64,000 nt of DNA, from sequence record OR067834.1; one strand, given 5' to 3'. This document shows, piece after piece, positions 1 to 64,000 of this stretch. Source of the DNA: Escherichia phage KKP 3715. The notes under the pieces are model-generated. The model was not told the origin of the DNA. It searched no databases and was given only the letters and a program-made list of their open reading frames with translations. Both the position numbers and the translations under genes were made by a program. Every line of letters begins with the position of its first letter. The first letter of the stretch is position 1.

Positions 1-1185
1 TCTGGTAATGGTCAGTTGATGACCCTCAGTAATTGTGTTCGAGCAAAAGTTGAAGGTACTCATTTCACTAAATCACCGAATGATGGTATTCGTTTAGTTG
101 GCTGTTCCTACTCTAGTGTTCTGGATGTACATGCTTACAATAACTTGAGTGTTGGTGTACAAGACAGGGATGGGTTATCTAACTTAATTCATGGTTGCTA
201 CTGCAATTACAATGGCGATACAGGTACAGTTAGTAATACTGGTGGGCGTGGTATTCTTCTTTGGAGAACCAAGAAGTCACTGGTATCTGATTGTTACACC
301 TATAACAATACGGAGTACGGTTTCCGTAACTATTCTCAGACTGGTGATGCTAGTGCATCATATCAAAACGTTGTGACTAATCTCCGTTCCGGGGACAACC
401 TTAAAATTGATGTCTATTCTTATAATGAAGAAGGCAGCATGGCTGAGATTGTATTTAGTAACTGTACTGTACGCAGAACAACGCAGCCTCAGGGTACTTG
501 TGTATCTATTCAGGGTAAAAATACTAATTACATTGGGGGCACTATTAAGAAAGAGGGTGACCGTCTTACTGTACCAGTGTTTTCTATTTATCAGACGACT
601 CGTGCTTCTGTACGAAATGTCACTATTGATAACGCTGGTCAACTTATTAGTTTGTCTTCTGATGTGGCTACTCAGTTGTCAGGGTTAGTAGCTGAATGCT
701 CTACCATTAGTAATGGGGGCAATGCTACTTACACAAACTGTTACTTTACCCATGGTGGTTCTGGTACTACAGATATTGGTATTGATGCAGGTACTGTGTC
801 TACCCCAGTCATTCAAGCTTGCACCTTTGATGGGTTTTATCGTTGTGTATCGTGGACAGCACAGAAAATGGTATTGGTTAATAACGTTAGTATTAATACT
901 ACTGATGTATCCCTTCGTATGTTTGGGGATGGTATTGCTAACTATTGGGCATCTGGTAACTGCTGGGATAAAGAAGGTAATCCGGATGTTATTAGTAATT
1001 TTACCAAACAAGGTGGACCAACTGCTAAACCAGTTATTTATGTTAACAACGCAGCACCTACTACTCTTACGTGGCCTGTAGGTGCTATTGCAATTAACAA
1101 GACACCTGTGGTTGGGCAACCTAAAGATTGGCGTTGTACTGTAGCGGGAACCCCCGGTACATGGGTTTCTGGTGGTAATCTGTAA
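1..1185 (+). CDS. tailspike / tail fibre-like protein, 5'-partial (frame open to window start)
   Basis: Frame is open from nt 1, so the gene likely starts upstream of the window. Repetitive Gly/Asn/Thr/Ser-rich segments typical of beta-helix receptor-binding proteins; sits in the late module and is followed by a second such gene. Confidence 0.4.
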   Translation, partial: SGNGQLMTLSNCVRAKVEGTHFTKSPNDGIRLVGCSYSSVLDVHAYNNLSVGVQDRDGLSNLIHGCYCNYNGDTGTVSNTGGRGILLWRTKKSLVSDCYTYNNTEYGFRNYSQTGDASASYQNVVTNLRSGDNLKIDVYSYNEEGSMAEIVFSNCTVRRTTQPQGTCVSIQGKNTNYIGGTIKKEGDRLTVPVFSIYQTTRASVRNVTIDNAGQLISLSSDVATQLSGLVAECSTISNGGNATYTNCYFTHGGSGTTDIGIDAGTVSTPVIQACTFDGFYRCVSWTAQKMVLVNNVSINTTDVSLRMFGDGIANYWASGNCWDKEGNPDVISNFTKQGGPTAKPVIYVNNAAPTTLTWPVGAIAINKTPVVGQPKDWRCTVAGTPGTWVSGGNL

Positions 1186-1235
1186 TACTTAGCCCCTCTT
1201 TGGAGGGGCATTACTTAGAATAAAACGAGGTATAT

Positions 1236-3224
1236 ATGAAAGACATGTTTGCTCAAGGTGGTTCTGGTTCTGCTGGAATCAAGACCAATAAACAAGCAAT
1301 TGCTCGTGCTTGTAACGTTAAAGTAAGTGAAGTCATTTATAGCAATGACACCATCACTACTCTTGATGGTAAAAAGGTTATCTATGATAAACCTAATCAG
1401 TATATCTGGGGCTTACCTTCTGGTATCCCATCTGGGGCTACCGTTGTAACTGTGACTGGGGCTACTCTGGTTTATAACCCTGGCAATATCTCAGTTACAT
1501 TGGAATTAGTTCCTAATTCTTCTGTTAACCAATTAAAACAAGATTTACTATCTTCAAACGGTTTTTCTTTAGTTGGTGGAATTAGGGGTATTGTTAAAAC
1601 CTCTGAAGTAGCTAACTTAGAAGATGCTATTACGTTAGCATTAGAAAATGATGCTGATGTTCTAGTAGATAATATTCAGAACATTACAGTACCAATCCGT
1701 AAATCCTTGAATGGAAAAGATATTAAAATAATTTCTACACCTAGTGGTTGGATTAACTTTACCCCAACGGATGCTAACACTTACTATCAGGTTCTGACTT
1801 TTGACGGAACTGGGGTGGAAAGCGTAACCACTAAAGTGAAGATAGATGGTGGTAAAGTTCGCGGCGTAGGTCGGGCTGTTGTAGGGATTACGGTAAATAA
1901 CGTTTACGCACATTATGAAAGCTCAGAGATGAGGAACATCAGCGCATGTGTAAACACAGTTACCGCCCAGATTCACCTGTGTTATGGGGCTAAATATTAT
2001 AACGTATTTCAACAACTTGCTTCTCAAGACTGGAGTGCTGGAGTGTATGGCTATGGTACTGTACCAATTGATTGTGAAACTGTATTAGTAGAAGCCAATA
2101 CATTTGGTTTGTCCGGTCAACCATTAGACCGTCATGCAGTTTATTGTTCTAGTCAAGCTGATGGAACAGGTGTAGTTCGTAATGCATTTGTCTGTAATAA
2201 CACAGCAGTAATGCGTGACTACACCACGGAAACAGCAGAGACAACAAGTGAACGCTGCTTTAAATTCATTGGTACAAACCGGGTACATCTTCACCATAAT
2301 ACATTACGTGGGGGATATGGGTTCTGTCTGATAACACTTCATAAATTCCAAACCATGGAAAACATCCGCATCGATAACAATAGAGCAAGAACTTACGCAA
2401 GCGGAATTATTATCGCAGGACAGAACGAAGCCTCGGCAGAACCTGATGCAACATGGTACGTTGATGAATTACAGATGGCTAATAACCATTTCCGTATGAG
2501 AGCTACGGTAGCTGGAACAAGTAATGGGGCTGAGTGGCGCAACACGTATCGTGTTAGTGACGTTGGCAGTTCGTATGTAAACGAGGCATTTGCAACGGTG
2601 AATGCGTTAACTGTTTACTACCCAAAAACAGACCGCATACGAACTGAGAGTTTCCGTTCCGAATCTTGCTACTATCAAGGGTTCCAAAATATCACCCGAG
2701 AAATGGCCCCCACTTACACCTATATAGATATTACATGCCGTAATGCTGTTAACACTCAGAATCCCCTGAATGCATCCGGCGCTACTGTCCAGAATGTAAA
2801 AGTACGGAGTCTTGATAACACGGCGATGTGGAAGGATTACACGGCTACCGCAATTGTAGGGTTCTCATACTACGACCCTAGCTTTCTTAAATTCATAAGA
2901 TGTGCAGGAGCTGGATTGTGGGAAGATGAAGATGGGTATCCAGTAGTTGGATTATCTACTGGCAGGCCCACTAGACTTCGTGAAGGTCTTAAATTCTACC
3001 AAACAGATTTAGCCACAATGATTACTTGGACCGGTTCTAACTGGGTTCTCCAGTCAGCAGGATATACTGGGATAATTAAATCAGGAACAACTCCACAAAT
3101 AAACTCTGTGAACAAGGCATTACTTGGTTATGGACATGTTATATATAACACCGACACCAAAAAACCGGCTTTCTTTGATCAATTAGCTCAGTCATGGAAG
3201 TACGCAGACGGTAGCGCAATGTAA
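1236..3224 (+). CDS. tailspike / tail fibre protein (beta-helix-like, possible depolymerase)
   Basis: 662 aa; ATG with GAGGT RBS about 6 nt upstream; beta-helix-like repeat composition; followed by an intrinsic terminator. Confidence 0.45.
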   Translation: MKDMFAQGGSGSAGIKTNKQAIARACNVKVSEVIYSNDTITTLDGKKVIYDKPNQYIWGLPSGIPSGATVVTVTGATLVYNPGNISVTLELVPNSSVNQLKQDLLSSNGFSLVGGIRGIVKTSEVANLEDAITLALENDADVLVDNIQNITVPIRKSLNGKDIKIISTPSGWINFTPTDANTYYQVLTFDGTGVESVTTKVKIDGGKVRGVGRAVVGITVNNVYAHYESSEMRNISACVNTVTAQIHLCYGAKYYNVFQQLASQDWSAGVYGYGTVPIDCETVLVEANTFGLSGQPLDRHAVYCSSQADGTGVVRNAFVCNNTAVMRDYTTETAETTSERCFKFIGTNRVHLHHNTLRGGYGFCLITLHKFQTMENIRIDNNRARTYASGIIIAGQNEASAEPDATWYVDELQMANNHFRMRATVAGTSNGAEWRNTYRVSDVGSSYVNEAFATVNALTVYYPKTDRIRTESFRSESCYYQGFQNITREMAPTYTYIDITCRNAVNTQNPLNASGATVQNVKVRSLDNTAMWKDYTATAIVGFSYYDPSFLKFIRCAGAGLWEDEDGYPVVGLSTGRPTRLREGLKFYQTDLATMITWTGSNWVLQSAGYTGIIKSGTTPQINSVNKALLGYGHVIYNTDTKKPAFFDQLAQSWKYADGSAM

Positions 3225-3230
3225 AACTAA

Positions 3231-3255
3231 CCCCGCTCAGGCGGGGTTTTTTGTT
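3231..3255 (+). terminator. Rho-independent terminator after tail fibre genes
   Basis: Hairpin ccccgc-tcag-gcgggg followed by tttttt. Confidence 0.6.
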
Positions 3256-3324
3256 GTGCCACAAACAAATCATTGGGTAGACTGTTTCAGTCAATTACGA
3301 CTTAACCAACCTGAGAAAGTCCCT

Positions 3325-3657
3325 ATGGGAAATGAACCAGATAACGTAACTCTAGCCAGACTCGAAGAGAGACTGAGAAACATTTTCGAAAACCAAACCC
3401 GTGAATCGAGGGAAAGGGAGAAAATGGAAGAGTCTATTAAAAAGCTAAGTGAGTCTATGGGCGACCTTAGTACCCGACTTAAACGGGTAGAAGAGAGCAT
3501 CACTAAGTCTGAACCTACCATCGAAGAGTTCATCACTATTAAACATAAGGTTGCTGGTGCTGGAATTTTTGGTAAGTGGGTGTGGGCTGGAGCAGGTGCA
3601 ATCATTGGTGTATTGGCTGCTGCAAGACGGGAGATATTCGCATGGTTTGCAGGCTAA
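3325..3657 (+). CDS. small membrane protein (holin/antiholin-like), N-terminal coiled coil and C-terminal glycine-zipper TMD
   Basis: ATG at 3325 with gagaaag RBS; the track start at 3256 is a GTG inside the terminator and was moved. C-terminus AGAGIFGKWVWAGAGAIIGVLAAA is hydrophobic; sits immediately upstream of the endolysin. Confidence 0.35.
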   Translation: MGNEPDNVTLARLEERLRNIFENQTRESREREKMEESIKKLSESMGDLSTRLKRVEESITKSEPTIEEFITIKHKVAGAGIFGKWVWAGAGAIIGVLAAARREIFAWFAG

Positions 3658-3902
3658 AAAGAAAGATAGGACTAGTACCTAACTGGAAGAAGTCCTGGAA
3701 GTGGGCATCTGTTCAGATTAGCACGTTTGGATTAATTCTGTTTTCCGTCGTAGATATTATCCAACCAATGCTAACAGGGCTACCTCGCCACATCCTGGAA
3801 GATATTCCACATGGTTCCAGCATTACAATCGCACTATTTGCCTTAAACATTGTAGGCAGACTAATACGATTCCATCCAAAGGAAGATTCTCATGAAAGCT
3901 AA
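3642..3902 (+). CDS. putative holin / pinholin (two predicted TMDs)
   Basis: 86 aa from the in-frame ATG at 3642; two hydrophobic helices (ISTFGLILFSVVDIIQPML, ITIALFALNIVGRLI); overlaps both neighbours as lysis genes often do. Confidence 0.4.
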   Translation: MVCRLKRKIGLVPNWKKSWKWASVQISTFGLILFSVVDIIQPMLTGLPRHILEDIPHGSSITIALFALNIVGRLIRFHPKEDSHES

Positions 3903-4527
3903 ACAGAAACTTGCTGCAAAAGGTGGTGCAGTGGGAGGAGTTGTCGCTGCTATTCTGGGGGCAGTGTTCTATATGGAAGGGGGGTACGTAAACAATCCTC
4001 GTGACCCAGGTGGGGAAACTAATCATGGTATTACTCAATCAGTAGCTAAGTCTCACAAAGAAGTTCTGGCTACTGAGTATGGTTGGGATGGTTCCATGAA
4101 GGGTTTATCTAAAGAGATGGCTGCTGAGATATACATAGATGACTACGTACTTAAGCCTAACTTCGTAGCTTTCGCTGATATATCTCCTGCTGTAACACAC
4201 AAACTGGTTGATGCTGGTGTTAACACAGGTGTAACCAGACCAGCTAAGTGGTTGCAGCAATCTCTTAATGAAATGTCCCGTGATGGCAAAGACTACCCTA
4301 AAATACAAGTTGATGGTAAAGTCGGTGCAGGTACTGTTAATGCATATAAAGCATTACAGAAAAAACGAGGCAAAGTTGCAGCATGTCAGGTAATGATTAA
4401 GTTACTTGATGCTAAACAACTGAACCACTACACCTCATTGAACATGCCAGACTTTACGTATGGTTGGGTAGCTAACCGAATTGGTAATGTACCACTGGAG
4501 GCATGTAATGAAGATGCTAATCTCTAA
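3892..4527 (+). CDS. signal-anchor-release (SAR) endolysin, GH108-type N-acetylmuramidase with peptidoglycan-binding C-terminus
   Basis: Motif EGGYVNNPRDPGGETNHGIT matches the GH108 signature EGGY..DPGG.T..GIT; N-terminal hydrophobic Gly/Ala-rich stretch KGGAVGGVVAAILGAVF consistent with a SAR domain. Confidence 0.75.
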   Translation: MKAKQKLAAKGGAVGGVVAAILGAVFYMEGGYVNNPRDPGGETNHGITQSVAKSHKEVLATEYGWDGSMKGLSKEMAAEIYIDDYVLKPNFVAFADISPAVTHKLVDAGVNTGVTRPAKWLQQSLNEMSRDGKDYPKIQVDGKVGAGTVNAYKALQKKRGKVAACQVMIKLLDAKQLNHYTSLNMPDFTYGWVANRIGNVPLEACNEDANL

Positions 4528-5008
4528 AGGTTGGCCTTATCTTCTGGTGGTGGTCCTCGGGGCCACCATTTACTTTTGGGGCAATTCCAATGGGCAGTCT
4601 ACTGTTCAAAAGAGGTGGGATGCCCAAAAGGTTGAAGACCTGAAGGCAACACAAAAACTACAGGACAAATACAATGCTCTCCAAAGAAACCATAGTTATG
4701 AAGTCGGGTTACTTACTTCCCGGTTGCAGACGGCTGAGAGTAATTACGCAAGCGAGCTTGCTCGCGTTAGCAGTGATTACGACAGCCGGATGCAACAGTC
4801 TGAAAGACGAGCATCGGTATATAAACGTCAAGCCGAAACCGGAACCCTTGAGTGCAGAAGTCTTGCAAGCCATGCAGCCAGACTCGACAACAGTCTTGAA
4901 GAAGGCAGACGTTTGGTTGAAGAACTCCGGGCAACTGTTAGACTCCGTGACAACCAACTAATTGAGTTGGGTAAGCAAATTCAGGCTGACCGTAAACTTT
5001 TTGAATAG
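4508..5008 (+). CDS. i-spanin (Rz-like)
   Basis: N-terminal TMD ([16 protein letters not shown]) then a long charged helical periplasmic domain; overlaps the endolysin stop; contains an embedded +1-frame lipoprotein ORF. Confidence 0.6.
4698..4961 (+). CDS. o-spanin (Rz1-like lipoprotein) embedded in the i-spanin gene
   Basis: MKSGYLLPG...LAVITTAGC: signal peptide ending in a lipobox-like TAGC, then a short Pro-containing periplasmic tail; lies entirely inside 4508-5008 in another frame. Confidence 0.55.
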   Translation: MKSGYLLPGCRRLRVITQASLLALAVITTAGCNSLKDEHRYINVKPKPEPLSAEVLQAMQPDSTTVLKKADVWLKNSGQLLDSVTTN

Positions 5009-5016
5009 GATTAACT

Positions 5017-7287
5017 ATGGAACACCAAGACACTTTTAAGCCTTTACCAGACCCGGCTCAATCAGAGAAGTTAACGGACTGGAAGAAGGAACCAAGTATC
5101 CAATTACTGAAGGGTGATTTGGAATCAGCTAAACCGGCTCACGATGCGATTATGGCACAGATTCGTGAGTGGAATGACCTGATGGAAGTCAAGGGTAAAG
5201 CTAAACCCCCAAAGGTTAAGGGACGCTCACAAGTCCAACCCAGACTGGTTCGCCGTCAGGCAGAGTGGCGATATGCTCCATTGTCTGAGCCGTTCCTCTC
5301 ATCTAATAAACTCTTTAAAGTAACTCCGGTTACCTTTGAAGATGAGTTAGCTGCACGTCAGAATGAATTAGTTCTTAACTACCAATTCCGTACCCAGCTT
5401 AATAAAGTAAAACTGGTAGATGATTACGTACACAGTGTCGTAGATGACGGTACTGGTATTGCTCGTATTGGTTGGGAACGTAAGACTGTTAAGATTAAAA
5501 CAGAAACTCCTGTATTTCAGTTGTATCCAATTGAGAACCAGGAACAGGCCGATGTTCTCCAGCAGGCTTTACAGCTTCAGGCAGAGAATCCTCGTGAGTA
5601 TGATGAAACAATGCCGGAAGATATTAAGGAAGCTGTTAACTACTTCAATGAAACTGGGGAAGCTACCTATGCAATCCAGACTGGGGTTACTGAAGTAGAA
5701 GTAGAGAAGGCACTGGTTAACAGACCTACTGTTGAAATGCTTAACCCTAATAACGTAGTTATTGACCCAAGCTGTAATGGTGATTTGGATAAGGCTCTTT
5801 ATGCAGTTATCTCGTTCGAGACATGCAAAGCAGACCTCATGAAGAACAAAGACCGTTACCACAATTTAGATAAGATTGACTGGGAAAGCTCCAGCCCTAT
5901 GACTGACCCAGACCATGAGAGTAAAACCCCTAGTGACTTCCAGTTTAAGGATGCACTTCGTAAGAAAGTTGTTGCTTATGAATACTGGGGATTTTACGAC
6001 ATTAATGATGACGGTTCTCTGGAACCCATTGTTGCTACCTGGATTGGTTCTACCCTTATTCGTATGGAGAAGAACCCATTCCCGGATGGTAAATTACCTT
6101 TAGTAGTTGTTCCTTACATGCCACGTAAACGAGAACTATTCGGTGAAGCTGATGCTGAACTGTTAGGAGATAACCAAGCAATTCTTGGTGCAACTATGCG
6201 TGGGATGATTGACCTGTTAGGTCGAAGTGCAAACGGTCAACGTGGCTATCCTAAAGGGATGTTGGATACACTGAACCGTCGTCGGTATGACGATGGGCAA
6301 GACTATGAATATAACCCAATGCAGGGCAATCCTAGTCAGGCCATTATGGAACATAAGTTCCCTGAGTTACCACAGTCGGCAATAATAATGACCCAGATGC
6401 AAAACCAGGAAGCAGAATCCCTAACTGGTGTTAAAGCATTCTCTGGTGGTGTAACTGGTTCAGCTTATGGAGATGTGGCTGCTGGTATTCGTGGTGCACT
6501 TGATGCAGCATCCAAACGTGAGATGGCAATCCTTCGTCGATTAGCTAAGGGTATGGCAGACATTGGTACTAAGATTTGTGCAATGAATGCCGTGTTCTTA
6601 TCAGAGAAGGAAGTAGTACGTATTACTAACGAGCAGTATGTAGAGATTAACCGTGAAGACCTTAAAGGTAACTTCGATATTGAGGTTGATATTAATACTG
6701 CCGAAATTGATAACCAGAAGTCTCAGGATTTGAGTTTCATGGTTCAAACATTGGGTAATACGGTTGACCAGACTATTACGTTATCTCTTGTAGCTAAGAT
6801 TGCAGAACTTAAACGTATGCCTGACCTGGCTCATGAGTTACGTACTTGGCAACCACAGCCAGACCCTATGGAAGAGCAGCTTAAGCAATTGGCGATTCAG
6901 AAAGCACAGCTTGAGAATGAAGAGTTACAAAGTAAGATTGCACTCAATATGGCTAAGGCTAAAGAGGCTGCTTCTAGTGGTGACCTTAAAGACCTGGATT
7001 ATCTGGAACAGGAATCTGGTACTAAACATGCCCGTGATATGGAAAAACAAAAAGCACAATCTCAAGGAAACCAGAACCTTCAGATAACTAAGGCATTGAC
7101 AACACCTATTAAAGAAGGGGAAACTACCCCCAACATATCTGCAGCTGTTGGATATAATACTTTGACTAACGGGAACTCTATACCAGAACGTGATTTAGCT
7201 GCTCAACAAGACCCGGCTTATTCACTCAGTTCCCAATACTATGACCCTAGCCAAGACCCAGCATCGGCTCTTGGCATGAACCTGTAA
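5017..7287 (+). CDS. portal protein
   Basis: 756 aa; AGGA RBS; size and position (three genes upstream of the capsid gene) match the N4 portal as recalled; acidic C-terminal tail. Confidence 0.55.
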
Positions 7288-7300
7288 GGCAGACCTTCAC

Positions 7301-7645
7301 ATGAGTAAAGAATCAACAATCGCTGGACTGGAACATCGACTGGAAGCTGCTAAAGGTGCAGTTGCACATGCAGAAGATGTACGTAAACTTCTGGAGAATC
7401 CACTGTTCCGTAAAGTAATCCTTCGCCAGTTCTGTACGGAAGATTGTGCACGTTACGTGCAAGAGTCTGGTGACCCACTGCTTGAAGCTAATAACCGTGC
7501 AGATGCATTGAACATGGCTCAAGCTGCTGGTCACTTACGTCGTTGGCTTGACCTCGCTATTCGTATGGGCGAAAACGAAGCTGACGTTATTCTACAGGTA
7601 GAAGAAGAACTCGACGCAGTTCGTGCTGAACCTGAAGACGAATAA
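7301..7645 (+). CDS. hypothetical protein (head module)
   Basis: 114 aa ORF packed between portal and putative scaffold. Confidence 0.45.
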   Translation: MSKESTIAGLEHRLEAAKGAVAHAEDVRKLLENPLFRKVILRQFCTEDCARYVQESGDPLLEANNRADALNMAQAAGHLRRWLDLAIRMGENEADVILQVEEELDAVRAEPEDE

Positions 7646-7664
7646 TTAACCGGAGATATTTCCT

Positions 7665-8885
7665 ATGACTACGGAAGCTGCAACCACAGCTTCCGACATT
7701 CTCGCAATGTCGGATGATGAGATTCTGAATATGGAAGCCCCAGCAATTATCGCTGAGGAAGATACTTCCACTCAGAACAACCCAGAAACCAACGGCGTAC
7801 AGACTCCTGATGAAGAAGTTGACACCCCTGCTGTTGAAGACCTACCAACCGAAGAAACCTCCCCTGAAGCCAAACCAGATGAAGAAGATTCAGCAAATCC
7901 TTTAACTTCTGATAAAGTTGATGATAAAGTTGTTGACACAGAAGTTGATAGTAACGGCGAGCCGATTACTAAAGCTGAACCTTCTACTACTGAACCAGGC
8001 CAGGAACAGAAAGAAGAAGGCAAACAGTCTGAAGGTCTGCCTGCTGACTTCAACTATAAGGAAAGTTACGAAAAGTTGATGGCTCCTTTTAAAGCTAACG
8101 GCAAAGTGATTACTCCCCGTTCACCGGAGGAGGCCATTAGCCTGATGCAGATGGGTGCTAACTATACTCGTAAGATGCAAGAACTAAAGCCTTACCGTAA
8201 GGTAATGCTGATGTTACAGAACAACGGTTTAATGGATGAGGATAAACTTTCTTTCCTGATTGACCTGGATAAAAAGAATCCTGAAGCCATTAAGAAGTTG
8301 CTCAAAGACTCTGGTACAGATCCCCTGGACTTTAATCCAGATGAGGAAATTAACTACCAGGGTGGCAATCACCGTGTTACCGACACCGAAGCAGATTTTG
8401 CAACCGAAATTGACGACTTAAAGTCTACTCAAGAAGGACAAGCTACATTAGGTGTTATCGGCTCGACATGGGATGCTGCCAGTAAAGATGCTCTTTACCA
8501 GAATCGTGGCCTACTCCAGACTATTCATGAACAACGTGAGAATGGTATTTATGACACCATTGCAAACGAAGTGAACCGTCTTCAGATGTTAGGCCAGATT
8601 CCGGTAGGTACTCCGTTTATTCAGGCTTATAACCACGTCGGTAACCTCCTTGCACAGCAAGGGGCATTTAACCGAGTGACTAAGCCTGAACCGGTACAAG
8701 CAGTTAAACCAGTAGTTCAGCCGGTAGTGCGTGTAGCACAACCTAAGCAGACTCTGGCTAACAGTGAGCAAGCTAAAGCAGCTTCCCTTAATCGGGCTGC
8801 TACACGTAAAGCTACACCTATTGTAAACCCACTCGCTATGAGTGATGAAGATTTCGCTAAACTCCCAGTACCGGGTAGTCTTTAA
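7665..8885 (+). CDS. putative scaffolding / head assembly protein
   Basis: 406 aa with a highly acidic, low-complexity N-terminal third (D/E/T/P-rich) and helical remainder; directly upstream of the capsid gene. Confidence 0.35.
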   Translation: MTTEAATTASDILAMSDDEILNMEAPAIIAEEDTSTQNNPETNGVQTPDEEVDTPAVEDLPTEETSPEAKPDEEDSANPLTSDKVDDKVVDTEVDSNGEPITKAEPSTTEPGQEQKEEGKQSEGLPADFNYKESYEKLMAPFKANGKVITPRSPEEAISLMQMGANYTRKMQELKPYRKVMLMLQNNGLMDEDKLSFLIDLDKKNPEAIKKLLKDSGTDPLDFNPDEEINYQGGNHRVTDTEADFATEIDDLKSTQEGQATLGVIGSTWDAASKDALYQNRGLLQTIHEQRENGIYDTIANEVNRLQMLGQIPVGTPFIQAYNHVGNLLAQQGAFNRVTKPEPVQAVKPVVQPVVRVAQPKQTLANSEQAKAASLNRAATRKATPIVNPLAMSDEDFAKLPVPGSL

Positions 8886-8901
8886 ACAGGAATAAGATGA
8901 T

Positions 8902-10104
8902 ATGTTAAACTATAACGCCCCAATTGACGGCCAGAAATCTAGCATTGATGGTGCTGGTTCCGACCAGATGAATACCTATTACTGGCTGAAGAAAGCTATT
9001 ATTCAGTCCCGTAAAGACCAGTACTTCATGCCACTGGCTAACACCATTAACATGCCGAAGAACTACGGTAAAACTGTTAAGGTGTATGAGTACGTTCCAC
9101 TGCTTGATGATAAGAATATTAACGATCAGGGTATTGATGCTAATGGTGCTACCATCGTTAATGGTAACCTGTATGGTTCTTCCCGAGACGTTGGTAACAT
9201 CACTTCTAAACTGCCTCTGCTGACAGAGAACGGTGGTCGTGTTAACCGTGTAGGCTTTACTCGTCTGTCTCGTGAAGGTTCCATCCATAAGTTCGGTTTC
9301 TTCTACGAATTTACTCAAGAGTCTCTGGACTTTGATTCTGATGACCAACTGAAAGAACACCTGTCTCGTGAACTGATGAACGGTGCTGTACAGTTGACTG
9401 AAGCTGTTCTCCAGAAAGACCTGTTGGCTGCTGCCGGTACTGTACTGTATGCAGGTGCTGCTACTTCTGATGCTACCATCACTGGTGAAGGTTCTACCCC
9501 GTCCGTAGTTTCTTATAAGAACCTGATGCGTCTTGACCAGATTCTTACTGAGAACCGTACTCCGACCCAGACTACTATCATCACTGGTTCTAAACTCACT
9601 GACACCAAAGTACTTGGTGGTACTCGTGTAATGTACGTTGGTTCTGAACTGGTTCCTGAGCTGAAAGCGATGAAAGACCTGTTCGGTAACAAAGCATTCA
9701 TCGAGGTTCAGCACTATGCTGATGCTGGTACTCTGATGAATGGTGAGATTGGTTGTATCGACAAGTTCCGTATTATCCAGGTTCCTGAGATGCTGCATTG
9801 GGCAGGTGCTGGTGCTCAGGTTACTACTAACCCAGGTTATCGTTCTTCTATGGTTAGTGGTCAGGAACACTACGACGTATTCCCGATGCTGGTAGTTGGT
9901 GATGACTCCTTCTCTACCATTGGCTTCCAGACTGATGGTAAGTCTGTTAAGTTCTCCATCATGACTAAGATGCCTGGTCGAGAAACTGCTGACCGTAATG
10001 ACCCGTATGGTGAGACTGGTTTCAGTTCCATCAAGTGGTACTACGGTATCCTGGTTAAACGTCCAGAACGTCTGGCTCTGATTAAGACTGTTGCTCCTCT
10101 GTAA
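8902..10104 (+). CDS. major capsid protein
   Basis: 400 aa (N4 major coat protein is about 400 aa as recalled); strong AGGA RBS; highly biased codon usage producing a long spurious antisense ORF; followed by hairpins/terminator. Confidence 0.65.
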
Positions 10105-10171
10105 TAGTCCTAAATAAAACAAGGGGGACTTATGTCCCCCTCTTAATAAAACTAGTTGAACCACAGGAAAT

Positions 10172-10813
10172 ATGAACATGAGCATTAACGATAAACCGAC
10201 CACTGACGTAGAACTGGACGTACAGGGCAACGAAGATACCGTTAACGATATTGCAATGCCTAGCGAACTTGAAGTTCTTAAGCAACGTGCAACGTTGATG
10301 AATATTAAGTTCTCTAACAACATCTCCGTTGAGAAGCTCCGTGAGAAGATTGAAGCTGCACAAGCAAAAGATGAACCAGAAGTAAAAGAATCAGCAGTTA
10401 ATCCTTTGGGTGAAAAACAGGAAGCTGGTGTTAAGAAAATGACCCTGGGTCAGAAGATTCGTGCAGAACAGACTCGACTGATTCGTGTACGTATCCAGAA
10501 CCTAGACCCTAAGAAGAAAGACCTGCCGGGTGAGATTATCACCGTAGCTAACGAATATATGGGTACTGTACGTAAGTTTGTTCCATTCGGTGAAGTCACC
10601 GACAATGGTTATCATATTCCGTACTGTATCTATGAGTTCCTTAAAGAGCGTAAGTTCATCAACATTACGACTCGTAAAGGTAAGAATGGCTTACCGGATA
10701 TCCGTGCAACAGAGGCACGTGAGTTCTCCATTGAAGTATTGCCTCCGCTGACTGAAGCAGAATTGACTCAACTGGCTCAAGCACAGATTGCTGCTGGTAG
10801 CCTGAACGATTAA
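10172..10813 (+). CDS. hypothetical virion-module protein
   Basis: 213 aa; AGGAAA RBS; followed by an intrinsic terminator. Confidence 0.45.
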   Translation: MNMSINDKPTTDVELDVQGNEDTVNDIAMPSELEVLKQRATLMNIKFSNNISVEKLREKIEAAQAKDEPEVKESAVNPLGEKQEAGVKKMTLGQKIRAEQTRLIRVRIQNLDPKKKDLPGEIITVANEYMGTVRKFVPFGEVTDNGYHIPYCIYEFLKERKFINITTRKGKNGLPDIRATEAREFSIEVLPPLTEAELTQLAQAQIAAGSLND

Positions 10814-10833
10814 CGTATAAGCTACAGTTCAAC

Positions 10834-10872
10834 ACGGCTCACTGGGGTAACTCCGTGGGCCGTTTCTTTTTG
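10834..10872 (+). terminator. Rho-independent terminator
   Basis: acggctcac...gtgggccgt stem (one mismatch) followed by ttctttttg. Confidence 0.5.
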
Positions 10873-10883
10873 AACCAAGAGGA

Positions 10884-11726
10884 ATGATTATGTCTTGTTC
10901 TGCTGAGGTAGAAGCTAACCGACTCCTAGAAGAGTTAACTAAGGGGGATGACTTTACCCTCCCTGACATTGATATGTCTGGTCCTGAATGGGATATCCCT
11001 GGTGGTGATGAATCCCCAATCTTTGGTGCCATTAGCAAAGTAACTAACGAATCGCTTACTACACGTGAAGTAGGTGGTAGTGGTACGTTTGATGCATTAA
11101 TGGAATCTGCACACAATCACCTTAGAGCTGAGTATAAAGCTAACCGTATTACCGGTGGTGAATACACCAAAGCCTATATTGCCATGATGGAATCATGCAT
11201 GAGTAATGCTGTTCAGTTCTTACTTGGTCGTGACCAAGCATACTGGGCTGCTGCTATGGCACAGATTCAGGCAGTTACTGCACGAGTGCAACTGGCAACG
11301 TCTAAGGCACAGTTTGTACTGGCTAAGATTCAGGCACTGTCTGCTAAGAGTGAATATGCTCTTACTAAGATGAAGATTGCTACTGAGTCTGAAACATACT
11401 GTGCTGCATTGTTTAATGTGAATAAAATTCTTCCTGCACAAGAACGTTTGATACAGGAACAATATGAAGTACAACGTGCACAGACCCAAGAAACTCGTTC
11501 TGATGCATTACCTATTCTTGGTTCTATTGGTAAACAGAAAGAGTTGTATTCCCAACAGATTACTTCTTATCAGCGAGATGCAGAAGTTAAAGCGGCTAAG
11601 CTGTTTACTGATGCATGGATTACACAGAAGACTATTGATGAAGGCTTGAACCCACCTAATGGTTTCACTAACGCAAGTATTGATACCATTCTGACCAAGC
11701 TGAAGTCTAACAACGGGCTGAACTAA
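10884..11726 (+). CDS. virion structural protein (hypothetical)
   Basis: 280 aa; AAGAGGAA RBS; in the block of virion genes upstream of the giant polymerase gene. Confidence 0.45.
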
Positions 11727-11727
11727 T

Positions 11728-14370
11728 ATGGGCTTATTCAGTGGGAAGACCAAAGTATACGTAGCATCCTCTGTCTATAACATGGCAGGGGATATACATA
11801 AGCGCCCAAACTATATGAAGACTGTAGTCATCGGTAAGATTGTTGCTGATACAGGATTCACTATGGCAGACACTATCTCTGATAGTTATCTGAATGGACC
11901 GGGTATTCGTATGCGACTGTTCTCCAGCTGGAGTAAGAACCACTATGATTCAGAAGTTGGTATGGCAGGAGCTTCATTAGGTGTGCTGGCTAAGATTGAC
12001 CCTACTATTATAGAGGGTCAAATTACCCCACCTGCTGGGGAGACTGTCTATGTTCAGGCAGCAGAGATTGGCTTTGCTGACTTTGAGCAATGGTGTGACC
12101 AGTATCTTTATGAGAATGCCCCAAGTCGAATAATGGAGCGATTCGACGTAGACATTGATGAAGATACTAATGAAATTACTATGACCTCCCTTGATGGTGG
12201 TTCTACCATTACATTCACACCTACTAACTTTGAACCAGGTGCTTTGTATCTCTATGCTGATTACACTTTCTATAAGTCCCCAGCTACCAATCCACCGGTA
12301 GTAGGGCCGACTACTGTCTATGATAATGAAGGCGACTTACCATCTACCCTGCTATGGACTACCATCTCAAGTGATACGACAGCTAATACAACCAATCTTA
12401 CTAAGACTATACAGACTCATTCTGTTTACTCTGATGGTAGACCGGATGAAGACAGTACTGTTACTGAACCAAGTGTGGATAACTGGAATTCTTACGTTAA
12501 GGTTTACCGTAGAGGATTTACTGAGAAACCTGATGATGTAACTGTGGTTGTATCTGACAGGGTAATGACTCATACAAAGTTTGGTGAGGTTCAATCTAGC
12601 ACTACTGTAACTACCAATGTTGTTGATTTAGGTGGTGGTGTTACTCGCACAGATACAATCACTACAACTACAGAGACACTGGTTCGTAAGTACTCATCCC
12701 AGACTACCCGTACTGATACTGAGATGACTGCTGTTGGTACACCTAAGATGCTTATCTATAAGCAGAACTCAGGCAACGTTGCACTTGATTCACTGTTTGA
12801 GACTGAAGCTACCGATAACCGATTCTACCCATTCATTCCAATCAGGAATGATAAGCAATGGGTAGAGAATGACCCAATCTACCCCCACTGTAAGAAGGCA
12901 CTCTATAAAGCTACCGGTGGTAAACTCAATAAAGTAGTGACTGAGCTTAAGAAGAATGACGACATAGATGATATCCAATACATCTATGGCACATTCGGTG
13001 TATCTCTTAATACTCCAGAGGATACTGCTAAGGAATACATCTACCGTTTCTTTCAGATGGCTACTGAAGCATTCCCACCTGACCCAACCTACCCTACACT
13101 GGAAGCAGTGATTGCAGGTTATCAGGCAGCAAATGATGCAGTTGATGCATACGTAGAATGGTGGAACAGGCAGGAAGGTCAGGTAGTTGGAACACCTCCT
13201 CCACTACCGGAATACCCTGTCATACCTAAGCGAGAGTTTAGGGTACATAGTAATAAGCAGTACAAGTATGACATGACTATTGGTTGGAACTATGTGTCTG
13301 AAACTACTCATTCTGGTGAAGCATGGTCTGGTGCTAAACAAGGACAACTTCGAGCCAGATATGCAGGGGATATAACTCTTACACGTAAGAACATACGTAC
13401 AGGTGCTAACAAAAAGCTGGAAGTTACCACTACGTTTTATTCTATGCAGGAGTATGAATTGCTTTGGCAGGATGGTAATGACACCTACCGTAAACTTAGG
13501 GTACTGGGTCTGAACCACAACAACAGGGTATATAAAAATAAGTCAGTGAGCATTGATGTTGCCGAAGCAATGGGTGATGCAGAAGAGAGTGGATTCATTA
13601 TTCCACTACACACTAACATCTACCGTTCAATGTCACTGACTCGTAGTACTCAACTGTCTACTGCTTGTTCCTACTTAGTGATGAACTCATATAAGAAGGT
13701 TAAGCAGAAGTGGTATACGACATCTGCCTTTAAGATTGTGGTTGTTGTAGTTGCTGTGGTTGTATCCGTATTCACTATGGGTGCTGGTGGTGCAGGTATT
13801 CTTGGGGCATACGGTGCAGTTGGTGCATCACTTGGTTTTGTTGGATTAGCTGCTGTAATAGTAGGTGCTGTAGCAAACGCTATTGCTGCAATGATTCTGG
13901 TATCTATTATCACTAAAGTATCCACTTCTCTGTTTGGTGATAAGCTAGGCTTTATCATTGCTGCTGTTGCTTCAATGGTAGCTATGAACGTTGGCACTGC
14001 TATGTCTACCGGTACATCCTTATCTACCTTAGCCAGTGAAATGATGAATGCCCAAAACATCATGCAGCTTACCAGTTCAGTAGGTAACGGTATTAGCCAG
14101 TATATTAATGCATCCACGGCTGCTACTATTCAGAAAGCAGAGAATGTAATGCAGCAGTACAATACTGATATGATGGCAATCAATAAGCAGTATGAAGAAA
14201 TGTTTGGTACTGCTGGACAGGGTGTAATTGACCCTATGCAATTTGTGTCAATTGAGTCGATGGATTCTTTCCTCTCACGTACTCTTATGACTGGTTCGGA
14301 TATAGCTGACATGTCTTTAAATATGATTGGAAGCTACTCTGATATGACTCTTAATACAGACCTTGTTTAA
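11728..14370 (+). CDS. large virion protein with C-terminal glycine-rich hydrophobic segments (possible ejection / membrane-insertion protein)
   Basis: 880 aa; the C-terminal ~130 aa contains VVVVVAVVVSVFTMGAGGAGILGAYGAVGASLGFVGLAAVIVGAVANAIAAMILVSI and further hydrophobic stretches. Confidence 0.45.
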   Translation: MGLFSGKTKVYVASSVYNMAGDIHKRPNYMKTVVIGKIVADTGFTMADTISDSYLNGPGIRMRLFSSWSKNHYDSEVGMAGASLGVLAKIDPTIIEGQITPPAGETVYVQAAEIGFADFEQWCDQYLYENAPSRIMERFDVDIDEDTNEITMTSLDGGSTITFTPTNFEPGALYLYADYTFYKSPATNPPVVGPTTVYDNEGDLPSTLLWTTISSDTTANTTNLTKTIQTHSVYSDGRPDEDSTVTEPSVDNWNSYVKVYRRGFTEKPDDVTVVVSDRVMTHTKFGEVQSSTTVTTNVVDLGGGVTRTDTITTTTETLVRKYSSQTTRTDTEMTAVGTPKMLIYKQNSGNVALDSLFETEATDNRFYPFIPIRNDKQWVENDPIYPHCKKALYKATGGKLNKVVTELKKNDDIDDIQYIYGTFGVSLNTPEDTAKEYIYRFFQMATEAFPPDPTYPTLEAVIAGYQAANDAVDAYVEWWNRQEGQVVGTPPPLPEYPVIPKREFRVHSNKQYKYDMTIGWNYVSETTHSGEAWSGAKQGQLRARYAGDITLTRKNIRTGANKKLEVTTTFYSMQEYELLWQDGNDTYRKLRVLGLNHNNRVYKNKSVSIDVAEAMGDAEESGFIIPLHTNIYRSMSLTRSTQLSTACSYLVMNSYKKVKQKWYTTSAFKIVVVVVAVVVSVFTMGAGGAGILGAYGAVGASLGFVGLAAVIVGAVANAIAAMILVSIITKVSTSLFGDKLGFIIAAVASMVAMNVGTAMSTGTSLSTLASEMMNAQNIMQLTSSVGNGISQYINASTAATIQKAENVMQQYNTDMMAINKQYEEMFGTAGQGVIDPMQFVSIESMDSFLSRTLMTGSDIADMSLNMIGSYSDMTLNTDLV

Positions 14371-14383
14371 CAGGAGAATCCCC

Positions 14384-14827
14384 ATGGATTTGTCATTCTT
14401 AACAGGCAACCAAACCCCACAGCCAGCTGCTATGTCTTGGATGTCTAATAACAATCAGAACTTTAATACCCCAGCTATGAACTATAACCCTGGTGCAGCT
14501 ATTGGTATGAATGCAGGTACAGGGTTAACTACACCTACATCTTTCTTATCTGGTTCAGCTAATCAGTTAGGTATGAACGTACCTACCTTCCAACTAGGAC
14601 TTGGTGCACTTGGTTCCTTAGCAGGTATCTATAGTGGTTTCCAGGCTAACAAACTAGCCAAAGACCAGTTGAACTTTACTAAGAGTGTTACTAACACTAA
14701 CCTGAATAACCAGATTAAGTCTTATAACACTGCACTGGAAGACCGTGCTCGTAGCCGTGCTACAGCAGAGAACCGTGATCAGTCTTCGGCTGATGCTTAC
14801 ATTGCAGCTAATAAACTAACTCGTTAA
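14384..14827 (+). CDS. small virion protein (hypothetical)
   Basis: ATG at 14384 with caggaga RBS (the track start at 14363 is a TTG overlapping the upstream stop); Asn/Gly/Thr-rich. Confidence 0.4.
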   Translation: MDLSFLTGNQTPQPAAMSWMSNNNQNFNTPAMNYNPGAAIGMNAGTGLTTPTSFLSGSANQLGMNVPTFQLGLGALGSLAGIYSGFQANKLAKDQLNFTKSVTNTNLNNQIKSYNTALEDRARSRATAENRDQSSADAYIAANKLTR

Positions 14828-14839
14828 TAGGAAACCATC

Positions 14840-16804
14840 ATGGCTCAAATTACATGGCGTAATGTTGATGCACCTAACTTCTCTGGAGTTGGTGACAGCA
14901 TTCGCACATTTGGCAGCATGATTGGTAACGCCACCTCCGGCTTAAGTGATGCACTGGGTAATTTCCAGAACGCTGCCAAGCAGGAGGCTGGCAATGCCGT
15001 CATGATGAATGCTATGCAGTACCAAGACCCGAATGAATACCGAAATGCTTTGGCATCCGGTGCATTGTTTCAGGGGGTTGACCCTTCACTGGTAAACCAA
15101 CGTACCCTTCAAAACCTGGATGAGCGAGCAGGAACACTACTGACTCAGCAGGGGCAGCAGGGAACCAATGACTACAATGCATATCGCTTTGGTCGTTTAC
15201 AGGATACTAACTCTGCATTAGATAATGCTTCCCCGGCTATTCGTTTACTATCTGAGGCTTATCAGTCCGGTGACCAGAACCGTATTAATGCTGCATTAAG
15301 TCAGACCCGTGATGCACTGTCTGCACTCCCTGCTGACCAGCAATTGGACATGCTTGGTCGTCTTCAAGGTCAGGGTGGTCAGGCTATTAATCAGGCACAG
15401 AACCGTTTTGACTTGGGTGTGGCTCAACGTAATGATGCCGATAGTCAGGCAGCTATGGGTGTAATGTCACAGATTACCCGTGGTGCTGAGAACCCCAATG
15501 ATGCCCGTCTGTTGGCTGAAGCATATAGTAAGAACCTGTCCCCGGTTGCACAGGCACGTTTGCAGGGATTACTGGCTAATGCTTACCCGGGTGTGTACGG
15601 TAACAATGTTGGTGCTACGTCTGCTCCGGGTACTGCTGGTACTCGTCAGGGTTCCCCTTACGATGTTACTTACCAGTTTGCTGGTACATCTACTCCTATT
15701 ACTCAAATGAGTATTGGTGATGTAATTAAACACCAGGATGGTATGAAGACGAACCAGGGTGCTTCACCTGTTGGTGCATTCCAGATTAACCAAGCTACTC
15801 TGAAAGACTTCGCTCCCAAAGTTCTTGGTTCAGATTGGCAAAGCCAGCCACTTTCTCCCGAGAACCAGGATAAGATTGGTAAGGCTATCTTTGAGGCCCG
15901 TAAGAATGGCAACCTTAAAGATACCTGGGCTGCTCTGCCTAACTCTACCCCAGGTGCTTATAAGGATATGACTTGGGAACAGATTAAACCTGTTATTGCC
16001 CAAGCTGAGGTGGGGGCTGACCCACTTGCTATGGTTCAGAATAATCAAGGTAATCAGGCAGTATCTACTCTGGCTCAGGGTATGATTGGTACTCGTTCTA
16101 TGCAGGATAACACCGGTAGTCTTAACACCGACTTCCTTGGTACTGTCACTGATAATACCCCAGTAGGTGAGATTGCTAACCGTCTGTTGGAAGGTGATTT
16201 TAAAGGTGCTGACCGTAACTGGGTACTGAACCGACTGAATGATATTTCTCAACGAGGGAATATGTCACCAGCTATGGCTGCTGCTGTTATGCAACGTGCA
16301 CAGACGGGTGTACCGGAAGGTTACATTAGCCGTGCTATTGATGCAGTTAACCCATTCATTACCAATGAAGCCGGTAATGGTATGCGTCTTAATGACCGTC
16401 AGGTAGAACAGTTAATCGAGGGTGTGAAACGGGGAGAGCCACTGGAAGGTAGTGTACGTAACCTTGGTCGTGCTCAGGCTATGCAGAACATTCAGGCAGC
16501 ACAGACTGCATATGATGCTGCTGTAGCTGCACTGACAAATACCCAGAATAAGATTAACACCGGACAAACTGGTCTTACTGCACTGTTACCTGCACGACAG
16601 GAGGCTGTTACTAAAGCTGCTGCAATGCTCCAAGCTGCACAGGCACAAGTACAGGCTGACCCAGCTAACCTGGCTCCAAGAGGTTTCCAGTCACAGTCTA
16701 GTGTGGACAGGGCACGAGCTAAGGAAGATGAAGAACGTGCTGCACGATACTTACGTCAGGCACAAGGACTGCCTGAGTATATGCAACCCAGACAAAATCG
16801 GTAA
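14840..16804 (+). CDS. virion protein with lytic-transglycosylase-like (SLT-like) segment
   Basis: 654 aa; internal segment VIKHQDGMKTNQGASPVGAFQINQATL resembles the SLT family pattern around the catalytic Glu-Ser and the GLMQ motif; rest is Gln/Ala/Asn-rich. Confidence 0.45.
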   Translation: MAQITWRNVDAPNFSGVGDSIRTFGSMIGNATSGLSDALGNFQNAAKQEAGNAVMMNAMQYQDPNEYRNALASGALFQGVDPSLVNQRTLQNLDERAGTLLTQQGQQGTNDYNAYRFGRLQDTNSALDNASPAIRLLSEAYQSGDQNRINAALSQTRDALSALPADQQLDMLGRLQGQGGQAINQAQNRFDLGVAQRNDADSQAAMGVMSQITRGAENPNDARLLAEAYSKNLSPVAQARLQGLLANAYPGVYGNNVGATSAPGTAGTRQGSPYDVTYQFAGTSTPITQMSIGDVIKHQDGMKTNQGASPVGAFQINQATLKDFAPKVLGSDWQSQPLSPENQDKIGKAIFEARKNGNLKDTWAALPNSTPGAYKDMTWEQIKPVIAQAEVGADPLAMVQNNQGNQAVSTLAQGMIGTRSMQDNTGSLNTDFLGTVTDNTPVGEIANRLLEGDFKGADRNWVLNRLNDISQRGNMSPAMAAAVMQRAQTGVPEGYISRAIDAVNPFITNEAGNGMRLNDRQVEQLIEGVKRGEPLEGSVRNLGRAQAMQNIQAAQTAYDAAVAALTNTQNKINTGQTGLTALLPARQEAVTKAAAMLQAAQAQVQADPANLAPRGFQSQSSVDRARAKEDEERAARYLRQAQGLPEYMQPRQNR

Positions 16805-16814
16805 TACTAATAAA

Positions 16815-16837
16815 AGCCCTACGGGGCTTTTTTCTTT
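16815..16837 (+). terminator. Rho-independent terminator
   Basis: agccc-tacg-gggct hairpin followed by tttttcttt. Confidence 0.6.
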
Positions 16838-16898
16838 AACTGGCTTACTGTAGAGTAAGTTACCTATATACGATATAAGTTTGAACAGGAAACATGCT

Positions 16899-19800
16899 AT
16901 GTCAACATTTGACCGTCTGGCAGGTTTCGCAGACAGCATCACTAATGCTAAGCAAGTCGATGTCTCTACTGCAACCTCTCAGAAGCAAGCTGCACAAGGG
17001 CAAAGCCCTTTCCAATTAACCCCAGAGAATGCTTACAATCTCCAGACTGGACGAGTAGGTAATCTTGGAATCGGTGCATTCGAACCAGATTCACTTCAGG
17101 CAGATTTCACTCAAGCCTCCCCATTAGAAATCATTAATAAATACGGTAATGAGCAAGGTTTACAGATTCTTAATAGCCGAGCTAATGCTGCTGATGTTGT
17201 ACGTCAGGACTTATCTAAACAGCGTACTAACGCAGAAGCATTTGGCGATACTCTTTCTGGTGTTGGTCTTGGTGTTGCTAATACCCTTGGGGGCATTGCT
17301 GCTCTTGGCACAGGTCTGGTCAATGATAATGCCGGGGCAACCATTGCTTCCGGGATGGATTGGTTGAATGAAGGCGTACACAATCTCCAGTCTGATGCAC
17401 TGAATGCTACCCGTAAAGTTGTTCAGAATCAGAACCAGATTTCTGCTCAAAAGAACCAGAAACTCTATGAAGAAGACATCAAAAATGGGGAGAGCGATTT
17501 GGTTGCCTCCTTGTCTCGCATTGGTCGTGACGCTTTCGATTCTGTTGCTAATACACTTGATAATGGTATGGCTGCTTCCGACGGACTGAGTGAAGGGGTT
17601 GGTTCCCTCTTTACTGGTGGTCCACTTATTCGTGGTGTATCTGCACTTGGTAAAGTAATGGTAGGTGGTGATAAAGCTGTTAAGGGTATTACCTTAGCTG
17701 CTGGGTTAGGTTCACGCCCTGCACAGGTTGCATTGTCTGCTGGTCGTGTTGCTGCACCTGCTATTGCAATCGGTGGTATGGAAGCTGGTGGTGCATACCA
17801 ACAGACTGCTTCTGAAATCATGAAGATGTCCCATCAAGAATTGGCAAGCAAGTCTCCTGTTTACCAACAACATATTGCTGATGGATTATCCCCTGATGAA
17901 GCACGTCGTCAGACTGCATCTGAAACAGGTATCATTGCTGCTGGCTTAACTGCTCCAGTTGCTGCTGCTACCGGCCCATTGGTATCTCGCTTTGAACTTA
18001 ATCCACTTAAGGTAGGTTCACTTGCAGGTGCTGGTTCTAATATGCTGCGTGAGACTGTAGAGGAAGGTATTCAGTCAGGCTTTGGTCAATATGCCCAGAA
18101 CCGTGCAATCAAGGAAAATGTTGATGCATCCCGTGACGTTCTCAAAGGAGTCGGTGAGCAAGCAGGTCTGGGTGCACTTTATGGCTTCGGTAGTGCTGGT
18201 GTTGCTCAAGCTCCTGGTGCAACTGTTAAAGCTGCCGGTGCTGCTGCTGGACCTGCTCTTCGTACTACTCTGGCTGGTGCTTCTCTGGTTGGTAAAACAT
18301 TAGCAAAAGCTGCATCTCCTCTTACTAATATCCTGGTTCAACGTGGTGAAGAAGTTGCTAAGCGTAATGAACAAGCATCCCCTGTAGCTGATGCTACGGT
18401 TAATGCTGCTGCACAGGAAGCTGCTGCTCAGGCAGAGCAAGCACAGGCAACTGTACAGGAAGCAGTAGATGCAATGGATATCTCTCCAGAAGAGAAAGCT
18501 GCTGCTACCCAATATGCTGCTGACTTAACTCAGGCAATGAAGTTTGATCCAGTAGAATTGGAACAAGCTAATCCAACAATCCGTGAAGCTGTTTCTGGTT
18601 CCACTAACCGTGTAGAAGCTATTCAGAAGATGGCTGACCTGGTTAATACTGCCGAAGACCCTAACGTTCAAATGGAAGCAGCAATCCAGATGTATGACAA
18701 TATCATGTCCATGGATAGCTTCATTAACCGTGACCCGGGTGCTCTGGCTAATCTGGAACAGGGTTCCCCTGCTGCTGCAATTGTAGACCAGTTCTCTGGC
18801 CTGATGGCTAACGTACAGAATACCCCTAAAGTACTTCGTGCATTCCGTGCTATTCATTCCATGATTCAGGAACAGGCTGAAGCAGGTAAGCTGAAAGCTA
18901 CTGAAGAAGCTAACCAAGCCCAGGCAAATAACATTGCTATGGCTGCTGATGTATCTCCAGAAGTGCTGGATGCAGATTCAGTGAACATGGTTCTGAAACA
19001 TGCAAGTGAAGGTAAGATTACATTAGGGAATCGTCAACGTGCTGCCCTGCAATCTGCTGCTGCCTTGTTACAGGGTGCACGTGAGTTCGACGCTAAAGCA
19101 GAAGAACTAGGCTTACGTCCTCAAGACATTGTTAGTAAACAGATTAAAACCGATGAGTCTCGTTCTAATGAAGGACAGTACTCTGCGTTGCAACATGCGA
19201 AACGCATTCGTTCTGCGTATAACTCTGGTAACTTCGATTTGGCCTCCGCTTATCTGAGCGACTTTATGAAGTTCGCCCAGCACATGCAGAATAAGGTCGG
19301 AGCGTTGAATGAGCATTTGATTTCGGGGAATGCGGATAAGAATAAGTCTGTTCATTATCAGGCTCTCTCGCCTTCCCGTGAATGGGTACGTAGTCGTACT
19401 GGCCTCGGTGTCAATCCTTACGATACCAAGTCTGTTAAGTTTGCCCAGCAAGTAGGACTGGAGGCCAAAACCGTAGCTGATATTGCTAATGCACTTGCTA
19501 CGGCTTACCCGGAGCTTAATGTTTCTCATGTGAAAGTTACCTCGTTGGATTCACGTCTGAACAAGCCAGCTGCCCAGGTAGTTAAAGAGTTCCGTCAAGG
19601 TGGTCTTGATGCCACTCAGTCTCAACAGACTAATGAACCAGTGAATCAGGTTGATGAATCTCCTGCACCAGTGCAAGAGGACACTACTACTGTACAGCCT
19701 AAAGCTAAACCAGTGGTAGAAAATAAGACTGCTCCTACTAAGGAGACTAGTCCAAAAACAGAAGAAGTCTCTACTACTAAGTCTGAAACAGTAGAAGCTA

Positions 19801-22800
19801 CCCCCACTAATGAGGATACCATCCAGGAAGTAGCCAAAACCAAAACAGAAATGGAAACAGTGTTCCCTGTCTATAACAATGAAAAGACACCGAACCAGTT
19901 CCTGAAAGCATTTACCTTACCAGAGGAACCTAAGTCTCGTACCGTTGGTTCTGAATCTCCTTTGGCTGATATTAAGCAAGCACTGTCTTCTGTTGCTCGC
20001 TTTGAGGCATTTACTCAAAAAGAAAATAACGTTCTCACAGGTGATGTGATTAAGCGTTATCAGGACTTAATGGACTTTGGGGAAACTCTGAAGACTACTT
20101 TGTCTGAACGATTGGCTAAGTTCCTTGCTAATAAGAACGTTGGTAAACGTTTTGCAGAAGGTACTGAAGCTAACCGTTGGGTAGGTGGCAAACTACTTAA
20201 TATCGTTGAACGAGATGGTGACACCTTTAAGTTTAATGACCAGTTGTTAGAGACTGCTGTACTTGCTGGTCTGCAATGGCGACTGACTGCTACACAGAAT
20301 GCTGCCATTAAAGACATGAAAGATGTGGCTGCTATTACTGGTGTAGAAGCATCTTTGTTACCAGAAGGTATTCTGGCTGAGTTTGAGAATGCCCAGACTC
20401 TGGTAGAAGCTACTAACTCACTGGCTCAGAAGATTGAATCCTACTGGGGTTTAAACCGTAATCCTAATGCACCACTTGGGTATACAAAAGGCATCCCAAT
20501 GGCAATGGCTACAGAGATTCTGTCTTCCCTCATTGAGATGGGTGAAGTTAAAGAATCTATGCTGGATGTGTCCGAGATTGACCCAGACTCCAATAAGACT
20601 GTCGGTCTGTATACTATTGAGAAGCTGGATGACAACGATGCCATTAACAAATTCCCTACTGCTATTGAGGAAGCTGTCCTCTTAGAACCAGAAGAGAAAA
20701 TGTATTTTGATGATGATATTCCTTCTGTGGCTCAAACTCAGTTGCGTAACCCTGCTGTTAAGAATACCCCAGAACAGAAAGCTGCACTTAAAGCTGAACA
20801 GGCTACTGAGTTCCGTGTACATATGCCGATGGTTAACTTCTATGAAGCATTAGGCCGTGACAACATTCTGGAACTGATGGGTGCTGGTACTCTTAATCCT
20901 GATTTGCTGAATAAAAACACTGCCAAATCTTTGGAAGGTAAAAACCTGTCCGTATCCATGGCATATGATTCTCTGTTCGGTGTAATTAATCAGATACGAG
21001 AACAAGAGAATGGTCTGGATACTCCTATTCACTACGGTTACAACATGACTCGTGTAGGTCGTATGCAGATGCTTGGTAAGAACAACCCACAATCCAGTAA
21101 ACTGGTTCGTGAAGCAATTCTGCCGACCTTCTCTACTATCGACTTGAGTAATGAAAACAGCCAAGCATTCTCTGACTTCCAGCTAGGACTGGCTCAGGCA
21201 TTAGGCATCAAGGTACATAAAATGTCACGTGAAGCTATGTCTGAAAATCTGACCAAAGCTCTGGAAGGCAATCTGAAGCCTGCTGTTGATATGATGGTTG
21301 AGTTTGATAAGGCTGGTTACTTACCTACTGATGCAGTAGATATTCTGAAGACTTCTCTGGGTGATAACAAATCCTTCGTGGCTCTCATGGCTCTGATGGA
21401 ATATGCCCGTTACCTGAACAGTGATGACCGTGCTAATTTTACTACTCCCTTGTACGTTGAAGCTGATGGTGTAACCAACGGCCCAATCAACGCAATGGTA
21501 TTAATGACTGGTGGTAAGTTCACGCCCGACTGGATTAAGAACACTGCCAAAGGTGGTTTGTTCTTTGGTCGTGCTGGTAAAACGATGAACGAACACTGTT
21601 CTATCGACGATAATGTTGACTTGTATGAAGCATCTACCAATGGTCTGCAACAAGCACTGAATGAGTTACGTACTACTTACCGTAACAACGTTCCGGTTAT
21701 GAGCCAGATGAATCATCTCCAGAAGTTAATGGACTTGTTCATTAAAGACTTTAATCTGAACGAAGACGGTACTCTGGACCTGAAACGTGGTATCGCTAAA
21801 AACCCACTGACCATTACCATCTATGGTTCTGGTGCACGTGGTATTGCTGGCAAGATGGTTAGTGCAATTACTGACACCATCTACGAACGCTTCAGTGACG
21901 TTCTGCAAGCACGGGCTGCTGACCCTAGCATTTCCCCAGCTATGGCAATGTTTGGTAAGGAGGCTGCGTCTGAGGCTGATGCTCAGGCTATGCTGGATAC
22001 TTTCCTTACTTCTATGGAAGCACTGACTGGCAATGTTCCAGTTATGCGTAAAGGTGAATTGTCTATTCAGCAAGTAGATGGTGCTCTGACTGGTAAGTTA
22101 GACCCTCAGAAGTTTACCGTATCCGGTAATGCTCTGAAGAACTTACAAGAGAACATGCTCCACCTGTTCGTTGAACCAATGCGTACCGGTATCCGGAATA
22201 CTGTTGGTGAAGGTCTGATGCACTCTACTGAGAATTTGCAGAAGGCTACCCAGATTCAATCTCTGGTATTGCAGGATATGTTCCAGCAAGCAGTACAGGC
22301 TAAGCTGGCAGAAAAAGAAAAAGACCCAACCTGGAAGAAGGGTGATTTCTTAACGCAGAAAGAACTGAATGAAATCCAGGAATCATTATCTCCACTGGCT
22401 CCAATGATTGAGACTGGCTCACAGACTTTCTACATTGCTGGCAGTGAGAATACTGATGTTGCTAACCAAGTACTGGCTACTAACTTAGATGATCGTATGC
22501 GTGTGCCAATGAGCATCTATGCTCCTTCACAGGCAGGTGTTGCAGGTATTCCATTTATGACCATCGGTACTGGTGATGGCATGATGATGCAGACCCTTTC
22601 TACTATGAAGGGTGCTCCGAAGAATACCCTGAAAATCTTTGATGGTATGAACATTGGTATCAGTGACATTACTGATGCAAGTCGTAAAGCTAACGAGGCT
22701 GTATACACTTCCTGGCAGGGGAACCCTATCAAGAATGTTTATGACTCCTACGCTAAGTTCATGAAGAATGTAGACTTCAGCAAACTGTCTGATGAAACCA

Positions 22801-25800
22801 AACAGGCTATCGCTAAATCTGCTCTGGAATATGACCTGCGTGAGGGTGCTACCGATGACCTGTTACGTGCAGGTGCTGAACAGATTGAACGTAACCTACG
22901 TAACATTGCTCTGGGTGTAGATATTCGTCACAAAGTGATGAACCAGGTACAGACCACTGTTGACCAGATGGCTGCTGTAGGTGCTCCTTATGTGAACAAC
23001 GGTAAAATCTCTCTGGAAGGTCTGACTGTAGACCAGCAAGTAGCTAAGCTAAACGAACTATTTGATGCTGAATTAAATAAGCGTCGTGATGCAGTACGTG
23101 CTGCTAAAGCAGAACCTGTTAAAGAAGTGCCAGCTATGGAACAAGTTGGTCGTGTACTGAAGTCTGGTGTACGTCTGTTGTCTAATACTGCTATCACTAA
23201 GCTGGCTAAAGAGATGACTTCTGAACAGCAAGCAGTATTGAAAGAAGTACAGAAATCCCTTGCTGCTAAAGACTACAAGGTTGTTTACGGTACTCCTGCT
23301 CAACTGGATGCTTATGCTATTGAGAAGAACATTACTCGCCCAGCACCGGAAGATATTGAAGCTGCCGAAGCTGGTAATGCATATGGCTGGACTAACTTTG
23401 ATGATAAAACCATCTACTTAGTTACCCCTTCCTTAGAGACTCTGGTTCATGAATTAGTACATGCTTCTACTTTTGAATCTGTACTGGCTCACTATGAGGG
23501 TACTCCTAACGAAGCAGTCCAGAACATCGAAGATCTTATGAACCAGTTCCGTACTCTGGATGTTAAGAACGAATCCCCGGCAGTACGTGAAGCATATGCT
23601 GATGCACTCAATACCATTAACGGTCACTTGTCTAATGGCTTTATTGAACCTGCAATGGCTAAAGCTGCTGCACTGAATGAGTACATGGCATGGGGCTTAA
23701 CCAATCGTGAACTGATTGGTAAGCAGAAGAAGACCACTGCACTGAAAACTATGGTTCAGTCTGTGTATGAAGCAATCAAGCGTCTGGTATTTGGTCGCAA
23801 GAAAGCACCTGCTAATGCAGATGATATGTTCTCCGGATTACTGTTTAACTCTTCAGTAGTTATGCGTGGGCAGGCTCCTACTGCTGCTGTATCCAAAGAC
23901 ACTACCTTGTTCCATAACAAAGCATATGGAGATAATACCCGTCTTGAAGAATTGGGGCAGACCTTTGATAAGCTGATTACTAACTACATTGGTTCTGAAC
24001 CAGTGCAGCAAGTAATTCGTAAAGGTAAGTTCTCTGATGCAGTAGTGAATGCAACTAAAGTAACTCGTGATGTTCAGGCTTATGGCTTTACCATGAATAT
24101 GCAGGAACAGCGATTGTTCACTAATATCGTTGCTGCTTTGGCTACTGAAGCTGCTATTAGTCCGGCTGCTCTTTCTCGTGCACAGGAATACTATGCACAC
24201 GTTACTAAGAACCTGACCGTTGAATCATTCATGGCTGACCCGGATAGTACTAACCCTGCTGACCGTTACTATGCTCAACAGAAGTTCGATACCATCATGG
24301 GTGCTAACAATATTGAGTTTGATGCACAAGGTCGTTCTTCCTTACTGCCTACCTTTGTTGGTCTGGCAATGGTAAGTGAAGAGGTGCGTAACGTACTGGC
24401 TAACATTCCTGTTATGAAAGCAGATAAGAAATCTGGTAATACCGTTGATGCAATGCTGACTAACATTGGTACTGCTGCAATGTCTAGCCTGAACGCTCGT
24501 GTAGCAGGTGATACCAAAGCTACTAACGTACAGGAAGGTATGGATGCACTGGCTCAGACAATCATGCAGACAAGTCTTAATGCACAGTCATTCTATGATT
24601 CCGTTGCTACTCCTAGTGGTAATGCTATTGACCGTGCTAACCAGTATCTGGTGGATTCTATTGATGCACTGTCTACTCGTGCTTTAGAAAGTGCTCGTGA
24701 AGTTGCAGCTAATACCAAGAACCCATTGGTTAAGGGTGCTGCTCATGCTGCACAATTGGTGGCTGCTATTGCTACTGAGAAGAACGGTGCAATCGTGGCA
24801 GAAGGTGTTATGGCTGCAATGAACCAGGGCAAGGTATGGCAACCTTTCCACGACTTGGTTAATGACTTAACTGGTCGTACTAAGAGCAATGCTTCTGTAT
24901 ACGATTTGATTAAAGCAGTTCGTGCACAGGTACAGGCTGACCGTCAGCAGTTCCGTGAACATCTGCCTACCACTATCGCATCTAAGTTCAGCCGTAAGCT
25001 GACTAACGATGAGTGGAAAGCAATGCACACCGGTATGGGTAAAACTGACTTAGCTGTTCTGCGTGACACTATGTCTCTGGCTGAAATCCGTGACCTGCTG
25101 TCTGACCAGAAGATTGTTGACCGTGAAGTGAATAAGCTGGAAGCAGATTTGCAGAAACAAGCTGGTCGTAACTGGCCTCTGATTAACCGTAAATCTAAGC
25201 AACTGGCTCAGTACATGATTAACGGTACGGTCGGTAATAACCTGCTGCGTAATGCTACTGCAATCTCCCGTATGCTGGGTGAACGTCAGGCTGCTCGCTC
25301 TACTGTAGATGTAGCTCAACTGGATAAACTGATTACCCTGTATGCACTGGAAGCAATGAACAAGTCCGACCGTGAGACGTTATCTTCACTGGCTCAGACA
25401 GAAGTTGAGGGAATGGACTTTGCTACTTCTTACCTGGTTGGACAACGTAAAGATGAAATGGCTAAAGCCAAGTCTGATATGCGTGCAACCCTGAACCAGT
25501 ACAAAGGGCATATTCCTAGTGAGACTAAACAGGGTGTTAATCTGATTGTTGCTGAAGATAGCCAGTTTGCTGATTTGATTGAGAAGTCCTATGTACGTCT
25601 GGGTACTTATCAAGGTAGCTCTGCTAACCGTGGTCCGGCACGTAGCTATTACTTTGCACCAGTACAGGCACAGGCTCCTTTCTCACAGGGTATCCTACAG
25701 AACGTTCGTAATACTGCTGGTGGTGTAGACCTCGGCACAGGCTTTACGATGGGTTCCATGGTAGCTGGTCGTATTACTGACAAGCCTTCCGTAGACCGTA

Positions 25801-27251
25801 TCACTAAAGCACTGGCTCGTGGCGAACGTGGTAATGAACCACTGCTGCCTGTATATGACGATAAAGGTAATGTAGTTGCCTATGAGCAATCCATTGACCC
25901 TAATATGCTGAAGCACATTGAGGGTGAGAACCATCTTGCCCGTGCAATCGGCGTATGGCGTGGTCGTCAGGTGGAAGAAGCTAAGGCTCAGCGTTTCAAC
26001 GATATGCTGATTGAGAACCTGCATAGCATGTATGAGAACGACATTAAGATGTCTGCCTCTAATAAGTCCCAGTACGTTAACCTTCTTGGTTCTAAATTGG
26101 ACCCAGTAACTGCTGATGCTCTTAAGCTAATGAATAGTGAAACCCGTCAGAAAGCAGAGAGTTTGTTCGGTGAGGGTGAACTGTGGGTACGTCGTGACAT
26201 GCTTAATGATGCACTTGGTTATCGTGCAGCTTCTGTAGGTGATGCCTGGTCTGGTAATTCTCGTTGGTCTCCGGAAACATTGGATACCTTTAAGAAAGCT
26301 ATGCTGGGTGTATTTGGTAACCGTGCCTATAAGTACACAATGGGTGGTGAGAACCTGGTTCAAAACTTAGTTAAAGAAGCTAAGACTCTGATTGTAGTTA
26401 AGTCAGTAGTCGTACCTGCTGTTAACTTCTTAGCTAACCTTTACCAGATGGTTGCCCGTGGTGTACCGGTTAAGAACATTGCTAAGAGCATTCCACAGAA
26501 GACTGCTGAGATTAACCAGTACCTTAAATCACGTCTGCGTCAGGTAGATGCAGAAGCAGAATTACGTGCAGCTACTAACCCGAACCAGATTCGTAAACTT
26601 AAGGCTGAGATTCAGTCCATTACTGATAGCCATAAGCGTATGAGTATCTGGCCTCTGTTGGAAGCCGGTGAGTTCTCTTCAATTGCAGACGCTGGTATTG
26701 GTCGTGATGACATCCTGATTACTGAAGGCAAACTCCACGAATACATGGATAAGCTGGCAGATAAGTTACCTAAGTCTGTGCGTACTGCCGGTCGTTATGC
26801 ACTTATTACTAAGGATACTGCTCTGTTCCAGGGTATCCAGAAGACGGTTGAGTACTCTGACTTTATCGCTAAAGCAATCATCTATGATGAACTGACTCAG
26901 CGTAAAGGTAAGACTCGTGAAGAAGCACTTGGGCGTGTAACGGAAGAGTTCGTTAACTATGACCGTTTACCTGGTCGCTTCCGTGGGTACATGGAAAGTG
27001 TTGGTTTAATGTGGTTCTACAACTTTAAGATTCGTTCAGCTAAGGTTGCTGTGTCCATGATTCGTAATAACCCTGTACATGCAACAATGGCGATGCTGGC
27101 TCCAACTCCTACCATGTTTGGTAACGTTGGCTTACCTATTCAGGACAACATCTTTAGTATTGCTGCTAAGGGTAGTCTGGATTACTCATGGGGCTTTGGT
27201 CAGGGTCTTCGTGCTCACAACCTGAACCCTTGGATGAACCTGGTAAACTAA
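16899..27251 (+). CDS. virion-encapsidated RNA polymerase (N4 vRNAP-like giant protein)
   Basis: About 3450 codons from the first ATG (AGGAAA RBS). Contains a single-subunit RNAP motif B-like RGIAKNPLTITIYGSG (Rx3Kx7YG) and a motif A-like EADGVTNGPINA; T/E/P/K-rich low-complexity linker near codons 910-990. Size and position match N4 vRNAP as recalled. Confidence 0.7.
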   Translation: MSTFDRLAGFADSITNAKQVDVSTATSQKQAAQGQSPFQLTPENAYNLQTGRVGNLGIGAFEPDSLQADFTQASPLEIINKYGNEQGLQILNSRANAADVVRQDLSKQRTNAEAFGDTLSGVGLGVANTLGGIAALGTGLVNDNAGATIASGMDWLNEGVHNLQSDALNATRKVVQNQNQISAQKNQKLYEEDIKNGESDLVASLSRIGRDAFDSVANTLDNGMAASDGLSEGVGSLFTGGPLIRGVSALGKVMVGGDKAVKGITLAAGLGSRPAQVALSAGRVAAPAIAIGGMEAGGAYQQTASEIMKMSHQELASKSPVYQQHIADGLSPDEARRQTASETGIIAAGLTAPVAAATGPLVSRFELNPLKVGSLAGAGSNMLRETVEEGIQSGFGQYAQNRAIKENVDASRDVLKGVGEQAGLGALYGFGSAGVAQAPGATVKAAGAAAGPALRTTLAGASLVGKTLAKAASPLTNILVQRGEEVAKRNEQASPVADATVNAAAQEAAAQAEQAQATVQEAVDAMDISPEEKAAATQYAADLTQAMKFDPVELEQANPTIREAVSGSTNRVEAIQKMADLVNTAEDPNVQMEAAIQMYDNIMSMDSFINRDPGALANLEQGSPAAAIVDQFSGLMANVQNTPKVLRAFRAIHSMIQEQAEAGKLKATEEANQAQANNIAMAADVSPEVLDADSVNMVLKHASEGKITLGNRQRAALQSAAALLQGAREFDAKAEELGLRPQDIVSKQIKTDESRSNEGQYSALQHAKRIRSAYNSGNFDLASAYLSDFMKFAQHMQNKVGALNEHLISGNADKNKSVHYQALSPSREWVRSRTGLGVNPYDTKSVKFAQQVGLEAKTVADIANALATAYPELNVSHVKVTSLDSRLNKPAAQVVKEFRQGGLDATQSQQTNEPVNQVDESPAPVQEDTTTVQPKAKPVVENKTAPTKETSPKTEEVSTTKSETVEATPTNEDTIQEVAKTKTEMETVFPVYNNEKTPNQFLKAFTLPEEPKSRTVGSESPLADIKQALSSVARFEAFTQKENNVLTGDVIKRYQDLMDFGETLKTTLSERLAKFLANKNVGKRFAEGTEANRWVGGKLLNIVERDGDTFKFNDQLLETAVLAGLQWRLTATQNAAIKDMKDVAAITGVEASLLPEGILAEFENAQTLVEATNSLAQKIESYWGLNRNPNAPLGYTKGIPMAMATEILSSLIEMGEVKESMLDVSEIDPDSNKTVGLYTIEKLDDNDAINKFPTAIEEAVLLEPEEKMYFDDDIPSVAQTQLRNPAVKNTPEQKAALKAEQATEFRVHMPMVNFYEALGRDNILELMGAGTLNPDLLNKNTAKSLEGKNLSVSMAYDSLFGVINQIREQENGLDTPIHYGYNMTRVGRMQMLGKNNPQSSKLVREAILPTFSTIDLSNENSQAFSDFQLGLAQALGIKVHKMSREAMSENLTKALEGNLKPAVDMMVEFDKAGYLPTDAVDILKTSLGDNKSFVALMALMEYARYLNSDDRANFTTPLYVEADGVTNGPINAMVLMTGGKFTPDWIKNTAKGGLFFGRAGKTMNEHCSIDDNVDLYEASTNGLQQALNELRTTYRNNVPVMSQMNHLQKLMDLFIKDFNLNEDGTLDLKRGIAKNPLTITIYGSGARGIAGKMVSAITDTIYERFSDVLQARAADPSISPAMAMFGKEAASEADAQAMLDTFLTSMEALTGNVPVMRKGELSIQQVDGALTGKLDPQKFTVSGNALKNLQENMLHLFVEPMRTGIRNTVGEGLMHSTENLQKATQIQSLVLQDMFQQAVQAKLAEKEKDPTWKKGDFLTQKELNEIQESLSPLAPMIETGSQTFYIAGSENTDVANQVLATNLDDRMRVPMSIYAPSQAGVAGIPFMTIGTGDGMMMQTLSTMKGAPKNTLKIFDGMNIGISDITDASRKANEAVYTSWQGNPIKNVYDSYAKFMKNVDFSKLSDETKQAIAKSALEYDLREGATDDLLRAGAEQIERNLRNIALGVDIRHKVMNQVQTTVDQMAAVGAPYVNNGKISLEGLTVDQQVAKLNELFDAELNKRRDAVRAAKAEPVKEVPAMEQVGRVLKSGVRLLSNTAITKLAKEMTSEQQAVLKEVQKSLAAKDYKVVYGTPAQLDAYAIEKNITRPAPEDIEAAEAGNAYGWTNFDDKTIYLVTPSLETLVHELVHASTFESVLAHYEGTPNEAVQNIEDLMNQFRTLDVKNESPAVREAYADALNTINGHLSNGFIEPAMAKAAALNEYMAWGLTNRELIGKQKKTTALKTMVQSVYEAIKRLVFGRKKAPANADDMFSGLLFNSSVVMRGQAPTAAVSKDTTLFHNKAYGDNTRLEELGQTFDKLITNYIGSEPVQQVIRKGKFSDAVVNATKVTRDVQAYGFTMNMQEQRLFTNIVAALATEAAISPAALSRAQEYYAHVTKNLTVESFMADPDSTNPADRYYAQQKFDTIMGANNIEFDAQGRSSLLPTFVGLAMVSEEVRNVLANIPVMKADKKSGNTVDAMLTNIGTAAMSSLNARVAGDTKATNVQEGMDALAQTIMQTSLNAQSFYDSVATPSGNAIDRANQYLVDSIDALSTRALESAREVAANTKNPLVKGAAHAAQLVAAIATEKNGAIVAEGVMAAMNQGKVWQPFHDLVNDLTGRTKSNASVYDLIKAVRAQVQADRQQFREHLPTTIASKFSRKLTNDEWKAMHTGMGKTDLAVLRDTMSLAEIRDLLSDQKIVDREVNKLEADLQKQAGRNWPLINRKSKQLAQYMINGTVGNNLLRNATAISRMLGERQAARSTVDVAQLDKLITLYALEAMNKSDRETLSSLAQTEVEGMDFATSYLVGQRKDEMAKAKSDMRATLNQYKGHIPSETKQGVNLIVAEDSQFADLIEKSYVRLGTYQGSSANRGPARSYYFAPVQAQAPFSQGILQNVRNTAGGVDLGTGFTMGSMVAGRITDKPSVDRITKALARGERGNEPLLPVYDDKGNVVAYEQSIDPNMLKHIEGENHLARAIGVWRGRQVEEAKAQRFNDMLIENLHSMYENDIKMSASNKSQYVNLLGSKLDPVTADALKLMNSETRQKAESLFGEGELWVRRDMLNDALGYRAASVGDAWSGNSRWSPETLDTFKKAMLGVFGNRAYKYTMGGENLVQNLVKEAKTLIVVKSVVVPAVNFLANLYQMVARGVPVKNIAKSIPQKTAEINQYLKSRLRQVDAEAELRAATNPNQIRKLKAEIQSITDSHKRMSIWPLLEAGEFSSIADAGIGRDDILITEGKLHEYMDKLADKLPKSVRTAGRYALITKDTALFQGIQKTVEYSDFIAKAIIYDELTQRKGKTREEALGRVTEEFVNYDRLPGRFRGYMESVGLMWFYNFKIRSAKVAVSMIRNNPVHATMAMLAPTPTMFGNVGLPIQDNIFSIAAKGSLDYSWGFGQGLRAHNLNPWMNLVN

Positions 27252-27289
27252 AATAAAAAAGCCCCTCTAATGAGGGGCTTCTATTTTAC
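27252..27289. terminator. bidirectional intrinsic terminator at the convergent junction
   Basis: Hairpin gcccctc-taat-gaggggc flanked by an A-run on the left and ttctatttta on the right, so both strands see a stem followed by a U-tract. Confidence 0.6.
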
Positions 27290-27618
27290 TTCTTAGCTAC
27301 AAGAATTTTTTTACCAGTCTTGATTACATAATCAATCTTGTTGGCTTCAAAATGAATATCTACAAAATCAGCATGTACACTTTGATAAGTACCATTGTTT
27401 CTACGAATACCTAACTTCTTACAGAGAACCATTGCAATTCCTGTATCTGGTACGGCAATCCAATTACTACCATCAATTTGTACATCACAGCCAAAGGTTA
27501 AACGGTGTCTTGCTTTACGATGTACATGCAATCCACCAATACGCTTTGGTATAAGCTGACCTTTCTTAAAGAGTTCCATAGTGCCCCTAGAATCTTTTGA
27601 TTCATTTAGTAAGAACAT
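27286..27618 (-). CDS. hypothetical protein
   Basis: 110 aa ORF; an internal ATG (MELFKKG...) with AGGGG RBS may be the real start; bracketed by hairpins. Confidence 0.35.
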   Translation of the reverse strand: MFLLNESKDSRGTMELFKKGQLIPKRIGGLHVHRKARHRLTFGCDVQIDGSNWIAVPDTGIAMVLCKKLGIRRNNGTYQSVHADFVDIHFEANKIDYVIKTGKKILVAKK

Positions 27619-27731
27619 ACAGATATGATAAAGCCCTCACTAGGAGGGCTTGTTTTGTTTTGGCTTCTAGAGCCTTACCACATGTCGGGTAGTTCTGTAC
27701 CTTTCGGTAAAAACTACCTTACCCTTATTTG

Positions 27732-28112
27732 TTAAATGGTACAACCACCACCATCACAGGTGTTGATTTCTGCAAAGGAAGCCAGAGCCTTAGCAGTTTC
27801 CTCTTTCTCATGCAGTACCTGCCGTAGCAGGTAACCCTCTTTTTCCCAAATCTTATCGAATGCTTTTTCATATGCATACTGACGGCCTTTCTGCTCATCA
27901 TAGATAGCCGGGTCAACACAGGCAGATACACCTTCAACTTTGAAGCCGTTTTCCAGGATGATAATACAATGGGTTGTCAGACCCAGATTAGCCAAATCAT
28001 CTGCTGGAATTGCAGATGGGTCAACGAATGCAGACTTCACTGCATCTGCACCATTGAAATAGTAGACGCTCTTAATTTTAGCTTCGATTGATTCTTTACT
28101 TACTGTTGCCAT
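27732..28112 (-). CDS. hypothetical protein
   Basis: 126 aa; GAGGCT RBS about 8 nt upstream; C-terminal CDGGGC. Confidence 0.45.
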   Translation of the reverse strand: MATVSKESIEAKIKSVYYFNGADAVKSAFVDPSAIPADDLANLGLTTHCIIILENGFKVEGVSACVDPAIYDEQKGRQYAYEKAFDKIWEKEGYLLRQVLHEKEETAKALASFAEINTCDGGGCTI

Positions 28113-28280
28113 TATTAGCCTCGTAGAGTGGTTTGAGTTTGTATTTAAACATGACTGCGTTGTTATAGGCTACGCTACCTGCAAACACCAAAGACTTACG
28201 TCCCCGGTTATCCGTTACCTCATAGGCATACGGGGTTAAGATTAGGTCAATCATATGAATCGTCCTATAAGTAGTTCTCA

Positions 28281-28319
28281 AATAAAAAAGTCCCCCAGAG
28301 TGACGGCTCTGAGGGACTT
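28281..28319 (-). terminator. Rho-independent terminator closing the tRNA-containing transcript
   Basis: On the - strand: imperfect GC-rich hairpin (GTCCCTCAGAG...CTCTGGGGGAC) followed by TTTTTTATTT. Confidence 0.5.
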
Positions 28320-28551
28320 AGTGACTTTAACGCAGTCAACGAGGCAGGCCGTCAAACTACTATCACTACAGGGTTAAGCGACCATGGGTTGATAGCCCGA
28401 TAGTAGTAAGACGTAGGTTTGGATTTCTAAGTGTTACCTTCACTAGCGAAATTCCCGTCGAGGGGAATAACAATACATTAGCAGCCACTGGACTGTCTTA
28501 CCAGTGTTGTCTTTAGAGTGCTGTGCAATCAGGACTATGTTACTGCTGAAT

Positions 28552-28628
28552 GGGTGTCCACTACTGGATTTGAACCAGTGACCTTCTGATTATTAGTCAG
28601 TTGCTTTCCCAGTCTAAGCTAAGTGGAC
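28552..28628 (-). tRNA. tRNA gene, isotype undetermined (anticodon loop reads CUAAUAA)
   Basis: Hand-folded on the - strand: 7-bp acceptor stem GTCCACT/AGTGGAC, D-stem GCTT/AAGC, perfect T-arm ACTGG-TTCAAAT-CCAGT, discriminator A, then CCCA. Anticodon stem has 4 bp plus an A-A mismatch. Confidence 0.5.
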
Positions 28629-28637
28629 ATAATATGA

Positions 28638-28710
28638 TTACCCGGGCAGGAATCGAACCTGCGTCCTAGTTAGTTTACTAGTGGGGCTTTACCACTAAGC
28701 CTACCGGGTA
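28638..28710 (-). tRNA. tRNA gene, isotype undetermined (anticodon loop of 6 or 8 nt, not 7)
   Basis: Hand-folded: 7-bp acceptor stem TACCCGG/CCGGGTA, D-stem GGCT/AGCC, T-arm GCAGG-TTCGATT-CCTGC at canonical positions 49-65, no encoded CCA; lies 9 nt from the previous tRNA. Confidence 0.45.
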
Positions 28711-29524
28711 TTAATGGAAGGGTAGTGCAGCCTTACACTGCCACAGATTGACTGCCTCGTAACTAGTACGAGCTACCCATAATAGGGTGAGGCTGTACCT
28801 CTGGGTGTAGCAGCCCAGTGTTGTGCACCTACTGTAGAACATAAGTACAGCCTCAATTAGGTGAGTCATGCCAGGCTCTAACTGGCTCCTTCTTCGCAAT
28901 CCTTACATACCCCTACATAATTATTGCGTTAAGCTTTTTTTGTTTAAGTTTAAGTGAAGGCGTTCTTGCTGACTCATTGTTTGGTTTCCTGATTACATGG
29001 GCTTCCACCATATCATGACGAGTTTGAGTCTGTGGAGCGACTTCCTCAATGCAGTTACCTGCCACCAGTAAACTGGCGTTCTTTGGTCCATCGTCTTCAA
29101 CCATACTGTCTTAACCATATAGGGATTCAGGCAGTTTTGGCGGTAATCAGGAAATCTGGTTTGAGATGGGAGTCCGAGTCCTGTACAGCCTTACCGTCTC
29201 CACATTGGCAGCGTATCTAGAATAGCACTTCCGGGTACGGATTTAACTGTTACATCTCAAATAGGGTAGGGGCGTCCAGAGGTTTCATCTAGTACTTACG
29301 CCGTCGTATTTACGACTTACCCCCATAATTCCTTTAATCCAAAGAAATAATCTTTAAATATTCTCTTGTTAGATGAGGAGTTTGACGAATGACTAGTTCG
29401 TTACTACCTCGTTGTTTGCCATAAGTACCTGGCGACTTCTATTTGGTTTTACCAATTCAGAGTAACACTCACACAAGAATGTGTCTTTGAATACCGGGAA
29501 GTATAAACGAGTGCTACTTTGAAT

Positions 29525-29648
29525 TGGTTACCAGTGAAGGATTCGAACCTCCGGTTGGAGTCTATAGCTTACCGCAGCAGCCCTCCAATCTAGCGGTGTC
29601 ACACTTAGTCCAAACTTGAACATGTCAAGCCATCTCGTGCAACTGGCA
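29525..29648 (-). ncRNA. tRNA-like element, about 121 nt (T-arm, acceptor stem and encoded CCA; over-long body)
   Basis: 3' end GGAGG-TTCGAAT-CCTTC then ACTGGTA-A-CCA; the only good 5' partner (TGCCAGT) lies about 120 nt upstream; internal hairpins (CTTGA/TCAAG, TTGGAG/CTCCAA) sit where D and variable arms would be. Confidence 0.3.
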
Positions 29649-29650
29649 AT

Positions 29651-29716
29651 TGGTTCCGGCGTCTGGACTCGAACCAGAACACTCATGTCGTGCACGACAC
29701 TAGTACCTACACCGGA
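29651..29716 (-). ncRNA. tRNA-like element, about 63 nt plus CCA (no D-arm, palindromic central hairpin)
   Basis: T-arm TCTGG-TTCGAGT-CCAGA, acceptor TCCGGTG/CGCCGGA with one G-U, encoded CCA; the centre is the palindrome TGTCGTGCACGACA rather than an anticodon arm; abuts the previous element with a 2-nt spacer. Confidence 0.3.
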
Positions 29717-29779
29717 ATAGTTGCCAGGGATTCCACCTGGCTCCATCTGTTTTTATAGTCACTCAGATATCGTCTGGAC

Positions 29780-29860
29780 TATGACCATCTGGGGATTCGA
29801 ACCCTCATCTCGGTGGCCAACCGTGCATTTGCCTCATGCTACTCTGGTCATAGTTGGTCC
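29780..29860 (-). ncRNA. degenerate tRNA-like element
   Basis: Contains GGGTTCGAATCCCC (a T-loop with GC stem) and a D-arm-like GCAT-GAGGCAA-ATGC, but acceptor and anticodon stems pair poorly by hand. Confidence 0.2.
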
Positions 29861-30530
29861 CCCGTTTCTAATACATGGACGGGAGAACTCCACGATCGTT
29901 TGTTAATCAGGACGACTCACTCCTGACTGAGGTTACGCTGTTAGGCGACCATCAGATACGCTTCTTCGTTTGCATTTATGTTATTGGTTCGTTTCTAAAA
30001 AACCGCATAATCGCTACGAAAACTATCAATGAGTACACTCTGTGGATTCATTTTACAGGGACTTCATTTCATTCCCTGACCTCAATCAAATGTACTCATT
30101 GATAGCCCATAATAGGAGGGAGGGGACGAATCCTCCCTTTATACCCTATGTTGCATGTAAGATCTAACAGTTCGGTGTTGTAGACGGATGGGCTTATGCT
30201 TACCGGCATTAAACTCCCGCCCCCTTATTGGGCTGGGTTAATTAATATACTCAACATTGAGCAGTTAGTTTGATAAGGGATCTGAAGCCTTATCCCAAAG
30301 ATACTAACCTTTGGGATATAGCCTAAGATTCAGAAATGGCCCCTATAGGAGAGGCCATTGATTAACCCGAATGTTGCTTTACATTTTCTGAGGTAACCAA
30401 TTCTTAAAATAGTCTGTCTGACGGATGGGGGGCCACCCCTAGCGTCAGTGCCATACGGCAAAGATTAAGTTAAGAAAGGTTATGATAGGAGTTCCTATCT
30501 CAAAGGATTCTGACAGAACCCTTCACGATA

Positions 30531-30701
30531 TTAACTACTCTTTTTCAATGCTTCAACTTCACCATCTTTATACCAAGTATAAGGTATTAAGATTTTGCAG
30601 CCTTCTGAATCAATGTGGAATGCTTTGTTTCCTTCAGCGGGTTCTCCACCCATGAAAGAACTAACCTTTCCATTGAGCCAGTGAATAGTAAATTTGTTCA
30701 T
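30531..30701 (-). CDS. hypothetical small protein
   Basis: Track ORF 30531-30797; an internal ATG at 30701 (MNKFTIHW...) with a GGGG RBS is more plausible. Weak call. Confidence 0.25.
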   Translation of the reverse strand: MNKFTIHWLNGKVSSFMGGEPAEGNKAFHIDSEGCKILIPYTWYKDGEVEALKKSS

Positions 30702-30932
30702 ATTAACCCCGATTGAACCAATGGACTGGGGAGAGTATTCCAATCCACTGGTTCGGTTGTTGTTATTCTGGCGGCTTGTCACCACCGTGTTTACCACTGC
30801 ATTTCCACAGGATAATGACAGTGATGATAAAAGCTATGTATGGAGCCGACACGTCTATAATCCTGACTAGTAGTAGCATCAGGACTATAAACACTACCAC
30901 ACCTAGCAGCAGCTTCTGAGCCACCTACCAGA

Positions 30933-31382
30933 TTAACTACGTTTTAGGCCAGCGAACAGTGAAGGCTTCGCAGCAGGTTTCTCTGCTGGTTCTTCTGCCT
31001 TAACTTCCTCCTGCACAACTTCTTCTTGTGCTTCTGGTTCAGCTACTGCTTCTTCAGGTTCCGGCGTAGAACTCCCGTTCGGTCCACCAGTAGAGGTCTG
31101 GATTTCTTCCTCCTTTACCTCTTCTTCAGCTTCATCCTCAACAACCGGTTCCGGTTCTACCGGACGGTGTTTGGCTTCTTGGGGGTTCTTACGAGGACGG
31201 CGAGTCTTCTTCTCTACCACGGGGGGAGTGTCATCACTATGACCGACCTCTTCATTGATACCAATGGTGGCAGTACCATCTGCATTCACCAGGATATTAA
31301 TGTCCCCGGCAAGGTTAACTTGTTCATTTACATAAGCTTCAATAGCAGCTTCTACTTCAGACTGGTTCAGAACGATTTGCAT
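30933..31382 (-). CDS. acidic low-complexity protein (hypothetical)
   Basis: 149 aa: ~50-aa N-terminal domain, basic patch KKTRRPRKNPQEAKHRP, then an E/P/V/A-rich acidic tail. Confidence 0.45.
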   Translation of the reverse strand: MQIVLNQSEVEAAIEAYVNEQVNLAGDINILVNADGTATIGINEEVGHSDDTPPVVEKKTRRPRKNPQEAKHRPVEPEPVVEDEAEEEVKEEEIQTSTGGPNGSSTPEPEEAVAEPEAQEEVVQEEVKAEEPAEKPAAKPSLFAGLKRS

Positions 31383-31383
31383 A

Positions 31384-31938
31384 TTATGCCTTTATTAATT
31401 TAATGAGATTCTGGAAAGCTGGGAGATTTACCCCAGCGTGGATTGCACCGATTGCATCAGCTAAGTGCTCATTTTTATTCAGAAGTTTACCCTTCTTATC
31501 CGTGAGCCAGTTGGCTTCAGGATAGATGGCATGAGCAGCACGAATCATCGTGTCTTTGGATGCAGTTTTATCACCGACCAGTGCAAGTTTGTTTTCAATT
31601 GGGGATACTTCAAAGATTGGGCAACCCAATGCACGGAATGCACCGATTAGTCCTACGCATACACCATAGGACTTCATACCGTTAGCAGACTGAGAGCCTA
31701 CTGGTACTTCTACAAATACTGCTTTAGCAGACCGTAACCATTCCTCACAACCAAGAAACAAATCATGGGCAGCTTGTATATCTTTGGAGTTGGTTCGAAC
31801 TTGTTTGTTGTGGTCAACTTCAGTTTGAACCAGTTTAAGTTCGACCTGCTCAAAGACACCAGACTCAATGTCCAGCATCCCACGAGCTAATCCCCAATTG
31901 CGGAGGCTAATGTCTGCACCGACAATTGGGATTTTCAT
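31384..31938 (-). CDS. RuvC-like Holliday junction resolvase
   Basis: 184 aa; N-terminal KIPIVGADISLRNWG (acidic residue in a beta-strand) and C-terminal HLADAIGAIHAG resemble the RuvC/YqgF catalytic strands; start overlaps the upstream stop (TAATG). Confidence 0.5.
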   Translation of the reverse strand: MKIPIVGADISLRNWGLARGMLDIESGVFEQVELKLVQTEVDHNKQVRTNSKDIQAAHDLFLGCEEWLRSAKAVFVEVPVGSQSANGMKSYGVCVGLIGAFRALGCPIFEVSPIENKLALVGDKTASKDTMIRAAHAIYPEANWLTDKKGKLLNKNEHLADAIGAIHAGVNLPAFQNLIKLIKA

Positions 31939-32741
31939 TAACGTTTACCGAACAGAGATTTACCACCGGCTGGAGTAGTACCTGTGCCAGCACCTGCACC
32001 CGGTTTAGGAGGCAAGCCACCTTTACCATTACCACCAGCAGAACCCTTGGTCTTATCGCGGGTTTTACCTTTGTTCTTTTCCAGCCATGCTGCATAGAAT
32101 ACAGCCAGCTCTGGAGTCAGTTCTTTCTCAGCCTTCTCTGCTTCCTGAGCCTCGACGACTGTGACCAGCAGTTCCGGATGAAACACTTTCTGAATCTCGT
32201 TTACTTCACGAGTTTCGCCGGAGTCAACATAACCGTTGTCACCTTTAACCTGCTTAGCTTCCAGAACCTTTTCCAGAGCGAAGGTAACAGTCTGACCAAC
32301 CAGGTCAACTGGAACCATGACAGACTTATTGGTTTCAGCTTTCAGATCGAAGTCATAGACTTTAACAATCTTCTCTTCGAAGTCTGCATCCGGCAGTTCA
32401 CAACCAGTAGCCATAAGCATCATGTCATTAATGACAGTGTAACCAGGCAGGAAGTATTCTTTACCATTCTTCTCGTAAGTAGGCTTATTGCCTTTAGCAT
32501 TACCAGAGGTAAAGTACACCTGAGCACGGAACTCACCAGCATCATTGCCGTCAGAACCTTTCAGGTTTTCAATGATTAACTGCATCCAGTCTGCACCAGA
32601 GTCAGCTTTACCTACGTAAGCTACTTTTACAGTACCGGTGTAGATATCAGATTCTTTTGCACCGAAGCCACCACCACCAAGGGTGTCTTTTGCAGCTTCA
32701 ACGTTTTTGGTCTTTTCTTTCAAGTTACCGAACAGTGACAT
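31938..32741 (-). CDS. putative single-stranded DNA-binding protein (N4 SSB-like)
   Basis: 267 aa, Gly-rich N- and C-terminal tails, AGGAAA RBS; size and position next to the resolvase and ATPase match N4 SSB as recalled. Confidence 0.4.
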   Translation of the reverse strand: MSLFGNLKEKTKNVEAAKDTLGGGGFGAKESDIYTGTVKVAYVGKADSGADWMQLIIENLKGSDGNDAGEFRAQVYFTSGNAKGNKPTYEKNGKEYFLPGYTVINDMMLMATGCELPDADFEEKIVKVYDFDLKAETNKSVMVPVDLVGQTVTFALEKVLEAKQVKGDNGYVDSGETREVNEIQKVFHPELLVTVVEAQEAEKAEKELTPELAVFYAAWLEKNKGKTRDKTKGSAGGNGKGGLPPKPGAGAGTGTTPAGGKSLFGKR

Positions 32742-32781
32742 AATATTTTTCCTAATAAGTGATTAACAACCAGGCAAACGC

Positions 32782-33534
32782 TTAAGCGTAGTATTCAGCC
32801 AGATGGTCTAAGAGTTTCTGGGCATCATTGTCGATATAAGTCTGTGACTTATCAAACATACCCATCGGTGAGCGAAGACGTTTACCAACAGACTTCTTGG
32901 TTGGACGAGTCTGGAATACGTGCTTATAGCCTAAGTCACGTTCTTCTTCCGTAATATCAAGCATCTTGTTGCCATACTTCTCCAGTTCCTTAATGTCTAC
33001 ACGTTCTGCGTAAACCACTGTAGAGAAGTAAGCCTCAAGGCCATTGTTCTTCAGGGAACCCTTAACTGGGATGAATGTTTTCATCACACCAGCAGCTTCG
33101 TCGAGTTCATCTTTGGCATGAGCAGTAATGATTACTGGTTTACCAAACTTAACGACTTTCTGTTGCAACAGTATTTTAAAGAACTGTGCAAAGTCTCCCC
33201 AGGCTTTCTGGGTATTAGCAGAAGGCAATACATACTGGGATTCCAGCATGTCCATCATGAAGGTAGCAGAGTCGATAATGATGCCATCAACATCGTCTGC
33301 CATTTCACCACCAGGAGATGCAACATCAAATGCTTCCCAAATCTGATATGGGTCTTCAATGTTGTAGGTGTTGAACTTATTACGGAAAGGTAGACGCTTG
33401 CCTGCTTCTGTATTCAGATACAGCCATCGTTCCTGGTTCCGGATATTGCGCAGTGATGCTGATTTACCACTCGCTGAAAATCCTGCAATCAGGATTAGCT
33501 GAGTGTTCATATCGTTGGAGATTTCTTCGGACAT
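32782..33534 (-). CDS. P-loop ATPase (replication-associated, hypothetical)
   Basis: Walker A-like LILIAGFSASGKSAS near the N-terminus; 250 aa. Confidence 0.45.
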   Translation of the reverse strand: MSEEISNDMNTQLILIAGFSASGKSASLRNIRNQERWLYLNTEAGKRLPFRNKFNTYNIEDPYQIWEAFDVASPGGEMADDVDGIIIDSATFMMDMLESQYVLPSANTQKAWGDFAQFFKILLQQKVVKFGKPVIITAHAKDELDEAAGVMKTFIPVKGSLKNNGLEAYFSTVVYAERVDIKELEKYGNKMLDITEEERDLGYKHVFQTRPTKKSVGKRLRSPMGMFDKSQTYIDNDAQKLLDHLAEYYA

Positions 33535-33591
33535 TATTTTTTCCTCGTTTAGTTTAGGAGTCCTTCAAACCAAAGAAAGACTCCTGTTTTC

Positions 33592-35745
33592 TTACTTGCC
33601 AGCGAAGCGTTTAGCCACGGTGACCATTACGGTTGAATTCAATTCATCATCTGGTAATGGATTAGCCAGTTTCTTATTGAATGAGTAGACGGCTTGCTGT
33701 ACTTGAGCAAAGTCCCAACCACTGTCTACTAATGCCAGTGCGTACTTAATCATTTGATTATTACGATTACCGGAGGCAATACGACCAGCGAACCAACGCT
33801 CCAGATTGTCTAACGACTGTACTTCCTTCATCTGGTTCTGGAACTGCTCGTTCTTACTGGTACGAGGAATAAAGTCACGTACATCCAACAGATTCGCATC
33901 AAGGTTGTAATGATAGGAACCAGTCTCACAGGACATCCACTTCTTGGCTCGTTGGTTAGCAGACTCATCCGTTTCGAATGGTAGCCAAGCCATAACGTTA
34001 TTCATGAACTCTTTGTATTCCTCTGTGTCGAGGTGTAACTCATAGTTCATTGGAATAATCAGACGGAAGCGGTTCTCTTCGTCGGTATGACGCTTAGTGG
34101 TATAGGTCATGAACTTATATTCCTTCATTAGTTCATGGCACGTATGCAGAGGTACTCCACCGTCACAGTCAATAACAATCATGTTAAATCCTGGAATAAC
34201 GTTCTCTTCAGAACGATGTCCATTCTTCATGTGATGGTTTACCCAGTGCATACCGGGAGCTTGGGTTAATACATGTAGCTGGTCAAACGGTACACGTTCA
34301 CCAACATAGTCATAAGCAAAGCTATCACTATATGCCACTATCATCTCATTGGTGTCAGTCTCTTTCAGAGTCTCACCACGAAAGAACTCAATGCCCTCAT
34401 TGAAGGTTTTCTTAATAATGATGTGCTGTTTGTAACCCCATGCTGTAGCAAGAGTCATCATCTCATTACGAGCTGCATTACCACTCTTATAGAACGGTAA
34501 TGACTCCAGCAAGTCAGCATGAGTAACTTCTTTGCCCACAGAGGCAATGTACTTAGCCAGTTTCACATAGGCTTTCTCGCGATTGAGAATACCCTGGAAT
34601 GCTGCCCCGGATTCTTCTACGAGCAGGATTGCTTGTTTAAGGTGAGACATCTCAATGAATGAACTCTGATCAACAAACGCCAGTGCACCTGCCAGCTTAA
34701 GAGCCTTGAAGTAACGGTGAGAGATTTCAGCCTTACGAATTTCTTCATGGTCAGCCATAGCTTCTGCTTGTTTCTCACAATCAATTTTGTAAGTAATCAG
34801 AGCAATACCCACTGCATCTTCCACAATCATCTTAAAGCCAAACAGGTTTGGGTCAGCCAGACTATGGAAGTGGTTAGCCCACTTACCAAGAGACTGAACG
34901 TTATCCTGCTTAATAAGGTTACGGTAGATTTCTTCCGGGGTCATCGTTGCATGTGCTCGCTTGTCTAAGTGCCCAATGGCAAACAGACAACGACGTGCAT
35001 ACCCTGTATCAAGGAAGTCATAGAACTGGTCTTCAGTCTGCCCACCATCCAGCAACTTACTCGGAGTACCGAACAGCAGCAGGTTAGCAGGAGTCTTACC
35101 ATCCAGTTCTTCACCACGAATACTTTCAGCAGTGTTCTTGGTTAACTTCTGTTTTACTTTCCCCTGGTCATATAACTCAAGGAACAGGTTAAGCACTTCA
35201 ACGTTGGCAATGAGGTTGGAACCAATCTCATCAATCTGTAAGTTAATAGCACCACAACCAGCCATTAGCAGCTTGTGACGTAGCTGTTTTACAGCAGGTG
35301 CTGTACCAGAGTCGAATGTGAATGGGAATGCCCCAGCACGTTTATACTCTGCTTCAACTTTGTCGAACTCATCATTCTGGTCCGTACCCTGACGAGCAGC
35401 CCGTTCGTTAGCAATCTTCCATAAACGGTCATTTGCAATAACGGGCATGGTGTCTTCCATAAAACGCTTACGGAAGCCAGTCATAAACCCGTCTTCAATG
35501 ATATTTACCGAGTGACCTTTACCGAAACCAGATGTAGCCAACGCCATAGCGTAGATGTTTACCGGCAGGTCACCACGGTCTTTAGTTACGATGGTTGCAC
35601 CCATGCAGGATGCCATTTTAGCCAAGAAGTAGGCTACTTCGACACGGAAAAATCCCCGGTCGTTATTCTGGGTTTTATTGCAGAGCACATCTACGATTTC
35701 TTCAATCGCTGGATGGTGCACTACTCCGGTAAGGTCAATACTCAT
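33592..35745 (-). CDS. putative DNA primase / replication initiation protein
   Basis: 717 aa from the ATG at 35745, which overlaps the upstream stop as ATGA; large protein between nuclease and ATPase in the replication module. Primase function is inferred from position, not from a recognised motif. Confidence 0.35.
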   Translation of the reverse strand: MSIDLTGVVHHPAIEEIVDVLCNKTQNNDRGFFRVEVAYFLAKMASCMGATIVTKDRGDLPVNIYAMALATSGFGKGHSVNIIEDGFMTGFRKRFMEDTMPVIANDRLWKIANERAARQGTDQNDEFDKVEAEYKRAGAFPFTFDSGTAPAVKQLRHKLLMAGCGAINLQIDEIGSNLIANVEVLNLFLELYDQGKVKQKLTKNTAESIRGEELDGKTPANLLLFGTPSKLLDGGQTEDQFYDFLDTGYARRCLFAIGHLDKRAHATMTPEEIYRNLIKQDNVQSLGKWANHFHSLADPNLFGFKMIVEDAVGIALITYKIDCEKQAEAMADHEEIRKAEISHRYFKALKLAGALAFVDQSSFIEMSHLKQAILLVEESGAAFQGILNREKAYVKLAKYIASVGKEVTHADLLESLPFYKSGNAARNEMMTLATAWGYKQHIIIKKTFNEGIEFFRGETLKETDTNEMIVAYSDSFAYDYVGERVPFDQLHVLTQAPGMHWVNHHMKNGHRSEENVIPGFNMIVIDCDGGVPLHTCHELMKEYKFMTYTTKRHTDEENRFRLIIPMNYELHLDTEEYKEFMNNVMAWLPFETDESANQRAKKWMSCETGSYHYNLDANLLDVRDFIPRTSKNEQFQNQMKEVQSLDNLERWFAGRIASGNRNNQMIKYALALVDSGWDFAQVQQAVYSFNKKLANPLPDDELNSTVMVTVAKRFAGK

Positions 35746-36722
35746 GATGGAAAATATCTCTCTCTTTGTTTGCAAATAGATGCGACAGGGCAGTAAAGAC
35801 ATCTTTTAACCTGTCCCTCCACGACCTTGATAGCACCCTTGCCACCTTTTTCAGCCATGAAGATACGGGCAGATGCCATATCGTCAAAGTTTTTGGTACT
35901 TCTGGCTCCAGGTACATCTACCTTAGAAGCATCAGAGAAGTATTTGAACTGTGGCTCTGTTCGCCACAACTCCTCGTCAGTACATTCAGGGATTTCCTCT
36001 TCAGGTGCATCCCAGTACTTTTCGATTAGATGAATCTTCTCCTCTACCCAACGCTCAGTCTTCTCGACAGACAGTAACGGAATATCCTTATGCATAATAC
36101 GATTAGCAGGATAGTTCGGATTGCTGTTAGCCATGTGTTTCATGAAGTCGGTGAAGATGTAGTTAATACGAATTACATCCTCAGTAATGATGTCGTTGTG
36201 AATCCAACGGTATAAGCTGCCTTGCATCTTGTGTTCATCATCACGAGAACCAGCAACCCAGGAATAGGTTGAGGTAGACTTGAAGTCTTGCAACAGACCT
36301 TCTGTTACGATGTCGAATTTACCACCAATAGTCCATCCCCTAACCTGCTTGGTTCCACGTTGTTCAATGTAGATTGGGATAAGGTCAGGATTAGCAGCAA
36401 AGTCTGCTTTGGTTGGGTTAATGACTACTGCATCAATTACTCGCTGAGGATAACCCAGCTTCTTCAATGCAGTTTTATGACCTAGCTTCCAGGCTTTCTC
36501 GATAGAATCATGTAAGCCAGTACCCATTGATGTGGATACAAAATCCATAACATCAATAGACTGGTCACTAAAATCTACACGATGTTTCATGACGATTTGC
36601 TTAATGGGCTTAAGCAATGTAGTAGCAGACAGGTACTTAGGATTGTCTACGTAATCATACTCGTCATGTAATAGCCATACAGCCAGGGCTAGTGAGACAT
36701 CATGGTTGTTGGTTATTTTCAT
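35742..36722 (-). CDS. PD-(D/E)xK-type nuclease with C-terminal cysteine cluster (Cas4/RecB-like exonuclease)
   Basis: 326 aa; central GGKFDIVTEGLLQDFK (D...E.K-like) and C-terminal CLYCPVASIC typical of Fe-S nucleases; start overlaps the previous gene's stop. Confidence 0.35.
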   Translation of the reverse strand: MKITNNHDVSLALAVWLLHDEYDYVDNPKYLSATTLLKPIKQIVMKHRVDFSDQSIDVMDFVSTSMGTGLHDSIEKAWKLGHKTALKKLGYPQRVIDAVVINPTKADFAANPDLIPIYIEQRGTKQVRGWTIGGKFDIVTEGLLQDFKSTSTYSWVAGSRDDEHKMQGSLYRWIHNDIITEDVIRINYIFTDFMKHMANSNPNYPANRIMHKDIPLLSVEKTERWVEEKIHLIEKYWDAPEEEIPECTDEELWRTEPQFKYFSDASKVDVPGARSTKNFDDMASARIFMAEKGGKGAIKVVEGQVKRCLYCPVASICKQRERYFPS

Positions 36723-37216
36723 TAGTAGAAAATCCTATAACGGTAAACATCTGCCCAATCGATATGTAGTTCTCCCGGAAAGCATGTGTATGTTTTACAA
36801 TGGTTTTTGTACTCATACTCAATCTTCTTCCACTTACGCATGAAGGATGGTCTTTCATTACTGTAAACCCAATCGGTACAGGATTCTTCCAACGCAACTA
36901 CTTCACCACTACACACAGAGTTAAGGACATCTTTGACTACTGGATCCTCTGCTAACCTTTCTTTAGCGAGAATACGATTAGCGTAATGAACCAGCTTCTC
37001 ACATTCATACAGGGCTTTGTTACCTGGTTTACCATTACCCATACGGGCAGCAGCATTTCGCCATAGAGCTTTAAAGGCACAACCTTCATCGAAGGTCATG
37101 CCTAGTGCTTGGATAATATCCTCACACTCTGCTTGATATGGCTCTTGCTCTTTCCGTTGGGGATTCTTAATTGAAACTACATAGTAGTTATTAAGACCAC
37201 CGGAGAGCTTAGTCAT
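36722..37216 (-). CDS. hypothetical protein (Cys-rich)
   Basis: 164 aa; translationally coupled to neighbours. Confidence 0.4.
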   Translation of the reverse strand: MTKLSGGLNNYYVVSIKNPQRKEQEPYQAECEDIIQALGMTFDEGCAFKALWRNAAARMGNGKPGNKALYECEKLVHYANRILAKERLAEDPVVKDVLNSVCSGEVVALEESCTDWVYSNERPSFMRKWKKIEYEYKNHCKTYTCFPGELHIDWADVYRYRIFY

Positions 37217-37521
37217 TATTCCCCCTTGGGAATCATGTTTGCCTGGAACTCCGGTTCAGACATCAGACCCAGGTTGTTAATAGACAGATAAACAATGTCT
37301 TTCAGGTCAACCGAGGTGTCGAAACGCTGGTCCAGACTAATCTTCAGGGAATGATTGACACGGGCCAAATCTTTATAAGTCACATGAGGTTCGTCAGTGA
37401 GCAGCATTGTGTTCATGGTAAGCAGGGAACCATCATCGGCTTTAGGAAGCTGGAAGATTACCTGTGCTGCCACCATCCAATGATATTTTTTGACGACGGT
37501 TTCTTTAGTACTTTTAGTCAT
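37216..37521 (-). CDS. hypothetical protein
   Basis: 101 aa ORF directly downstream of the DNA polymerase gene. Confidence 0.4.
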   Translation of the reverse strand: MTKSTKETVVKKYHWMVAAQVIFQLPKADDGSLLTMNTMLLTDEPHVTYKDLARVNHSLKISLDQRFDTSVDLKDIVYLSINNLGLMSEPEFQANMIPKGE

Positions 37522-40097
37522 GCGAATGCCTTTTGAATTATTTGATGAACTTCTTCTGGGGTAGCGTGATTTGGAATCTCAATCTCGTTAGCCCACGTTG
37601 GGTAAAACAAGGATAGTTCCCCACCCAAACCAACTTCTGGATGAGCAATATCAGGATGGTCTTGCCAGTTAACGGCTTCAACCAAGTGCTTGTTCGTGTA
37701 CTGCAAGGTATCCATGTTGTCACGAATCATGAAGTACTGAGCATCATGAATGTGAATACTAGGACGTATATCTAACCTGAACTCACTGGCTCTGACTTTA
37801 CGCATAAATTCTGAACCAGCACGGTTATTCAGTAGACACCAGCTTTGCCCCAAGGCATTACCAGCAGTTCTACCTTCTGCTTCTGCTTCATATGGAGTCT
37901 TACATGTCCCACGTAATACCTGAGCCAGTAAAGGAGTACGCACTCTCAAACCAAATGCAGCAGTTACATAACCAGTCTTAGCAGCTTCGTCTAGTTTAGC
38001 CTGAACCCACATATCACTAACTACATAAAGGTCGTGATAACGTTTCTCTGTTGTCTTAGCTTTCTCTTCCGAGAAGCCACAGTTTTTCATCAAGCCCATA
38101 TACGTGCCACCATAGGTAAGCAAGAATGTTGGGGCTTTAGAATCACTACGCAAGTGCTTGTACTTTGTCTGAATAGAATTAATTGACTCAACCGTATCTA
38201 CAATGTCTGGCATCTGCTCACCAAAGTAAGCATACGCACGGAGACTATGCCCATCATAACCATCGGTATACACCTTAAGTTTCTGAGGGTCTTTCGTAGT
38301 CAATGCAGATATTCTGTCTTCCAGCGAGGCGAAGTCCAAACCGCAAAATATCCAGCCAGGAGGGGCTTCGAAGCATTTCTTAATCTTCTTGGCATATTTA
38401 GAACCGGATGGAATTGTTTGTAGATTTGGCTCTGAAGCCGATAGCCTACCGGAGACTGTGCCTCCCAGATTGAGGTTGCCGAATAGGTAGTGCCAGCCAT
38501 CTGGCCCCGGTTGGGCATTCCTGAAAGCTGGTATAAAACTAGTGATAATCTTATCCACGAGTTTATAGTCGATAAGTGCATTGAGCAGTTCCTTAACATC
38601 TTCACTCTGCGTATGTGTACGCAGTGCTTTAATAGTGTCACCGTCAGTAGCAGGTTGCTTGCTCTTAGTAAGACCAAGAACCGGTAAGCCAATATAATCA
38701 AATAACAGTTTCTGTAATTGTGGACCGGAGTTAGGATTAAACTCGATGTCACAATCAGCCAGAGTTACCTGCTTCTTCTTTAGCTTAGCATTCTTATCGT
38801 CTACCCATTCTTGACGAAGCATCAGGGTGAAGTTTTTCATGAGCTTAGACTCACGAATAGTTTTCAGAGCCTGGTTCCTGTCAGTTTCCATCTCTTCAGC
38901 TACTTGGTTAACGGTTTCCATATTCATGGGCATACCGGTTAACTGCATCTGAATAATGTCTTCACAGGCTGGTTTAAAGATGTTGTTGTAAACATCCAAT
39001 TGGTTATCAGCAATGAGAGTATCCCAGTGCTTCTCGTAGGTGTACCACGTACACAAACCATCAATGAGGTTGTAGCGTAGCAGTTGCTCATTAGGAATAA
39101 GACGAATGTCTTTAATATCATCCTGAGCATAGTTACCAGCATATTCCTGAGCCTGATCTTTCAGGCTAAGGTGATTGCCAGCACAACTGTTAGTAGCCAG
39201 GTAGGTGATTAACTTAGTACAGTCCCAATTACGTAGCATGATTTCCATGCCATGCAGTAAGCCTTCTGTATCAATCAGGTTATCCATGAATAACTGATAG
39301 ATAAGTATGTACACGTCATAGCTAATGTTGTGATACATCTGCCGTTGAGTGTACTTAATGAAGAACTCACGTAACAGGTTACGAACAACATCATTCCTGT
39401 TAATACGCCCATAAGGAGCTTCAGTAGCCCCCTTAATCGGCTCGTAGTCCACATTAAAGGCTATGCCTTGTGTCTTACTCCAACAGAACGTAATCGTTCC
39501 TATGCCTGCGTTATAGTGCTTTAAACCGAATGATTCGATGTCTATAGCCAGAGGCTTATTCATCTCAAGCAACTGGTCTAGCCAGGCTTTAATTTTTTCG
39601 GGTGTATCTGGATAGGCTTCAAACTCAATGATTCCCTGACCTGGTTCAGCATACTGTCCACGGATGTGGTTAAGTAATGCAACCATACCCTGAGCAATCT
39701 TGGCTTTTACTACAGGTGGGTCATAAAAGACCTGTCTGTAACTAGGTGTATAGATAACCTTCTGTTTACCCCATACTGAATCACAAACATAGCCGAGGTT
39801 AGCCTCTGCTTTAGCTTCTTTAGTCAGTATTTTAAAGTAGTCAGAATCGGTACAGATAATGTACTGAGTTTCTGCATCATCCAGTACTTGTTGCAGTTCC
39901 TGCTGTATGAACTCTTTAATCTCCCTTGCAGGAGTTTTCTTCTTACCTGGGGCAGAATGAAGTTCAAGGAAGATGAAGTCTTCCATGCTTAGGTCATAAG
40001 GCAGCAGGTAGGTTTTAATCATCTCCTCCCTTCGGATTTGATGACCGAGGATAGCAATAGGATACTTGCCAGTATCCTGAGAGGTGATGTAACGCAT
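37518..40097 (-). CDS. DNA polymerase, family A (Pol I-like) with 3'-5' exonuclease domain
   Basis: 859 aa; exo motif DIESFG; polymerase motif A DFASLEDRI, motif B RSDSKAPTFLLTYGG (K...YG), motif C IHIHDAQ; AAGG RBS. Confidence 0.85.
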   Translation of the reverse strand: MRYITSQDTGKYPIAILGHQIRREEMIKTYLLPYDLSMEDFIFLELHSAPGKKKTPAREIKEFIQQELQQVLDDAETQYIICTDSDYFKILTKEAKAEANLGYVCDSVWGKQKVIYTPSYRQVFYDPPVVKAKIAQGMVALLNHIRGQYAEPGQGIIEFEAYPDTPEKIKAWLDQLLEMNKPLAIDIESFGLKHYNAGIGTITFCWSKTQGIAFNVDYEPIKGATEAPYGRINRNDVVRNLLREFFIKYTQRQMYHNISYDVYILIYQLFMDNLIDTEGLLHGMEIMLRNWDCTKLITYLATNSCAGNHLSLKDQAQEYAGNYAQDDIKDIRLIPNEQLLRYNLIDGLCTWYTYEKHWDTLIADNQLDVYNNIFKPACEDIIQMQLTGMPMNMETVNQVAEEMETDRNQALKTIRESKLMKNFTLMLRQEWVDDKNAKLKKKQVTLADCDIEFNPNSGPQLQKLLFDYIGLPVLGLTKSKQPATDGDTIKALRTHTQSEDVKELLNALIDYKLVDKIITSFIPAFRNAQPGPDGWHYLFGNLNLGGTVSGRLSASEPNLQTIPSGSKYAKKIKKCFEAPPGWIFCGLDFASLEDRISALTTKDPQKLKVYTDGYDGHSLRAYAYFGEQMPDIVDTVESINSIQTKYKHLRSDSKAPTFLLTYGGTYMGLMKNCGFSEEKAKTTEKRYHDLYVVSDMWVQAKLDEAAKTGYVTAAFGLRVRTPLLAQVLRGTCKTPYEAEAEGRTAGNALGQSWCLLNNRAGSEFMRKVRASEFRLDIRPSIHIHDAQYFMIRDNMDTLQYTNKHLVEAVNWQDHPDIAHPEVGLGGELSLFYPTWANEIEIPNHATPEEVHQIIQKAFA

Positions 40098-40106
40098 AGC
40101 TTTACC

Positions 40107-40637
40107 TTAGAAAATCAGATGGGAAGCTGCATAGTACTCAATAGAAGGTAGAATCTTCTCATACTGTTTAATTGCCATAGCATCACCAGCAAGAGTCCAT
40201 GCTGCTTCACGAGTACGTGGTAGTCCTTTGTACTGACCAGTCTGGTCTTGTGCTACCAGACATTCAGGTAAAGCATCACGTACATCCTGATAGGACATAC
40301 AACCACGAACCAGGCGATATACAGTCTGGTTCACAAGGTGTACTTCCATAATCAGACGGCTGGAGGCTTTCAGATACTTGTCCATTGCAGGCCAAAGTTC
40401 TGGGTTAAGTGTTAATCGTTCACCGTAGGTTGGGGGTCTGGTAGCATTAGAACGCTGATAGAATTCCCCTTGGTGAAGGAATCCAGCCGATACATCCACA
40501 CCATTGATACGGTCATTCTTATCAATGATACCGTTTAACACACCATCAAGACGAACCAGTTCTGCTAAGAACAGATGCTTGACTATCTCACTGCTATTGG
40601 CAACTTGACCAATAGTCGCTGAACCAATCTGAGGCAT
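40107..40637 (-). CDS. hypothetical protein
   Basis: 176 aa ORF between helicase and polymerase. Confidence 0.4.
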   Translation of the reverse strand: MPQIGSATIGQVANSSEIVKHLFLAELVRLDGVLNGIIDKNDRINGVDVSAGFLHQGEFYQRSNATRPPTYGERLTLNPELWPAMDKYLKASSRLIMEVHLVNQTVYRLVRGCMSYQDVRDALPECLVAQDQTGQYKGLPRTREAAWTLAGDAMAIKQYEKILPSIEYYAASHLIF

Positions 40638-40647
40638 ATACCCTCCC

Positions 40648-41958
40648 TTAGAAAGTTAGACCACCGTACTTACTGGCAAGATTGCCATAGAACACCACAC
40701 GCTTACGGGCACGAGACACAGCGACGTAAAGCAGACGGGCAACCATATCAGGTTGGCGACAGCTTGAGAGGTCATTTGCATCAATAAAGATTGTGTCGTA
40801 AGTAGAGCCTTGTGATTTATGAACAGTACATGCATGAGTAGCACGCAGGTCTGGAATGGTTTCTTTAAGACGGAAGTAAGGTTCCCAATTCTTCTCTTTA
40901 CCCAACCACTTAACCAAACGGTTGAAGTAGTCCGGGTCGGTAGGAATTGGAACTTCACTAACAATACCACCATAACCAAGGTCTAGCGTACTATCACGGA
41001 CTTCCAGTTCCAGGTCACCTGTAACTTTAATCATGCGAGTACTACTATCCTGGTCGATAAGTTTTACGTCCTGCTCGATAGACAGACGGTCATCCACACC
41101 TAAGCGAACGGCTGAGTTAGAAACAAGCTGTTCACCTATGGAGTATTCACCTACGTAGCCGTTAGCTTCACGAATGTAGTTATTATAATTAATAACTTGG
41201 TCATTTGTGTAAGCGACAATACGACTGTTGGTGGGTTGAGTGAAATGACTGAGAACCAGTTTCTCCATTTCTTCCTCCTGCACCCAGTCAATAATGCCCG
41301 GGATACATTTAATAGGCAGGAAGCCTGTCTTACCTTCCACCGTATCACGCAATTGCTGGTGCAATGCTTTGAGTTCCGGTGTATCAGTACGCATCTGTTC
41401 AGTCAGATAGTGTGTTGGGATATTACCTGCATACACTGGAGACTTACTCTCTTTAACAGGCAGAAGCTGACAAGCATCACCTACGAATACCAGTTTGCAC
41501 TGGTGAGTACCTTCACGAGCATACTTAAGTAACTGACGGTCAATCATGGATGCTTCATCTACGAAGATAATTTTGTTCTTCTTAATAGTGAATGATTTAG
41601 AAGGTACGACATTAGCCTCACCAGTTTTAAAGTCATTCTTAACAATCAGTCCCTGGAAGGAATGATAGGTAGACGTTGGACGTCCTGTAGCTTGAGCCAG
41701 AACTTCAGCAGCTTTGTTCGTGGTCGCTGTCATGACAACTTCGTTATACAGAGGCTTGGTTCCCATCAGAGAACAGGTTTCCATATATGCAGGCATAGTG
41801 TCATCAATCAGGTGCGACATCAGGAATGTCTTACCAGTTCCCCCAGGTCCACTAATATTGAATTCTGAGGCATTAGGGTCGAGCAGGAAGTCGAAGAACT
41901 CCTTCGCAACCGCTTCTTGCCCCTGGTTCAATGGGGCTTTGGTAGGTTTGGAAAACAT
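40648..41958 (-). CDS. SF1 DNA helicase (Dda/RecD-like)
   Basis: Walker A GPGGTGKT, Walker B IIFVDEASM, and C-terminal TVHKSQGSTYD typical of SF1 helicases; GGAG RBS. Confidence 0.8.
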   Translation of the reverse strand: MFSKPTKAPLNQGQEAVAKEFFDFLLDPNASEFNISGPGGTGKTFLMSHLIDDTMPAYMETCSLMGTKPLYNEVVMTATTNKAAEVLAQATGRPTSTYHSFQGLIVKNDFKTGEANVVPSKSFTIKKNKIIFVDEASMIDRQLLKYAREGTHQCKLVFVGDACQLLPVKESKSPVYAGNIPTHYLTEQMRTDTPELKALHQQLRDTVEGKTGFLPIKCIPGIIDWVQEEEMEKLVLSHFTQPTNSRIVAYTNDQVINYNNYIREANGYVGEYSIGEQLVSNSAVRLGVDDRLSIEQDVKLIDQDSSTRMIKVTGDLELEVRDSTLDLGYGGIVSEVPIPTDPDYFNRLVKWLGKEKNWEPYFRLKETIPDLRATHACTVHKSQGSTYDTIFIDANDLSSCRQPDMVARLLYVAVSRARKRVVFYGNLASKYGGLTF

Positions 41959-41991
41959 TTAAATCTCCAGTAAAAAACCCTCCGTAGAGGG

Positions 41992-42450
41992 TTAGATGTA
42001 AGGGGTTAAATCTGGGGGAGTGTAGTCTTTCCCCTTCATGACTTTCTTGTTCTCGTTGAAGATAGGTTCCCCATCTTCGAACTTGGAATAGTTTGAGCGA
42101 TTGACTTCAGCCAATGCTCCGGGGACATTCATCCCAAGGAAAGTACCGACGCCAGTTGCTGTAACAATCTGGTCAGCAATGCTGTCCAAAAGTCCGATAC
42201 GGTCTTTCGCAACAATACCACCGTTTTGTTTAATACGGTCTGCTACGTAGTTAATAGCATCATGTAAGGAAGCAAGTATTTTAGCGTCATCTTTATTGAC
42301 ACTACTAATTGTCTCCAGCATTTCAGCTACTTCTTCCAGATGGCATCCAACTTGTGTACTGATGTTTTTACTCGTCGGATTCGGTACGGCTTTTAGAAAC
42401 CATTGCCGTGTGCTTTCCAGCGTACAAACGGATGAACTTGTCATGCTCAC
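41992..42450 (-). CDS. MazG-like nucleotide pyrophosphohydrolase (tentative)
   Basis: 152 aa; CHLEEVAEMLE and LLDSIADQIVTATGVG resemble the MazG/HisE helical core, with a C-terminal NRSNYSKF...KGKDYTPPDL tail. Overlaps the upstream HTH gene by about 80 nt. Confidence 0.35.
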   Translation of the reverse strand: MSMTSSSVCTLESTRQWFLKAVPNPTSKNISTQVGCHLEEVAEMLETISSVNKDDAKILASLHDAINYVADRIKQNGGIVAKDRIGLLDSIADQIVTATGVGTFLGMNVPGALAEVNRSNYSKFEDGEPIFNENKKVMKGKDYTPPDLTPYI

Positions 42451-42763
42451 TCTCTTGGTTAAGGTGGCGATTATTATATGCCTCCAGAATCAAGTCCCTT
42501 ACGTATGAACGAATCTCATAAGCAGGACCAACTTGCTCTGATAGCCAATCTGCCACATGGGTTGGTAATGGACGGAGTACATTCTCCATGAACGTCCGAC
42601 GTGTATCGGCTGGTTCAATGTTTAAAGAACGCAATCGCAAAGTAACCGTAGTGGGGTGAACCCCCAACGTCTTAGCGATAGTTGCGAGGGACAGACCAAC
42701 AGCATTCATACGAATGATGTCTTCATCAGTTGCTTTGCGATTAACTCTGTAAACTTTACTCAT
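42368..42763 (-). CDS. helix-turn-helix DNA-binding protein
   Basis: Start moved to the ATG at 42763 with GAGGAAA RBS (track start is a GTG inside a palindrome); HTH-like GLSLATIAKTLGVHPTTV. Confidence 0.45.
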   Translation of the reverse strand: MSKVYRVNRKATDEDIIRMNAVGLSLATIAKTLGVHPTTVTLRLRSLNIEPADTRRTFMENVLRPLPTHVADWLSEQVGPAYEIRSYVRDLILEAYNNRHLNQESEHDKFIRLYAGKHTAMVSKSRTESDE

Positions 42764-42785
42764 AGTACATTTCCTCTTCAAATTT

Positions 42786-42811
42786 ACCCTCACTTTATTA
42801 TAAGTGAGGGT
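42786..42811. promoter_or_regulatory. perfect 10-bp inverted repeat between rIIB-like and HTH genes (operator or RNA hairpin)
   Basis: accctcactt-tattat-aagtgagggt, about 23 nt upstream of the HTH gene start; no U-tract on either side. Confidence 0.3.
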
Positions 42812-42825
42812 ATTTGAACAGGCTA

Positions 42826-44874
42826 TTACTTAACGGCTTTGACCAGTTTGGTAGCTAACTTAGCTTCTTCTTCAGTCAGGCCCATTGCAGTGAATGACTT
42901 CTTAGCATGACGCTTATAGTCTTGCAGAGCATGACCTTTCTGATAGTCGGAGTAGGACGTATCATTCAGGATGCTACGCAGGTTATCGGCGTGTGTTCCA
43001 TTAATTGGTTTAGGGGCAGCTTTAGTAACCTTAGCTTTCTTCACTGGTTTTGGTTTGCCGATAGGTTTAGCTGTGTAAGTTGTACGTACATCAGCAATCT
43101 TAGCCACCACATCGGAACCAACACCTAAAGCAGCCCATGGCTTACGAGCCTTACCTCGCATTTCCACAAGTAAGTCAGCAGCAGCTAATTTATCTTCCGG
43201 AGTAGTAGCGTTAAGGAACTCTTTAATTAGTTCCTGGATTTGTTCTTTCACGGTAGGAGCCTTATTAACAATAGGTTTAAGGTCAGTAGCCTTCACTGGT
43301 TCAGCAGCTACAGCTTCATTCAGTGACTCTTCCATATTCAGTGCTTCTTTATTAGCAACTGTACGGAACTGTTCTACAGAACCAGACGAGAGATTAGTGT
43401 ATTTGAGGTTAGTACCACGATGCCCACCAACCATAACAAGTGTGGTAGGTGAACTATGGTTCCCAACGATGGCATCATTAAGTAATTTCTTACCTACTTC
43501 TGTCTTAGACAGATAGATGCCATTGTTAACGTTGCAACGTTCCTCTTCTGGTAGTTCAGCAATAATGTGATACGCAGCTACACGCATCTTATTAGTGTTG
43601 TACTCAGGAACAGCAAATACATCTTCTGGTGCTACTTTACCAAGGATAGTTACGTTACCACCGAAGGTACGGATGTAACTCATGGATGCTACGTGCAGAC
43701 CATTAGAGCAGTCCTGACGACGGTCAGGGTCTACCAGGTCTTCTCGTACCTGTACTTTACAGCCTACCCACTGACGGATGTTGCCTGAGTGACAGTCAAC
43801 AAATACACGTTTACCATTTTCTTCACCTCTGAACTTAAGGCGTTTCAGGAACAGGATAGAACCATCATCAGCGATAGGCAGTTCAGCAGTTTCCATGAAC
43901 TTCATCAGGTCTTCCACTGAGTGCAGACGGTCTTTAATAACCGGAGCCAGACGCTCAAGGAACTTGGTAAAGCCCTTATAGTCTTTTAGCTGGGCAGACT
44001 GACGTAGGTGACGTTGTAGGTTCTCAATTCCAGGGATAACCCCATTGTTGGTAACAGCAACAACCACTTCATCCTCCTTCACATCAGTGTGGAAGTTAGC
44101 ATCATCGGTACTGATAGCACCTAATGCAGCCAGCTTCTCTGAAGCAGCAGCCAGCTTATCCTGGTTCGTAGTTTTAACCACTTCCACATAAGGCAGTGGT
44201 GTTACCCCACTCCCACGGTTGGTAAATACAACATGTACACCCTTGATGTTCTGAGCTTGTTTAGTAAACTCCCCCATTTCATCATCAGATACTGCACGAA
44301 TTGCAATAGGCCATTCCTGTCTAAGTACGATGTCGGTGAGGTCAGTACTCATCCATAGTACGTCGTTAATAAAACGAACCAGTGCAGGATGGTTATGGTC
44401 TTTATCCCAGCCAGTAACCCACATCAGATTGTCACGTTTGTCGTAGTAACCATCTGCTACTGTTACCTCTGGTTCATTAGCCTGAACAGCCAAGAAGGTA
44501 TCCATAGCTTTGGATACTAATGTCTTAGTAGGATTACCCAGCTTAATATCTGAAACAATACGGACTGGTGAAACACCTGTACCATCCTCGAAGAACTCTT
44601 TAAGTTTAGCCTTAGCTACCTTGAAGAAACGGACGAATCCGTTGGTGTTCTTCTCTGCTTCTAGGTATTCAGTACGCAGTTCTACTTCTGGTGCAATGTT
44701 TACTTCTATTTGGTCTTGGGTAGTACCAAGACCTTTGGTCTGTGCTTCAGATACAATACGAGCAACCCGTGGGTCGCTCTGAGGATATACAACCGTGGAG
44801 CCATCAGGCTTCCACAGTGTGAGGTTTCGACTGTCAACTGCCAGTGCGATGATAGAAATCAATTCGATTTTCAT
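42826..44874 (-). CDS. rIIB-like protein (tentative, by pairing with the rIIA-like gene)
   Basis: 682 aa directly downstream of the rIIA-like gene; Lys/Pro/Ala-rich C-terminal tail; no diagnostic motif recognised. Confidence 0.3.
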   Translation of the reverse strand: MKIELISIIALAVDSRNLTLWKPDGSTVVYPQSDPRVARIVSEAQTKGLGTTQDQIEVNIAPEVELRTEYLEAEKNTNGFVRFFKVAKAKLKEFFEDGTGVSPVRIVSDIKLGNPTKTLVSKAMDTFLAVQANEPEVTVADGYYDKRDNLMWVTGWDKDHNHPALVRFINDVLWMSTDLTDIVLRQEWPIAIRAVSDDEMGEFTKQAQNIKGVHVVFTNRGSGVTPLPYVEVVKTTNQDKLAAASEKLAALGAISTDDANFHTDVKEDEVVVAVTNNGVIPGIENLQRHLRQSAQLKDYKGFTKFLERLAPVIKDRLHSVEDLMKFMETAELPIADDGSILFLKRLKFRGEENGKRVFVDCHSGNIRQWVGCKVQVREDLVDPDRRQDCSNGLHVASMSYIRTFGGNVTILGKVAPEDVFAVPEYNTNKMRVAAYHIIAELPEEERCNVNNGIYLSKTEVGKKLLNDAIVGNHSSPTTLVMVGGHRGTNLKYTNLSSGSVEQFRTVANKEALNMEESLNEAVAAEPVKATDLKPIVNKAPTVKEQIQELIKEFLNATTPEDKLAAADLLVEMRGKARKPWAALGVGSDVVAKIADVRTTYTAKPIGKPKPVKKAKVTKAAPKPINGTHADNLRSILNDTSYSDYQKGHALQDYKRHAKKSFTAMGLTEEEAKLATKLVKAVK

Positions 44875-44878
44875 CAGA

Positions 44879-47443
44879 TTATTTACCTTTCAGTTTATTT
44901 AGACGATTACGGTAGAGGGACTTAAACCCAGGAATATCCTCTGGATTCTTCTTGAGATGTTTAACTAAATTACCCAAGTCCAGGCTCTGTAGGATGTCAC
45001 CAGCACTCCAGCTATAACAGAATAGTTCTTTGTACTTTTTAAGTACTTCGTAATGCTTATGCATACGAGGATTAACCATGCATTTATACGGCTCTAGGTC
45101 ATACATCGACTTAATGAGGCCCATTTCAATGAGTCTATCCTTGCTACTTGATTGGTTTCTTAAGAAGACGCATGCCCATTCATACTCTGGTTTAAAAACC
45201 AGACTCTGCAATGGTTTGAATGTCAGACCCAGAATATCGAGGATTTCCCAATATTCTCTGTCATCCAGTCCTACGTATTCCAGAACACCGATACGCTGTT
45301 CAGTGGCATACTTCTTGAATCCCTTACTGGTAATAACAGACATCAATTCATTAAGACGAATATCGTCAATGTGAATAGCACCACGACGTTTGGCTTTGTT
45401 AACTTCGATTTGATTACGACAGACAACAGTCTCTGCTTTCATCTCATCAGACAACTCCCACCATTTCCACATGGTTCCAATCTTGGCAGTTTCTGGTCTA
45501 TCAGAACCAACCTGATTGGCTGGTACGTAGTACTTAGGCAATTCTACTTCAACGAATCTAGGTTCCTCATGGAATCTCGGGTCAGCAAAATCCTTGTCAA
45601 TGTGTGGTTTAGATACCAAATCTCCATTTTTATCTCGTACAGGGGTAGTACCAAGTACTGCATTCAATGAAACCAGTGCATTAGTTTTACCACCTGCTTT
45701 GGTTTTATTGGCAGCTATTGTCTTAGCACGTTTCTCAGCAGCTATCTTAGCCTGTTCTCTGCGGAAGTTAGTTGGTTTGTCCCACTCATTATATTGAGTA
45801 AGGTCAATAACCCGATAACCCATAGCAGTGAACTTAGCTACAGCTTCTGCCGCTTCCCCTTTCTTAGGACCAACGACGTGAACAAAAGCAGTACGCTCCA
45901 GGTCACCTCGGTTGTACTCAGGGAAGTATGAGAAAGAGTCTGCACAGTCAGATAAACGTCTTGTAACTACAACGTTCTTGGTAGTGAAAATACCAATACC
46001 CAAATGGTTGTTATAGCCCATCTTAAAGTAGTCAGTAAGTTTACCTTTCACCAAGTCAACACGGTTACCCCGGTTCATTATGTAACCAGACCACTTAGCA
46101 CCAGTAGCTTTTAAAGCAGCAAGCTGAGGTAGGTGCAGATGACGGTATACTAAATCCTGGAATGAGTAACTATTATCACCTACACGAGTATTCTTAAGAG
46201 CACGCATAGCCTTACTATACAGTTTCTTAAGACCTGCATACTCAGGACGAGCTAACAATGCCTTATTGGATAGATTACGCCAGTGCTTAATATGATGTTT
46301 ACGTTGCTTAGCCCACAAGCTAGAGGACATATAGCGTTGAACAGTTCTGTCTGTAACAGCACCCAGGAAAGATGGGTATTCCCAGTAACGAGTAGAAGAT
46401 TCAGAGGCATATTCTTCAATCTGCTTAATAGCTTCAGGAATCTTAGCCTTAATCTCTTTCTCCATACGGTCTACTAAATCTACGCATAGAGTAGTAATAC
46501 CATCGTCAGTTAACTTCTGGTTAGACAGTGTTTCGCGACTAGGGGCAATAGCTAAGGTATCTGGTGCAGCCTGAACTACTAGAGTGTCAGCACCAATGAT
46601 ATTCATGAAGTTGAGGATAAGACCCACAGCCTCTTCACTAGCAGGACTAGATACTATTGGGTACATTACGTTACCGTAGCGAACAAAGATGTTACTGTTA
46701 CCCATATAGCCTTGATACCAGCTATCAGACATATCATATGAACCAGGTTCAAATGACATACCTAGGGTATTCAGTAGAGTGAAGTCACCCTGCTGAATAC
46801 TATTGCCTGTTTCTTCACGAATTAATTTGGGAATACTAAGCTCAGCCTTAATTTCACCGTTAAACACAATTGATGTGATGTAGTGTACAAAGGTATTTAC
46901 ATCATGTTTACCTAACTGGAATTTAACTTCCAGTCCAGATTCCTCAGTAGGAATATTGGTAACAATAGGAACAATACCCGGTTTACCATCATTCTCAATC
47001 GCAGCCTTAGCTACGTTATATACCGACATCTTTCCTTGGTTCCATGAAGTAACCTGGAAGCTATCTGTATAGGCGAATGGGGACTTACATCCCAGACCAA
47101 AGCCACCAGTAACACTACTGTTGGACTTCTTAGTAGATGCACCATAGACGCCATAAATGGAACCAATGAGTTCATCCGGGATTCCGTTACCAAAGTCACG
47201 GAAGGTAATAAAGTTGTCGGTATCAATAGTAATACGGATAGGAGTATCAGTCTTACCTGCTTCAATATGAGCATCCCAACTGTTACAGATAGTCTCACGG
47301 ACTACTGCTAGAGTAGGGTTGTTATACAAGGAAGTACTTAATACGTGAAAGAATGCCGGGTCATCAGAGATGCCAAAGGCGATTGCTTCTTTGCCACCCA
47401 GTGTCGCTGAAGTAGCTGATTGATTGGTATCTGCAACTAACAT
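44879..47443 (-). CDS. rIIA: rIIA-like protein with N-terminal GHKL (histidine-kinase-like) ATPase domain
   Basis: 854 aa; N-box-like RETICNSWDAH, G1-like RDFGNGI, G2-like GGFGLGCKS near the N-terminus; GGAGAG RBS. Confidence 0.55.
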   Translation of the reverse strand: MLVADTNQSATSATLGGKEAIAFGISDDPAFFHVLSTSLYNNPTLAVVRETICNSWDAHIEAGKTDTPIRITIDTDNFITFRDFGNGIPDELIGSIYGVYGASTKKSNSSVTGGFGLGCKSPFAYTDSFQVTSWNQGKMSVYNVAKAAIENDGKPGIVPIVTNIPTEESGLEVKFQLGKHDVNTFVHYITSIVFNGEIKAELSIPKLIREETGNSIQQGDFTLLNTLGMSFEPGSYDMSDSWYQGYMGNSNIFVRYGNVMYPIVSSPASEEAVGLILNFMNIIGADTLVVQAAPDTLAIAPSRETLSNQKLTDDGITTLCVDLVDRMEKEIKAKIPEAIKQIEEYASESSTRYWEYPSFLGAVTDRTVQRYMSSSLWAKQRKHHIKHWRNLSNKALLARPEYAGLKKLYSKAMRALKNTRVGDNSYSFQDLVYRHLHLPQLAALKATGAKWSGYIMNRGNRVDLVKGKLTDYFKMGYNNHLGIGIFTTKNVVVTRRLSDCADSFSYFPEYNRGDLERTAFVHVVGPKKGEAAEAVAKFTAMGYRVIDLTQYNEWDKPTNFRREQAKIAAEKRAKTIAANKTKAGGKTNALVSLNAVLGTTPVRDKNGDLVSKPHIDKDFADPRFHEEPRFVEVELPKYYVPANQVGSDRPETAKIGTMWKWWELSDEMKAETVVCRNQIEVNKAKRRGAIHIDDIRLNELMSVITSKGFKKYATEQRIGVLEYVGLDDREYWEILDILGLTFKPLQSLVFKPEYEWACVFLRNQSSSKDRLIEMGLIKSMYDLEPYKCMVNPRMHKHYEVLKKYKELFCYSWSAGDILQSLDLGNLVKHLKKNPEDIPGFKSLYRNRLNKLKGK

Positions 47444-47576
47444 TTATTTACTCTCCAGTTTAAATGTTGCTTATAGGAAAAGACTGAACACAACTACGGA
47501 AATACCTATGGCTGTTCCGTATGTACCCAATAGCTCGTTAAGTATGTAGGGTAGAGCCATGAAATAGTTGAATACT

Positions 47577-47903
47577 TCAACCATTGCGTTTACCTGCCAT
47601 TGCTTGAAGAACGAATACAGCCATATCAGATGCCATATCATCAGTAATATCATTAACCGTTCCGTAAGGTAACGGACCATTATCTTCCCAGTTATCAAGC
47701 ACATTCTGCACTTCAGCTAAACCAGCCTGAATCATCTCTTTGCTTGGTTCCAACCATAATTTACGTTCTTCTGCCAGTGCAGCAATGCACATACACAGGG
47801 AAGCGATATTAGCTGGGCAAGCAGCAATATCACCAGTAACTGCAATATCACTAAGTGGAACAGCCTTACCAGTTTTACTATGAATAACTTCAGGATTAAT
47901 CAT
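47577..47903 (-). CDS. hypothetical protein
   Basis: Start moved to the internal ATG at 47903 with GGAG RBS. Confidence 0.3.
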   Translation of the reverse strand: MINPEVIHSKTGKAVPLSDIAVTGDIAACPANIASLCMCIAALAEERKLWLEPSKEMIQAGLAEVQNVLDNWEDNGPLPYGTVNDITDDMASDMAVFVLQAMAGKRNG

Positions 47904-48138
47904 GGATTTGCTCCAGGTTATGGGCAGGAATTGGGAAGCATGGATAGTCACCGGTAGGGTCCAGTGTTACAGATACATGCAGTGTATTTGTCATTTGAGT
48001 TAACATCAGAGCAGCATTGAAATCATCCTGGATACAGGCATATACAATGTCACCTTTCCCACCCTCACACATTAGTGGTGTGTCTTTGATACGGTATTTA
48101 GCAGGCATATGCCCTCCCAAAAGAGTTAATAGATTCAA
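47896..48138 (-). CDS. hypothetical protein
   Basis: 80 aa ORF with a TTG start in the track. Weak call. Confidence 0.25.
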   Translation of the reverse strand: MNLLTLLGGHMPAKYRIKDTPLMCEGGKGDIVYACIQDDFNAALMLTQMTNTLHVSVTLDPTGDYPCFPIPAHNLEQIHD

Positions 48139-48167
48139 AAAAAGACCTCCCGGAGGAGGTCTTAGGT

Positions 48168-48404
48168 TTACTTACGATTCCGTCCTACGAATTGTAATAG
48201 ACGTTCCTTAGCAACATCCTGTTCCTTGATAGCTACATAGTCGCGTGCATAGTAATACACACACCATAAGCCAATAGAACATGCAGAATATCGAGCCACT
48301 ACGAAGAACATCTCTTCCAGGCTCTGTGCACCATGCAGTGCAAATACAAATTCCAGAACCAGGATGATACTTATAATCATTGCTTGGATAGCTAAACGTT
48401 TCAT
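48168..48404 (-). CDS. small membrane protein (hypothetical)
   Basis: 78 aa with two hydrophobic helices. Confidence 0.35.
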   Translation of the reverse strand: MKRLAIQAMIISIILVLEFVFALHGAQSLEEMFFVVARYSACSIGLWCVYYYARDYVAIKEQDVAKERLLQFVGRNRK

Positions 48405-49345
48405 TCTTTAATTGTTTCTCCGGGGATTAGTTTACGGAATTGGATGAAATCCAGTAAGTTACCTGAATACAGCTTACCTTCACGATCCATTGAAGTAACA
48501 CCCTGTTCCCAGGTTAATGGGTTCTGGTTGTTAATGAACTTATCACCGAACAGCATAGGAGTTGCCTGGTGTTCGGTAGGGGACGCATGAATAGGTTGGT
48601 TCTCAACTAACTTAGCAAACAATCCTAAGTCTTCTTCAATAGTAGAAGGACGGCCCTCGAAGTTGTTGTAAGAAGCACGAGCACAACGAGCAGCACTTAC
48701 TTTAAGAAGTAAGCCATACACTTCTGCATCACTTGGTTCATCGCGAGTAATTCGTTGATGTTTGCAGAAATCATAAGCAACATAAAGATCATTATCAGTG
48801 ATATACGGCATATGCCAATGCCCTTGCATGAGTTTTGATGGAACACTTTCATTATGAGCCTTACGCATTGCTTGAGCCAGTTCACGAATCTCTGGTTGAG
48901 CATCTTCATGGTCACGTAAGCCATAGAAGTTAGCCCAGCTAGTTGAAGTTACCACTACACGGATATGTGTGAATGGTTCCAGAATACGGTTAACAATCTG
49001 CTTATGTACTTGTCCACGACGCAGTTGTTCAGCATAAACAGCAGCAGCAGATGCAGCGTTATCCCAGATAAACTTAGCATCCTCAATCTCCATAGGAGTG
49101 AGTTCTTCCTCTGCTTGCATACCTTTCTGGTTCTTGCCCCAGTGACTTGGCATCACTGGTTCATTACGAACCTGTTCGATGAGCTTAGAAGTAGGGATAG
49201 CACGACTACTTGAAGCATTTCTGTTGAATACACGGTGGGTCATAAACTCACTGTGGATGAATCGGGGATAGACCAATTCAAAGGTAGTAATACGAGTACC
49301 CGTTGCATGATGAACGGAATCTGCAATGACAGTTGCCTTAATCAT
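48401..49345 (-). CDS. flavin-dependent thymidylate synthase-like protein (ThyX-like, tentative)
   Basis: 314 aa; segment FMTHRVFNRNASSSRA resembles the ThyX RHRx7-8S signature but with THR instead of RHR. Confidence 0.35.
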   Translation of the reverse strand: MIKATVIADSVHHATGTRITTFELVYPRFIHSEFMTHRVFNRNASSSRAIPTSKLIEQVRNEPVMPSHWGKNQKGMQAEEELTPMEIEDAKFIWDNAASAAAVYAEQLRRGQVHKQIVNRILEPFTHIRVVVTSTSWANFYGLRDHEDAQPEIRELAQAMRKAHNESVPSKLMQGHWHMPYITDNDLYVAYDFCKHQRITRDEPSDAEVYGLLLKVSAARCARASYNNFEGRPSTIEEDLGLFAKLVENQPIHASPTEHQATPMLFGDKFINNQNPLTWEQGVTSMDREGKLYSGNLLDFIQFRKLIPGETIKE

Positions 49346-49788
49346 TAGAATGACCTTAGATAGTTGGTAATACCACTACGGTTTTCTGTAATCCTCTTGG
49401 CCTGAACATATACCAGCTTAAACTCACTACGGGGTAGTTCCTGTAATACTGCTATACCTTCAGTAAGGGCCACAGAACACGCTACAGCGGTTTCTTTTTT
49501 AAAGGAGTACAAGTCTTCATACATGAGGGCTTCATACTCTTTACGGAGCATACAGAGAGCATCTCTTGCCTTATCACTTACTTCTTGTGAACCAGCAGAC
49601 ATAGCTAAGCTGTATATGATAAAGACTTGTTCGAAAACAAAGTCCAGTAATCTATCAGGGTTGCTAGTCCCCATGAACAATTTTGTTATATAGGAACGAG
49701 CTTTACGGTTGAGTTCGTACTCATCCTCTATGCCTTTATTATAAAGAACAGGATTTCGCTCCCTTTTTCTTAGGAATGGAATACGCAT
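49345..49788 (-). CDS. hypothetical protein
   Basis: 147 aa ORF, translationally coupled to neighbours. Confidence 0.4.
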   Translation of the reverse strand: MRIPFLRKRERNPVLYNKGIEDEYELNRKARSYITKLFMGTSNPDRLLDFVFEQVFIIYSLAMSAGSQEVSDKARDALCMLRKEYEALMYEDLYSFKKETAVACSVALTEGIAVLQELPRSEFKLVYVQAKRITENRSGITNYLRSF

Positions 49789-50276
49789 TAGTATTTACTA
49801 CCTCTTCTATACCAAGGGTAATGGTGGGTAGTGCTCTTGCCTTTGAACACATCCTTGGTATAAGGATTCTTTTGTATTTGAGCCAGGTAAAGATGCATGT
49901 CGTCATAGCAAGGACTAAGCCAGAACTTATCTATGATACGATCTACCTTAGCTTTCAGATGAGGTTCAGGAGGGATGTATGGGAAAACATTAAATGATCT
50001 ACTAGTCCATCCTTTCTGAATAGCAGCTTGCATTGCTGCGTAAACATCGGGACCAATTCCATTTTCTTCTACTTGGTCATGTATAGTTTTACCTAAAGTA
50101 AGCATTGCAGTTTGTTCCAGTTTACTTAAGTCCAGTCCATATAAGATAGACTTACCATTTTGTCTGTTTGACATAAGAGTACCTGTAATTAAAAAAGCCC
50201 ACTGGTTAGGTGGGCTTGGATTAGGAGATGGATAAGCAATGAGCTGGAAGTAACTTCCACAAGCATCACTATACAA
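49788..50276 (-). CDS. hypothetical protein
   Basis: 162 aa ORF. Confidence 0.4.
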   Translation of the reverse strand: MYSDACGSYFQLIAYPSPNPSPPNQWAFLITGTLMSNRQNGKSILYGLDLSKLEQTAMLTLGKTIHDQVEENGIGPDVYAAMQAAIQKGWTSRSFNVFPYIPPEPHLKAKVDRIIDKFWLSPCYDDMHLYLAQIQKNPYTKDVFKGKSTTHHYPWYRRGSKY

Positions 50277-50291
50277 TGATGCTTAGGTTAG

Positions 50292-50534
50292 TTACTCTGC
50301 TTTACTGCCACCATTGGTTTGAACAACAGTTACATTTGTAACTTGGTTCTGACCTTTGTTGGACAGTGACCAAATCAGTGCTACTACCCAGAAGACTAAA
50401 GACCAGCCTAATACGATATTGAGTACACCAATGCCCCACTTAGAGGCATGGCCTCGTGCAAAAGCAATAATGGTAGGGATAAGGTATACAGCTAGTGCAA
50501 ATAACAGAACAAGGATTGCTGCTAAAGATTCCAT
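50292..50534 (-). CDS. superinfection-immunity-like small membrane protein
   Basis: Start moved to the ATG at 50534 (AGGAAC RBS). YLIPTIIAFARGH...NIVLGWSLVFWVVALIWSL matches the pattern of the Imm-type superinfection immunity family as recalled (two TMDs with a conserved GW). Confidence 0.45.
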   Translation of the reverse strand: MESLAAILVLLFALAVYLIPTIIAFARGHASKWGIGVLNIVLGWSLVFWVVALIWSLSNKGQNQVTNVTVVQTNGGSKAE

Positions 50535-50607
50535 GATGGTTCCTATGTGGGGTTGAGTTAGTTTCTTCACAAATAGCCCAACTATGCTGGGCTATTTAGG
50601 CAGCTAC

Positions 50608-50817
50608 TTACTCAGCATCTTTGCTTGCAGGAGCAAGAGCTTTCTTCAGGTAATTACGTACCGAACGATAGGTTTCTTTGGTGTCCATAGCGCTATCATT
50701 TACAAATACGATACGTGCACAGTCAGACAGCGGAATCTGTTCTACTGCAATTACATTTGCAGCATTAATGGTTAAGCGTACATCTGAGGTTGCATGAGTT
50801 ACTTGAAATACTGACAT
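50608..50817 (-). CDS. hypothetical protein
   Basis: 69 aa ORF. Confidence 0.3.
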   Translation of the reverse strand: MSVFQVTHATSDVRLTINAANVIAVEQIPLSDCARIVFVNDSAMDTKETYRSVRNYLKKALAPASKDAE

Positions 50818-50847
50818 ACTGTTTCCTTGATTAATCTGGATAGCCTT

Positions 50848-51300
50848 TTATTTTGAAGGTCTAGCAGATACTGGTTTGTTTGGTTGACACTGGTACTTAC
50901 CTTCATAACGACAATGCTCTGCTATCTCTTCGAAGATAACCTGAGCTATGCCAGTACCAGCTTTTATTGTAACAGGCAAAACACCCGAATAACGAAGCTC
51001 AAGAGTAAGGAAACCTTTCCACCCTGGTTCGATATTGGTTGTCATGCTTGCATCAATCCCCTTTCTGGCCCATGTACTCTTATTAAGTACACGGCCCATA
51101 AGGTTTGGTGGTACGTCAAACTCTTCTATGGCTGACGCTAGTACGAATCGACGCCCCAAGAACATAGTCACATCCTGCTTAATACGAATATCGTATCCGC
51201 ATTCTGTAAGACCCCAAGAGAAACCATTACTGGTTTGCTTAGAGTCCACCATGTTCTTTATAGGAGCCAGTTCTAATAAACGACTGCGGTTAATAATCAT
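50848..51300 (-). CDS. dCTP deaminase / dUTPase-superfamily protein
   Basis: 150 aa; NIEPGWKGFLTLELRYSG resembles the dCTP deaminase active-site region (G..G.LTLE). Confidence 0.45.
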   Translation of the reverse strand: MIINRSRLLELAPIKNMVDSKQTSNGFSWGLTECGYDIRIKQDVTMFLGRRFVLASAIEEFDVPPNLMGRVLNKSTWARKGIDASMTTNIEPGWKGFLTLELRYSGVLPVTIKAGTGIAQVIFEEIAEHCRYEGKYQCQPNKPVSARPSK

Positions 51301-52472
51301 TTCATTCCTTTAGGGATATGAACTACCTCCCCAAAAGGTACGGTAGCATTGGGATTATTCAGAACACACCATATGATAGGAATATCAAATGGTAATTCTT
51401 CCATAGGGCGAACATACATATCAGAGAATATGATTGCAGCGGTTGGCTTATTCTTAATAATCCAATCACGTACCGGTACAAGGTTTGTACCACCACGACC
51501 GGTAATCTTAATCTCTTCAAAAGTATCTTCTTCAGTGATGTCTATTTCTTCTTGGATAATATCGTCGAAGGTAATAAGAGTCATCTTCTTAGGATTGAAC
51601 TGGCTCTTGACGTAGGCAACCTCTGAGTTAAAACGCAGAGAGTCAGCACTACTAATAGAACCGGATACATCTTCAAAGTAGGCTAAGTGCCGTAAACGTC
51701 CTTCATCATCTTCCAGTGATGGTAGATAGATGTCAGTGAATCGACGATTAGGTCTGGCCCACGTATAGTGTGTATCATCAATGTCGGTAAAGAAATTCAG
51801 CAGGACTTCCTGCCATGGAACCACTGGTTTTAGGAATTGGGTAATAACCTCTTCCATACGACCAGCACCTTTACCGGGCATCATTCCACCAGCCATCTTC
51901 TGGCTTTGCATTGCACGTACTACGTTGTTGACAACAGCACCCTGGGACTGCCCCGAAGAGGGAGCTTTCATGTCGCCAGCAAGACCTGCTCCAGCACCCC
52001 CTGACGGCTTCTGCCTTTTCTGAGGGTTCTTCATCAGGTCATCGTAGATGTCTTCTTCGACCCATCCTTTATATTGAGGGTCTTTGCAAATGCCTTCGTC
52101 GATACCAGTGAACTTGTAACCATCTTCCTCTAACTGAAGGTTGATGAAGTGGTCACATGCTTGGTTCCATACTTCCGGGTCACGGCTTCCACAACGGATG
52201 CCATGCAGATATGCTACATGCCAGAGTTCGTGCATTAGCACTGTTTCTCTTGCATCAGGGCACATCCAAATAAAGAAGTCTGGGTTGAAATGGAGTTCTA
52301 TCCCATCGGTACATGCAGTGGGACAGTCTTCACGTTTCCATGAGAACTTAAGGCTACACAGCAATGAACCAAAAAACGCAGCAGACTTGCCTAGAAAGGC
52401 TTGGGCCTGAATACGGTCATACTCACGCATGAGTTGTTCATCACTGAGTGTGTGCTGAGGTATCTGGTTCAT
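51297..52472 (-). CDS. vWA-domain protein with N-terminal HExxH metallopeptidase-like domain (MoxR partner)
   Basis: Start moved to the ATG at 52472, just past the upstream stop; zincin-like MHELWHVAYLHG, Gly-rich linker, then a vWA-like C-terminal region; directly downstream of the AAA+ ATPase. Confidence 0.45.
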   Translation of the reverse strand: MNQIPQHTLSDEQLMREYDRIQAQAFLGKSAAFFGSLLCSLKFSWKREDCPTACTDGIELHFNPDFFIWMCPDARETVLMHELWHVAYLHGIRCGSRDPEVWNQACDHFINLQLEEDGYKFTGIDEGICKDPQYKGWVEEDIYDDLMKNPQKRQKPSGGAGAGLAGDMKAPSSGQSQGAVVNNVVRAMQSQKMAGGMMPGKGAGRMEEVITQFLKPVVPWQEVLLNFFTDIDDTHYTWARPNRRFTDIYLPSLEDDEGRLRHLAYFEDVSGSISSADSLRFNSEVAYVKSQFNPKKMTLITFDDIIQEEIDITEEDTFEEIKITGRGGTNLVPVRDWIIKNKPTAAIIFSDMYVRPMEELPFDIPIIWCVLNNPNATVPFGEVVHIPKGMK

Positions 52473-52479
52473 GTTGTGA

Positions 52480-53532
52480 TTATCCGTGAATGTAACGAGA
52501 GATGTTGGCAGCAGCCTTACGCCATTCAGGGGTAGCCTGAATTTCTGGTAATGCTTTGCCCACTGTACGGAAGTACAGAATCTTATGAGTGAACGTTTTA
52601 AAGCGTTCAATGTACTGAAGTACATCAACGAAATTATCTTCAGTGGTCTTGTTAGCCAGATGGTTAACGGTAGCCCAGCACAGGTTATTATCTTCCGGCA
52701 GTGCACAGCCCAAAGGGTCTTTGACTACCTTCTCAATCGTAATCATACGATTATATACCTGGGTGAACTGAACAAACTCTACAGCCTTACCTGGTGTAAC
52801 GAAACCACTGTAGTACAGGGAATCCTCGTCAGGCAAAGCACCTTCTGGTTGGTTCTTGAGGTCTTTATTAATGAAGTCCCAAGTACGAGGGCAACAGAAT
52901 GTTTTGTTCTTATGAGCAGGATCGAAGTCGTGCAAATAACCCGGGTTAGCATGTAAGAATGCAACCAGACGCTCATCCCATTCTTGTGGAATCATTACGT
53001 CTTCAACAAAGATGTCGAAGTTAAGTTCCATTTCGAAGTGGACGACACGGGACTGCATTGCAGTACCCAGTGGGTTAACGATAGCACGGTCAGTAGCTTT
53101 GTTACCGGCACAGATAATCATCACATTAGGGTGAAGTTTCTTCTGACCAGTCATACGGTCGAGAATCAGTTTGTATGCAGCAGCTACTACTTCTTTCTTA
53201 GCTGAGTTGAACTCATCAAGGAACAGGAGCCAGCCATTATAACCTTCTGGTACTTCATCTCCCTCAATAGGGAATAAGTCAGCGAAAGGGATAAACTCTG
53301 CTCGGTCACCATTACGGAATGGTAGACCAGACAAGTCTTCCGGGGCAGAAGTAGACAGACGATGGTCAATCAGCTTCATACCAAATTCTTCTGCAACAGA
53401 ACGAATAATTGCAGACTTACCCATGCCAGGTGATGAAGTCAGGAACGGTACGTTACCTGCTTGCAAGGCACGGATAATAAAGTTACGGGCTTGGCGTGTA
53501 TTACATACAGTCAAGGAGTCAATGCTCGCCAT
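52480..53532 (-). CDS. MoxR-like AAA+ ATPase
   Basis: 350 aa; Walker A SSPGMGKSAI, Walker B LLFLDEFNSAK; paired with a vWA gene as in MoxR-vWA chaperone systems. Confidence 0.6.
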   Translation of the reverse strand: MASIDSLTVCNTRQARNFIIRALQAGNVPFLTSSPGMGKSAIIRSVAEEFGMKLIDHRLSTSAPEDLSGLPFRNGDRAEFIPFADLFPIEGDEVPEGYNGWLLFLDEFNSAKKEVVAAAYKLILDRMTGQKKLHPNVMIICAGNKATDRAIVNPLGTAMQSRVVHFEMELNFDIFVEDVMIPQEWDERLVAFLHANPGYLHDFDPAHKNKTFCCPRTWDFINKDLKNQPEGALPDEDSLYYSGFVTPGKAVEFVQFTQVYNRMITIEKVVKDPLGCALPEDNNLCWATVNHLANKTTEDNFVDVLQYIERFKTFTHKILYFRTVGKALPEIQATPEWRKAAANISRYIHG

Positions 53533-53566
53533 TTACTTACTCTCCTAAAGTTAATGGAATTACTAA

Positions 53567-53893
53567 TTAAGATTTAACGCATGGATACGCTGTATCAATC
53601 GCTAACAGAACCATGTCTGATGGTATTTTTACTGCATTAACCTTTCGGTCATACAGAATAATAGAGGCCACTCTGTCAAAAATGTGCCCTAACTTCATAT
53701 CGTCAGGTACACAGTTCTTTCCTGCTTCCACCCCCATAGTAACCATGCCCATGAAGTAACCCTGATTCACAAAGTTTGCATTATTGGCTTTGTAGTCAGC
53801 AGCAGCTTCCAGCAAGGTTGCACGACTAGATGCTTGAGCACCGAATGACAGAACTGATAAAGCTACTACAGCAACAGTAATTAAAGTTTTCAT
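53567..53893 (-). CDS. secreted small protein with cleavable signal peptide (hypothetical)
   Basis: N-terminus MKTLITVAVVALSVLSFGAQA looks like a Sec signal peptide with an AxA site; two Cys. Confidence 0.4.
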   Translation of the reverse strand: MKTLITVAVVALSVLSFGAQASSRATLLEAAADYKANNANFVNQGYFMGMVTMGVEAGKNCVPDDMKLGHIFDRVASIILYDRKVNAVKIPSDMVLLAIDTAYPCVKS

Positions 53894-54079
53894 TTAGTTA
53901 CCTTTTAACTCATTGAGTTGAAGTACTCCGGTAGGGGTTAATGACCACCCAAGACCAGCATTGAACTGTACTAAGCCCAGCTTCTTAAGAGACTGTGCGG
54001 TTTTATTATTACGGTTGCTGGTGGCAGAACCACCTTGAACCATGCGAAGGAAAATTGCTTGGGACTGAGTAAGTTTCAT
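53894..54079 (-). CDS. hypothetical small protein
   Basis: 61 aa ORF coupled to neighbours. Confidence 0.3.
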   Translation of the reverse strand: MKLTQSQAIFLRMVQGGSATSNRNNKTAQSLKKLGLVQFNAGLGWSLTPTGVLQLNELKGN

Positions 54080-54297
54080 TTCTTCTCCGGTACGAACTGC
54101 ATTACACAGTTTTGATTACGAGGGATATTCAATTCACATTCATGCTTGAGGGTTTGGGTTACAGAGTTTGGAGTAGAACCAAAGTAGGTATTAGAAATAG
54201 CTACAATTCCTGCACCAAAGAACCCTCCTAACACGAACGAGAAGAATGCAATCTCTTTATACATTTCCTGGCTCCAGATGTGAAAAACCCCAGTCAA
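54076..54297 (-). CDS. small membrane protein (hypothetical)
   Basis: 73 aa, one strong hydrophobic helix (IAFFSFVLGGFFGAGIVAI). Confidence 0.35.
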   Translation of the reverse strand: MTGVFHIWSQEMYKEIAFFSFVLGGFFGAGIVAISNTYFGSTPNSVTQTLKHECELNIPRNQNCVMQFVPEKK

Positions 54298-54325
54298 TGC
54301 TGGGGTTTATCTATCAGTTTATACT

Positions 54326-54586
54326 TTACAGACCATGAGGTCGGCATAGACTACCTGAACCAAAGGAACGGTGTCCAAGTCGGCCCAGGATTAGATTGCT
54401 TACTTCAGCAGCAGCACGGCTGAATGCTTTAAAGTCAAAGACTACGACACCAAATAGCGGGGCTGCGATAGCAGCTACCATGACCGGTGTCAGGTCATTT
54501 AGTGACATACCCAAGATTACGTGGGCAGCATAAGCAATAAGGCCCATAACAGCACTACAACCGAATCCAATAGCAATTTTACGCAT
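54326..54586 (-). CDS. small membrane protein (hypothetical)
   Basis: 86 aa, two hydrophobic helices. Confidence 0.35.
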   Translation of the reverse strand: MRKIAIGFGCSAVMGLIAYAAHVILGMSLNDLTPVMVAAIAAPLFGVVVFDFKAFSRAAAEVSNLILGRLGHRSFGSGSLCRPHGL

Positions 54587-54643
54587 AGTTACCTTCTTAG
54601 TTAGTAGATTGATACATATTCATATAACAGACAAACAATAGTC

Positions 54644-54672
54644 AAAAAAAGACCCCCCTTCAATAGGGAGGT
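54644..54672 (-). terminator. Rho-independent terminator after the decoration-protein gene
   Basis: On the - strand: GACCTCCC-TATTGAA-GGGGGGTC followed by TTTTTTT. Confidence 0.6.
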
Positions 54673-54723
54673 CAATCTTGAGGGTTTCCTTTCGGGGTTT
54701 ATAACCCCAAATAAGGGATACCC

Positions 54724-55557
54724 TTACTCTGCAACAGTAACAGCGATGGTTACGTCTACAGTACCATTGGTAACTACTACAGAAGTAGCATCACCAGCAG
54801 CCACTGGTTTAACTGTCAGTACGTTACCAGCAATGGTAGCTGTAGCACGGGCGGAATCCGGAGCAGTCTTGATAGATAAAGTACCAACAGACGCTCCAAC
54901 AGGCATAGCAGTAATGGTTACAGTCTTACCATCTGTGGTATCGTCAGCAACGGACAGAGCCAGTGAAGCAGGAGTAGCTACCAGTGAGCTTGCTTCGTAG
55001 TAGCCTACAGCCAGCAGTGAGGTATCTTCTACCGTGGTTCCATTAGCATCAGTAACAATCACTTTATAAGTACCAGCAGAAGCAGCTGTTACGTTACTAA
55101 GGGTCAGTGTTGCAGTAGCAGCAGATGCGTTATCACCAGAATCAATATCAGCGAATACTGCACCAGCAGTGTTAGCTTTGTATTGCCACTTATAAGTAAA
55201 TGGTGCTTTACCGCCTGCTACATCAATGTGCCAGTTAATATCTTCACCTTCGATAGTGGAGATTACACGAGGCAGTTTGGTAGCAATAGTTAGTCGTGGA
55301 GTAGCTTGCATGTCGATAGTGACCGACTGCATATCCACGATGTTGTCAGGCCAGAAGCCTTCTTCAGCAGGGTTTTTAGCAGAGCGTTTATACAACAGGT
55401 CACGAACACCGTGAAAGATAACTAAGCTATCGGGGTAAGTGGCATCTGGATGTACAAAAGTACCTACTTCCACAGAACCACCTGGAACACTACCACCTGA
55501 ATCAAGCACGGTAGCAACGTTGGTAGTTTTATTAAACGCAATCTTTAAGGTTGGCAT
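54724..55557 (-). CDS. Ig-like capsid decoration protein (N4 gp17-like, tentative)
   Basis: 277 aa, Thr/Ala/Val/Ser-rich beta-type composition with repeated xTVxV patterns; followed by a strong terminator; position just downstream of the split RNAP genes matches N4 gene order as recalled. Confidence 0.4.
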   Translation of the reverse strand: MPTLKIAFNKTTNVATVLDSGGSVPGGSVEVGTFVHPDATYPDSLVIFHGVRDLLYKRSAKNPAEEGFWPDNIVDMQSVTIDMQATPRLTIATKLPRVISTIEGEDINWHIDVAGGKAPFTYKWQYKANTAGAVFADIDSGDNASAATATLTLSNVTAASAGTYKVIVTDANGTTVEDTSLLAVGYYEASSLVATPASLALSVADDTTDGKTVTITAMPVGASVGTLSIKTAPDSARATATIAGNVLTVKPVAAGDATSVVVTNGTVDVTIAVTVAE

Positions 55558-55603
55558 GCATGTATCCTCTTGAGTAAATATGCCTAATCATTATGAAGGC
55601 TGA

Positions 55604-55633
55604 TAAAAAAGAAAGCCACCCTCAAGGGTGGCT
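55604..55633 (-). terminator. Rho-independent terminator
   Basis: On the - strand: AGCCACCC-TTGA-GGGTGGCT followed by TTCTTTTTTATC. Confidence 0.55.
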
Positions 55634-55814
55634 AGTTGTTGATGTGGTAAATCCAGTAAGCTATCCAACCGGCTAATACAAAACATCCGGCAGAGTACGC
55701 TCCATAGTAGCAATAAGCAAACTTGGATTTGTGGGCGTTAACTATAGTGAGTATCACAATAGCAGATAAAACTATCAGTACGGTTTTAGTAATAACATCA
55801 TAGATGTCTGGCAT
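55632..55814 (-). CDS. small membrane protein (hypothetical)
   Basis: Start moved to the ATG at 55814 with GGAGGT RBS (track start lies inside the upstream terminator); two hydrophobic helices. Confidence 0.4.
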   Translation of the reverse strand: MPDIYDVITKTVLIVLSAIVILTIVNAHKSKFAYCYYGAYSAGCFVLAGWIAYWIYHINN

Positions 55815-55831
55815 GTTGACTACCTCCAAGC

Positions 55832-55868
55832 AAAAAATAAAAAGCCCCATACCCGAAGGTATGAGGCC
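55832..55868 (-). terminator. Rho-independent terminator after RNAP subunit gene
   Basis: On the - strand: GCCTCATACC-TTCG-GGTATGGGGC followed by TTTTTATTTTTTG. Confidence 0.55.
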
Positions 55869-55874
55869 AGTTTA

Positions 55875-57092
55875 TTAACTTAATGCATAATCCGTTTCAA
55901 GAATGTCCTGCCAGAGGCTGTCATCCAGCTTACCAGCAGAAAACTCTTGTCCCAGTACCTGAGACAGAATGAAGCCCAGCAAATCACTCTTAGCAATGTC
56001 AGACAGAATCTGATTGTACTGACGACGCAGGTCATTGCCATAGTTAGGGTGACAACGGAAGCAGTCATGTACGGTCATTACAGGGAATGGTTTCTTAGGC
56101 ATGGTATTGATCATAGCCATGATTACATCTGTATCAACCAATGCAATCGTTTCTGAGTCCAGATAGTCAAAGATACGGGTAGACAGGAATCCCGACTTCT
56201 CATAGCTAGCCCATAGTGTGTTAACCATTTCATGGTTAGCATCAGGAACAACTATGTATTCACTGGTTCCTTCACAGAGGGACTTAATATAGTTCACCTG
56301 GTTCATGTTGAAGTTACAACGACGCAGCATCTCACGTACCACCATCCCATCAATAGAGTGGGTGATGTTAGCAGAGAGCATACGAGTCTTCTCTTCAGTA
56401 CCCTGAACCATACGAGTGATGTCGAATGGTTTACCTAAGAAGTTAACGGTCTGTACTTCTGGAACCATGACCTTAATGACAGCATGGTAGTTGTCAGGCA
56501 ATACCCATACGTAACGGTTAGCATCCGGGTTACCACATTGCAGTAAGAACTTGTTCAGTGCCCAAGGTCCACTAGCAACAGTTTCCATTACATTCTCAAA
56601 AGTCTTGAGACGGATACCTTCACCGAATACTTCTTTAGGCTTAGCTTCTGAACCGTAGAACGCAGTCATAACTGCCTGCTTGGTGTCACTACGTTTAATA
56701 CGAGATGCTTCACCAAGGATGTCCAGCATCTTGTGATAGATAACTGTATAAGCATCACGACGTAATGGCTTACCATTCTCTCCCATGTAGTTAACTACGT
56801 TACACAGTTCAGCAGCAGAACGGTCACCAGTCAGGCAAGCCAGTAACTGTAAGCCAGATGATGTAGCATCCAGAGCTACGGCATAGCCAATAGGCTTACC
56901 AGCTTTCATGTCTTTCCATGCGTTTATACCTGCATAGAACAGTGCAGATTCTTCAGCTTCATCTACCAGATTGAGCAGGTTAGCTTCGTTCTCATCGAAC
57001 CAGCTAATACGTTCATCCCATGTCTTCTTGTCTAAGCCATAGTTGTTAGCGATATCTACTTTCAGGTATTCACGGGCAGTTAACAGTTGCAT
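55875..57092 (-). CDS. T7-like single-subunit RNA polymerase, C-terminal catalytic part (N4 RNAP II large subunit-like)
   Basis: 405 aa; motif A-like DATSSGLQLLA (T7 DGSCSGIQH), motif B-like RSDTKQAVMTAFYGS (T7 RSVTKRSVMTLAYGS), motif C-like VHDCF (T7 HDSF). Confidence 0.65.
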   Translation of the reverse strand: MQLLTAREYLKVDIANNYGLDKKTWDERISWFDENEANLLNLVDEAEESALFYAGINAWKDMKAGKPIGYAVALDATSSGLQLLACLTGDRSAAELCNVVNYMGENGKPLRRDAYTVIYHKMLDILGEASRIKRSDTKQAVMTAFYGSEAKPKEVFGEGIRLKTFENVMETVASGPWALNKFLLQCGNPDANRYVWVLPDNYHAVIKVMVPEVQTVNFLGKPFDITRMVQGTEEKTRMLSANITHSIDGMVVREMLRRCNFNMNQVNYIKSLCEGTSEYIVVPDANHEMVNTLWASYEKSGFLSTRIFDYLDSETIALVDTDVIMAMINTMPKKPFPVMTVHDCFRCHPNYGNDLRRQYNQILSDIAKSDLLGFILSQVLGQEFSAGKLDDSLWQDILETDYALS

Positions 57093-57148
57093 TTTATATT
57101 CCTTTTGCTTCTTGGCTCCCCACTATGGAGAGCCTGCTTATTGGATGA

Positions 57149-57391
57149 TTAACCAGCATTAAAAGATGACAATACTATTCCTGGCTCTACGCCTTCGGTG
57201 GCAATACCAAGGTACTCAACATGTACTTTATCTGGGGAAGAACACCAAGCTGAGTATGTACTCCATTCCCCATCTGGGCTAATAAGACGAGCCTCTTCAG
57301 CAGTTTTAGCTGCTACCACAACAGAATCGAATGTATCCCACCCCTTACGCTCATTCTGGCTAATAAGCCATAGCTTTAATATCTCACTCAT
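57149..57391 (-). CDS. hypothetical protein between the two RNAP genes
   Basis: 80 aa ORF overlapping the upstream gene by 8 nt. Confidence 0.35.
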   Translation of the reverse strand: MSEILKLWLISQNERKGWDTFDSVVVAAKTAEEARLISPDGEWSTYSAWCSSPDKVHVEYLGIATEGVEPGIVLSSFNAG

Positions 57392-58202
57392 CGTTTACTA
57401 ACTCCTTATCAGCGAACTCCAGTACAGCTTTGTTGTAGCTGGTTCCCTGATAGTTGATGTGATAGCCCTGAGCGTAAGTACGCCCACGTTTGTCATATTT
57501 GTGACCCAGTGAGAAGTTATTACCTTCCTGAGTCACTAACTCCATTACTTCCTTAGCAGTACGGCTGTACTTCTCAAAGGCTTTAACACGTTTCTCATAT
57601 TCCTGACGGGTTTCACCCTCTTTGGGTTTATCCATGTTAGGACGAGAGTCTTTTACATAGTTAGCAACGTCCCAGTTAATACAGAGACGTTGGTTGTTCA
57701 TACGGTTGATGTGGTCAAGGCAGACATCCATCTCATGATGGTTCTTCTTGAGGATAATGCTTCCTTTGGTCTGGTAGTATCCAGTATCCCTGTTAGTTCT
57801 GACAGGATTAGGAGCACTTACGATAGGTAATGGATACTGGAATGCTTCCAGTTCCATCTGAACATCTTCACTAATCTCATAGATAACACCGAATTTGTCG
57901 ATGGTAGGGTCATAGTTGAAGCAGTCATTCTCTGCCATCTTATACAGACAGTCGGCGATGTACTGAGCATCATCTGAATGGCTCATGAGAGAGCCAATCA
58001 TAGTCTGGATGTCAGCACGTTTATGTAGGGCAATCTGCACCATTGCATCAATGAGCAGCTTATAATCAATTTCTAAATAGGCAGCGAATGCCTTAAAGTC
58101 AATTTCTTTGGAGTCCTCGAATTCCTTCCTCATGCGAGGCAGTAATTGATTTTTATTAAATAGGACTTCAAGCTGCTTCTGATGTTCAATAGATGAGTAC
58201 AT
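57384..58202 (-). CDS. T7-like RNA polymerase, N-terminal part (N4 RNAP II small subunit-like)
   Basis: 272 aa; HKYDKRGRTYAQGYHINYQGTSYNKA resembles the T7 RNAP segment around DWRGRVYA; separate ORF from the catalytic part. Confidence 0.5.
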   Translation of the reverse strand: MYSSIEHQKQLEVLFNKNQLLPRMRKEFEDSKEIDFKAFAAYLEIDYKLLIDAMVQIALHKRADIQTMIGSLMSHSDDAQYIADCLYKMAENDCFNYDPTIDKFGVIYEISEDVQMELEAFQYPLPIVSAPNPVRTNRDTGYYQTKGSIILKKNHHEMDVCLDHINRMNNQRLCINWDVANYVKDSRPNMDKPKEGETRQEYEKRVKAFEKYSRTAKEVMELVTQEGNNFSLGHKYDKRGRTYAQGYHINYQGTSYNKAVLEFADKELVNDE

Positions 58203-58250
58203 CGCATATTCTCCAATTAGTTAATTACCACAAGGTGCGGAGCACCCTTC

Positions 58251-58598
58251 TTATGACCAGTAGTTGTAAGCATCACCTAAGTGCTTTCTCCACTGTTCAG
58301 GGAGCAGTACATTACCGGTGACATTAACGAATTGATGTGGAAGTAGGTCTTCCGAGATTGCTACTTTGAAATCCCATTGTGGTTTCATAGAAGCATAGGC
58401 AATAAATCCATTAATAAACTTCTGTGTATATTCCTGGCTCAATAATCCATCTGGTCCTTTAGTAGGAATAGCAAAGCTATTGCCATATTGACCATAAGCC
58501 ATACCCCAGCGAGCACCGTGTTTCTTATAAGCTAACTTAGCAGCTCCCTTAGTGTGCTGACCTAAGGTGTTAGTAGTGAATATGAAGATTTCTTTCAT
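58251..58598 (-). CDS. hypothetical early protein
   Basis: 115 aa; Gly-rich motif TKGAAKLAYKKHGARWGMAYGQYGNSFAIPTKG; function not recognised. Confidence 0.4.
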   Translation of the reverse strand: MKEIFIFTTNTLGQHTKGAAKLAYKKHGARWGMAYGQYGNSFAIPTKGPDGLLSQEYTQKFINGFIAYASMKPQWDFKVAISEDLLPHQFVNVTGNVLLPEQWRKHLGDAYNYWS

Positions 58599-58601
58599 GG
58601 G

Positions 58602-58991
58602 CTATCCTTTTGGATTTTCTACAAAATATTTATACATAGCTTTTACTAGCTTCTCTTTAATAACCTCACCATGACATGGTTTCGGATAACAGAAGCACTG
58701 TAAGGCTAGTCCTTTCTCGTCAATGGCTTTATTACCCAGACGATTAAGTTCATCCAGTACAACTGGATTTCCTTTATCAATCTGTTCTTGCAGCCAGACC
58801 TTATACTTAGCAATTACTTGCTCTCTGGTTCCATGTTTACCAATGACGAATGGATTGCCTAATGGTGAGCCACGTCCAATATACTCACCGGATTTACCGT
58901 GATGTTTATTAACAATGATAATTGGACGTGCGGATACACCCAGCAAAGCATTGGTGTTATCACCTAATGCGTTAGTGATTATCTCTTTCAT
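58602..58991 (-). CDS. DUF4326-like protein (tentative)
   Basis: 129 aa; YIGRGSPLGNPF and CFCYPKPCHGEVI match the motif pattern recalled for the DUF4326 family. Confidence 0.35.
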   Translation of the reverse strand: MKEIITNALGDNTNALLGVSARPIIIVNKHHGKSGEYIGRGSPLGNPFVIGKHGTREQVIAKYKVWLQEQIDKGNPVVLDELNRLGNKAIDEKGLALQCFCYPKPCHGEVIKEKLVKAMYKYFVENPKG

Positions 58992-58992
58992 G

Positions 58993-59217
58993 TTATTTAC
59001 CTTGAATTACTAGGTGAGATTCAAATAATTCAACTTTTGCTGAACTTACTACAGGTATTATTTCATCCGTCTTACAAATACGCATAGCAGAGCATCCAAT
59101 TTTCATCCATAAGTATGTGTTAGAGTCCTCGTTCAGGAAACGGAATACATCACCGTTTGACAGGTCTTGAAATTGGAGCACAGGCAACGGTTTCTTATTA
59201 ATTACTTTAACTTTCAT
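58993..59217 (-). CDS. hypothetical early protein
   Basis: Start moved to the ATG at 59217 with AAGGA RBS. Confidence 0.3.
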   Translation of the reverse strand: MKVKVINKKPLPVLQFQDLSNGDVFRFLNEDSNTYLWMKIGCSAMRICKTDEIIPVVSSAKVELFESHLVIQGK

Positions 59218-59221
59218 TTGA

Positions 59222-59542
59222 TTAATCCTTTGGTTTAAGTACCTGGAAGGCATATACAGGACGTTTACTACGCCATTGGTTCATAGCCAGTTCACTGGCA
59301 GGAGAGCCATCATGTAAGTCATATATGAATGTAATTATATACTCTGGTTCCTCTGGGAAGTTCTCTGTAGAGAATGGTAGACCAGCTTCCTTTAATACAG
59401 GAACCAGTGGTGATTCTGGTTCACAGTAAATAGTGAACTCTTCGTTGAATGCTTTACTGGTCTGAGATACATAATCAATATTACGCATCATCTTATCTAC
59501 ATCTTTAAATGTATTATCATGTACTACTACGATGTTATTCAC
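59222..59542 (-). CDS. hypothetical early protein
   Basis: 106 aa ORF. Confidence 0.35.
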   Translation of the reverse strand: MNNIVVVHDNTFKDVDKMMRNIDYVSQTSKAFNEEFTIYCEPESPLVPVLKEAGLPFSTENFPEEPEYIITFIYDLHDGSPASELAMNQWRSKRPVYAFQVLKPKD

Positions 59543-59796
59543 TCTACTTTCTCCAGGGTTAGGTATACTGTATTTGGTTGAGGTACATAATCACAAAAAC
59601 CAATTTCCTCTTGTCTACCGCTAGACTTCCAAATACAGTTTTCGGTTAGCTTAGGCTTTCTACTAAATCCAATTAGTGATGCATTCTTACTCTTCTGAGG
59701 ACGAGGTAATAAGGCTACATATTTAACCCATAATGGGACTTCAATAGTTTGTCCCATATAGTTAAATGATTTAGTTACAGGGAATGTAATAATCAC
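59539..59796 (-). CDS. hypothetical early protein
   Basis: 85 aa ORF coupled to neighbours. Confidence 0.3.
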   Translation of the reverse strand: MIITFPVTKSFNYMGQTIEVPLWVKYVALLPRPQKSKNASLIGFSRKPKLTENCIWKSSGRQEEIGFCDYVPQPNTVYLTLEKVE

Positions 59797-60156
59797 TTAG
59801 TACCTCACCACTATTACTTTCTTATTATTGAACCGTGTCATAATATCAATCATGTGCTTGGTTCCTTTGGAATTACCATCCCAGAATGCTACAAGAACAT
59901 CTGCGAATTTAGCCATTTCAATATTACGTACATAACCTGCACGCTTACCTAGTCTGTCCCAGTCAGCATGGAACTCATGTATTACCATTCCTGCTTCATT
60001 CCAGAGATTATATGCTGTAAGGTCTGCTCCTCTAGCCATACCACATACAAGTTCAGGTGAATCAGTTATTTCACCTGATTCTACTAGCTTCTGTAATTCA
60101 GCAATCATACGATTGGTGTCAGTGAAGTCACGTCCACCAGCTACAATCAGTTTCAT
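59797..60156 (-). CDS. SLOG/DUF2493-like Rossmann-fold protein (tentative)
   Basis: 119 aa; KLIVAGGRDF...CGMARGADL...AGYVRNIEM follows the pattern recalled for the YspA/DprA-like SLOG family. Confidence 0.35.
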   Translation of the reverse strand: MKLIVAGGRDFTDTNRMIAELQKLVESGEITDSPELVCGMARGADLTAYNLWNEAGMVIHEFHADWDRLGKRAGYVRNIEMAKFADVLVAFWDGNSKGTKHMIDIMTRFNNKKVIVVRY

Positions 60157-60374
60157 TTCTGATACCCCTGTATATAGTTAATACGGCGAATACGCTGAGT
60201 AGATGCCTTAACAGCCATCTGTTGATTCTCTTCTTTGTGCTGATTATTTAACAACTTATCCCATTCTTCCTGGTTCCGTTGTTTCTGCAATATACGTCTA
60301 CAACGTTTATGATTGGCAACTCCACGTCCTTTCTTACAGACTGGGCATATACCATAATCGTTCGTGTACATCAT
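60153..60374 (-). CDS. small basic protein with CxxC (zinc-ribbon-like)
   Basis: 73 aa; GICPVCKKGRG then a Lys/Arg/Gln-rich tail. Confidence 0.3.
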   Translation of the reverse strand: MMYTNDYGICPVCKKGRGVANHKRCRRILQKQRNQEEWDKLLNNQHKEENQQMAVKASTQRIRRINYIQGYQK

Positions 60375-60685
60375 TGGCTTAAAGCCTCCATTAATATTTT
60401 ACGAATAACGTTAACATCAGATTCAGTACCAATTAAACCAACAGGTTTCTTAGTACTATCTGTGACAAAGGATGCAATCCTCTCCATCTCTGCTGTAATT
60501 AATTTGTCACCACTAATAAGACGATTACGAAGGTAAGCCTCATAAGCTACCTCTATATCTTCTACAGTGGTTCTTTCATTACGAGTGAATGGATTACTTA
60601 ATGGGAAGGGTAGATGTACCCGTATATTCCTGTCAGCTACTTTAGCTAAGTGAGGAAGAATACATACTATTTCATTTAGACTCAT
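60371..60685 (-). CDS. hypothetical early protein
   Basis: 104 aa ORF. Confidence 0.35.
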   Translation of the reverse strand: MSLNEIVCILPHLAKVADRNIRVHLPFPLSNPFTRNERTTVEDIEVAYEAYLRNRLISGDKLITAEMERIASFVTDSTKKPVGLIGTESDVNVIRKILMEALSQ

Positions 60686-60893
60686 CGACTAACCTTAATA
60701 CGTGTGACAGTTTCATTAACATAACTGCATCGGATAACTTGCTAGCATCACTATGGATGATAGCTCCATGATTACCTAGTGAATGATATTCTTCACTGGT
60801 TTCTTTAGCGTAATTACTAATAGCCTTAGTTACTTCATACGCACCATACATACGACACATATACTGTAATTGCTCAATGTGTTCTTGTTCCAT
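60672..60893 (-). CDS. hypothetical early protein
   Basis: 73 aa ORF. Confidence 0.3.
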   Translation of the reverse strand: MEQEHIEQLQYMCRMYGAYEVTKAISNYAKETSEEYHSLGNHGAIIHSDASKLSDAVMLMKLSHVLRLVDESK

Positions 60894-60931
60894 TATCCAC
60901 TCCTATTTAAATACATATCTAACTATTCAAG

Positions 60932-60966
60932 AATAAAAAATAGGAGCCTCCTATTGGAGGACTCCT
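60932..60966 (-). terminator. Rho-independent terminator (early region)
   Basis: On the - strand: AGGAGTCCTCC-AAT-AGGAGGCTCCT followed by TTTTTTATTC. Confidence 0.55.
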
Positions 60967-61024
60967 AGTTCTACTAATGCACCGTAGGTTAACAGTGCAC
61001 ACATAATTAATGTTATAGGCCAAT

Positions 61025-61237
61025 TCATATAAATGGATATAGGTAGTTGACTACACAATAGTATATGAACCATAAGCTATAGCCTATGCTCAATCCCTTA
61101 GTTAATGCAGTAACATAACCAAATATTGCAAAACCTCTGGCATCATTATTAGTAACAAAGGTTTTAGTGATATTACCGGCTACATTAGTGAGCCATACGT
61201 TCAGGTACAGTAATACTATAAAGATTATAAAATACAT
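61025..61237 (-). CDS. small membrane protein (hypothetical)
   Basis: 70 aa, two hydrophobic helices. Confidence 0.35.
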   Translation of the reverse strand: MYFIIFIVLLYLNVWLTNVAGNITKTFVTNNDARGFAIFGYVTALTKGLSIGYSLWFIYYCVVNYLYPFI

Positions 61238-61239
61238 GG

Positions 61240-61371
61240 TTAGTTTCCTAAGATTGGATGATTGAAGGTAACAATCTTACGTACTGGTTCAGATGTCTGT
61301 TGCTTAGCAGCTAGACGCTCTTTCATCTTTTGTACGTCAGCTTTGGTTCCCATGATTAATGACTTACGCAT
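61240..61371 (-). CDS. unannotated 43-codon ORF (basic small protein), not in the supplied ORF track
   Basis: ATG at 61371 with GGAG about 9 nt upstream; MRKSLIMGTKADVQKMKERLAAKQQTSEPVRKIVTFNHPILGN; stop lies 2 nt before the next gene's ATG; fills an otherwise empty ~300-nt gap. Confidence 0.3.
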   Translation of the reverse strand: MRKSLIMGTKADVQKMKERLAAKQQTSEPVRKIVTFNHPILGN

Positions 61372-61533
61372 GTTTAGTACTCCACATAAAGTTAAAAGGT
61401 TTATTGTTACGTACAATTCTTACAGCCATTTGATAACCATTGAGTTGCACTACACCATAGTGTCTTTTCTGTACTCCAGTGTGATATCTACGGAAGATAC
61501 ATTCTTCAATGGCATCCTCAATGTTAGTGAATA

Positions 61534-61752
61534 TCACTGGTTCCTCTTTGTGAACTCTTCTGCTTCTTTAGCCCAGAGTTGCTTACGAACTTCTTTAGCT
61601 ACTATGGAAGCAAACAGACACTTAACGAATACAACTGGTAACTTACAGATAAGTACCAGCTTAGTTCTTACCCACTTGGCTCCATTGAGAATGTAACCAC
61701 GCAGGCGATACAGTACATAGCAGAGTATTACAAACGCAATGAAGTCCAACAT
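61534..61752 (-). CDS. small membrane protein (hypothetical)
   Basis: 72 aa, N-terminal hydrophobic helix. Confidence 0.35.
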   Translation of the reverse strand: MLDFIAFVILCYVLYRLRGYILNGAKWVRTKLVLICKLPVVFVKCLFASIVAKEVRKQLWAKEAEEFTKRNQ

Positions 61753-61756
61753 AGTC

Positions 61757-62071
61757 TTATCCTTTCAGGCAGTTAGTATGTGCATAGTTTAAGTTATCCA
61801 AGGTAAATTCTTTACCTAGTTCTATTCTCTTACCACACTCATAGCATTTTTGTGATAGGTAATGTTTTTGCACATTGTGCAGTTTACGGATTTGTTTACG
61901 AGTAGGCTTAGCTACAAAGAAGTAGTCATAAGTACGTTCCCTGTTATCAGCTACAGATACCTGCCAACGAGCATCTAACGACATACCACAGGTGAAACCT
62001 CTAGATGCCATATGCCTTTCTAATGTTTCTACTAATTTCTGAGAGTTATAACGGTTACATAGTACACGCAT
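61757..62071 (-). CDS. early protein, paralog family member 1 (KPTxKQIR motif; C-terminal CxxC...C)
   Basis: 104 aa; AAGGAG RBS; shares W...Y.F.AKPTRKQIRKL with two other early ORFs; ends with CYECGKRIE...NC. Confidence 0.45.
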   Translation of the reverse strand: MRVLCNRYNSQKLVETLERHMASRGFTCGMSLDARWQVSVADNRERTYDYFFVAKPTRKQIRKLHNVQKHYLSQKCYECGKRIELGKEFTLDNLNYAHTNCLKG

Positions 62072-62176
62072 CTTGATTACTCCTTACTCTAAGTTATCTG
62101 CTTCTGTTTACATTTAAGTTTTAGTGACTCTTCGTCGAAAAGCCCCTAAAAGTTAAACTTAGTTTATCGCTGAGTT

Positions 62177-62208
62177 AAAAATAAAAGGACTACCCGAAGG
62201 TAGTCCCT
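62177..62208 (-). terminator. Rho-independent terminator (early region)
   Basis: On the - strand: perfect 8-bp GGACTACC-TTCG-GGTAGTCC followed by TTTTATTTTT. Confidence 0.6.
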
Positions 62209-62215
62209 TAGTTGA

Positions 62216-62512
62216 TTAGAAAGTCAGTTTACGAGCATATTTATTCTCGTCTGCTGGGATGTCAGCAGCCTCTGCTTTCACACGACGAAGTTGAACTTGC
62301 AGGTTAATGATACCTTCTTCACCTGGTTCCAGGTTCTGAGCATATTCGATTAACTGTTCCAGCAAATCGTTCTGTGCACAACGCATAGCACGGAAGTCAG
62401 CATTGCTGCTGTTAGTAGGCAGTGGTTCCTGAGTATCCAGTGGAATACCAGTAGGCAGAGAGATGAATTTCTCATCCTCAGAGCCTTCATTAGCAATATA
62501 ACCAATGTTCAA
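62216..62512 (-). CDS. hypothetical acidic early protein (TTG start in track)
   Basis: 98 aa, strongly acidic; no ATG near the 5' end, only a TTG with weak RBS, so the start is uncertain. Confidence 0.3.
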
Positions 62513-62534
62513 CCAGAACTGAGCCTTAGGCTTA

Positions 62535-62600
62535 GCAGTTTTTAGTTTCAGTGGTAGCAGCAGCGTTAGATTGACCGAAAGTGAATTTTTGAATAGACAT
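62535..62600 (-). CDS. unannotated 22-codon ORF with strong RBS
   Basis: ATG at 62600 preceded by GGAGAG; [22 protein letters not shown]; first ORF downstream of the 62711-62725 hairpin. Confidence 0.25.
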
Positions 62601-62710
62601 TTTGTACTCTCCAGATAAATGATTGTTTGATTTATGGGTTTGTCCGTCGGTGACTAAACCCAAGAAAAGACTTAAGATTTCAATGATTAGTGGATGCATT
62701 TACATCCTTT

Positions 62711-62725
62711 AGACGCGGAGCGTCT
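62711..62725 (-). promoter_or_regulatory. candidate virion-RNAP hairpin promoter (AGACGC-GGA-GCGTCT)
   Basis: 6-bp stem, 3-nt GGA loop, no U-tract; same core as the hairpins at 63045 and 63907; upstream of leftward early ORFs. Confidence 0.45.
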
Positions 62726-62731
62726 TGATAT

Positions 62732-63010
62732 TTACTTGAAGAAATGTGGATAGTCTTCTATGAATTGAGCTAAGTCATGTACATGCTCAATGACAGCTTT
62801 ACGCTTGCACTGGCGTACTTGTTTAGCCGTAGGCTTAGATGTGAAAGCATACTGATGTACAGATGCAGACATAGGGTTATCATCAACTGATATCTCTACA
62901 TCTACGGCCCAGTGTGCAGGATTAGAAGTGTACATCATTTGAGATTTAGTAAATGTAGTTGAATGATTAAATGGTGGTACATAGTGGATTGAGGTATGAA
63001 TAGTACGCAT
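62732..63010 (-). CDS. early protein, paralog family member 2 (KPTxKQVR motif)
   Basis: 92 aa; GGAGAT RBS; HWAVDV...YAFTSKPTAKQVRQ aligns with the other two paralogs. Confidence 0.45.
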   Translation of the reverse strand: MRTIHTSIHYVPPFNHSTTFTKSQMMYTSNPAHWAVDVEISVDDNPMSASVHQYAFTSKPTAKQVRQCKRKAVIEHVHDLAQFIEDYPHFFK

Positions 63011-63044
63011 AGCTTAATCTCCAATAGTTGAATGATATCCAATA

Positions 63045-63057
63045 GACGCGGAGCGTC
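63045..63057 (-). promoter_or_regulatory. candidate virion-RNAP hairpin promoter (GACGC-GGA-GCGTC)
   Basis: 5-bp stem, GGA loop, about 35 nt upstream of the ORF starting at 63010. Confidence 0.45.
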
Positions 63058-63091
63058 GTTACCTTACAGGCAACGCCTGCGGTCTGGTTTT

Positions 63092-63454
63092 TTAAGCATA
63101 CTGTGCAGTTTCTTTACGGAATGCACGTCGTAGTTTACGGATTTGTTTCTTTGTAGGTTTAGCATGGAATGTATGACATTCAATAATACGTAGTCTGTAC
63201 TTGATGACACCCTCTTCAGTGAACCATAGTTTCCAGCAAGCAAGGCTATGACCACCAAAGGTTATTCCTGGTTTTACGTAGTAAACATCAGTATTGAATC
63301 GCATTTTTACTTCTCCGTTAGCAGGATGGATTTTACTTTTTTGACCATTACCATAGTCAGTATTTACCAGAGGTTTTCCCATATGTACGGAAACCATAAC
63401 AACAAGTGCAAGGGCAATAACAATTGTGATTAGTGCATCTATTACTTTGCTCAT
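63092..63454 (-). CDS. early protein, paralog family member 3 (N-terminal membrane anchor, KPTKKQIRKL motif)
   Basis: Start moved to the ATG at 63454 (track start is TTG); N-terminal hydrophobic helix IDALITIVIALALVVMV; C-terminal CWKLW...HTFHAKPTKKQIRKL. Confidence 0.4.
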   Translation of the reverse strand: MSKVIDALITIVIALALVVMVSVHMGKPLVNTDYGNGQKSKIHPANGEVKMRFNTDVYYVKPGITFGGHSLACWKLWFTEEGVIKYRLRIIECHTFHAKPTKKQIRKLRRAFRKETAQYA

Positions 63455-63504
63455 AGTAGGATTCTCTTTTAACTTTTTATGCAAACTAGACTATCTATCT
63501 AATG

Positions 63505-63533
63505 TTTATAAAAGGAGACTCCGAAGAGCCTCC
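63505..63533 (-). terminator. Rho-independent terminator (early region)
   Basis: On the - strand: AGGAGGCTC-TTCG-GAGTCTCCT (one mismatch) followed by TTTTATAAAC. Confidence 0.45.
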
Positions 63534-63540
63534 TATTGAT

Positions 63541-63864
63541 TTAGTCTTTAGTCAGGATGTCAATTACTTTTGAATATTCTGCATTATAGATACGAGCGTT
63601 CTCTGAATCTTTGCAGAATTCTTCAATACTTTTCTTACGCATAGTCTCGTTCATAGCTGTTTCTTCAGCTAATTTGTTTACGAATGTATGCATTTCTAAT
63701 TTAGTACGAATGGCTTGTTTCTCTGCCATAGTAGATACATATGAGTTAAGCATACCTACTGCTTTAGTAGCTGTGCCAAATGTATCTGCAACAGTAGTAG
63801 CAGCAGAGTTAACAGTACCCAGTAAAGTTCCTGCGGTCATACGTACAGTAGCGGTAGTAGTCAT
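63541..63864 (-). CDS. hypothetical early protein
   Basis: 107 aa; first ORF downstream of the hairpin at 63907-63921. Confidence 0.4.
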   Translation of the reverse strand: MTTTATVRMTAGTLLGTVNSAATTVADTFGTATKAVGMLNSYVSTMAEKQAIRTKLEMHTFVNKLAEETAMNETMRKKSIEEFCKDSENARIYNAEYSKVIDILTKD

Positions 63865-63906
63865 GATGATAGCTCCAATAGTTGATGATAGGACGACATG
63901 TCCATA

Positions 63907-63921
63907 ACATGCGGAGCATGT
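63907..63921 (-). promoter_or_regulatory. candidate virion-RNAP hairpin promoter (ACATGC-GGA-GCATGT)
   Basis: 6-bp stem, GGA loop, about 45 nt upstream of the ORF starting at 63864. Confidence 0.4.
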
Positions 63922-64000
63922 GTAACGTGTAAGGTGGGGTAGGGTAGTGGCTACAGGGTCAACATACCGGGGGGGATGGTTGAGTGTAAGGGTGTAGCCC

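Follow-up and report, generated by a model that had tools for sequence, protein, structure and literature searches.

Escherichia phage KKP 3715 (sequence record OR067834.1) carries a block of about 2.2 kb, at positions 28,320 to 30,530 of the 64,000-nucleotide stretch analyzed here (the window), that lacks any sizable open reading frame, raising the question of what this block encodes in an otherwise tightly packed genome. Sequence comparison identifies the source genome as a Gamaleyavirus (G7C/N4-like, Schitoviridae) coliphage: it has a vRNAP ORF of 3456 aa and a gene order as in N4, and its best matches are Gamaleyavirus genomes. The RNA block lies on the minus strand, downstream of the SSB gene cluster, and ends at an intrinsic terminator at 28319-28288. 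Phage N4 (RefSeq) has the same unannotated gap, between gp47 (ends at 32112) and gp48 (starts at 33632), and at this site relatives carry canonical tRNAs for Asn, Ser, Thr, Pro, Gln, Tyr, Asp, and Gly. By this comparison, the block occupies the site of the tRNA cluster in N4 and its relatives.

The block is highly likely to be a polycistronic minus-strand array of small structured-RNA genes, including a tmRNA-like unit. The initial annotation had suggested that further non-coding RNAs might be present, and this is strongly supported by conserved, covarying modules in all three stretches that it had left unexplained (28320-28550, 28720-29520, and 29900-30530); each resolves into modules that are conserved in relatives, most with a predicted structure. 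In total, the block comprises about 20 modules of 60-250 nt each, arranged head to tail on the minus strand: two tRNAs, seven stem-closed units, long hairpins (15-21 bp), multi-hairpin RNAs, and one tmRNA-like RNA. From the 5' end of the array, the features are as follows.

30306..30530, minus: 5' leader of the array, with hairpins (30420-30446, 30338-30356); ten Gamaleyavirus loci match at 81-98% identity
30108..30305, minus: M1c, a run of hairpins; 37 pairs, 4 compensatory, 18 with breaks
29857..30105, minus: M2, a tmRNA-like RNA ending in ACCA at 29860-29857
29941..29973, minus: putative tag frame of M2, GCA AAC GAA GAA GCG UAU CUG AUG GUC GCC UAA = ANEEAYLMVA*
29775..29853, minus: g23, a degenerate tRNA-like unit with a 9-bp acceptor-type stem CUAUGACCA/UGGUCAUAG and T loop UUCGAAU, then UCCA
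29718..29780, minus: M3a, a two-hairpin element of ~60 nt (alignment A1)
29651..29716, minus: M3b, a 66-nt tRNA-like RNA with a 7-bp acceptor stem, ending in ACCA; 23 pairs, 4 both-sided changes (alignment A4)
29525..29648, minus: M4, a 124-nt tRNA-shaped RNA with a 7-bp acceptor stem, discriminator A, and encoded CCA
29451..29528, minus: 20-bp hairpin starting from the ACCA of M4; repeat I1, 90% complementary, 38 nt between the arms
29377..29439, minus: M5, a pair of small hairpins kept in Gamaleyavirus; 1 of 15 pairs compensatory, G·U:A·C = 9:1 (weak support)
29262..29325, minus: M6a, tRNA-sized, with a 7-bp closing stem, two hairpins, and 3' end ACCCUAUU; 20 pairs
29157..29261, minus: M6b, with a 9-bp closing stem UUUGAGAUG/CAUCUCAAA, then ACCA; 31 pairs, 5 compensatory
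28986..29156, minus: g67, a 171-nt multi-hairpin RNA with an 11-bp closing stem; 46 pairs, 7 compensatory, 0 broken (2 sequences)
28859..28976, minus: M7, with a 7-bp closing stem UGAGUCA/UGACUCA, then CCU; 37 pairs
28785..28855, minus: tRNA-sized unit with a long closing stem, then ACCCUAUU; repeat I4, 16-nt arms, 88% complementary
28715..28779, minus: M8, three-arm and cloverleaf-like, closed by a 6-bp stem and with UUCCA at its end; 2 of 18 pairs compensatory, G·U:A·C = 7:1
28638..28710, minus: tRNA with a 6-nt anticodon loop and no encoded CCA; ARAGORN 'tRNA-???'
28551..28629, minus: tRNA-Ile with the unusual anticodon AAU (A34) and 3' end ACCCAUU; ARAGORN, and RF00005 at 66 bits
28413..28546, minus: M11a (28479-28546) and M11b (28413-28478); 75-99% identity, 19 loci
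28350..28413, minus: hairpin of 15 bp immediately preceding the terminator; 87% complementarity (inverted repeat I5)
28288..28319, minus: intrinsic terminator, stem AAGUCCCUCAGAG/CUCUGGGGGACUU, then UUUUUAUUU; 13 pairs, 7 G-C, T-run

When conservation was checked, module order and presence were found to differ between related phages, and several modules also occur in unrelated phage families. Nucleotide identity to N4 reaches 94% for M3 and 91% for M6b, against 70-71% for the flanking genes. This strong conservation could in part come from recent horizontal exchange instead of purifying selection. Alifold scans of homologue alignments detect compensatory base-pair changes in most modules. In the module helices, G·U cells greatly outnumber A·C cells (45:1 in M6b, 25:1 in M7, 16:0 in M6a, and 10:1 in M11a), which assigns the helices to minus-strand RNA.

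Two other readings of the block concern proteins and DNA-level signals. The view that it hides small protein genes, either tiny ORFs or one gene broken by a sequencing frameshift, has a practically negligible chance of being right, despite deposited annotations that place 11 hypothetical proteins in the block of Bas96 and 9 in that of Mimir124. The ORFs annotated in Bas96 are spread over both strands, and they overlap with conserved RNA stems. The earlier observation that no ORF exceeds about 75 codons between 28320 and 30530 holds: the longest on either strand encodes 75 aa (29875..30102, plus strand) and the next 72 aa. Mononucleotide shuffles of the same interval yield a longest ORF of 92 +/- 20 aa, and because ORFs in shuffles are equally long or longer, the ORF content of the block is at a non-coding level. 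None of the nine longest submitted block ORFs (40-75 aa) matched a PHROG family, whereas the flanking ORF 30531..30797 does (phrog_14773, residues 33-88 covered). Most block ORFs are missing, frameshifted, or interrupted by stops in relatives, with non-synonymous changes far in excess of synonymous ones (synonymous:non-synonymous 26:160 and 31:124 in two examples), and the ORFs cross tRNA-like units on both strands. Only 4 of 10 relatives keep the 43-aa ORF 30330..30461 intact. In favor of a protein, the 40-aa ORF 28366..28488 is intact in all five full-length homologues, with a ratio of 12:14. The missed protein gene that the initial annotation had allowed for was thus not found, given the absence of PHROG matches and the broken ORFs in relatives. 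Also extremely unlikely is a role as replication origin, as N4 RNAPII middle-promoter cluster, or as both at once, in which the hairpins would serve as DNA-level signals. Such signals would suit the largest non-coding stretch of the window, which is rich in hairpins, and the promoters of N4 vRNAP are DNA hairpins. However, the block contains no iterons or tandem repeats and no marked AT-rich dip (GC 0.41-0.47), and the GC skew changes sign at ~27.2 kb, at a site of convergent transcription outside the block, leaving the origin proposed earlier unsupported. Sigma-70-like sites, the one promoter type counted, are fewer than expected (4 vs 7.7 +/- 3.1 in shuffles), and phages whose replication and transcription systems are unrelated also carry modules of the block. 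Moreover, since G·U exceeds A·C by 10-45 to 1, the helices are RNA helices of one strand and not DNA cruciforms.

Within the array, ARAGORN and Rfam recognize only two tRNAs (28320-30530 searched), at 28551-28629 and 28638-28710, both on the minus strand. The tRNA at 28551-28629 is the only one that both exceeds the family threshold and has a 7-nt anticodon loop; that at 28638-28710 passes Rfam (41.7 bits) but with a 6-nt loop, and its counterpart in phage PBM-2 is annotated as tRNA-OTHER. The seven stem-closed units share features with tRNAs. Six of them end in ACCA, ACCC, or UCCA, and M7 ends in CCU. The motif ACC[A/C](N)AUU is present in six copies on the minus strand of the block (2.7 per kb vs 0.34 per kb elsewhere), and each copy forms the 3' end of a stem-closed unit. 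T loops of sequence UUCGAAU or UUCGAGU are found in M4, M3b, and g23. M3b, M4, g23, M6a, M6b, M7, and M8 show no match to RF00005 at E <= 10 and are not called by ARAGORN at default settings, and were rejected as true tRNAs on these grounds; ARAGORN calls g23, M3b, and M4 at 70-80% thresholds or when introns are allowed. In the look-alikes M3b and M4, the acceptor stem, T loop, and CCA are present but the anticodon loop is absent. The look-alike units would work like tRNA mimics and not as tRNAs.

M4 has a T arm of sequence GGAGG[UUCGAAU]CCUUC, with long hairpins (42 and 34 nt) replacing the D and anticodon arms and no 7-nt anticodon loop. In alignment A5, its 39 pairs include 5 with both-sided changes, three of them at consecutive acceptor pairs, along with many G·U pairs; ARAGORN detects it at relaxed settings only. 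In M3b, which is part of module M3, a single long hairpin takes the place of the D and anticodon arms, and the T arm is UCUGG[UUCGAGU]CCAGA. Its counterparts are labelled 'tRNA-Undet' or 'tRNA-OTHER' in some records (matches H51 and H43). The 3' end of g23 overlaps the start of M3a; ARAGORN reports g23 as tRNA-Ala(GGC) at the 80% threshold only, and homologues occur in L010 and L015/18/19. The T stem of g23 is weak. M6b is found in a Vequintavirinae phage inside a tRNA array, between tRNA-Asn and tRNA-Asp, and M6a shows 1 compensatory and 4 one-sided changes. M7 is found in Gamaleyavirus only and contains a T-arm-like hairpin, GCCAG[UUAGAGC]CUGGC, adjoining the 3' strand of its closing stem. 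M8 has homologues in L002, L014, and L020. The unit at 28785..28855 has the core GAGGCUG/CAGCCUC and the junction motif at 28788, and is found with 100% identity in L010 only.

M2 is a member of a widespread and unannotated phage RNA family. From 5' to 3', it comprises a 15-bp hairpin, a hairpin or possible pseudoknot, AUAAAU, the tag frame, a stop-codon hairpin, H5, and an H-type pseudoknot (7 + 5 bp). In the five relatives examined, 13-15 of the 15 pairs of the 15-bp hairpin (30105-30091 with 30037-30023) are preserved through compensatory changes at several positions. A resume-like motif, AUAAAU|GCA, precedes exactly 10 codons and a stop. No ATG, GTG, or TTG lies between the upstream in-frame UAG and GCA, so that the frame combines a GCA (Ala) start with no start codon, an in-frame stop, and an Ala-rich hydrophobic C-terminus. 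The family includes at least 43 distinct sequences with a conserved 10-codon frame, from N4-like, T1-like, P22-like (HK620 late leader), Ackermannviridae, and other phages. Its tags exist in 24 distinct nucleotide versions and 15 peptide variants, always of 10 codons, with identical peptides encoded by up to four nucleotide sequences. Entropy at codon positions 1/2/3 is 0.73/0.55/1.26; the stop may be TAA, TGA, or TAG, and the other two frames contain stops. The third-position variation, synonymous versions, fixed length of 10 codons, and retained stop therefore point to selection on the peptide. The RNA structure is conserved as well. In alignment A3, which covers the stop-codon hairpin, H5, and the 3' pseudoknot, 81% of cells are paired vs 36-48% with slid partners, and double-change cells number 70 vs 12-24, with conserved G·U columns. 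In the pre-resume hairpin, pairs 86-106 and 87-105 are G-C in 25 of 26 cases; the outer stem covaries between subgroups but is misaligned. The bases of a candidate pre-resume pseudoknot (GUUUU/GAAAC) are invariant and give no covariation signal.

Like bacterial tmRNA (SsrA; RF00023, permuted RF01849-51, RF04321), M2 has a GCA resume codon and 10 codons with no start codon, a stop within a small hairpin loop, and structures before and after the frame, including a downstream pseudoknot. Its tag ANEEAYLMVA resembles E. coli ANDENYALAA in the AN[D/E][D/E]..L..A pattern and an Ala/Val-rich C-terminus, and the family profile gives an ungapped alignment with E. coli ssrA nt 75-126 (resume region, 10 codons, and stop). 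The tmRNA models match the M2 unit in six independent phages, below threshold: 24.9-27.3 bits for RF04321 (gathering 47), 11-11.7 for RF00023 (47), and 13.8-18.1 for RF01850 (84). ARAGORN finds no tmRNA in M2 by default and calls one at 80-90% thresholds only, with inconsistent tRNA-like domains. M2 differs from tmRNA in length (~250 nt or shorter vs 363 nt); in falling below the Rfam and ARAGORN thresholds; in its family's tag endings (MVA, MAA, AVA, or AAA vs LAA); and in being encoded in phage tRNA arrays or operon leaders instead of adjoining smpB. The alanine-accepting tRNA-like domain of tmRNA (G3:U70 acceptor stem and T arm) was not found in M2: across 45 contexts, no consistent cis tRNA-like domain and no G3:U70 acceptor stem was detected. 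The N4-like copies end in a 12-bp pseudoknotted helix, then ACCA; this terminal ACCA after the pseudoknot is confined to the N4-like subgroup and is not accompanied by G3:U70. The T1-like copy has a promoter of its own and begins directly at the core, with no 5' acceptor strand.

Ribosomes may read the 10-codon frame of M2 by a trans-translation-type resume at GCA after AUAAAU, which would add a phage-specific SsrA tag variant (ANEEAYLMVA) to stalled nascent chains. We tentatively propose, as a possibility somewhat short of even odds, that several unrelated enterobacterial phage families carry undescribed compact tmRNA-like RNAs without a tRNA-like domain that redirect or supplement host trans-translation, tagging stalled chains with a degron variant AN[D/E][D/E]xxL[A/M][A/V]A, and that in N4-like phages these are part of a mobile, shuffled tRNA-mimic toolkit processed from the tRNA array.

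Two further explanations concern M2 and the block as a whole. M2 could go untranslated and, by imitating the messenger portion of host SsrA, decoy or regulate a tmRNA partner such as SmpB, ribosomal protein S1, or RNase R, or it could be a captured piece of ssrA. We consider this unlikely. It would account for the missing tRNA-like domain, which to our knowledge every known functional tmRNA needs, and for a resemblance to ssrA in the tag region only; it sits poorly with variation concentrated at third codon positions, synonymous tag versions, a fixed length, and a kept stop. Recent capture in particular is improbable because the similarity of M2 to ssrA is too low. At the level of the whole block, a decaying tRNA cluster, made up mostly of pseudogenes and neutral spacer from an ancestral N4-type array and with only the two intact tRNAs functional, would be consistent with the canonical tRNAs at this site in relatives, with the wide variation in module content among close relatives, and with units that look damaged, such as g23 with its weak T stem, the second tRNA with its 6-nt anticodon loop, and ACCC in place of ACCA. 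Decay is nevertheless very unlikely, as pseudogenes would lack the conservation seen (two modules at 91-94% identity to N4 vs ~71% for flanking coding DNA), the compensatory double changes that keep the stems, and the retention of several modules in unrelated phage families.

Read as an array of functional RNAs, the block would be transcribed by read-through from the upstream SSB/replication gene cluster, as no good sigma-70 promoter lies inside the array. The transcript may be processed in the manner of a tRNA precursor: RNase P would generate the 5' ends of the tRNA-like units, trimming would proceed as far as the encoded CCA, and the long hairpins would be cleaved by RNase III. The 20-bp hairpin at 29451..29528 may be one such RNase III site, or it may separate modules. 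Such processing would release a set of stable small RNAs. The look-alikes without anticodon loops cannot decode. Although this is speculative, they most likely provide handles for processing, or mimic tRNAs or act as decoys toward host factors that bind tRNA.

A possible analogue is the tRNA cluster of phage T4, in which the stable RNAs species 1 and 2 (RNA C and RNA D, roughly 120-140 nt) are co-transcribed with the tRNAs in a precursor and excised by host tRNA-processing enzymes; we know of no function for these extra RNAs. Both phages would mix tRNA genes with genes for other small RNAs in a single array, whereas here non-tRNA units far outnumber tRNAs (2 of ~20 modules), are shuffled between relatives, and include a tag-encoding RNA. 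Other tRNA mimics include the tRNA-like module of bacterial Y-RNA-like YrlA, viral 3' tRNA-like structures (TYMV), and mascRNA. M3b and M4 resemble these in keeping the geometry of acceptor stem, T arm, and CCA, which is read by RNase P, the CCA-adding enzyme, and other tRNA-binding proteins, while the decoding half is replaced. The modeled 3' end of M2, an H-type pseudoknot (7 + 5 bp) followed by ACCA, may likewise be topologically similar to the TYMV acceptor pseudoknot. Searches against tRNA-mimic families gave no sequence or covariance-model match, the sole YrlA match being at chance level (E = 0.18) and lying over the real tRNAs. Unlike YrlA, the block is not accompanied by a Ro/Rsr gene.

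M3a also occurs in unrelated phages and prophages. Its first hairpin, H1, is AGUC-CAGA[CGAUA]UCUG-AGU-GACU, and the second, H2, carries a UGGAAUC loop resembling a T loop; the linker reads UAUAAAAACAGAUGGA in this phage and UUUAAAAACAGAUGGGA in most relatives. Alignment A1 has 95.5% of cells paired vs 14-39% with slid partners, and five pairs show both-sided changes. The put RNA of phage HK022 is a processive antiterminator (PMC9378689). Both M3a and put are ~60-70 nt long with two stem-loops, and by eye share AGACGA, CUUUAAA, and GGGAGC in the same order. In prophages of E. coli and Klebsiella, the early-left operon has M3a at its head, immediately downstream of the gene for a CI-like repressor, a position like that of putL. 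M3a differs from put in that stem II is much shorter and the CAGGAUGA motif seen by eye in putL and putR is missing; in the window, it is located mid-array and not promoter-proximal, and the array may be transcribed by a phage polymerase. M3a shows no significant sequence similarity to HK022 putL or putR. M3a could be a relative of put antiterminators, with two covarying stem-loops and a putL-like prophage position but no significant similarity to the HK022 sequences.

Near-identity of the homologues leaves M7, M5, the leader, and M11b with little covariation or none; M7, at 95-99% identity, has no compensatory change for this reason. The 171-nt g67 RNA contains a GG[UGGAAGC]CC hairpin, and shows 14 compensatory pairs in an alignment of 3 sequences; L011 and the Klebsiella phage YMC16/01/N133 (Casjensviridae) carry it too. 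At the 3' end of the array, M11a folds into a two-step hairpin, GCAGU..CACUGG[UAAGACAGU]CCAGUG..GCUGC, in which 10 of 16 pairs carry compensatory changes (15 sequences). M11a and M11b are present in N4, KP8-like phages, and other Enquatrovirinae, and the 'tail' module, which holds the 15-bp hairpin at 28350..28413, is 95-98% conserved in five relatives. The terminator that the initial annotation had placed ahead of the block, near 28281-28319, does exist, as a G+C-rich 13-pair hairpin at 28319-28288 followed by UUUUUAUUU, and is kept in Gamaleyavirus relatives; because it works on the minus strand, it closes the block instead of preceding it. At the 5' end, the leader is conserved in Gamaleyavirus only; L016 also matches, over 60 nt at the leader's 3' end. 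The GGGG/CCCC hairpin reported earlier is real and lies within 30420-30446. M1c aligns poorly, as the 18 broken pairs show, and is common to phiEco32-like phages (Gordonclarkvirinae) at 75-80% identity, where it is located in an intergenic gap. Its region includes repeat I2, a 21-bp hairpin with arms at 30280-30300 and 30309-30329, the distal arm reaching into the leader. The other hairpin noted at the outset, GGGAGG/CCTCCC near 30117-30140, was confirmed within M1c and is kept even in phiEco32.

The interval 28320-30530 is a tRNA-array locus of this phage group in which non-tRNA RNAs are dominant, because canonical tRNAs (Asn, Ser, Thr, Pro, Gln and others) are interspersed with the same modules in N4 and other relatives. 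The description of this block as ORF-free in the initial annotation is borne out, as its longest ORFs encode 75 and 72 aa, compared with 92 ± 20 aa in shuffled versions of the block. None of nine submitted block ORFs belongs to a PHROG family, and most are missing or interrupted in relatives, with non-synonymous change in excess; a hidden protein gene is ruled out by the PHROG scan together with this conservation test. Only two tRNAs in the block exceed the ARAGORN and Rfam thresholds.

The genomes closest to the block and its flanks are those of Gamaleyavirus (G7C-like, Schitoviridae, Enquatrovirinae), with 87-96% identity. A minus-strand run of genes extends from 64000 down to 27286 in the window, and the main landmarks are as follows.

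16881-27251, plus strand: 3456-aa ORF that corresponds in size and position to the N4 virion RNA polymerase (vRNAP)
31938-32741, minus-strand sense: SSB gene, followed before the block by two more genes and one small gene
30531-30797, minus strand: 88-aa ORF flanking the block
28288-28319, minus strand: terminator, with three small genes after the block converging on the end of the vRNAP gene

The match of the flanking ORF to phrog_14773 is confined to residues 33-88, so the real gene is probably a 56-aa one read from an internal Met start (about 30531-30701), which would make the non-coding stretch slightly longer than initially delimited. The terminator thought to precede the block does exist; since it lies on the minus strand, it closes the block instead. 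An equivalent unannotated gap lies between gp47 and gp48 in the N4 RefSeq record. In two other relatives, Bas96 (L083, PQ850623; 925-3316) and Mimir124 (PQ310662), 9-11 "hypothetical proteins" of 29-70 aa are annotated over the array on both strands. These tiny CDS overlap conserved RNA stems and are unsupported by the ORF-length, PHROG and conservation tests, making them very likely over-predictions. Phage annotation regards such stretches as empty or populates them with small spurious ORFs; the one studied here is packed with conserved RNA genes, and some of these genes are shared by otherwise unrelated phage families.

A comparison of 20 Enquatrovirinae loci, retrieved via a neighboring 184-aa protein, resolves the block into a mosaic of 60-190-nt modules. 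The suggested check of whether the block is conserved or variable has a two-part answer: each module is highly conserved, and modules are present, absent or reordered from phage to phage. Identity to N4 reaches 94% for M3 and 91% for M6b, against 70-71% for flanking coding DNA. Modules also occur further afield, with M6b inside the tRNA array of a Vequintavirinae phage, g67 in a Casjensviridae phage, and segment 30108-30305 in an intergenic gap of phiEco32.

Consensus folding and covariation counts support the structures of most modules, and of the three readings initially offered for the block, further non-coding RNAs is the right one.

Base-pair support in minus-strand modules (window coordinates)
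M3a, 29718-29780: 14 pairs; 95.5% of cells paired versus 14-39% with slid partners; both-sided changes in 5
M3b, 29651-29716: 23 pairs; both-sided changes in 4
M4, 29525-29648: 39 pairs; both-sided changes in 5, including three consecutive acceptor-stem pairs
M6b, 29157-29261: 31 pairs; 5 compensatory
g67, 28986-29156: 48 pairs; 14 compensatory, from three sequences only
M11a, 28479-28546: 16 pairs; 10 compensatory

The available homologues of M7 (28859-28976), M5 (29377-29439), M11b (28413-28478) and the 5' leader (30306-30530) are too alike for covariation. Counts of G·U cells in the predicted helices greatly exceed those of A·C cells (45:1, 25:1, 16:0, 10:1 and similar), which places the helices in minus-strand RNA rather than in DNA or the opposite transcript. 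Five long hairpins of 15-21 bp lie between units or at unit edges. A replication origin, another of the initial readings, finds no support in the block, which has no tandem repeats or iterons and no AT-rich dip, and the skew switch falls outside it. The remaining reading, a promoter cluster, found no support in a sigma-70 search, with 4 weak sites in the block versus 7.7 expected. The idea that the array is a graveyard of tRNA pseudogenes conflicts with its conservation, its compensatory changes and the retention of modules in unrelated phages.

Several units are built on a tRNA-like plan. In M3b (66 nt) and M4 (124 nt), a 7-bp acceptor stem is combined with a canonical T arm (loop UUCGAGU or UUCGAAU), a discriminator A and a CCA present in the encoded sequence; long hairpins stand where the D and anticodon arms would be, and the lack of a 7-nt anticodon loop makes decoding impossible. 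M3b is already labelled "tRNA-Undet" or "tRNA-OTHER" in some databases. Our home-made scanner (acceptor stem, T arm and CCA) is unspecific, returning ~1 match per kb genome-wide over both strands, and only its three perfect matches were used. Stem-closed units ending in ACCA, ACCC or UCCA comprise M2 (30105-29857), g23 (29775-29853), M6a (29262-29325), M6b, M8 (28715-28779), the unit at 28785-28855 and the tRNA-Ile; the 3' end of M7 is CCU. Six copies of the junction motif ACC[A/C](N)AUU are present on the block's minus strand, always at unit 3' ends; this is a density of 2.7 per kb, compared with 0.34 per kb elsewhere in the window.

The stem-closed CCA-type units, the long hairpins and the lack of a notable sigma-70 promoter point to an array that would be transcribed by read-through from the upstream operon. 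The transcript would then mature as tRNA precursors do, with RNase P cleavage, trimming back to CCA and RNase III cuts at the long hairpins. Precursor processing of this kind handles the tRNA cluster of phage T4 with its two extra stable RNAs, and the scheme proposed here is the same. The array as such is of a known kind, a phage cluster of tRNAs and stable RNAs. Its content appears new, comprising a widespread and unannotated tag-encoding tmRNA-like RNA, CCA-ended tRNA mimics and a two-hairpin element found across families; the literature searched yielded no description of N4-like tRNA-like RNAs, phage-encoded tmRNA or tmRNA-like phage RNAs. Judging from their sequences, the CCA-bearing look-alikes without an anticodon loop are candidate decoys for host factors that target tRNAs.

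These arrays repeatedly contain tRNAs with an A in the wobble position: the window has Ile-AAU (28551-28629, minus strand), ECBP1-like phages have Cys-ACA, and phiMAM1 has both Cys-ACA and Pro-AGG. In coordinates internal to the comparison loci, the sites outside the window are L008 8180-8258 and L093 1266-1357 and 3082-3155. In bacteria A34 is as a rule restricted to tRNA-Arg(ACG), and these phage tRNAs may therefore be non-standard decoders or non-decoding mimics.

The tmRNA-like unit, M2, was first signalled by sub-threshold Rfam tmRNA matches at 29894-30071 (tmRNA_permuted 25.1 bits, E = 0.015), and in five other phages the homologous unit is likewise matched below threshold by tmRNA models. 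The remaining Rfam signals in the block are tRNAs, their antisense images (plastid UTR model) and chance-level microRNA and snoRNA matches. M2 contains the sequence AUAAAU GCA AAC GAA GAA GCG UAU CUG AUG GUC GCC UAA, which reads ANEEAYLMVA*, comparable to the E. coli SsrA tag ANDENYALAA; no start codon lies in frame between the upstream UAG and the GCA. A profile search of the collected loci recovered at least 43 distinct copies of the family. A 14-nt pattern scan of IMG/VR gave mostly chance matches, which were filtered by profile HMM. Every copy begins with GCA AAC and has exactly 10 codons and then a stop.

The 15 tag variants include ANDDVVLMAA, ANEEMYLAVA, ANDEQFLAVA and ANDDLMLAAA. For the 24 different nucleotide versions, entropy is 0.73 at the first, 0.55 at the second and 1.26 at the third codon position, and one peptide can be encoded by up to four different nucleotide sequences, with Leu7 written CUG or UUG and Ala10 GCC, GCU or GCG. 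The stop may be TAA, TGA or TAG, and both other frames contain stops. This third-position variation, the synonymous versions, the kept stop and the blocked alternative frames argue that the frame is under peptide-level selection, as read from sequence. The literature searched mentions none of the tag peptides and does not describe an RNA of this type.

The core structure of M2 was judged on a 31-sequence alignment. It includes a small hairpin presenting the stop codon, with four pair types at its outer pair; a following hairpin, H5, with 13-16 double changes per pair; and a 3' H-type pseudoknot, each stem of which is 87% paired. Overall, 81% of cells are paired versus 36-48% with slid partners, and 70 double-change cells compare with 12-24. 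RNAalifold recovered H5 alone from the family alignment, owing to its lack of pseudoknot prediction and to misaligned subgroups. An alternative helix, "P2" (AGUGC/GCACU), pairs in 70% of cells, versus 87% for pseudoknot stem S1 on the same bases, and was discarded. In the window and close relatives, a 15-bp hairpin lies directly 5' of the core; 13-15 of its 15 pairs are retained in the five relatives worked through, with compensatory changes at several positions. Its loop varies by sub-lineage and carries neither a T loop nor CCA.

Nucleotides 75-126 of E. coli ssrA (resume region, 10 codons and stop) align without gaps to the M2 family profile. BLAST against E. coli ssrA matches just 8-13 nt at the tag start, and a recent copy of the host gene was rejected on that ground. 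A complete one-piece or permuted tmRNA is not supported. ARAGORN reports no tmRNA at default settings, and at 80-90% thresholds it borrows neighboring sequences that differ from phage to phage, so the relaxed domains are inconsistent. The T1-like copy begins at the core, with no space for a 5' acceptor strand. A terminal stem of CAGUGCUCUUUCC with GGUAAGAGCAUUG closing the HK620-type RNA was also rejected, since one strand can be present without the other; BUCT541 and HK620 have the two paired as a hairpin downstream of the core. The search for a tRNA-like domain in the M2 family found none, and M2 does not classify as a tmRNA; it is for this reason likened to the messenger half of one, and would work in that manner.

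The tRNA-like domain is the means by which every known tmRNA enters the ribosome. M2 could reach the A site through its pseudoknotted ACCA end or a partner RNA from the array, or it could be an untranslated decoy. In the N4-like subgroup, a 7 + 5 bp pseudoknot followed by ACCA has the length and 3' end of an acceptor/T minihelix, without G3:U70; CCA is absent from other subgroups. A selected tag without a tRNA-like domain may mean that tag templates can be delivered by a new route, or that phages manipulate ribosome rescue and proteolysis. If so, it would bear on defences in which cleavage of tRNA or mRNA stalls the ribosome. Functional statements on the array, M2 and M3a are drawn solely from sequence and comparative evidence.

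Distant BLAST matches with the M2 part of the block comprise 311 phage records well outside Schitoviridae, in contexts such as these.

HK620: late leader, between qut and tQ
Ackermannviridae: tRNA regions
T1-like Klebsiella phage: just upstream of the tRNA cluster, with its own TTGACA-17-TAGATT promoter
Shigella phage DS8

Among 5426 complete E. coli genomes, M2-like RNAs were found in 350. Plasmids account for 219 of the sites; those among the matches listed measure roughly 95-115 kb and may be phage-plasmids. Of the 25 matches listed, 23 have no annotation beneath them. M2 behaves as an accessory, exchangeable gene, even inside one genus. Relatives such as PhAPEC5, Bas96 and ECBP1 carry it. 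It is missing from G7C (L007), pSb-1 (L004) and N4 (L013/L082), where other modules are retained. In the Ackermannviridae Klebsiella phage KpS110 (L095 2498-2711), an M2-like RNA lies in a 2.2-kb unannotated gap that also holds an STnc100 (RF02076) match of 48.7 bits (gathering score 47). In HK620 and BUCT541, a helix of ~13 bp, GGUAAGAGCAUU...(50-75 nt)...AGUGCUCUUUCC, brackets or separates modules (L092 1423-1500 and 1673-1766; L094 1672-1770). Its GUGYWCUC strand is the 3' arm of the window's 15-bp pre-core hairpin, and the helix may be a shared RNase III-type separator. After it, BUCT541 has a unit with a 7-bp stem (GUUGUGG/CCACAAC) and ACCA, abutting tRNA-Ser.

M3a, a two-hairpin element of ~60 nt, was followed across phages and E. 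coli, in these contexts.

Salmonella phage 9NA: between late genes
Shigella phage DS8, Klebsiella siphoviruses and prophage-like phages
Comparison loci: L084 1501-1556; L085 1501-1556; L088 3001-3064; L089 3001-3064; L090 2501-2564

It is present in 15 E. coli genomes, and in the two that were opened it lies in a prophage, directly after a CI/LexA-type repressor gene and where the early-left operon begins. The position is that of putL or nutL and suggests a cis-acting transcription element, for which M3a is a new candidate. HK022 putL occupies the early-left position and has a two-stem-loop form (PMC9378689), and M3a resembles it in both respects. HK022 put RNA has no significant sequence similarity to M3a. 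With no sequence match in HK022, and just short motifs in a common order seen by eye, put RNA is retained as a weak analogy. The family alignments from this work could seed covariance models for annotation pipelines.

A loop of the form UGGAA(U/G)C with G-C closing pairs occurs on the minus strand in M3a (29765-29783) and g67 (about 28994-29010), and the hairpin GG[UGGAAGC]CC is found in both. The sequence GUGGAAGCCCU is also present in E. coli tmRNA (ssrA nt 202-212, L216). With its U...A spacing as in a T-loop, UGGAA(U/G)C may be a common docking motif for a protein or an RNA, or a chance recurrence.

Follow-up and report, generated by a model that had tools for sequence, protein, structure and literature searches.

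Two adjacent RNA genes of a Gamaleyavirus coliphage: an isoleucine tRNA with an encoded wobble adenosine and a candidate non-decoding tRNA look-alike

The window analysed here (the whole 64-kb stretch of 64,000 nucleotides from Escherichia phage KKP 3715, record OR067834.1) belongs to a Gamaleyavirus (G7C/N4-like) coliphage and carries, at 28552-28710, what are read as two separate functional phage RNA genes, probably co-transcribed, that end a noncoding array at its 3′ side; a probability of about 0.5 is given to this reading. One is a tRNA-Ile gene with the encoded anticodon AAU, i.e., with A34 (28555..28628, - strand), the other is a non-canonical tRNA-like RNA (28638..28710, - strand), and the two should not share a single explanation, the former being an ordinary-shaped decoder and the latter a tRNA look-alike. 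The preliminary description of this DNA as two tandem - strand tRNA genes with sound acceptor, D, and T arms is borne out: ARAGORN calls exactly two tRNA genes within the window, and Rfam RF00005 (gathering score 29 bits) recognizes both, tRNA-Ile as a canonical four-arm cloverleaf with 66.0 bits (E = 3.8e-12, full-length match over 28555-28628), and the tRNA-like RNA with 41.7 bits (E = 1.9e-05, 28638-28710) through its aligned acceptor, D, and T arms. The accompanying view that both anticodon arms are non-canonical holds for the tRNA-like RNA, whose arm is displaced and devoid of U33, but is overstated for tRNA-Ile, where A34 is the sole oddity.

Both genes lie in an RNA array of ~1.8 kb (28288..30108, - strand) that, according to the ORF list, has no convincing ORF and that also contains a tmRNA-like RNA and several tRNA-like units. 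Comparison with the N4 locus shows the array to be syntenic with the gap that gp47 and gp48 of N4 enclose and in which N4 carries canonical tRNAs. About 235 nt downstream of tRNA-Ile, a pattern scan detected an intrinsic-terminator-like hairpin with a 13-bp stem and a T-run (28288..28319, - strand); PhAPEC5, PhAPEC7, and G7C have an annotated terminator at the corresponding site, and the hairpin is the probable 3′ end of the array transcript. The two RNA genes are separated by a 9-nt spacer (28629..28637, - strand), which served as a local fast-evolving control for diversity.

The assignment of tRNA-Ile is based on Rfam, on ARAGORN (tRNA-Ile(aat), 28551-28629(-)), and on conservation within the genus, the gene being present in all Gamaleyavirus loci examined. 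Its 7-nt anticodon loop CUAAUAA (28590..28596, - strand) reads C32 U33 A34 A35 U36 A37 A38 from 28596 to 28590, which puts the anticodon AAU at 28594-28592; sequence, ARAGORN, and Rfam alignment agree on the wobble A that had been noted earlier. The loop has the seven nucleotides, the U33, and the purine at 37 of an elongator and is identical in 10/10 distinct Gamaleyavirus sequences, while a conserved A27·A43 mismatch tops an otherwise canonical anticodon stem. Among relatives, pairs 2:71 and 29:41 both change between U-A and C-G via U·G in a compensatory manner, 29:41 being U-A in the window and C-G in most relatives. For E. coli IleRS, Nureki et al. in 1994 reportedly described the set A35, U36, A37, A38, A73, C4-G69, U12-A23, C29-G41, and G34 or lysidine-34; the phage tRNA carries A35, U36, A37, A38, A73, C4-G69, and U12-A23, with A at position 34. 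The gene has already been annotated and published as tRNA-Ile-AAT. Its E. coli blastn matches are uninformative on amino-acid identity, the best being a prophage tRNA-Thr(UGU) at 79.7% and further ones, at 75%, being plasmid tRNAs annotated as tRNA-Ile with the anticodon CAU, which ARAGORN classifies as tRNA-Met. Judged from its sequence, 28555-28628 is very probably a bona fide isoleucine tRNA and a working Ile decoder.

In the 48 window ORFs (17,333 codons), isoleucine is encoded by AUU (60%), AUC (28%), and AUA (11%, corresponding to 6.2 per 1000), and U-ending codons are favored generally (UGU 69%, CGU 63%, ACU 47%). In E. coli, AUU accounts for ~51% of Ile codons, and the enrichment in the phage (~60% vs. 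~51%) is modest. Most likely, the phage tRNA reads AUU by A:U pairing: host IleRS would charge it, A34 would be left unmodified and form a Watson-Crick pair, and the tRNA would add decoding capacity for the commonest Ile codon of the phage, which the host decodes through G:U wobble only. The unmodified state of A34 is considered rather likely from the loop sequence. In E. coli, the AAU anticodon is reported to contain no inosine, to read mainly U, and to be well tolerated (PMC11066159; bioRxiv 10.64898/2026.05.15.725136). When the orthogonal tRNA of Schmitt et al. 2024 was used in E. coli, 3/15 A34 anticodons became inosine, those named being ACG, AUG, and AAG; tRNA-AAU read C- and G-ending codons barely above detection and left the A-ending codon unread, and TadA was highly specific in vivo (PMC11066159). 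In two or more media, overexpression of Ile-tRNA-AAU raised the growth rate and final OD of E. coli (bioRxiv 10.64898/2026.05.15.725136).

Alternatively, tRNA-Ile could be deaminated to I34 and, as a eukaryote-style IAU, read AUU, AUC, and AUA. AUA, which E. coli uses rarely, makes up the above 11% of phage Ile codons, and an I34 tRNA, by reading it, would lessen reliance on the host's scarce lysidine tRNA. In addition, an encoded A34 is in nature nearly always turned into inosine (PMC11066159). However, the TadA of E. coli acts with high specificity on the loop of tRNA-Arg2, with U33-A34-C35-G36 in place of the U-A-A-U found here, and AAU was neither among the named modified anticodons nor able to support reading of the A-ending codon (PMC11066159). 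A scan of 20 window ORFs revealed no CDA/TadA-type deaminase, the single 'deaminase' match being a dUTPase-fold dCTP deaminase rather than a tRNA adenosine deaminase, and the annotation of Bas96 lists no CDA-fold deaminase in its first 50 kb. Deamination of this tRNA is quite improbable. A genus-wide A34 habit, as might be suspected from the tRNA-Cys(ACA) annotated in Bp4 and UE phages, was also discarded: this call lacks an Rfam tRNA match, has a poor anticodon stem, overlaps a tmRNA T-arm match alone, and lies directly downstream of the tag ORF, with no counterpart call in the window. It is treated as a tRNA-like domain and not as a second A34 tRNA.

A wobble A is likewise encoded in rare bacterial and in engineered A34 tRNAs (tRNA-Arg ACG/ICG, Mycoplasma tRNA-Thr AGU, the orthogonal tRNA-AAU, and Ile-tRNA-AAU), from which the phage gene differs in being natural, genus-fixed in virulent coliphages, located in the Ile box, and without the TadA motif UACG. 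Eukaryotes convert tRNA-Ile AAU to IAU by ADAT2/3. Their encoded anticodon and amino-acid box equal those of the phage tRNA-Ile, but no ADAT2/3 equivalent is evident in the phage and action of host TadA is not expected.

The tRNA-like RNA, delineated by Rfam, ARAGORN, RNAfold, and family alignment, combines a regular tRNA body with an irregular anticodon arm. Its acceptor stem comprises 7 bp, its D arm contains G18 G19, and its canonical T arm bears the T-loop UUCGAWU; a 3′ CCA is encoded in most family members, and the discriminator varies between A, G, and C. Pair 3:70 is C-G in 14/14 family sequences, and the lack of G3·U70 distinguishes the RNA from a tmRNA-type domain. The Rfam model passes over the entire anticodon arm (local end), ARAGORN labels 28638-28710(-) as 'tRNA-???' with a 2-nt 'anticodon (ac)', relatives are annotated as tRNA-OTHER or tRNA-Undet-NNN, and tRNAscan-SE returned Undet-NNN for a homologue (PMC11927229). 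Sequence, RNAfold, and family alignment define the arm as a displaced hairpin (28666..28681, - strand) composed of CUAGU (28681-28677), the 6-nt loop AAACUA (28676-28671), and ACUAG (28670-28666), which stands 2 nt out of register with a 3-nt linker and a 2-3-nt variable region. The CTAGT/ACTAG pairing that had been drawn by hand, with its 6-nt loop or, alternatively, an 8-nt loop on a 4-bp stem, coincides with the RNAfold result, in which the minimum-energy structure and the centroid are both cloverleafs with this hairpin (-28.6 kcal/mol, z-score -2.7).

Folding did not restore to the tRNA-like RNA the standard 7-nt anticodon loop whose recovery, according to the preliminary description, would have shown the hand fold to be wrong. 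A canonical 5-bp stem 27-31/39-43 closing a 7-nt U33 loop is absent from this RNA, and all 7-nt-loop registers tried by hand leave at most 3/5 stem pairs. Position 2 of the loop is never U, and no register of the Gamaleyavirus form supplies U33. Loop site 28672 is U, C, or G among relatives, and the reading of C-[U/C/G]-A as an anticodon at 34-36 was rejected for leaving 3/5 stem pairs. The closing pair 28677:28670 is U-A or U·G, the U·G of PW8 and NAN33P5 keeping the fifth pair. In the 8-nt reading UAAACUAA, the second position is A, and the layout of a +1 suppressor is lacking.

Nucleotide diversity amounts to 0.039 for the tRNA-like RNA and 0.041 for tRNA-Ile, compared to 0.22 (0.219) for the 9-nt spacer and 0.26-0.37 for the distal flanks; the two RNAs are conserved to the same degree. 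Across the three phage lineages of the family alignment, paired bases fill 98.4% of stem cells, and double-sided changes affect 7/22 pairs (numbers 4 and 6 of the acceptor stem, the first of the T stem, and four of the anticodon stem) with all four helices kept, most of these changes splitting just two or three lineages. The 10 Gamaleyavirus sequences are close relatives, so that their conservation is partly shared ancestry, and the covariance model of the RNA has an effective sequence number of 1.5. With both genes under selection, neither is decaying: the earlier suggestion of decaying genes is at odds with diversities far below the 0.22-0.37 of the controls, with the paired stems of the tRNA-like RNA, and with compensatory stem changes in both genes, and at the sequence level decay of either can be regarded as rejected.

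Comparison with related phages revealed that the odd anticodon arm recurs in 10 distinct Gamaleyavirus sequences and is not private to one genome. The gene occurs in ~19 of ~50 Gamaleyavirus-like records, and phages with both genes include E20, PBM-3, and IME11; it is absent from PhAPEC7 and Bp4 and, judging from BLAST coverage only, from G7C, F22, and Mimir124. Homologues were detected in Enterobacter phage SABI/SonariX (related to Cbunavirus), in Klebsiella phage 05F01 (Stephanstirmvirinae), and on IMG/VR and metagenome contigs, a scan of IMG/VR with four patterns yielding a few extra contigs. Both additional matches from metagenomes proved to be tRNA-Trp(CCA) of the ordinary kind that share the D and T arms, and the 'tRNA-OTHER' of phiA41 is a decayed tRNA-Gln outside the family. 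A D-arm plus T-arm pattern gave 0/185,579 hits in bacterial species genomes, and blastn returned no significant match in E. coli. The family appears small and phage-only, with occurrences in ~19 Gamaleyaviruses, SABI, and 05F01. Loop length is lineage-specific, with 6 nt in Gamaleyavirus vs. 9 nt of different sequence in SABI and 05F01. The SABI-type loop includes the canonical-looking heptamer CUUAAGA (C32 U33 UAA G37 A38), which leaves room for decoding by the SABI lineage. A search of the literature on expanded-loop phage tRNAs found nothing specific.

There is an even chance that the tRNA-like RNA has a function other than decoding and acts as a tRNA mimic. It would be made and matured in tRNA fashion (RNase P, 3′ trimming, and CCA addition), would leave A-site codons unpaired, and would work through its conserved parts by occupying a factor that recognizes the tRNA body, the most likely target being a host tRNA-directed defence enzyme and the alternative a tRNA-processing or charging enzyme. 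Phage tRNAs are known to counter host tRNA nucleases (PMC10264068, PMC11555353). The accessory distribution, the sharing of the RNA by unrelated phages, and the variable loop base are compatible with a decoy, which would plausibly fit an accessory, horizontally shared gene; a specific role as decoy or anti-defence agent is nevertheless only tentatively proposed. The encoded CCA and the normal EF-Tu-type T stem would equally suit a real adaptor.

The tRNA-like RNA might be a specialized decoder instead, i.e., a frameshift or stop suppressor or a non-triplet reader working via a contracted or expanded loop, in favor of which speak the normal T arm and the CCA encoded by most members. The 8-nt loop is feasible on the 4-bp stem, the 9-nt loops of SABI and 05F01 include CUUAAGA, and hypervariable 28672 (U/C/G) could stand at the center of C-N-A (CUA, CCA, CGA) or close A-C-N, resembling anticodon switching. 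The nearest canonical tRNAs with exactly the same 3′ half are, moreover, tRNA-Gln(UUG), a class that gives the classical suppressors supB and supE. Yet the Gamaleyavirus form lacks U33 in every register, C-N-A at 34-36 reduces the stem to 3/5 pairs, and the 6-nt loop is favored, the change from U-A to U·G retaining the fifth pair. Loop length (6 vs. 9 nt) and sequence depend on the lineage, the discriminator is variable, and a TAG stop ends only 2/48 window ORFs. More than half of the genomes that are otherwise collinear also do without the RNA, making a required recoding event unlikely. A decoding function is considered rather unlikely and, judged from the loop, frameshift suppression appears disfavored; the recoding envisaged in the preliminary description is not at issue for tRNA-Ile, whose loop has the normal 7 nt.

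A lack of any function of its own would make the tRNA-like RNA the remnant of a tRNA duplicate (perhaps of tRNA-Gln) deprived of its anticodon arm, or a module aiding RNase P/RNase E processing and stabilization of the tRNA-Ile transcript. Clearly degenerate tRNA-like units do exist in the array (e.g., 29525-29598, with 5/7 acceptor pairs), phiA41 provides the decayed tRNA-Gln, the gene shows presence/absence polymorphism, and a similar leader (CCTATTAT / CCATTAA) precedes each unit, as with duplicated units. Against this, constraint equals that of tRNA-Ile next to a fast-evolving spacer, four helices including the anticodon hairpin are kept by compensatory change in three phage lineages, and tRNA-Ile occurs without the tRNA-like RNA in many genomes, so that no helper is needed; a functionless gene is unlikely.

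The mimic reading of the tRNA-like RNA can be compared with several known systems. The tRNAs of T5 and T4 that escape host anticodon nucleases or replace their targets (PMC10264068, PMC11555353) are likewise accessory, come from enterobacterial phage tRNA clusters, and are changed mainly in the anticodon arm; they do, however, decode, with 7-nt loops altered by point substitutions, whereas the re-registered arm without U33 implies that the tRNA-like RNA could act only as a mimic and not as a replacement. Loops that deviate from 7 nt are also known from sufD/sufJ-type 8-nt-loop suppressors and from yeast mitochondrial tRNA-Thr1 (PMC3113583). Those RNAs keep U33, purine 37, and the normal stem register with one base added, in contrast to the favored 6-nt loop, the 9-nt homologues, and the missing U33 observed here. 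Small stable RNAs that likewise have an acceptor/T-arm module and no usable anticodon comprise the Bacillus cereus tRNA-Other, the phage T4 stable RNAs C and D, and the tRNA-like domain of tmRNA that occurs on its own in mycobacteriophage DS6A (PMC4131195). Some RNAs of this group lie inside phage tRNA clusters, and their roles, where known, are regulatory or inhibitory. The present family differs from these pseudo-tRNAs in forming a complete four-arm cloverleaf, and no sequence relationship to them was detected.

Other RNAs of the array were observed in passing. An unannotated tmRNA-like RNA (29782-30107) encodes the tag ANEEAYLMVA; its core has matches in 328 phage records, and matches occur in 659/5,426 E. 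coli genomes, with 557/707 matching places on plasmids. ARAGORN calls it only at 80-90% of the default threshold, covariance-model matches in the array lie at 29654-29716 and 29782-29859, and the literature on phage tmRNAs in N4-like phages offered nothing specific. A long-range acceptor helix with G3·U70 (GGGCUAU/AUAGUCC), which can be formed in the window, is unconserved in PhAPEC5, IME11, and Bp4, and a PK1-like pairing was dismissed for want of consistent covariation. A second, armless tRNA-like RNA with an encoded ACCA (29651-29716) is also present in N4 and 05F01, so non-decoding look-alikes recur in these phage tRNA clusters. It is conceivable, though doubtful, that the tRNA-like RNA, the armless RNA, and the tmRNA-like tag RNA make the array a toolkit of translation-RNA mimics. 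Together, they would engage host factors that recognize the tRNA body or stalled ribosomes, such as tRNA-directed defence nucleases, acceptor-end-modifying toxins, or SmpB and the ribosome-rescue machinery, and the odd anticodon arm would have been selected for binding and not for decoding.

To our knowledge, bacteria have hardly any wobble-A tRNAs; a virulent coliphage genus with a fixed tRNA-Ile(AAU) offers a natural and tractable E. coli test of unmodified A34 decoding, its cost, and its gain, which bears on why such tRNAs are avoided. The tRNA-like RNA exemplifies conserved RNAs of tRNA clusters that are tagged 'undetermined' by automated tools and passed over in papers. The wide spread of the tmRNA-like RNA, over hundreds of phage records and E. 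coli plasmids, suggests possible phage interference with ribosome rescue, and a conserved non-decoding look-alike is a candidate for a third anti-defence strategy, mimicry, alongside evasion and replacement.

The two tRNA genes lie on the minus strand, just past the virion RNA polymerase gene (16881-27251, plus strand, an ORF of 3,456 codons), within about 1.8 kb that lacks any convincing ORF. The 701 bases around the pair matched 113 phage records, the top matches being N4-like Escherichia phages of the genus Gamaleyavirus (Schitoviridae), namely E20, PW8, SP5M, ST4, G7C, IME11, PhAPEC5/7 and Bp4. This ORF-poor stretch is the counterpart of the N4 gap between gp47 and gp48, where four tRNAs of ordinary type are found (Asn-GUU, Ser-UGA, Thr-UGU and Pro-UGG). 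The RNA unit probably ends in a terminator-like hairpin at 28319-28288 (minus strand), and the 60 nt 3′ of tRNA-Ile (28495-28554, minus strand), conserved nearly at tRNA level with a diversity of 0.054 against 0.256 in the next 200 nt, may be another small RNA element ahead of this terminator.

In the window ARAGORN called two tRNA genes and no more, both on the minus strand: tRNA-Ile(aat) at 28551-28629 and, at 28638-28710, a 'tRNA-???' whose anticodon has two bases. The Rfam tRNA model scored them at 66.0 and 41.7 bits (threshold 29), skipping the whole anticodon arm of the second, referred to here as the tRNA-like RNA. The latter folds into a cloverleaf as both minimum-energy and centroid structure (-28.6 kcal/mol, z = -2.7), with a 6-nt loop AAACUA closed by CUAGU/ACUAG. 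The hand folds of the preliminary description were therefore right, and the observation of the tRNA pair is confirmed. Its view that both anticodon arms are non-canonical holds for the tRNA-like RNA and not for tRNA-Ile, whose loop CUAAUAA (28596-28590, minus strand) has the normal 7 nt, U33 and A37, and the anticodon AAU, the wobble base alone being unusual.

For tRNA-Ile, 25 further loci from GenBank phages, IMG/VR contigs and metagenome contigs yielded 10 distinct sequences, in all of which the anticodon loop is invariant. Stem variation is compensatory, pairs 2:71 and 29:41 each occurring as U-A, U.G or C-G, and pair 5:68 is A-U or G.U; nucleotide diversity is 0.041 for the tRNA versus 0.22 for the 9-nt spacer and 0.26-0.37 for the distal flanks. 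The identity elements of E. coli tRNA-Ile are present (A35, U36, A37, A38, A73, C4-G69 and U12-A23), with the identity pair C29-G41 found in most relatives and G34 as the sole missing element. Among the isoleucine codons of 48 window ORFs, AUU accounts for 60% (33.5 per 1000), AUC for 28% and AUA for 11%, U-ending codons being favoured by the phage in general. No CDA/TadA-type deaminase was found among 20 window ORFs scanned. When 15 A34 anticodons were placed on one orthogonal tRNA body in E. coli, inosine was detected in three, named as ACG, AUG and AAG, with AAU not among them (PMC11066159), and in at least two media E. coli overexpressing Ile-tRNA-AAU has been reported to grow faster and reach a higher final OD (bioRxiv 10.64898/2026.05.15.725136, 2026 preprint). 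The locus is best read as an isoleucine tRNA gene whose product would keep A34 unmodified and read AUU via Watson-Crick pairing. The gene is real, functional-looking and previously annotated, long since as tRNA-Ile(aat) in Bp4 and CU10EC and, in a 2025 publication about UE phages, as tRNA-Ile-AAT (PMC11927229); what makes it of interest is how rare A34 is.

The anatomy of the tRNA-like RNA was derived from an alignment of 14 distinct sequences. It comprises an acceptor stem (UACCCGG/CCGGGUA), a D arm with G18 and G19 (GGCUU-AGUGGUA-AAGCC), a 3-nt linker, a 5-bp hairpin, a 2-3-nt variable region and a T arm (GCAGG-UUCGAAU-CCUGC), followed by a discriminator A, G or C and, in most members, an encoded CCA. 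The hairpin reads CUAGU-AAAC[U/C/G]A-[A/G]CUAG in the Gamaleyaviruses and CCCA[G/A]-[A/G]ACUUAAGA-[C/U]UGGG in the SABI/05F01 group. Across the alignment 98.4% of stem positions are paired and 7 of the 22 pairs have changed on both sides, four of them in the anticodon stem; acceptor pair 4 is C-G or U-A, and acceptor pair 6 and T-stem pair 1 each occur as G-C, G.U and A-U. Diversity within the Gamaleyaviruses (0.039) is the same as for tRNA-Ile. This pairing, the two-sided changes and the low diversity indicate that the RNA has been selected as a folded molecule, hairpin included, and the earlier suggestion of a decaying gene is therefore abandoned.

The odd anticodon arm is present in every Gamaleyavirus carrying the gene, which was found in about 19 of roughly 50 Gamaleyavirus-like records. 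It is absent from PhAPEC7 and Bp4, where tRNA-Ile abuts the upstream sequence, and BLAST coverage suggests the same absence in G7C, F22 and Mimir124. Outside the genus, blastn recovered homologues without annotation: one in the 76-kb Enterobacter phage SABI, a relative of the Pectobacterium Cbunaviruses (another Schitoviridae genus), directly after tRNA-Gln of an Asn-Asp-Tyr-Gln cluster; one in the segment of the SonariX record identical to SABI; one within the 13-tRNA cluster of Klebsiella phage 05F01, a 147-kb Stephanstirmvirinae myovirus; and three more variants from IMG/VR and metagenome contigs. The D and T arm pattern had no match in 185,579 bacterial species genomes. GenBank treats the gene as tRNA-OTHER or omits it, and tRNAscan-SE labels it 'Undet-NNN' (PMC11927229). 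The tRNA-like RNA thus belongs to a small, conserved family of tRNA look-alikes with four arms and a putatively non-decoding anticodon arm, found only in phages and phage-like contigs. Among canonical tRNAs of the bacterial genome collection, its exact 21-nt 3′ half occurs only in Bdellovibrionales tRNA-Gln(UUG), which also has the 5′ UACCCGGUAG in common with it; the family adjoins tRNA-Gln in SABI and lies near it in 05F01, and the U1-A72 pair is typical of tRNA-Gln, so that descent from a tRNA-Gln is plausible. As to the records themselves, SonariX (PQ898399.1, 248,734 bp, 'partial genome') matches a 5,075-bp SABI query at 100% identity over the whole query and may be two or more phage genomes strung together. 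In the related phage Bas96, a Sak4-like annealing-protein gene (38380-39928) is annotated as two joined pieces with a 'restriction endonuclease' gene (38969-39460) within it, an arrangement resembling the insertion of an intron or homing endonuclease.

A covariance model built from this family gave two further minus-strand matches in the array. The better one (29654-29716, 20.2 bits; full unit 29651-29716) has a 7-bp acceptor stem and a single long hairpin with a GUGCAC apex that replaces the D and anticodon arms; its T arm (UCUGG-UUCGAGU-CCAGA) is perfect and its ACCA encoded. Compensatory changes occur in its hairpin and T stem; it is without annotation everywhere and has no Rfam match. Its conservation genus-wide, in N4 itself (L034:12670-12735) and in the unrelated myovirus 05F01 (L019:2287-2352) indicates that non-decoding tRNA look-alikes recur in these clusters. 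The other match (29782-29859, 13.9 bits) has a 10-bp terminal helix and a CCA end; at the equivalent site Bp4 carries a different unit, called tRNA-Cys(ACA) by the tools. A degenerate element at 29525-29598 (minus strand), reported by ARAGORN as 'Tyr gta' at a relaxed threshold only, pairs 5 of 7 acceptor positions and has a good T arm (GGAGG-UUCGAAU-CCUUC) and a 3′ ACUGGUA-A-CCA. A recurring leader motif (CCTATTAT, CCATTAA or CATATTAT) abuts the first base of each RNA unit on the minus strand (for example 30109-30116, 28783-28790, 28711-28717 and 28629-28636), which suggests either that leader-plus-RNA modules were duplicated or that the units have a processing signal in common. Some 140 nt immediately 5′ of the tRNA-like RNA (28711-28850, minus strand) form a module with two hairpin-rich units (GAGGCUGUAC...GUACAGCCUC and GGGUAG...CUACCC) that is confined to the window, E20 and a few contigs from metagenomes; PBM-3, IME11 and others are without it, and in PhAPEC7 and Bp4 the tRNA-like RNA is missing as well. 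The ORF listed at 28711-28899 is probably spurious.

The 29782-29859 element overlaps the 3′ end of an unannotated tmRNA-like RNA (29782-30107, minus strand), whose tag frame was located via sub-threshold Rfam matches to tmRNA families. The frame (29973-29941, minus strand) has no start codon, follows AUAAAU and encodes ANEEAYLMVA-stop; in relatives the tag is ANDDVVLMAA or ANDDVILMAA, some codons differing synonymously (GCAGCC vs GCGGCG), and the SsrA tag of E. coli is ANDENYALAA. Tags elsewhere include ANDDLMMAAA in P7, ANDNTFLAVA in Vi01, and ANEEMYLAVA in both Carvaje and a lambdoid prophage. The core matched 328 phage records of many kinds, including other Schitoviridae, siphoviruses of ~45-57 kb, Ackermannviridae and P1-like phages, as well as 659 of 5,426 E. 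coli genomes, mainly on plasmids, and is annotated at none of these phage or E. coli matches. ARAGORN calls these RNAs tmRNAs only at 80-90% of its default threshold, and a search for a conserved tRNA-like domain with G3.U70 found none definable. A 2014 census placed phage tmRNAs in mycobacteriophages and Bacillus phage G only (PMC4131195). In IME11 and PhAPEC5, an insert of ~200 nt takes the place of the region 3′ of the tag and is bounded by a long helix (CAACAGGWAAGAGCA...UGCUCUUUCCGUUGUG), the strands of which resemble the hairpin upstream of the tag and share a motif with Carvaje, P7 and the lambdoid prophage; it may represent alternative pairing or an inserted element.

The hairpin of the tRNA-like RNA lies outside the canonical register, its loop is 6 or 8 nt in one lineage and 9 nt in the other, and no reading of the Gamaleyavirus form puts a U at position 33, which argues against ordinary or frameshift-suppressing decoding, and the frameshift-suppressor idea of the preliminary description is disfavoured. 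A caution is that the 9-nt loop of the SABI group includes CUUAAGA, which resembles a normal Leu(UAA)-type heptamer after two extra bases. A specialised decoder is an unlikely rival, and a processing module or relic is about as unlikely.

The favoured reading, to which we give a probability of roughly 0.5, is a non-decoding tRNA mimic: the tRNA body is kept and the codon-reading part given up, one loop base is unusually variable, and the gene is accessory, gained and lost as a small module and common to unrelated enterobacterial phages. In a tRNA, the retained part is what RNase P, the CCA-adding enzyme, EF-Tu and several synthetases recognise, as do toxins and nucleases docking on the tRNA body. 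The most specific guess, and a tentative one, is that an RNA previously recorded only as 'undetermined' may serve these phages as a decoy against tRNA-directed host defence.

Follow-up and report, generated by a model that had tools for sequence, protein, structure and literature searches.

The DNA analysed here, to which we refer as the window, is a stretch of 64,000 nucleotides from Escherichia phage KKP 3715 (OR067834.1), an N4-like podophage (Gamaleyavirus; Schitoviridae). The interval 29525-29860 lies within an ORF-free RNA island of about 2 kb on the minus strand, which is closed by a strong intrinsic terminator at 28288-28319 (minus strand; 13-bp stem and a T run). Two tRNA genes were detected at 28555-28710 on the minus strand by both ARAGORN and Rfam, a tRNA with an odd anticodon loop (28710-28638) and a tRNA-Ile (28628-28555), and the sequence of neither contains an encoded CCA. 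The T-loop consensus GGTTCGANTCC was found in four copies in the 64-kb window where 0.05 were expected, all of them on the minus strand between 28649 and 29803. Three T-loop sites on the minus strand had been described within the interval in an earlier, sequence-only reading, and we found them as described. They had been placed downstream of the two tRNAs; on the minus strand the tRNAs in fact lie about 800 nt 3' of the elements (ARAGORN, Rfam). We refer to the elements carrying these sites, from 5' to 3', as E1, E2 and E3. E2 and E3 are flanked by an apparently decayed tRNA (E1), by a two-hairpin motif (M) and by a tmRNA-like tag module (T), the neighbouring modules being separated by spacers of just 1-3 nt; what the stretch contains is thus an island of genes for structured RNAs and not an ordinary run of tRNAs. 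Motif M and the adjacent tmRNA-like module had been missed in the sequence-only reading.

E2 (29651-29716, minus strand) is a tRNA-like RNA gene of 66 nt, delimited by sequence, fold and alleles in relatives. Its 7-bp acceptor stem (UCCGGUG/CGCCGGA) is followed by U8-A9-GG, and a single 10-bp hairpin with a UGCA loop, the palindrome TGTCGTGCACGACA noted earlier, replaces the D and anticodon arms. The T arm is UCUGG-UUCGAGU-CCAGA, the discriminator is A and the CCA is at 29653-29651; in the DNA, TCTGG-TTCGAGT-CCAGA runs directly into CGCCGGA-A-CCA, which pairs with TCCGGTG. E3 (29525-29648, minus strand), delimited by the same kinds of evidence, has 124 nt. Here the 7-bp acceptor stem (UGCCAGU/ACUGGUA) is followed by equivalents of U8, A14, R15 and G18-G19, the D region carries an inserted hairpin (29630-29612), and the position of the anticodon arm is taken by a 6-bp stem with a 22-nt loop. 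The T arm GGAGG-UUCGAAU-CCUUC, discriminator A and CCA (29527-29525) complete the molecule (DNA: GGAGG-TTCGAAT-CCTTC, directly followed by ACTGGTA-A-CCA, the partner of TGCCAGT). E3 starts at 29648, 2 nt from the CCA of E2. The T arm, acceptor stem and encoded CCA of both elements, their tight packing and their body sizes (66-67 nt for E2, 124-125 nt for E3) had thus been described correctly.

Both E2 and E3 keep the top half of a tRNA, with 7 bp stacked on 5 bp, a UUCGARU loop, G53-C61, U8, discriminator A and CCA. These features, and in E3 also A14, R15 and G18-G19, are shared with canonical tRNA (RF00005); unlike canonical tRNA, neither has an anticodon arm or loop, and both score below what ARAGORN or Infernal report. 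An acceptor stem stacked on a T arm with a UUCRANY loop and followed by N73-CCA was found in E2 and E3, and in part only in E1, where the T stem has 3 bp and the CCA is that of M. A 5-bp anticodon stem with a 7-nt loop was found in none of them, the corresponding loops having 4 nt in E2, 22 nt in E3 and 5 nt in E1. ARAGORN detected tRNAs in the window only at 28551-28710, leaving E2 and E3 unmatched, and an Rfam search of the 356 nt at 29515-29870 gave no tRNA or tmRNA match to E1-E3 at E<=10. When the window and 22 related loci were searched with gathering and permissive thresholds, no Rfam family spanned E1-E3 or M; the sole permissive match of a tmRNA model within E1-E3 was a 13-nt T-loop match on E1, and the YrlA model (RF02553) gave only a weak match, which overlapped the two true tRNAs and not E1-E3.

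The possibility that the elements are decoding tRNAs with an intron or a long arm, raised in the sequence-only reading, or that a 72-aa ORF at 29746-29528 is coding, we regard as extremely improbable. Canonical forms of the acceptor stem, T arm and CCA are present, and the ORF, which starts with ATG, does span M, E2 and E3, but no 7-nt anticodon loop exists anywhere and the tRNA searches with ARAGORN and Rfam were negative. Bacterial tRNA introns are group I introns and far larger than any insert in E1-E3. The coding reading of the ORFs over E2 and E3 was rejected: no PHROG family was matched, the 72-aa ORF is broken by a 1-nt indel inside the E2 hairpin in KP8 and L094, and the modules are reordered in relatives, the order of E2 and E3 being swapped in KP8.

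Conservation and covariation in related phages had been proposed as a check, and lack of both had been named as what would speak against the elements. Across N4-like genera, E2 and E3 turned out to be conserved, and the few substitutions in their stems to be compensatory. Eight distinct alleles of E2 from at least four genera had a mean column identity of 94%, with 98.3% of cells paired and double-sided changes at four pairs within the hairpin (UA to CG and CG to UA) and the T stem (UCUGG/CCAGA to GUUGG/CCAAC), while the linker and the hairpin loop were almost invariant. For E3, the 11 distinct alleles had a mean column identity of 97% and 99.7% of cells paired, with double-sided changes at five pairs, three in the acceptor stem, one in the hairpin (UA to CG) and one in the T stem (AU to GC). 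No variation is seen among the 11 alleles in arm B and in the outer D-like stem of E3, where covariation is therefore uninformative. These counts represent a handful of events among few (8 and 11) and closely related alleles. Across Gamaleyavirus, Enquatrovirus and Kaypoctavirus the conservation of E2 and E3 exceeds that of all their surroundings, and both stay almost invariant in N4-like genera while the adjoining modules are replaced or reordered. E3 shifts as a unit: in KP8 and L094 it lies 5' of M-E2, and in ST4 and PhAPEC7 it comes directly behind the tag module. Folding was less telling: the MFE z-score of E2 (-3.0) stood out, that of E1 was -1.6 and that of E3 (-0.3) was no better than for shuffled sequence. 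It is the comparison with relatives, and not the z-scores, unimpressive by themselves, that supports E2 and E3.

E1 (29779-29853, minus strand; sequence, fold, four variants) has a degenerate, cloverleaf-like form. Its 9-bp closing stem CUAUGACCA/UGGUCAUAG encloses a pair of short arms together with the T arm GGG-UUCGAAU-CCC, whose loop lies at 29801-29795 and whose stem is GGG/CCC only, extendable via a bulge. The arms are kept in the four variants, whereas outer closing pairs break, the outer 3 bp being broken in the closest relatives, Bas96 and L074. The 5-nt loop at the anticodon position differs between variants (UGGCC, UAACU, or CUGAUCA with 7 nt), conservation is weak and distribution patchy, and ARAGORN found no tRNA in any of the four variants. 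In PBM-3 and ECBP1 the slot of E1 is occupied by a different, odd tRNA annotated as Cys. E1 had been counted among the CCA-ending elements, but the CCA at 29777-29775 belongs to M, since it is part of the AGYCCAGAC start of M that is found in phages without E1. The earlier description of tRNA-like elements without a normal cloverleaf, possibly structured small RNAs, therefore holds for E2 and E3 and fails for E1 as regards the CCA.

The degenerate T stem, variable loop, broken outer pairs and patchy occurrence of E1, together with the odd tRNA in its slot elsewhere and the aberrant tRNA in the same island, would fit tRNA pseudogenes in decay, left behind as the tRNA cluster of the phage turns over. 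Pseudogenes would be expected to drift, yet E2 and E3 are the most conserved sequences around and their stem changes are compensatory. Decay, which had also been suggested earlier, is thus plausible for E1; as an explanation of the elements in general we consider it very unlikely.

M (29719-29782, minus strand) is a two-hairpin RNA motif of 63 nt that was delimited by a covariance model, R1, and by covariation, and it is not tRNA-like. It begins with the invariant AGYCCAGAC; P1 (29780-29777 paired with 29760-29757) is followed by the A-rich linker UAUAAAAACAGAUGGAG, P2 (29740-29736 paired with 29728-29724) carries a T-loop-like UGGAAUC loop, and the motif ends in CA. R1 matched the window once (70 bits, E 4e-16), and among 37 diverse sequences 7 of the 8 pairs covary, with 98.3% paired. 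M occurs in at least 120 viral contigs, mostly enterobacterial contigs of about 40 kb and of prophage type but also Pseudomonas phages, in operon leaders of both; a contig scan with the Pseudomonas-type pattern gave a single match. It is the most widely conserved part of the interval, so that the roughly 60 nt between E1 and E2 are no mere spacer, and Rfam 15 has no family for it. Among E. coli chromosomal sequences no similarity to E1-E3 was found, which indicates that E2 and E3 were not copied from host tRNAs or ssrA; M alone has matches in E. coli genomes, and these lie in prophages. A reading of M as a hammerhead, pistol or other ribozyme was rejected (core mismatch by eye, Rfam silent); in prophages the GCUCUUU of the long stem 3' of M was considered as a boxA and likewise rejected, being unconserved.

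An acceptor-type stem always follows M after 6-9 nt. In N4-like phages this is invariably E2 or, in L041 and L207, an E2-type element of about 165 nt with a covarying acceptor (UUCCAGG/CCUGGAA-CCA), and in temperate phages a long CACAACAGG...CCGUUGUG stem lies 3' of M. This constant spacing, and the abutting of modules with spacers of 1-3 nt, would also be expected if E2 and E3 were mere processing signals in the manner of tRNA punctuation, that is, RNase P substrates releasing or stabilising M, T and the tRNAs. Such a function needs only the acceptor and T stems, yet the loops and the entire 89-nt interior of E3 (97% column identity) are almost invariant, like the linker and hairpin loop of E2, and E3 is also found where nothing obvious is released, for example before the H hairpin. 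We therefore hold mere punctuation to be improbable.

The closest parallel to M is the put RNA of phage HK022, a processive antiterminator whose structure has been described (PMC9378689). Both have about 65 nt and two stem-loops, with a first hairpin followed by UUAAA and GGGAGC as in putL, and both occur behind the repressor gene, in the leader just 3' of the early-left promoter, and have terminators downstream. In L007 the order is cI, a terminator, a TTGACC-17-GATACT promoter and, about 185 nt later, M; in 9NA it is promoter, M and terminator, and in an E. coli prophage the repressor gene, M and rdgC. Unlike put, M has a T-loop-like UGGAAKC hairpin in place of the long stem II and also occurs within late leaders behind a Q gene. 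A blastn-short comparison of M with HK022 22000-30000, which includes putL and not putR, returned chance words only, and R1 had no match at E<=10 in HK022 27600-32500, which includes both. M also occurs in the N4-like island, which in N4 lies in the region that the phage RNA polymerase transcribes, and there a put-type action on the host RNA polymerase would fail.

T (29855-30105, minus strand) ends 1 nt 5' of E1 and was recognised from its alleles and from a match to the Rfam model tmRNA_permuted that is weak (E 0.013; 25 bits against a gathering threshold of 47) and carried by the tag region. A long helix (30105-30091 with 30037-30023, plus a variable insert) precedes the resume context AACAUAAAU, a 16-mer also present 5' of genuine tmRNA tags elsewhere, and then the tag frame GCA...GCC at 29973-29944 (ANEEAYLMVA) with its TAA at 29943-29941. 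The 3' part consists of a pseudoknotted hairpin and a terminal 7-bp helix (29885-29879 with 29865-29859) followed by A-CCA (29858-29855). The pseudoknot pairs covary, and relatives encode another tag, ANDDVVLMAA. The last two codons in 23 alleles are GCA GCC, GCT GCT, GCG GCG or GCG GCT, all of them Ala-Ala, and judged from these alleles the tag frame appears to be under selection at the peptide level in relatives. T has no recognisable tRNA-like domain (TLD), and its terminal helix has C3-G70. The tag frame, resume codon, Ala-Ala end and pseudoknots of T are absent from E1-E3.

The vicinity of T raises the possibility that E2 and E3 are TLD-only RNAs of tmRNA type that take part in trans-translation or counteract it, as partners of T or as sponges for SmpB or EF-Tu. 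E2 has the topology of a TLD, with an acceptor stem, a T arm, one helix in place of the anticodon stem and no D stem, and the tag-coding, pseudoknotted, ACCA-ending T lies directly 5' of E3 in ST4, PhAPEC7 and KP8. There is also a phage precedent: in mycobacteriophage DS6A one gene encodes hardly anything beyond a TLD, and tmRNA is strongly inhibited by a molecule of similar build, which may titrate SmpB (PMC4131195, PMC11915505). Like the TLD of tmRNA and that of DS6A, E2 and E3 have an acceptor stem, a T arm and CCA, lack an anticodon arm and a D stem, and are phage-encoded, and E2 shares the single core helix. They differ in lacking G3-U70, the identity element of AlaRS. The C3-G70 pair is invariant in E2; E3 has C3-G70, or U3-A70 in two alleles, and its G2-U71 is restricted to this window (A-U in the other alleles). 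Furthermore, the tmRNA models of Rfam, RF00023 and RF04321, did not match E1-E3 at E<=10, and alignment scores of E1-E3 against E. coli ssrA were within the shuffled range. Nor is T steadily inherited together with E2 and E3, as M-E2 occurs in N4 without T, and phi G17 lacks both E2 and E3 but has T and M. We consider a TLD identity of E2 and E3 possible but rather unlikely.

Non-decoding tRNA-like RNAs have been known for decades from the tRNA clusters of T4. The roles of the T4 species 1 and 2 RNAs are still unknown (PMC3014915). Their genes, rnaC (139 nt) and rnaD (119 nt), adjoin tRNA genes and are comparable to E3 in size, so that in T4 and in N4-like phages alike non-tRNA small RNA genes with tRNA-like termini reside in the tRNA cluster of a lytic coliphage. 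rnaC has the T arm CCGGG-UUCGAAU-CCCGG, and an A/U trailer comes after the ...GCACCA end of rnaD. Beyond T-loop matches of 11-13 nt there is no sequence homology between E2 or E3 and rnaC or rnaD. In contrast to the T4 RNAs, a perfect acceptor stem, a T arm and a CCA come together within E2 and again within E3. Both are also linked to M and to a tag module that T4 (Straboviridae, as against Schitoviridae) does not have. Our searches of the literature on the motif sequences, on N4-like phages and tmRNA, and on phage tRNA-like decoys found nothing relevant.

The explanation that we favour, and regard in its entirety as probable, is that this N4-like phage carries in its tRNA island a series of RNA genes that shuffle independently of one another, and that the interval covers some of them. 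On this view, E2 and E3 are conserved tRNA mimics that do not decode, akin in kind to the species 1 and 2 RNAs of T4; E1 is the remnant of a tRNA-like element in decay, and M a separate phage leader RNA of wide occurrence. E2 and E3 would be co-transcribed with upstream genes and the tRNAs up to the terminator at 28319-28288. From their tRNA-like geometry only, we infer that RNase P would cut their 5' ends, that 3' trimming or CCA repair would follow as for the neighbouring tRNAs, and that stable RNAs of about 66 nt (E2) and 124 nt (E3) would build up. In N4 the true tRNAs, E2 and E3 share a ...CCA-AUU junction; the true tRNAs of the window have no encoded CCA, so that E2 and E3 follow the design of their neighbours in N4 and not strictly here. 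As M is always fused to an E2-type domain in N4-like phages, an RNase P cut at E2 would set the 3' end of M. E2 and E3 would be unable to read codons and could engage proteins that recognise the top half of tRNA; RNase P, the CCA-adding enzyme and T-loop modification enzymes are candidate partners, and EF-Tu, SmpB and tRNA-targeting defence nucleases are further possible ones. E2 and E3 may serve as decoys or in trans-translation. A more speculative proposal, which we consider unlikely, is a split, phage-specific trans-translation toolkit in which T is a tag-coding RNA without a TLD, E2 and E3 are TLDs without a tag, and M represents a new, widespread class of phage operon-leader RNA fused to a TLD. 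In GenBank such elements are now wrongly labelled as 'tRNA-OTHER', 'tRNA-Undet' or tiny hypothetical proteins, or carry no label.

A second, unrelated and strongly constrained set of tRNA-like RNAs suggests a recurrent phage strategy and not an oddity of T4, and E2 and E3 of N4-like phages offer small, genetically tractable test cases. The same 600 nt reveal two more unannotated RNAs, the leader motif M and a tag-coding, tmRNA-like module in a lytic phage. Both are relevant to the ways in which phages interfere with RNA processing and ribosome rescue in the host, and possibly with transcription. If the toolkit proposal were true, an infecting phage could use these RNAs to block or reprogram ribosome rescue, and possibly the elongation or processing of transcripts as well.

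The window belongs to an N4-like podophage. The closest DNA matches of 28400-30400 were the Gamaleyavirus Escherichia phages ST4, E20, Bas96, PhAPEC5 and PBM-3, and the 3456-aa ORF at 16881-27251 is the counterpart of the gene for the giant virion RNA polymerase, which borders this region in N4 too. On the - strand no ORF longer than 75 aa was found from about 30400 to 28290, and a strong intrinsic terminator (28319-28288, - strand) closes this ORF-poor stretch. Because of this terminator, and because no - strand sigma-70-like promoter was predicted upstream of or within 29525-29860, the RNA island looks like the 3' end of an operon entering from upstream genes. ARAGORN and Rfam detected only two tRNAs, both on the - strand: one with an aberrant anticodon loop at 28710-28638 (ARAGORN anticodon '???'; Thr, OTHER or Xle in the annotation of relatives) and a tRNA-Ile at 28628-28555. 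Thus the three tRNA-like elements E1 to E3, which the sequence-only reading had placed downstream of two tRNAs, lie upstream of the detected pair (28710-28555). Neither genuine tRNA has an encoded CCA (ends ...GGGUA-A-UCA and ...GUGGAC-A-CCC); E2, E3 and the tag module T all end in ACCA. The GenBank records of PBM-3, KP8, AL25, Bas96 and K57alpha1.2 annotate the elements inconsistently, as tRNA-Cys, tRNA-OTHER or tRNA-Undet, as short hypothetical proteins of the opposite strand, or not at all.

The three T-loop sites claimed earlier were all present; GGTTCGANTCC occurs four times in the 64 kb against 0.05 expected, always on the - strand between 28649 and 29803. E2 and E3 also read as described, each with a T arm, acceptor stem and encoded CCA, and 2 nt separate A76 of E2 from the first base of E3. 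In E2 (29716-29651, - strand) the acceptor strand UCCGGUG is followed by UAGG, a UGCA-loop hairpin of 10 bp, GU, the T arm UCUGG-UUCGAGU-CCAGA, CGCCGGA, A and CCA. E3 (29648-29525, - strand) starts with the acceptor strand UGCCAGU, U8 and a D-like segment with A14, R15 and G18-G19 in register, continues with an inserted hairpin and a 6-bp stem with a 22-nt loop, and ends in the T arm GGAGG-UUCGAAU-CCUUC, ACUGGUA, A and CCA. Directly 3' of this CCA, at about 29448-29522 (- strand), stands a conserved long hairpin, module H (AAUUCAAAGUAGCAC...GUGUUACUCUGAAUU), which comes after E2, E3 or T, depending on the relative, and gives rise to a weak Rfam 'mir-2319' match.

RNA folding gave z-scores of -3.0 (E2), -1.6 (E1) and -0.3 (E3); thermodynamics by itself does not support the structures persuasively. 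Comparison with relatives was more informative. Among 8 distinct alleles of E2, with a mean column identity of 94%, 98.3% of cells were paired, and all slid-register controls fell to 28-45%. Four pairs changed on both sides, in the T stem (UA to GC, CG to UA) and in the hairpin (UA to CG, CG to UA). The 11 alleles of E3 (column identity 97%, 99.7% of cells paired) contained five such pairs, three of them in succession in the acceptor, one in the hairpin and one in the T stem; the central stems were invariant. Nearly all variation in E2 and E3 was found in stems with the pairing kept, and loops and linkers did not vary. The independent events among these 8 and 11 alleles are few, but the pattern is still clear, and by sequence comparison we consider E2 and E3 to be under selection as structured RNAs. 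Two more divergent N4-like contigs (L041, L207) carry a larger element of about 165 nt at the same place 3' of motif M, with the acceptor UUCCAGG/CCUGGAA-CCA and a 6-bp T stem; the acceptor-stem covariation therefore reaches further. A coding reading of the region, as an overlapping 72-aa ORF, was rejected: it matched no PHROG family, the E2 hairpin of KP8 and L094 has a 1-nt insertion, and the order of E2 and E3 is swapped in KP8.

As tRNAs, E2 and E3 failed for want of an anticodon arm and of any match in the ARAGORN and Rfam scans; as tmRNAs, they showed no G3-U70, no model match and no ssrA similarity. Neither resembled any E. coli chromosomal sequence. They are alike in kind to the T4 stable RNAs rnaC (139 nt), with a canonical T arm, and rnaD (119 nt), ending in GCACCA, both encoded within the T4 tRNA cluster, and sequence similarity to these is confined to the T loop. 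The roles of rnaC and rnaD are still unknown (PMC3014915). Since both tests failed and the kind is that of the T4 RNAs, E2 and E3 are most likely conserved non-decoding tRNA mimics, a reading for which geometry, conservation and covariation speak. They would be produced within the island transcript and cut out by the tRNA-processing machinery, presumably through RNase P cleavage and 3' maturation, and may be stable and act on a target. Other T-arm-bearing elements that are not tRNAs occur in N4-like islands: in N4 (NC_008720, about 2140-2250) with a 17-bp closing stem and the T arm UUAGG-UUCGAAU-CCUAA, and in L209, L131 and L055 after H; the element in KP8, pSb-1 and L209 has two T arms within one GGCAAG/CUUGCC stem.

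E1 (29853-29779, - strand) is weaker than E2 and E3, with a GGG/CCC T stem, of 5 bp only with a bulge, a closing stem of 9 bp and two arms of 4 bp each. The arms were kept in four variants, with UGGCC, UAACU or the 7-nt CUGAUCA as the loop at the anticodon position, and ARAGORN called none of the four a tRNA. In Bas96 and L074 the outer pairs of the closing stem are broken. The T stem of the L041 variant is a perfect 5 bp at the place of mismatches in the window copy, and PBM-3 and ECBP1 have another odd tRNA in the slot. The CCA attributed to E1 is that of AGUCCAGAC, the invariant start of M, which is also found in 9NA, D3-type and prophage copies without E1. The best reading of E1 is a tRNA-like remnant in decay; the pseudogene explanation fits E1, with its broken outer pairs and variable loop, and fits poorly for E2 and E3, conserved with compensatory stem changes.

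Motif M (29782-29719, - strand) is a 63-nt two-hairpin RNA. Scanning with CCAGACRATATCTGNGYGRCT found it in at least 120 viral contigs, among the matches listed mostly prophage-type and of about 40 kb, and a second scan with its 3' half added Pseudomonas-phage and metagenomic variants. The hosts of M among the matches listed were enterobacterial prophages and 9NA-like, N4-like and Pseudomonas phages; 15 of 5426 E. coli RefSeq genomes contain it, unannotated. In the consensus, a 4-bp P1 (AGYC/GRCU, CGCC/GGCG, CGUA/UACG or UGUC/GACA) closes a conserved loop of two types, CAGACGAUAUCUGAGU or UUGGACACGCA. Next come UUAAA(A), a few nucleotides that could pair with the P1 loop in a possible pseudoknot, and GGGAG; P2 has 4-5 bp, a UGGAAKC loop and then CA. 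Covariation was strong: across 37 diverse sequences 7 of 8 pairs covaried and 98.3% of cells were paired, with a covariation score of 0.509 against 0.175 in shuffles. With the covariance model the window has just one copy, scoring 70 bits (E 4e-16), and no Rfam 15 family matched M at any locus tested.

In N4-like phages E2 or an E2-type element always follows M after 6-9 nt, the module orders also listing phi G17 (M-T) and pSb-1 (M only). In temperate phages a long stem, CACAACAGG...CCGUUGUG, comes after M and closes a variable insert. A long stem round highly variable inserts, module X (CACACAACAGGAAAGAGCACUG...CAGUGCUCUUUCCGUUGUGUGG), was seen immediately 3' of M in L006, L010, L012 and other prophage loci and 3' of T in L136, L155 and L216, in the last closing a bare T arm. 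A tRNA-Arg(UCU) lies 150-250 nt downstream of M in about 8 of 60 prophage loci.

Among the matches listed, M was always set in operon leaders. In prophages it separates a CI-type repressor gene from the early-left genes (rdgC, exonuclease), after a terminator and a promoter-like site and before an intrinsic terminator; in 9NA it lies between promoter and terminator ahead of structural genes. Pseudomonas phage YA3 has it between the Q gene, with a late promoter, and the holin gene, and D3 among tRNAs in the Q-to-holin region. Sites of the nut or put type occupy this position, and HK022 putL has a similar layout of hairpin, UUAAAC, second pairing and GGGAGC (PMC9378689). Neither BLAST nor the covariance model of M detected put. 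For this reason, and because the N4 island belongs to the part of the genome that the phage RNA polymerase transcribes, we hold a put-like antiterminator function of M as our leading guess, a rather doubtful one that we do not count as a finding.

Upstream of E1, module T (30105-29855, - strand) comprises a long helix whose insert is variable, a resume context, a 10-codon tag, pseudoknots and a terminal helix with ACCA. It gave a weak tmRNA_permuted match in Rfam (25 bits, E 0.013). The tag site reads AACAUAAAU, then GCA AAC GAA GAA GCG UAU CUG AUG GUC GCC UAA, encoding ANEEAYLMVA compared with ANDENYALAA in E. coli tmRNA. Genuine tmRNA tags are likewise preceded by the 16-mer across the resume point, in an identical context; other contigs have it ahead of ANDNFAPSGFALAA and tags like it, after 5' ends reading GGGGCUGAAAUAGGAUCGAC. 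The tags of 23 N4-like alleles were ANDDVVLMAA (that of most relatives), ANEEAYLMVA (the window), ANDNVVLMAA, ANDDVVLMVA and ANDQTFLAVA, with synonymous variation in the last two codons (GCA GCC, GCT GCT, GCG GCG, GCG GCT), as would be expected if the tag peptide is made. The pseudoknots 3' of the tag covary (GUCGU/ACGAC, CCAG/CUGG, CCGA/UCGG, CCAA/UUGG), and the 3' helix ends in A-CCA 1 nt before E1. No recognisable tRNA-like domain and no G3-U70 was found in T, and the literature searched yielded no account of a tmRNA-like gene in an N4-like phage. More conserved hairpins, common to relatives, lie upstream of T (30110-30400, - strand; GGCCUCUCCUAUAGGGGCC, UAUCCCAAAGGUUAGUAUCUUUGGGAUA and GGGAGG-AUUCGUCC-CCUCCC). 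Another conserved element, GGGGGUAAGUCGUAAAUACGACGGCGUAAGUACUAGAUGAAACCUCUGGACGCCCCUACCC (about 29264-29324, - strand), is built of a closing stem and a pair of hairpins, of which one carries a 7-nt loop, and is also present in L094, L153, L207 and L209.

Of the roles that E2 and E3 may have, the most interesting would be interfering with, or using, trans-translation. This is suggested by the topology of E2, which resembles the tRNA-like domain (TLD) of tmRNA, by the adjoining T and by a precedent in phage DS6A, a TLD-only gene; a molecule similar to it inhibits tmRNA, perhaps via SmpB titration (PMC4131195). Against such a role, however, T is not co-inherited with E2 and E3. A 371-nt query spanning 29525-29860 matched 110 phage records in a mosaic pattern: E3 with its flank was common to a subset of Gamaleyavirus and Kaypoctavirus, E2 with the preceding ~60 nt kept 94% identity even in N4, of another genus and with flanks that do not align, and the ~60-nt piece by itself had 86-91% identity in the unrelated Salmonella 9NA, Klebsiella phi_KPN_H2, ST147-VIM1phi7.2 and others. 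Among loci gathered from IMG/VR and GenBank, the modules were independently present, absent or reordered: T-E1-M-E2-E3-H in the window, Bas96 and L074, T-(odd tRNA)-M-E2-E3 in PBM-3 and ECBP1, tRNAs-T-E3-hairpin-M-E2 in KP8 and L094, T-E3-H in ST4 and PhAPEC7, and tRNAs-hairpin-M-E2-(another T-arm element)-tRNA in N4.

The earlier observation was thus partly confirmed and its interpretation partly supported. The stretch is more interesting than a set of odd tRNAs: beside a tmRNA-like module it has two probable tRNA-mimic genes under constraint, a remnant, and an RNA motif that is new and widespread.
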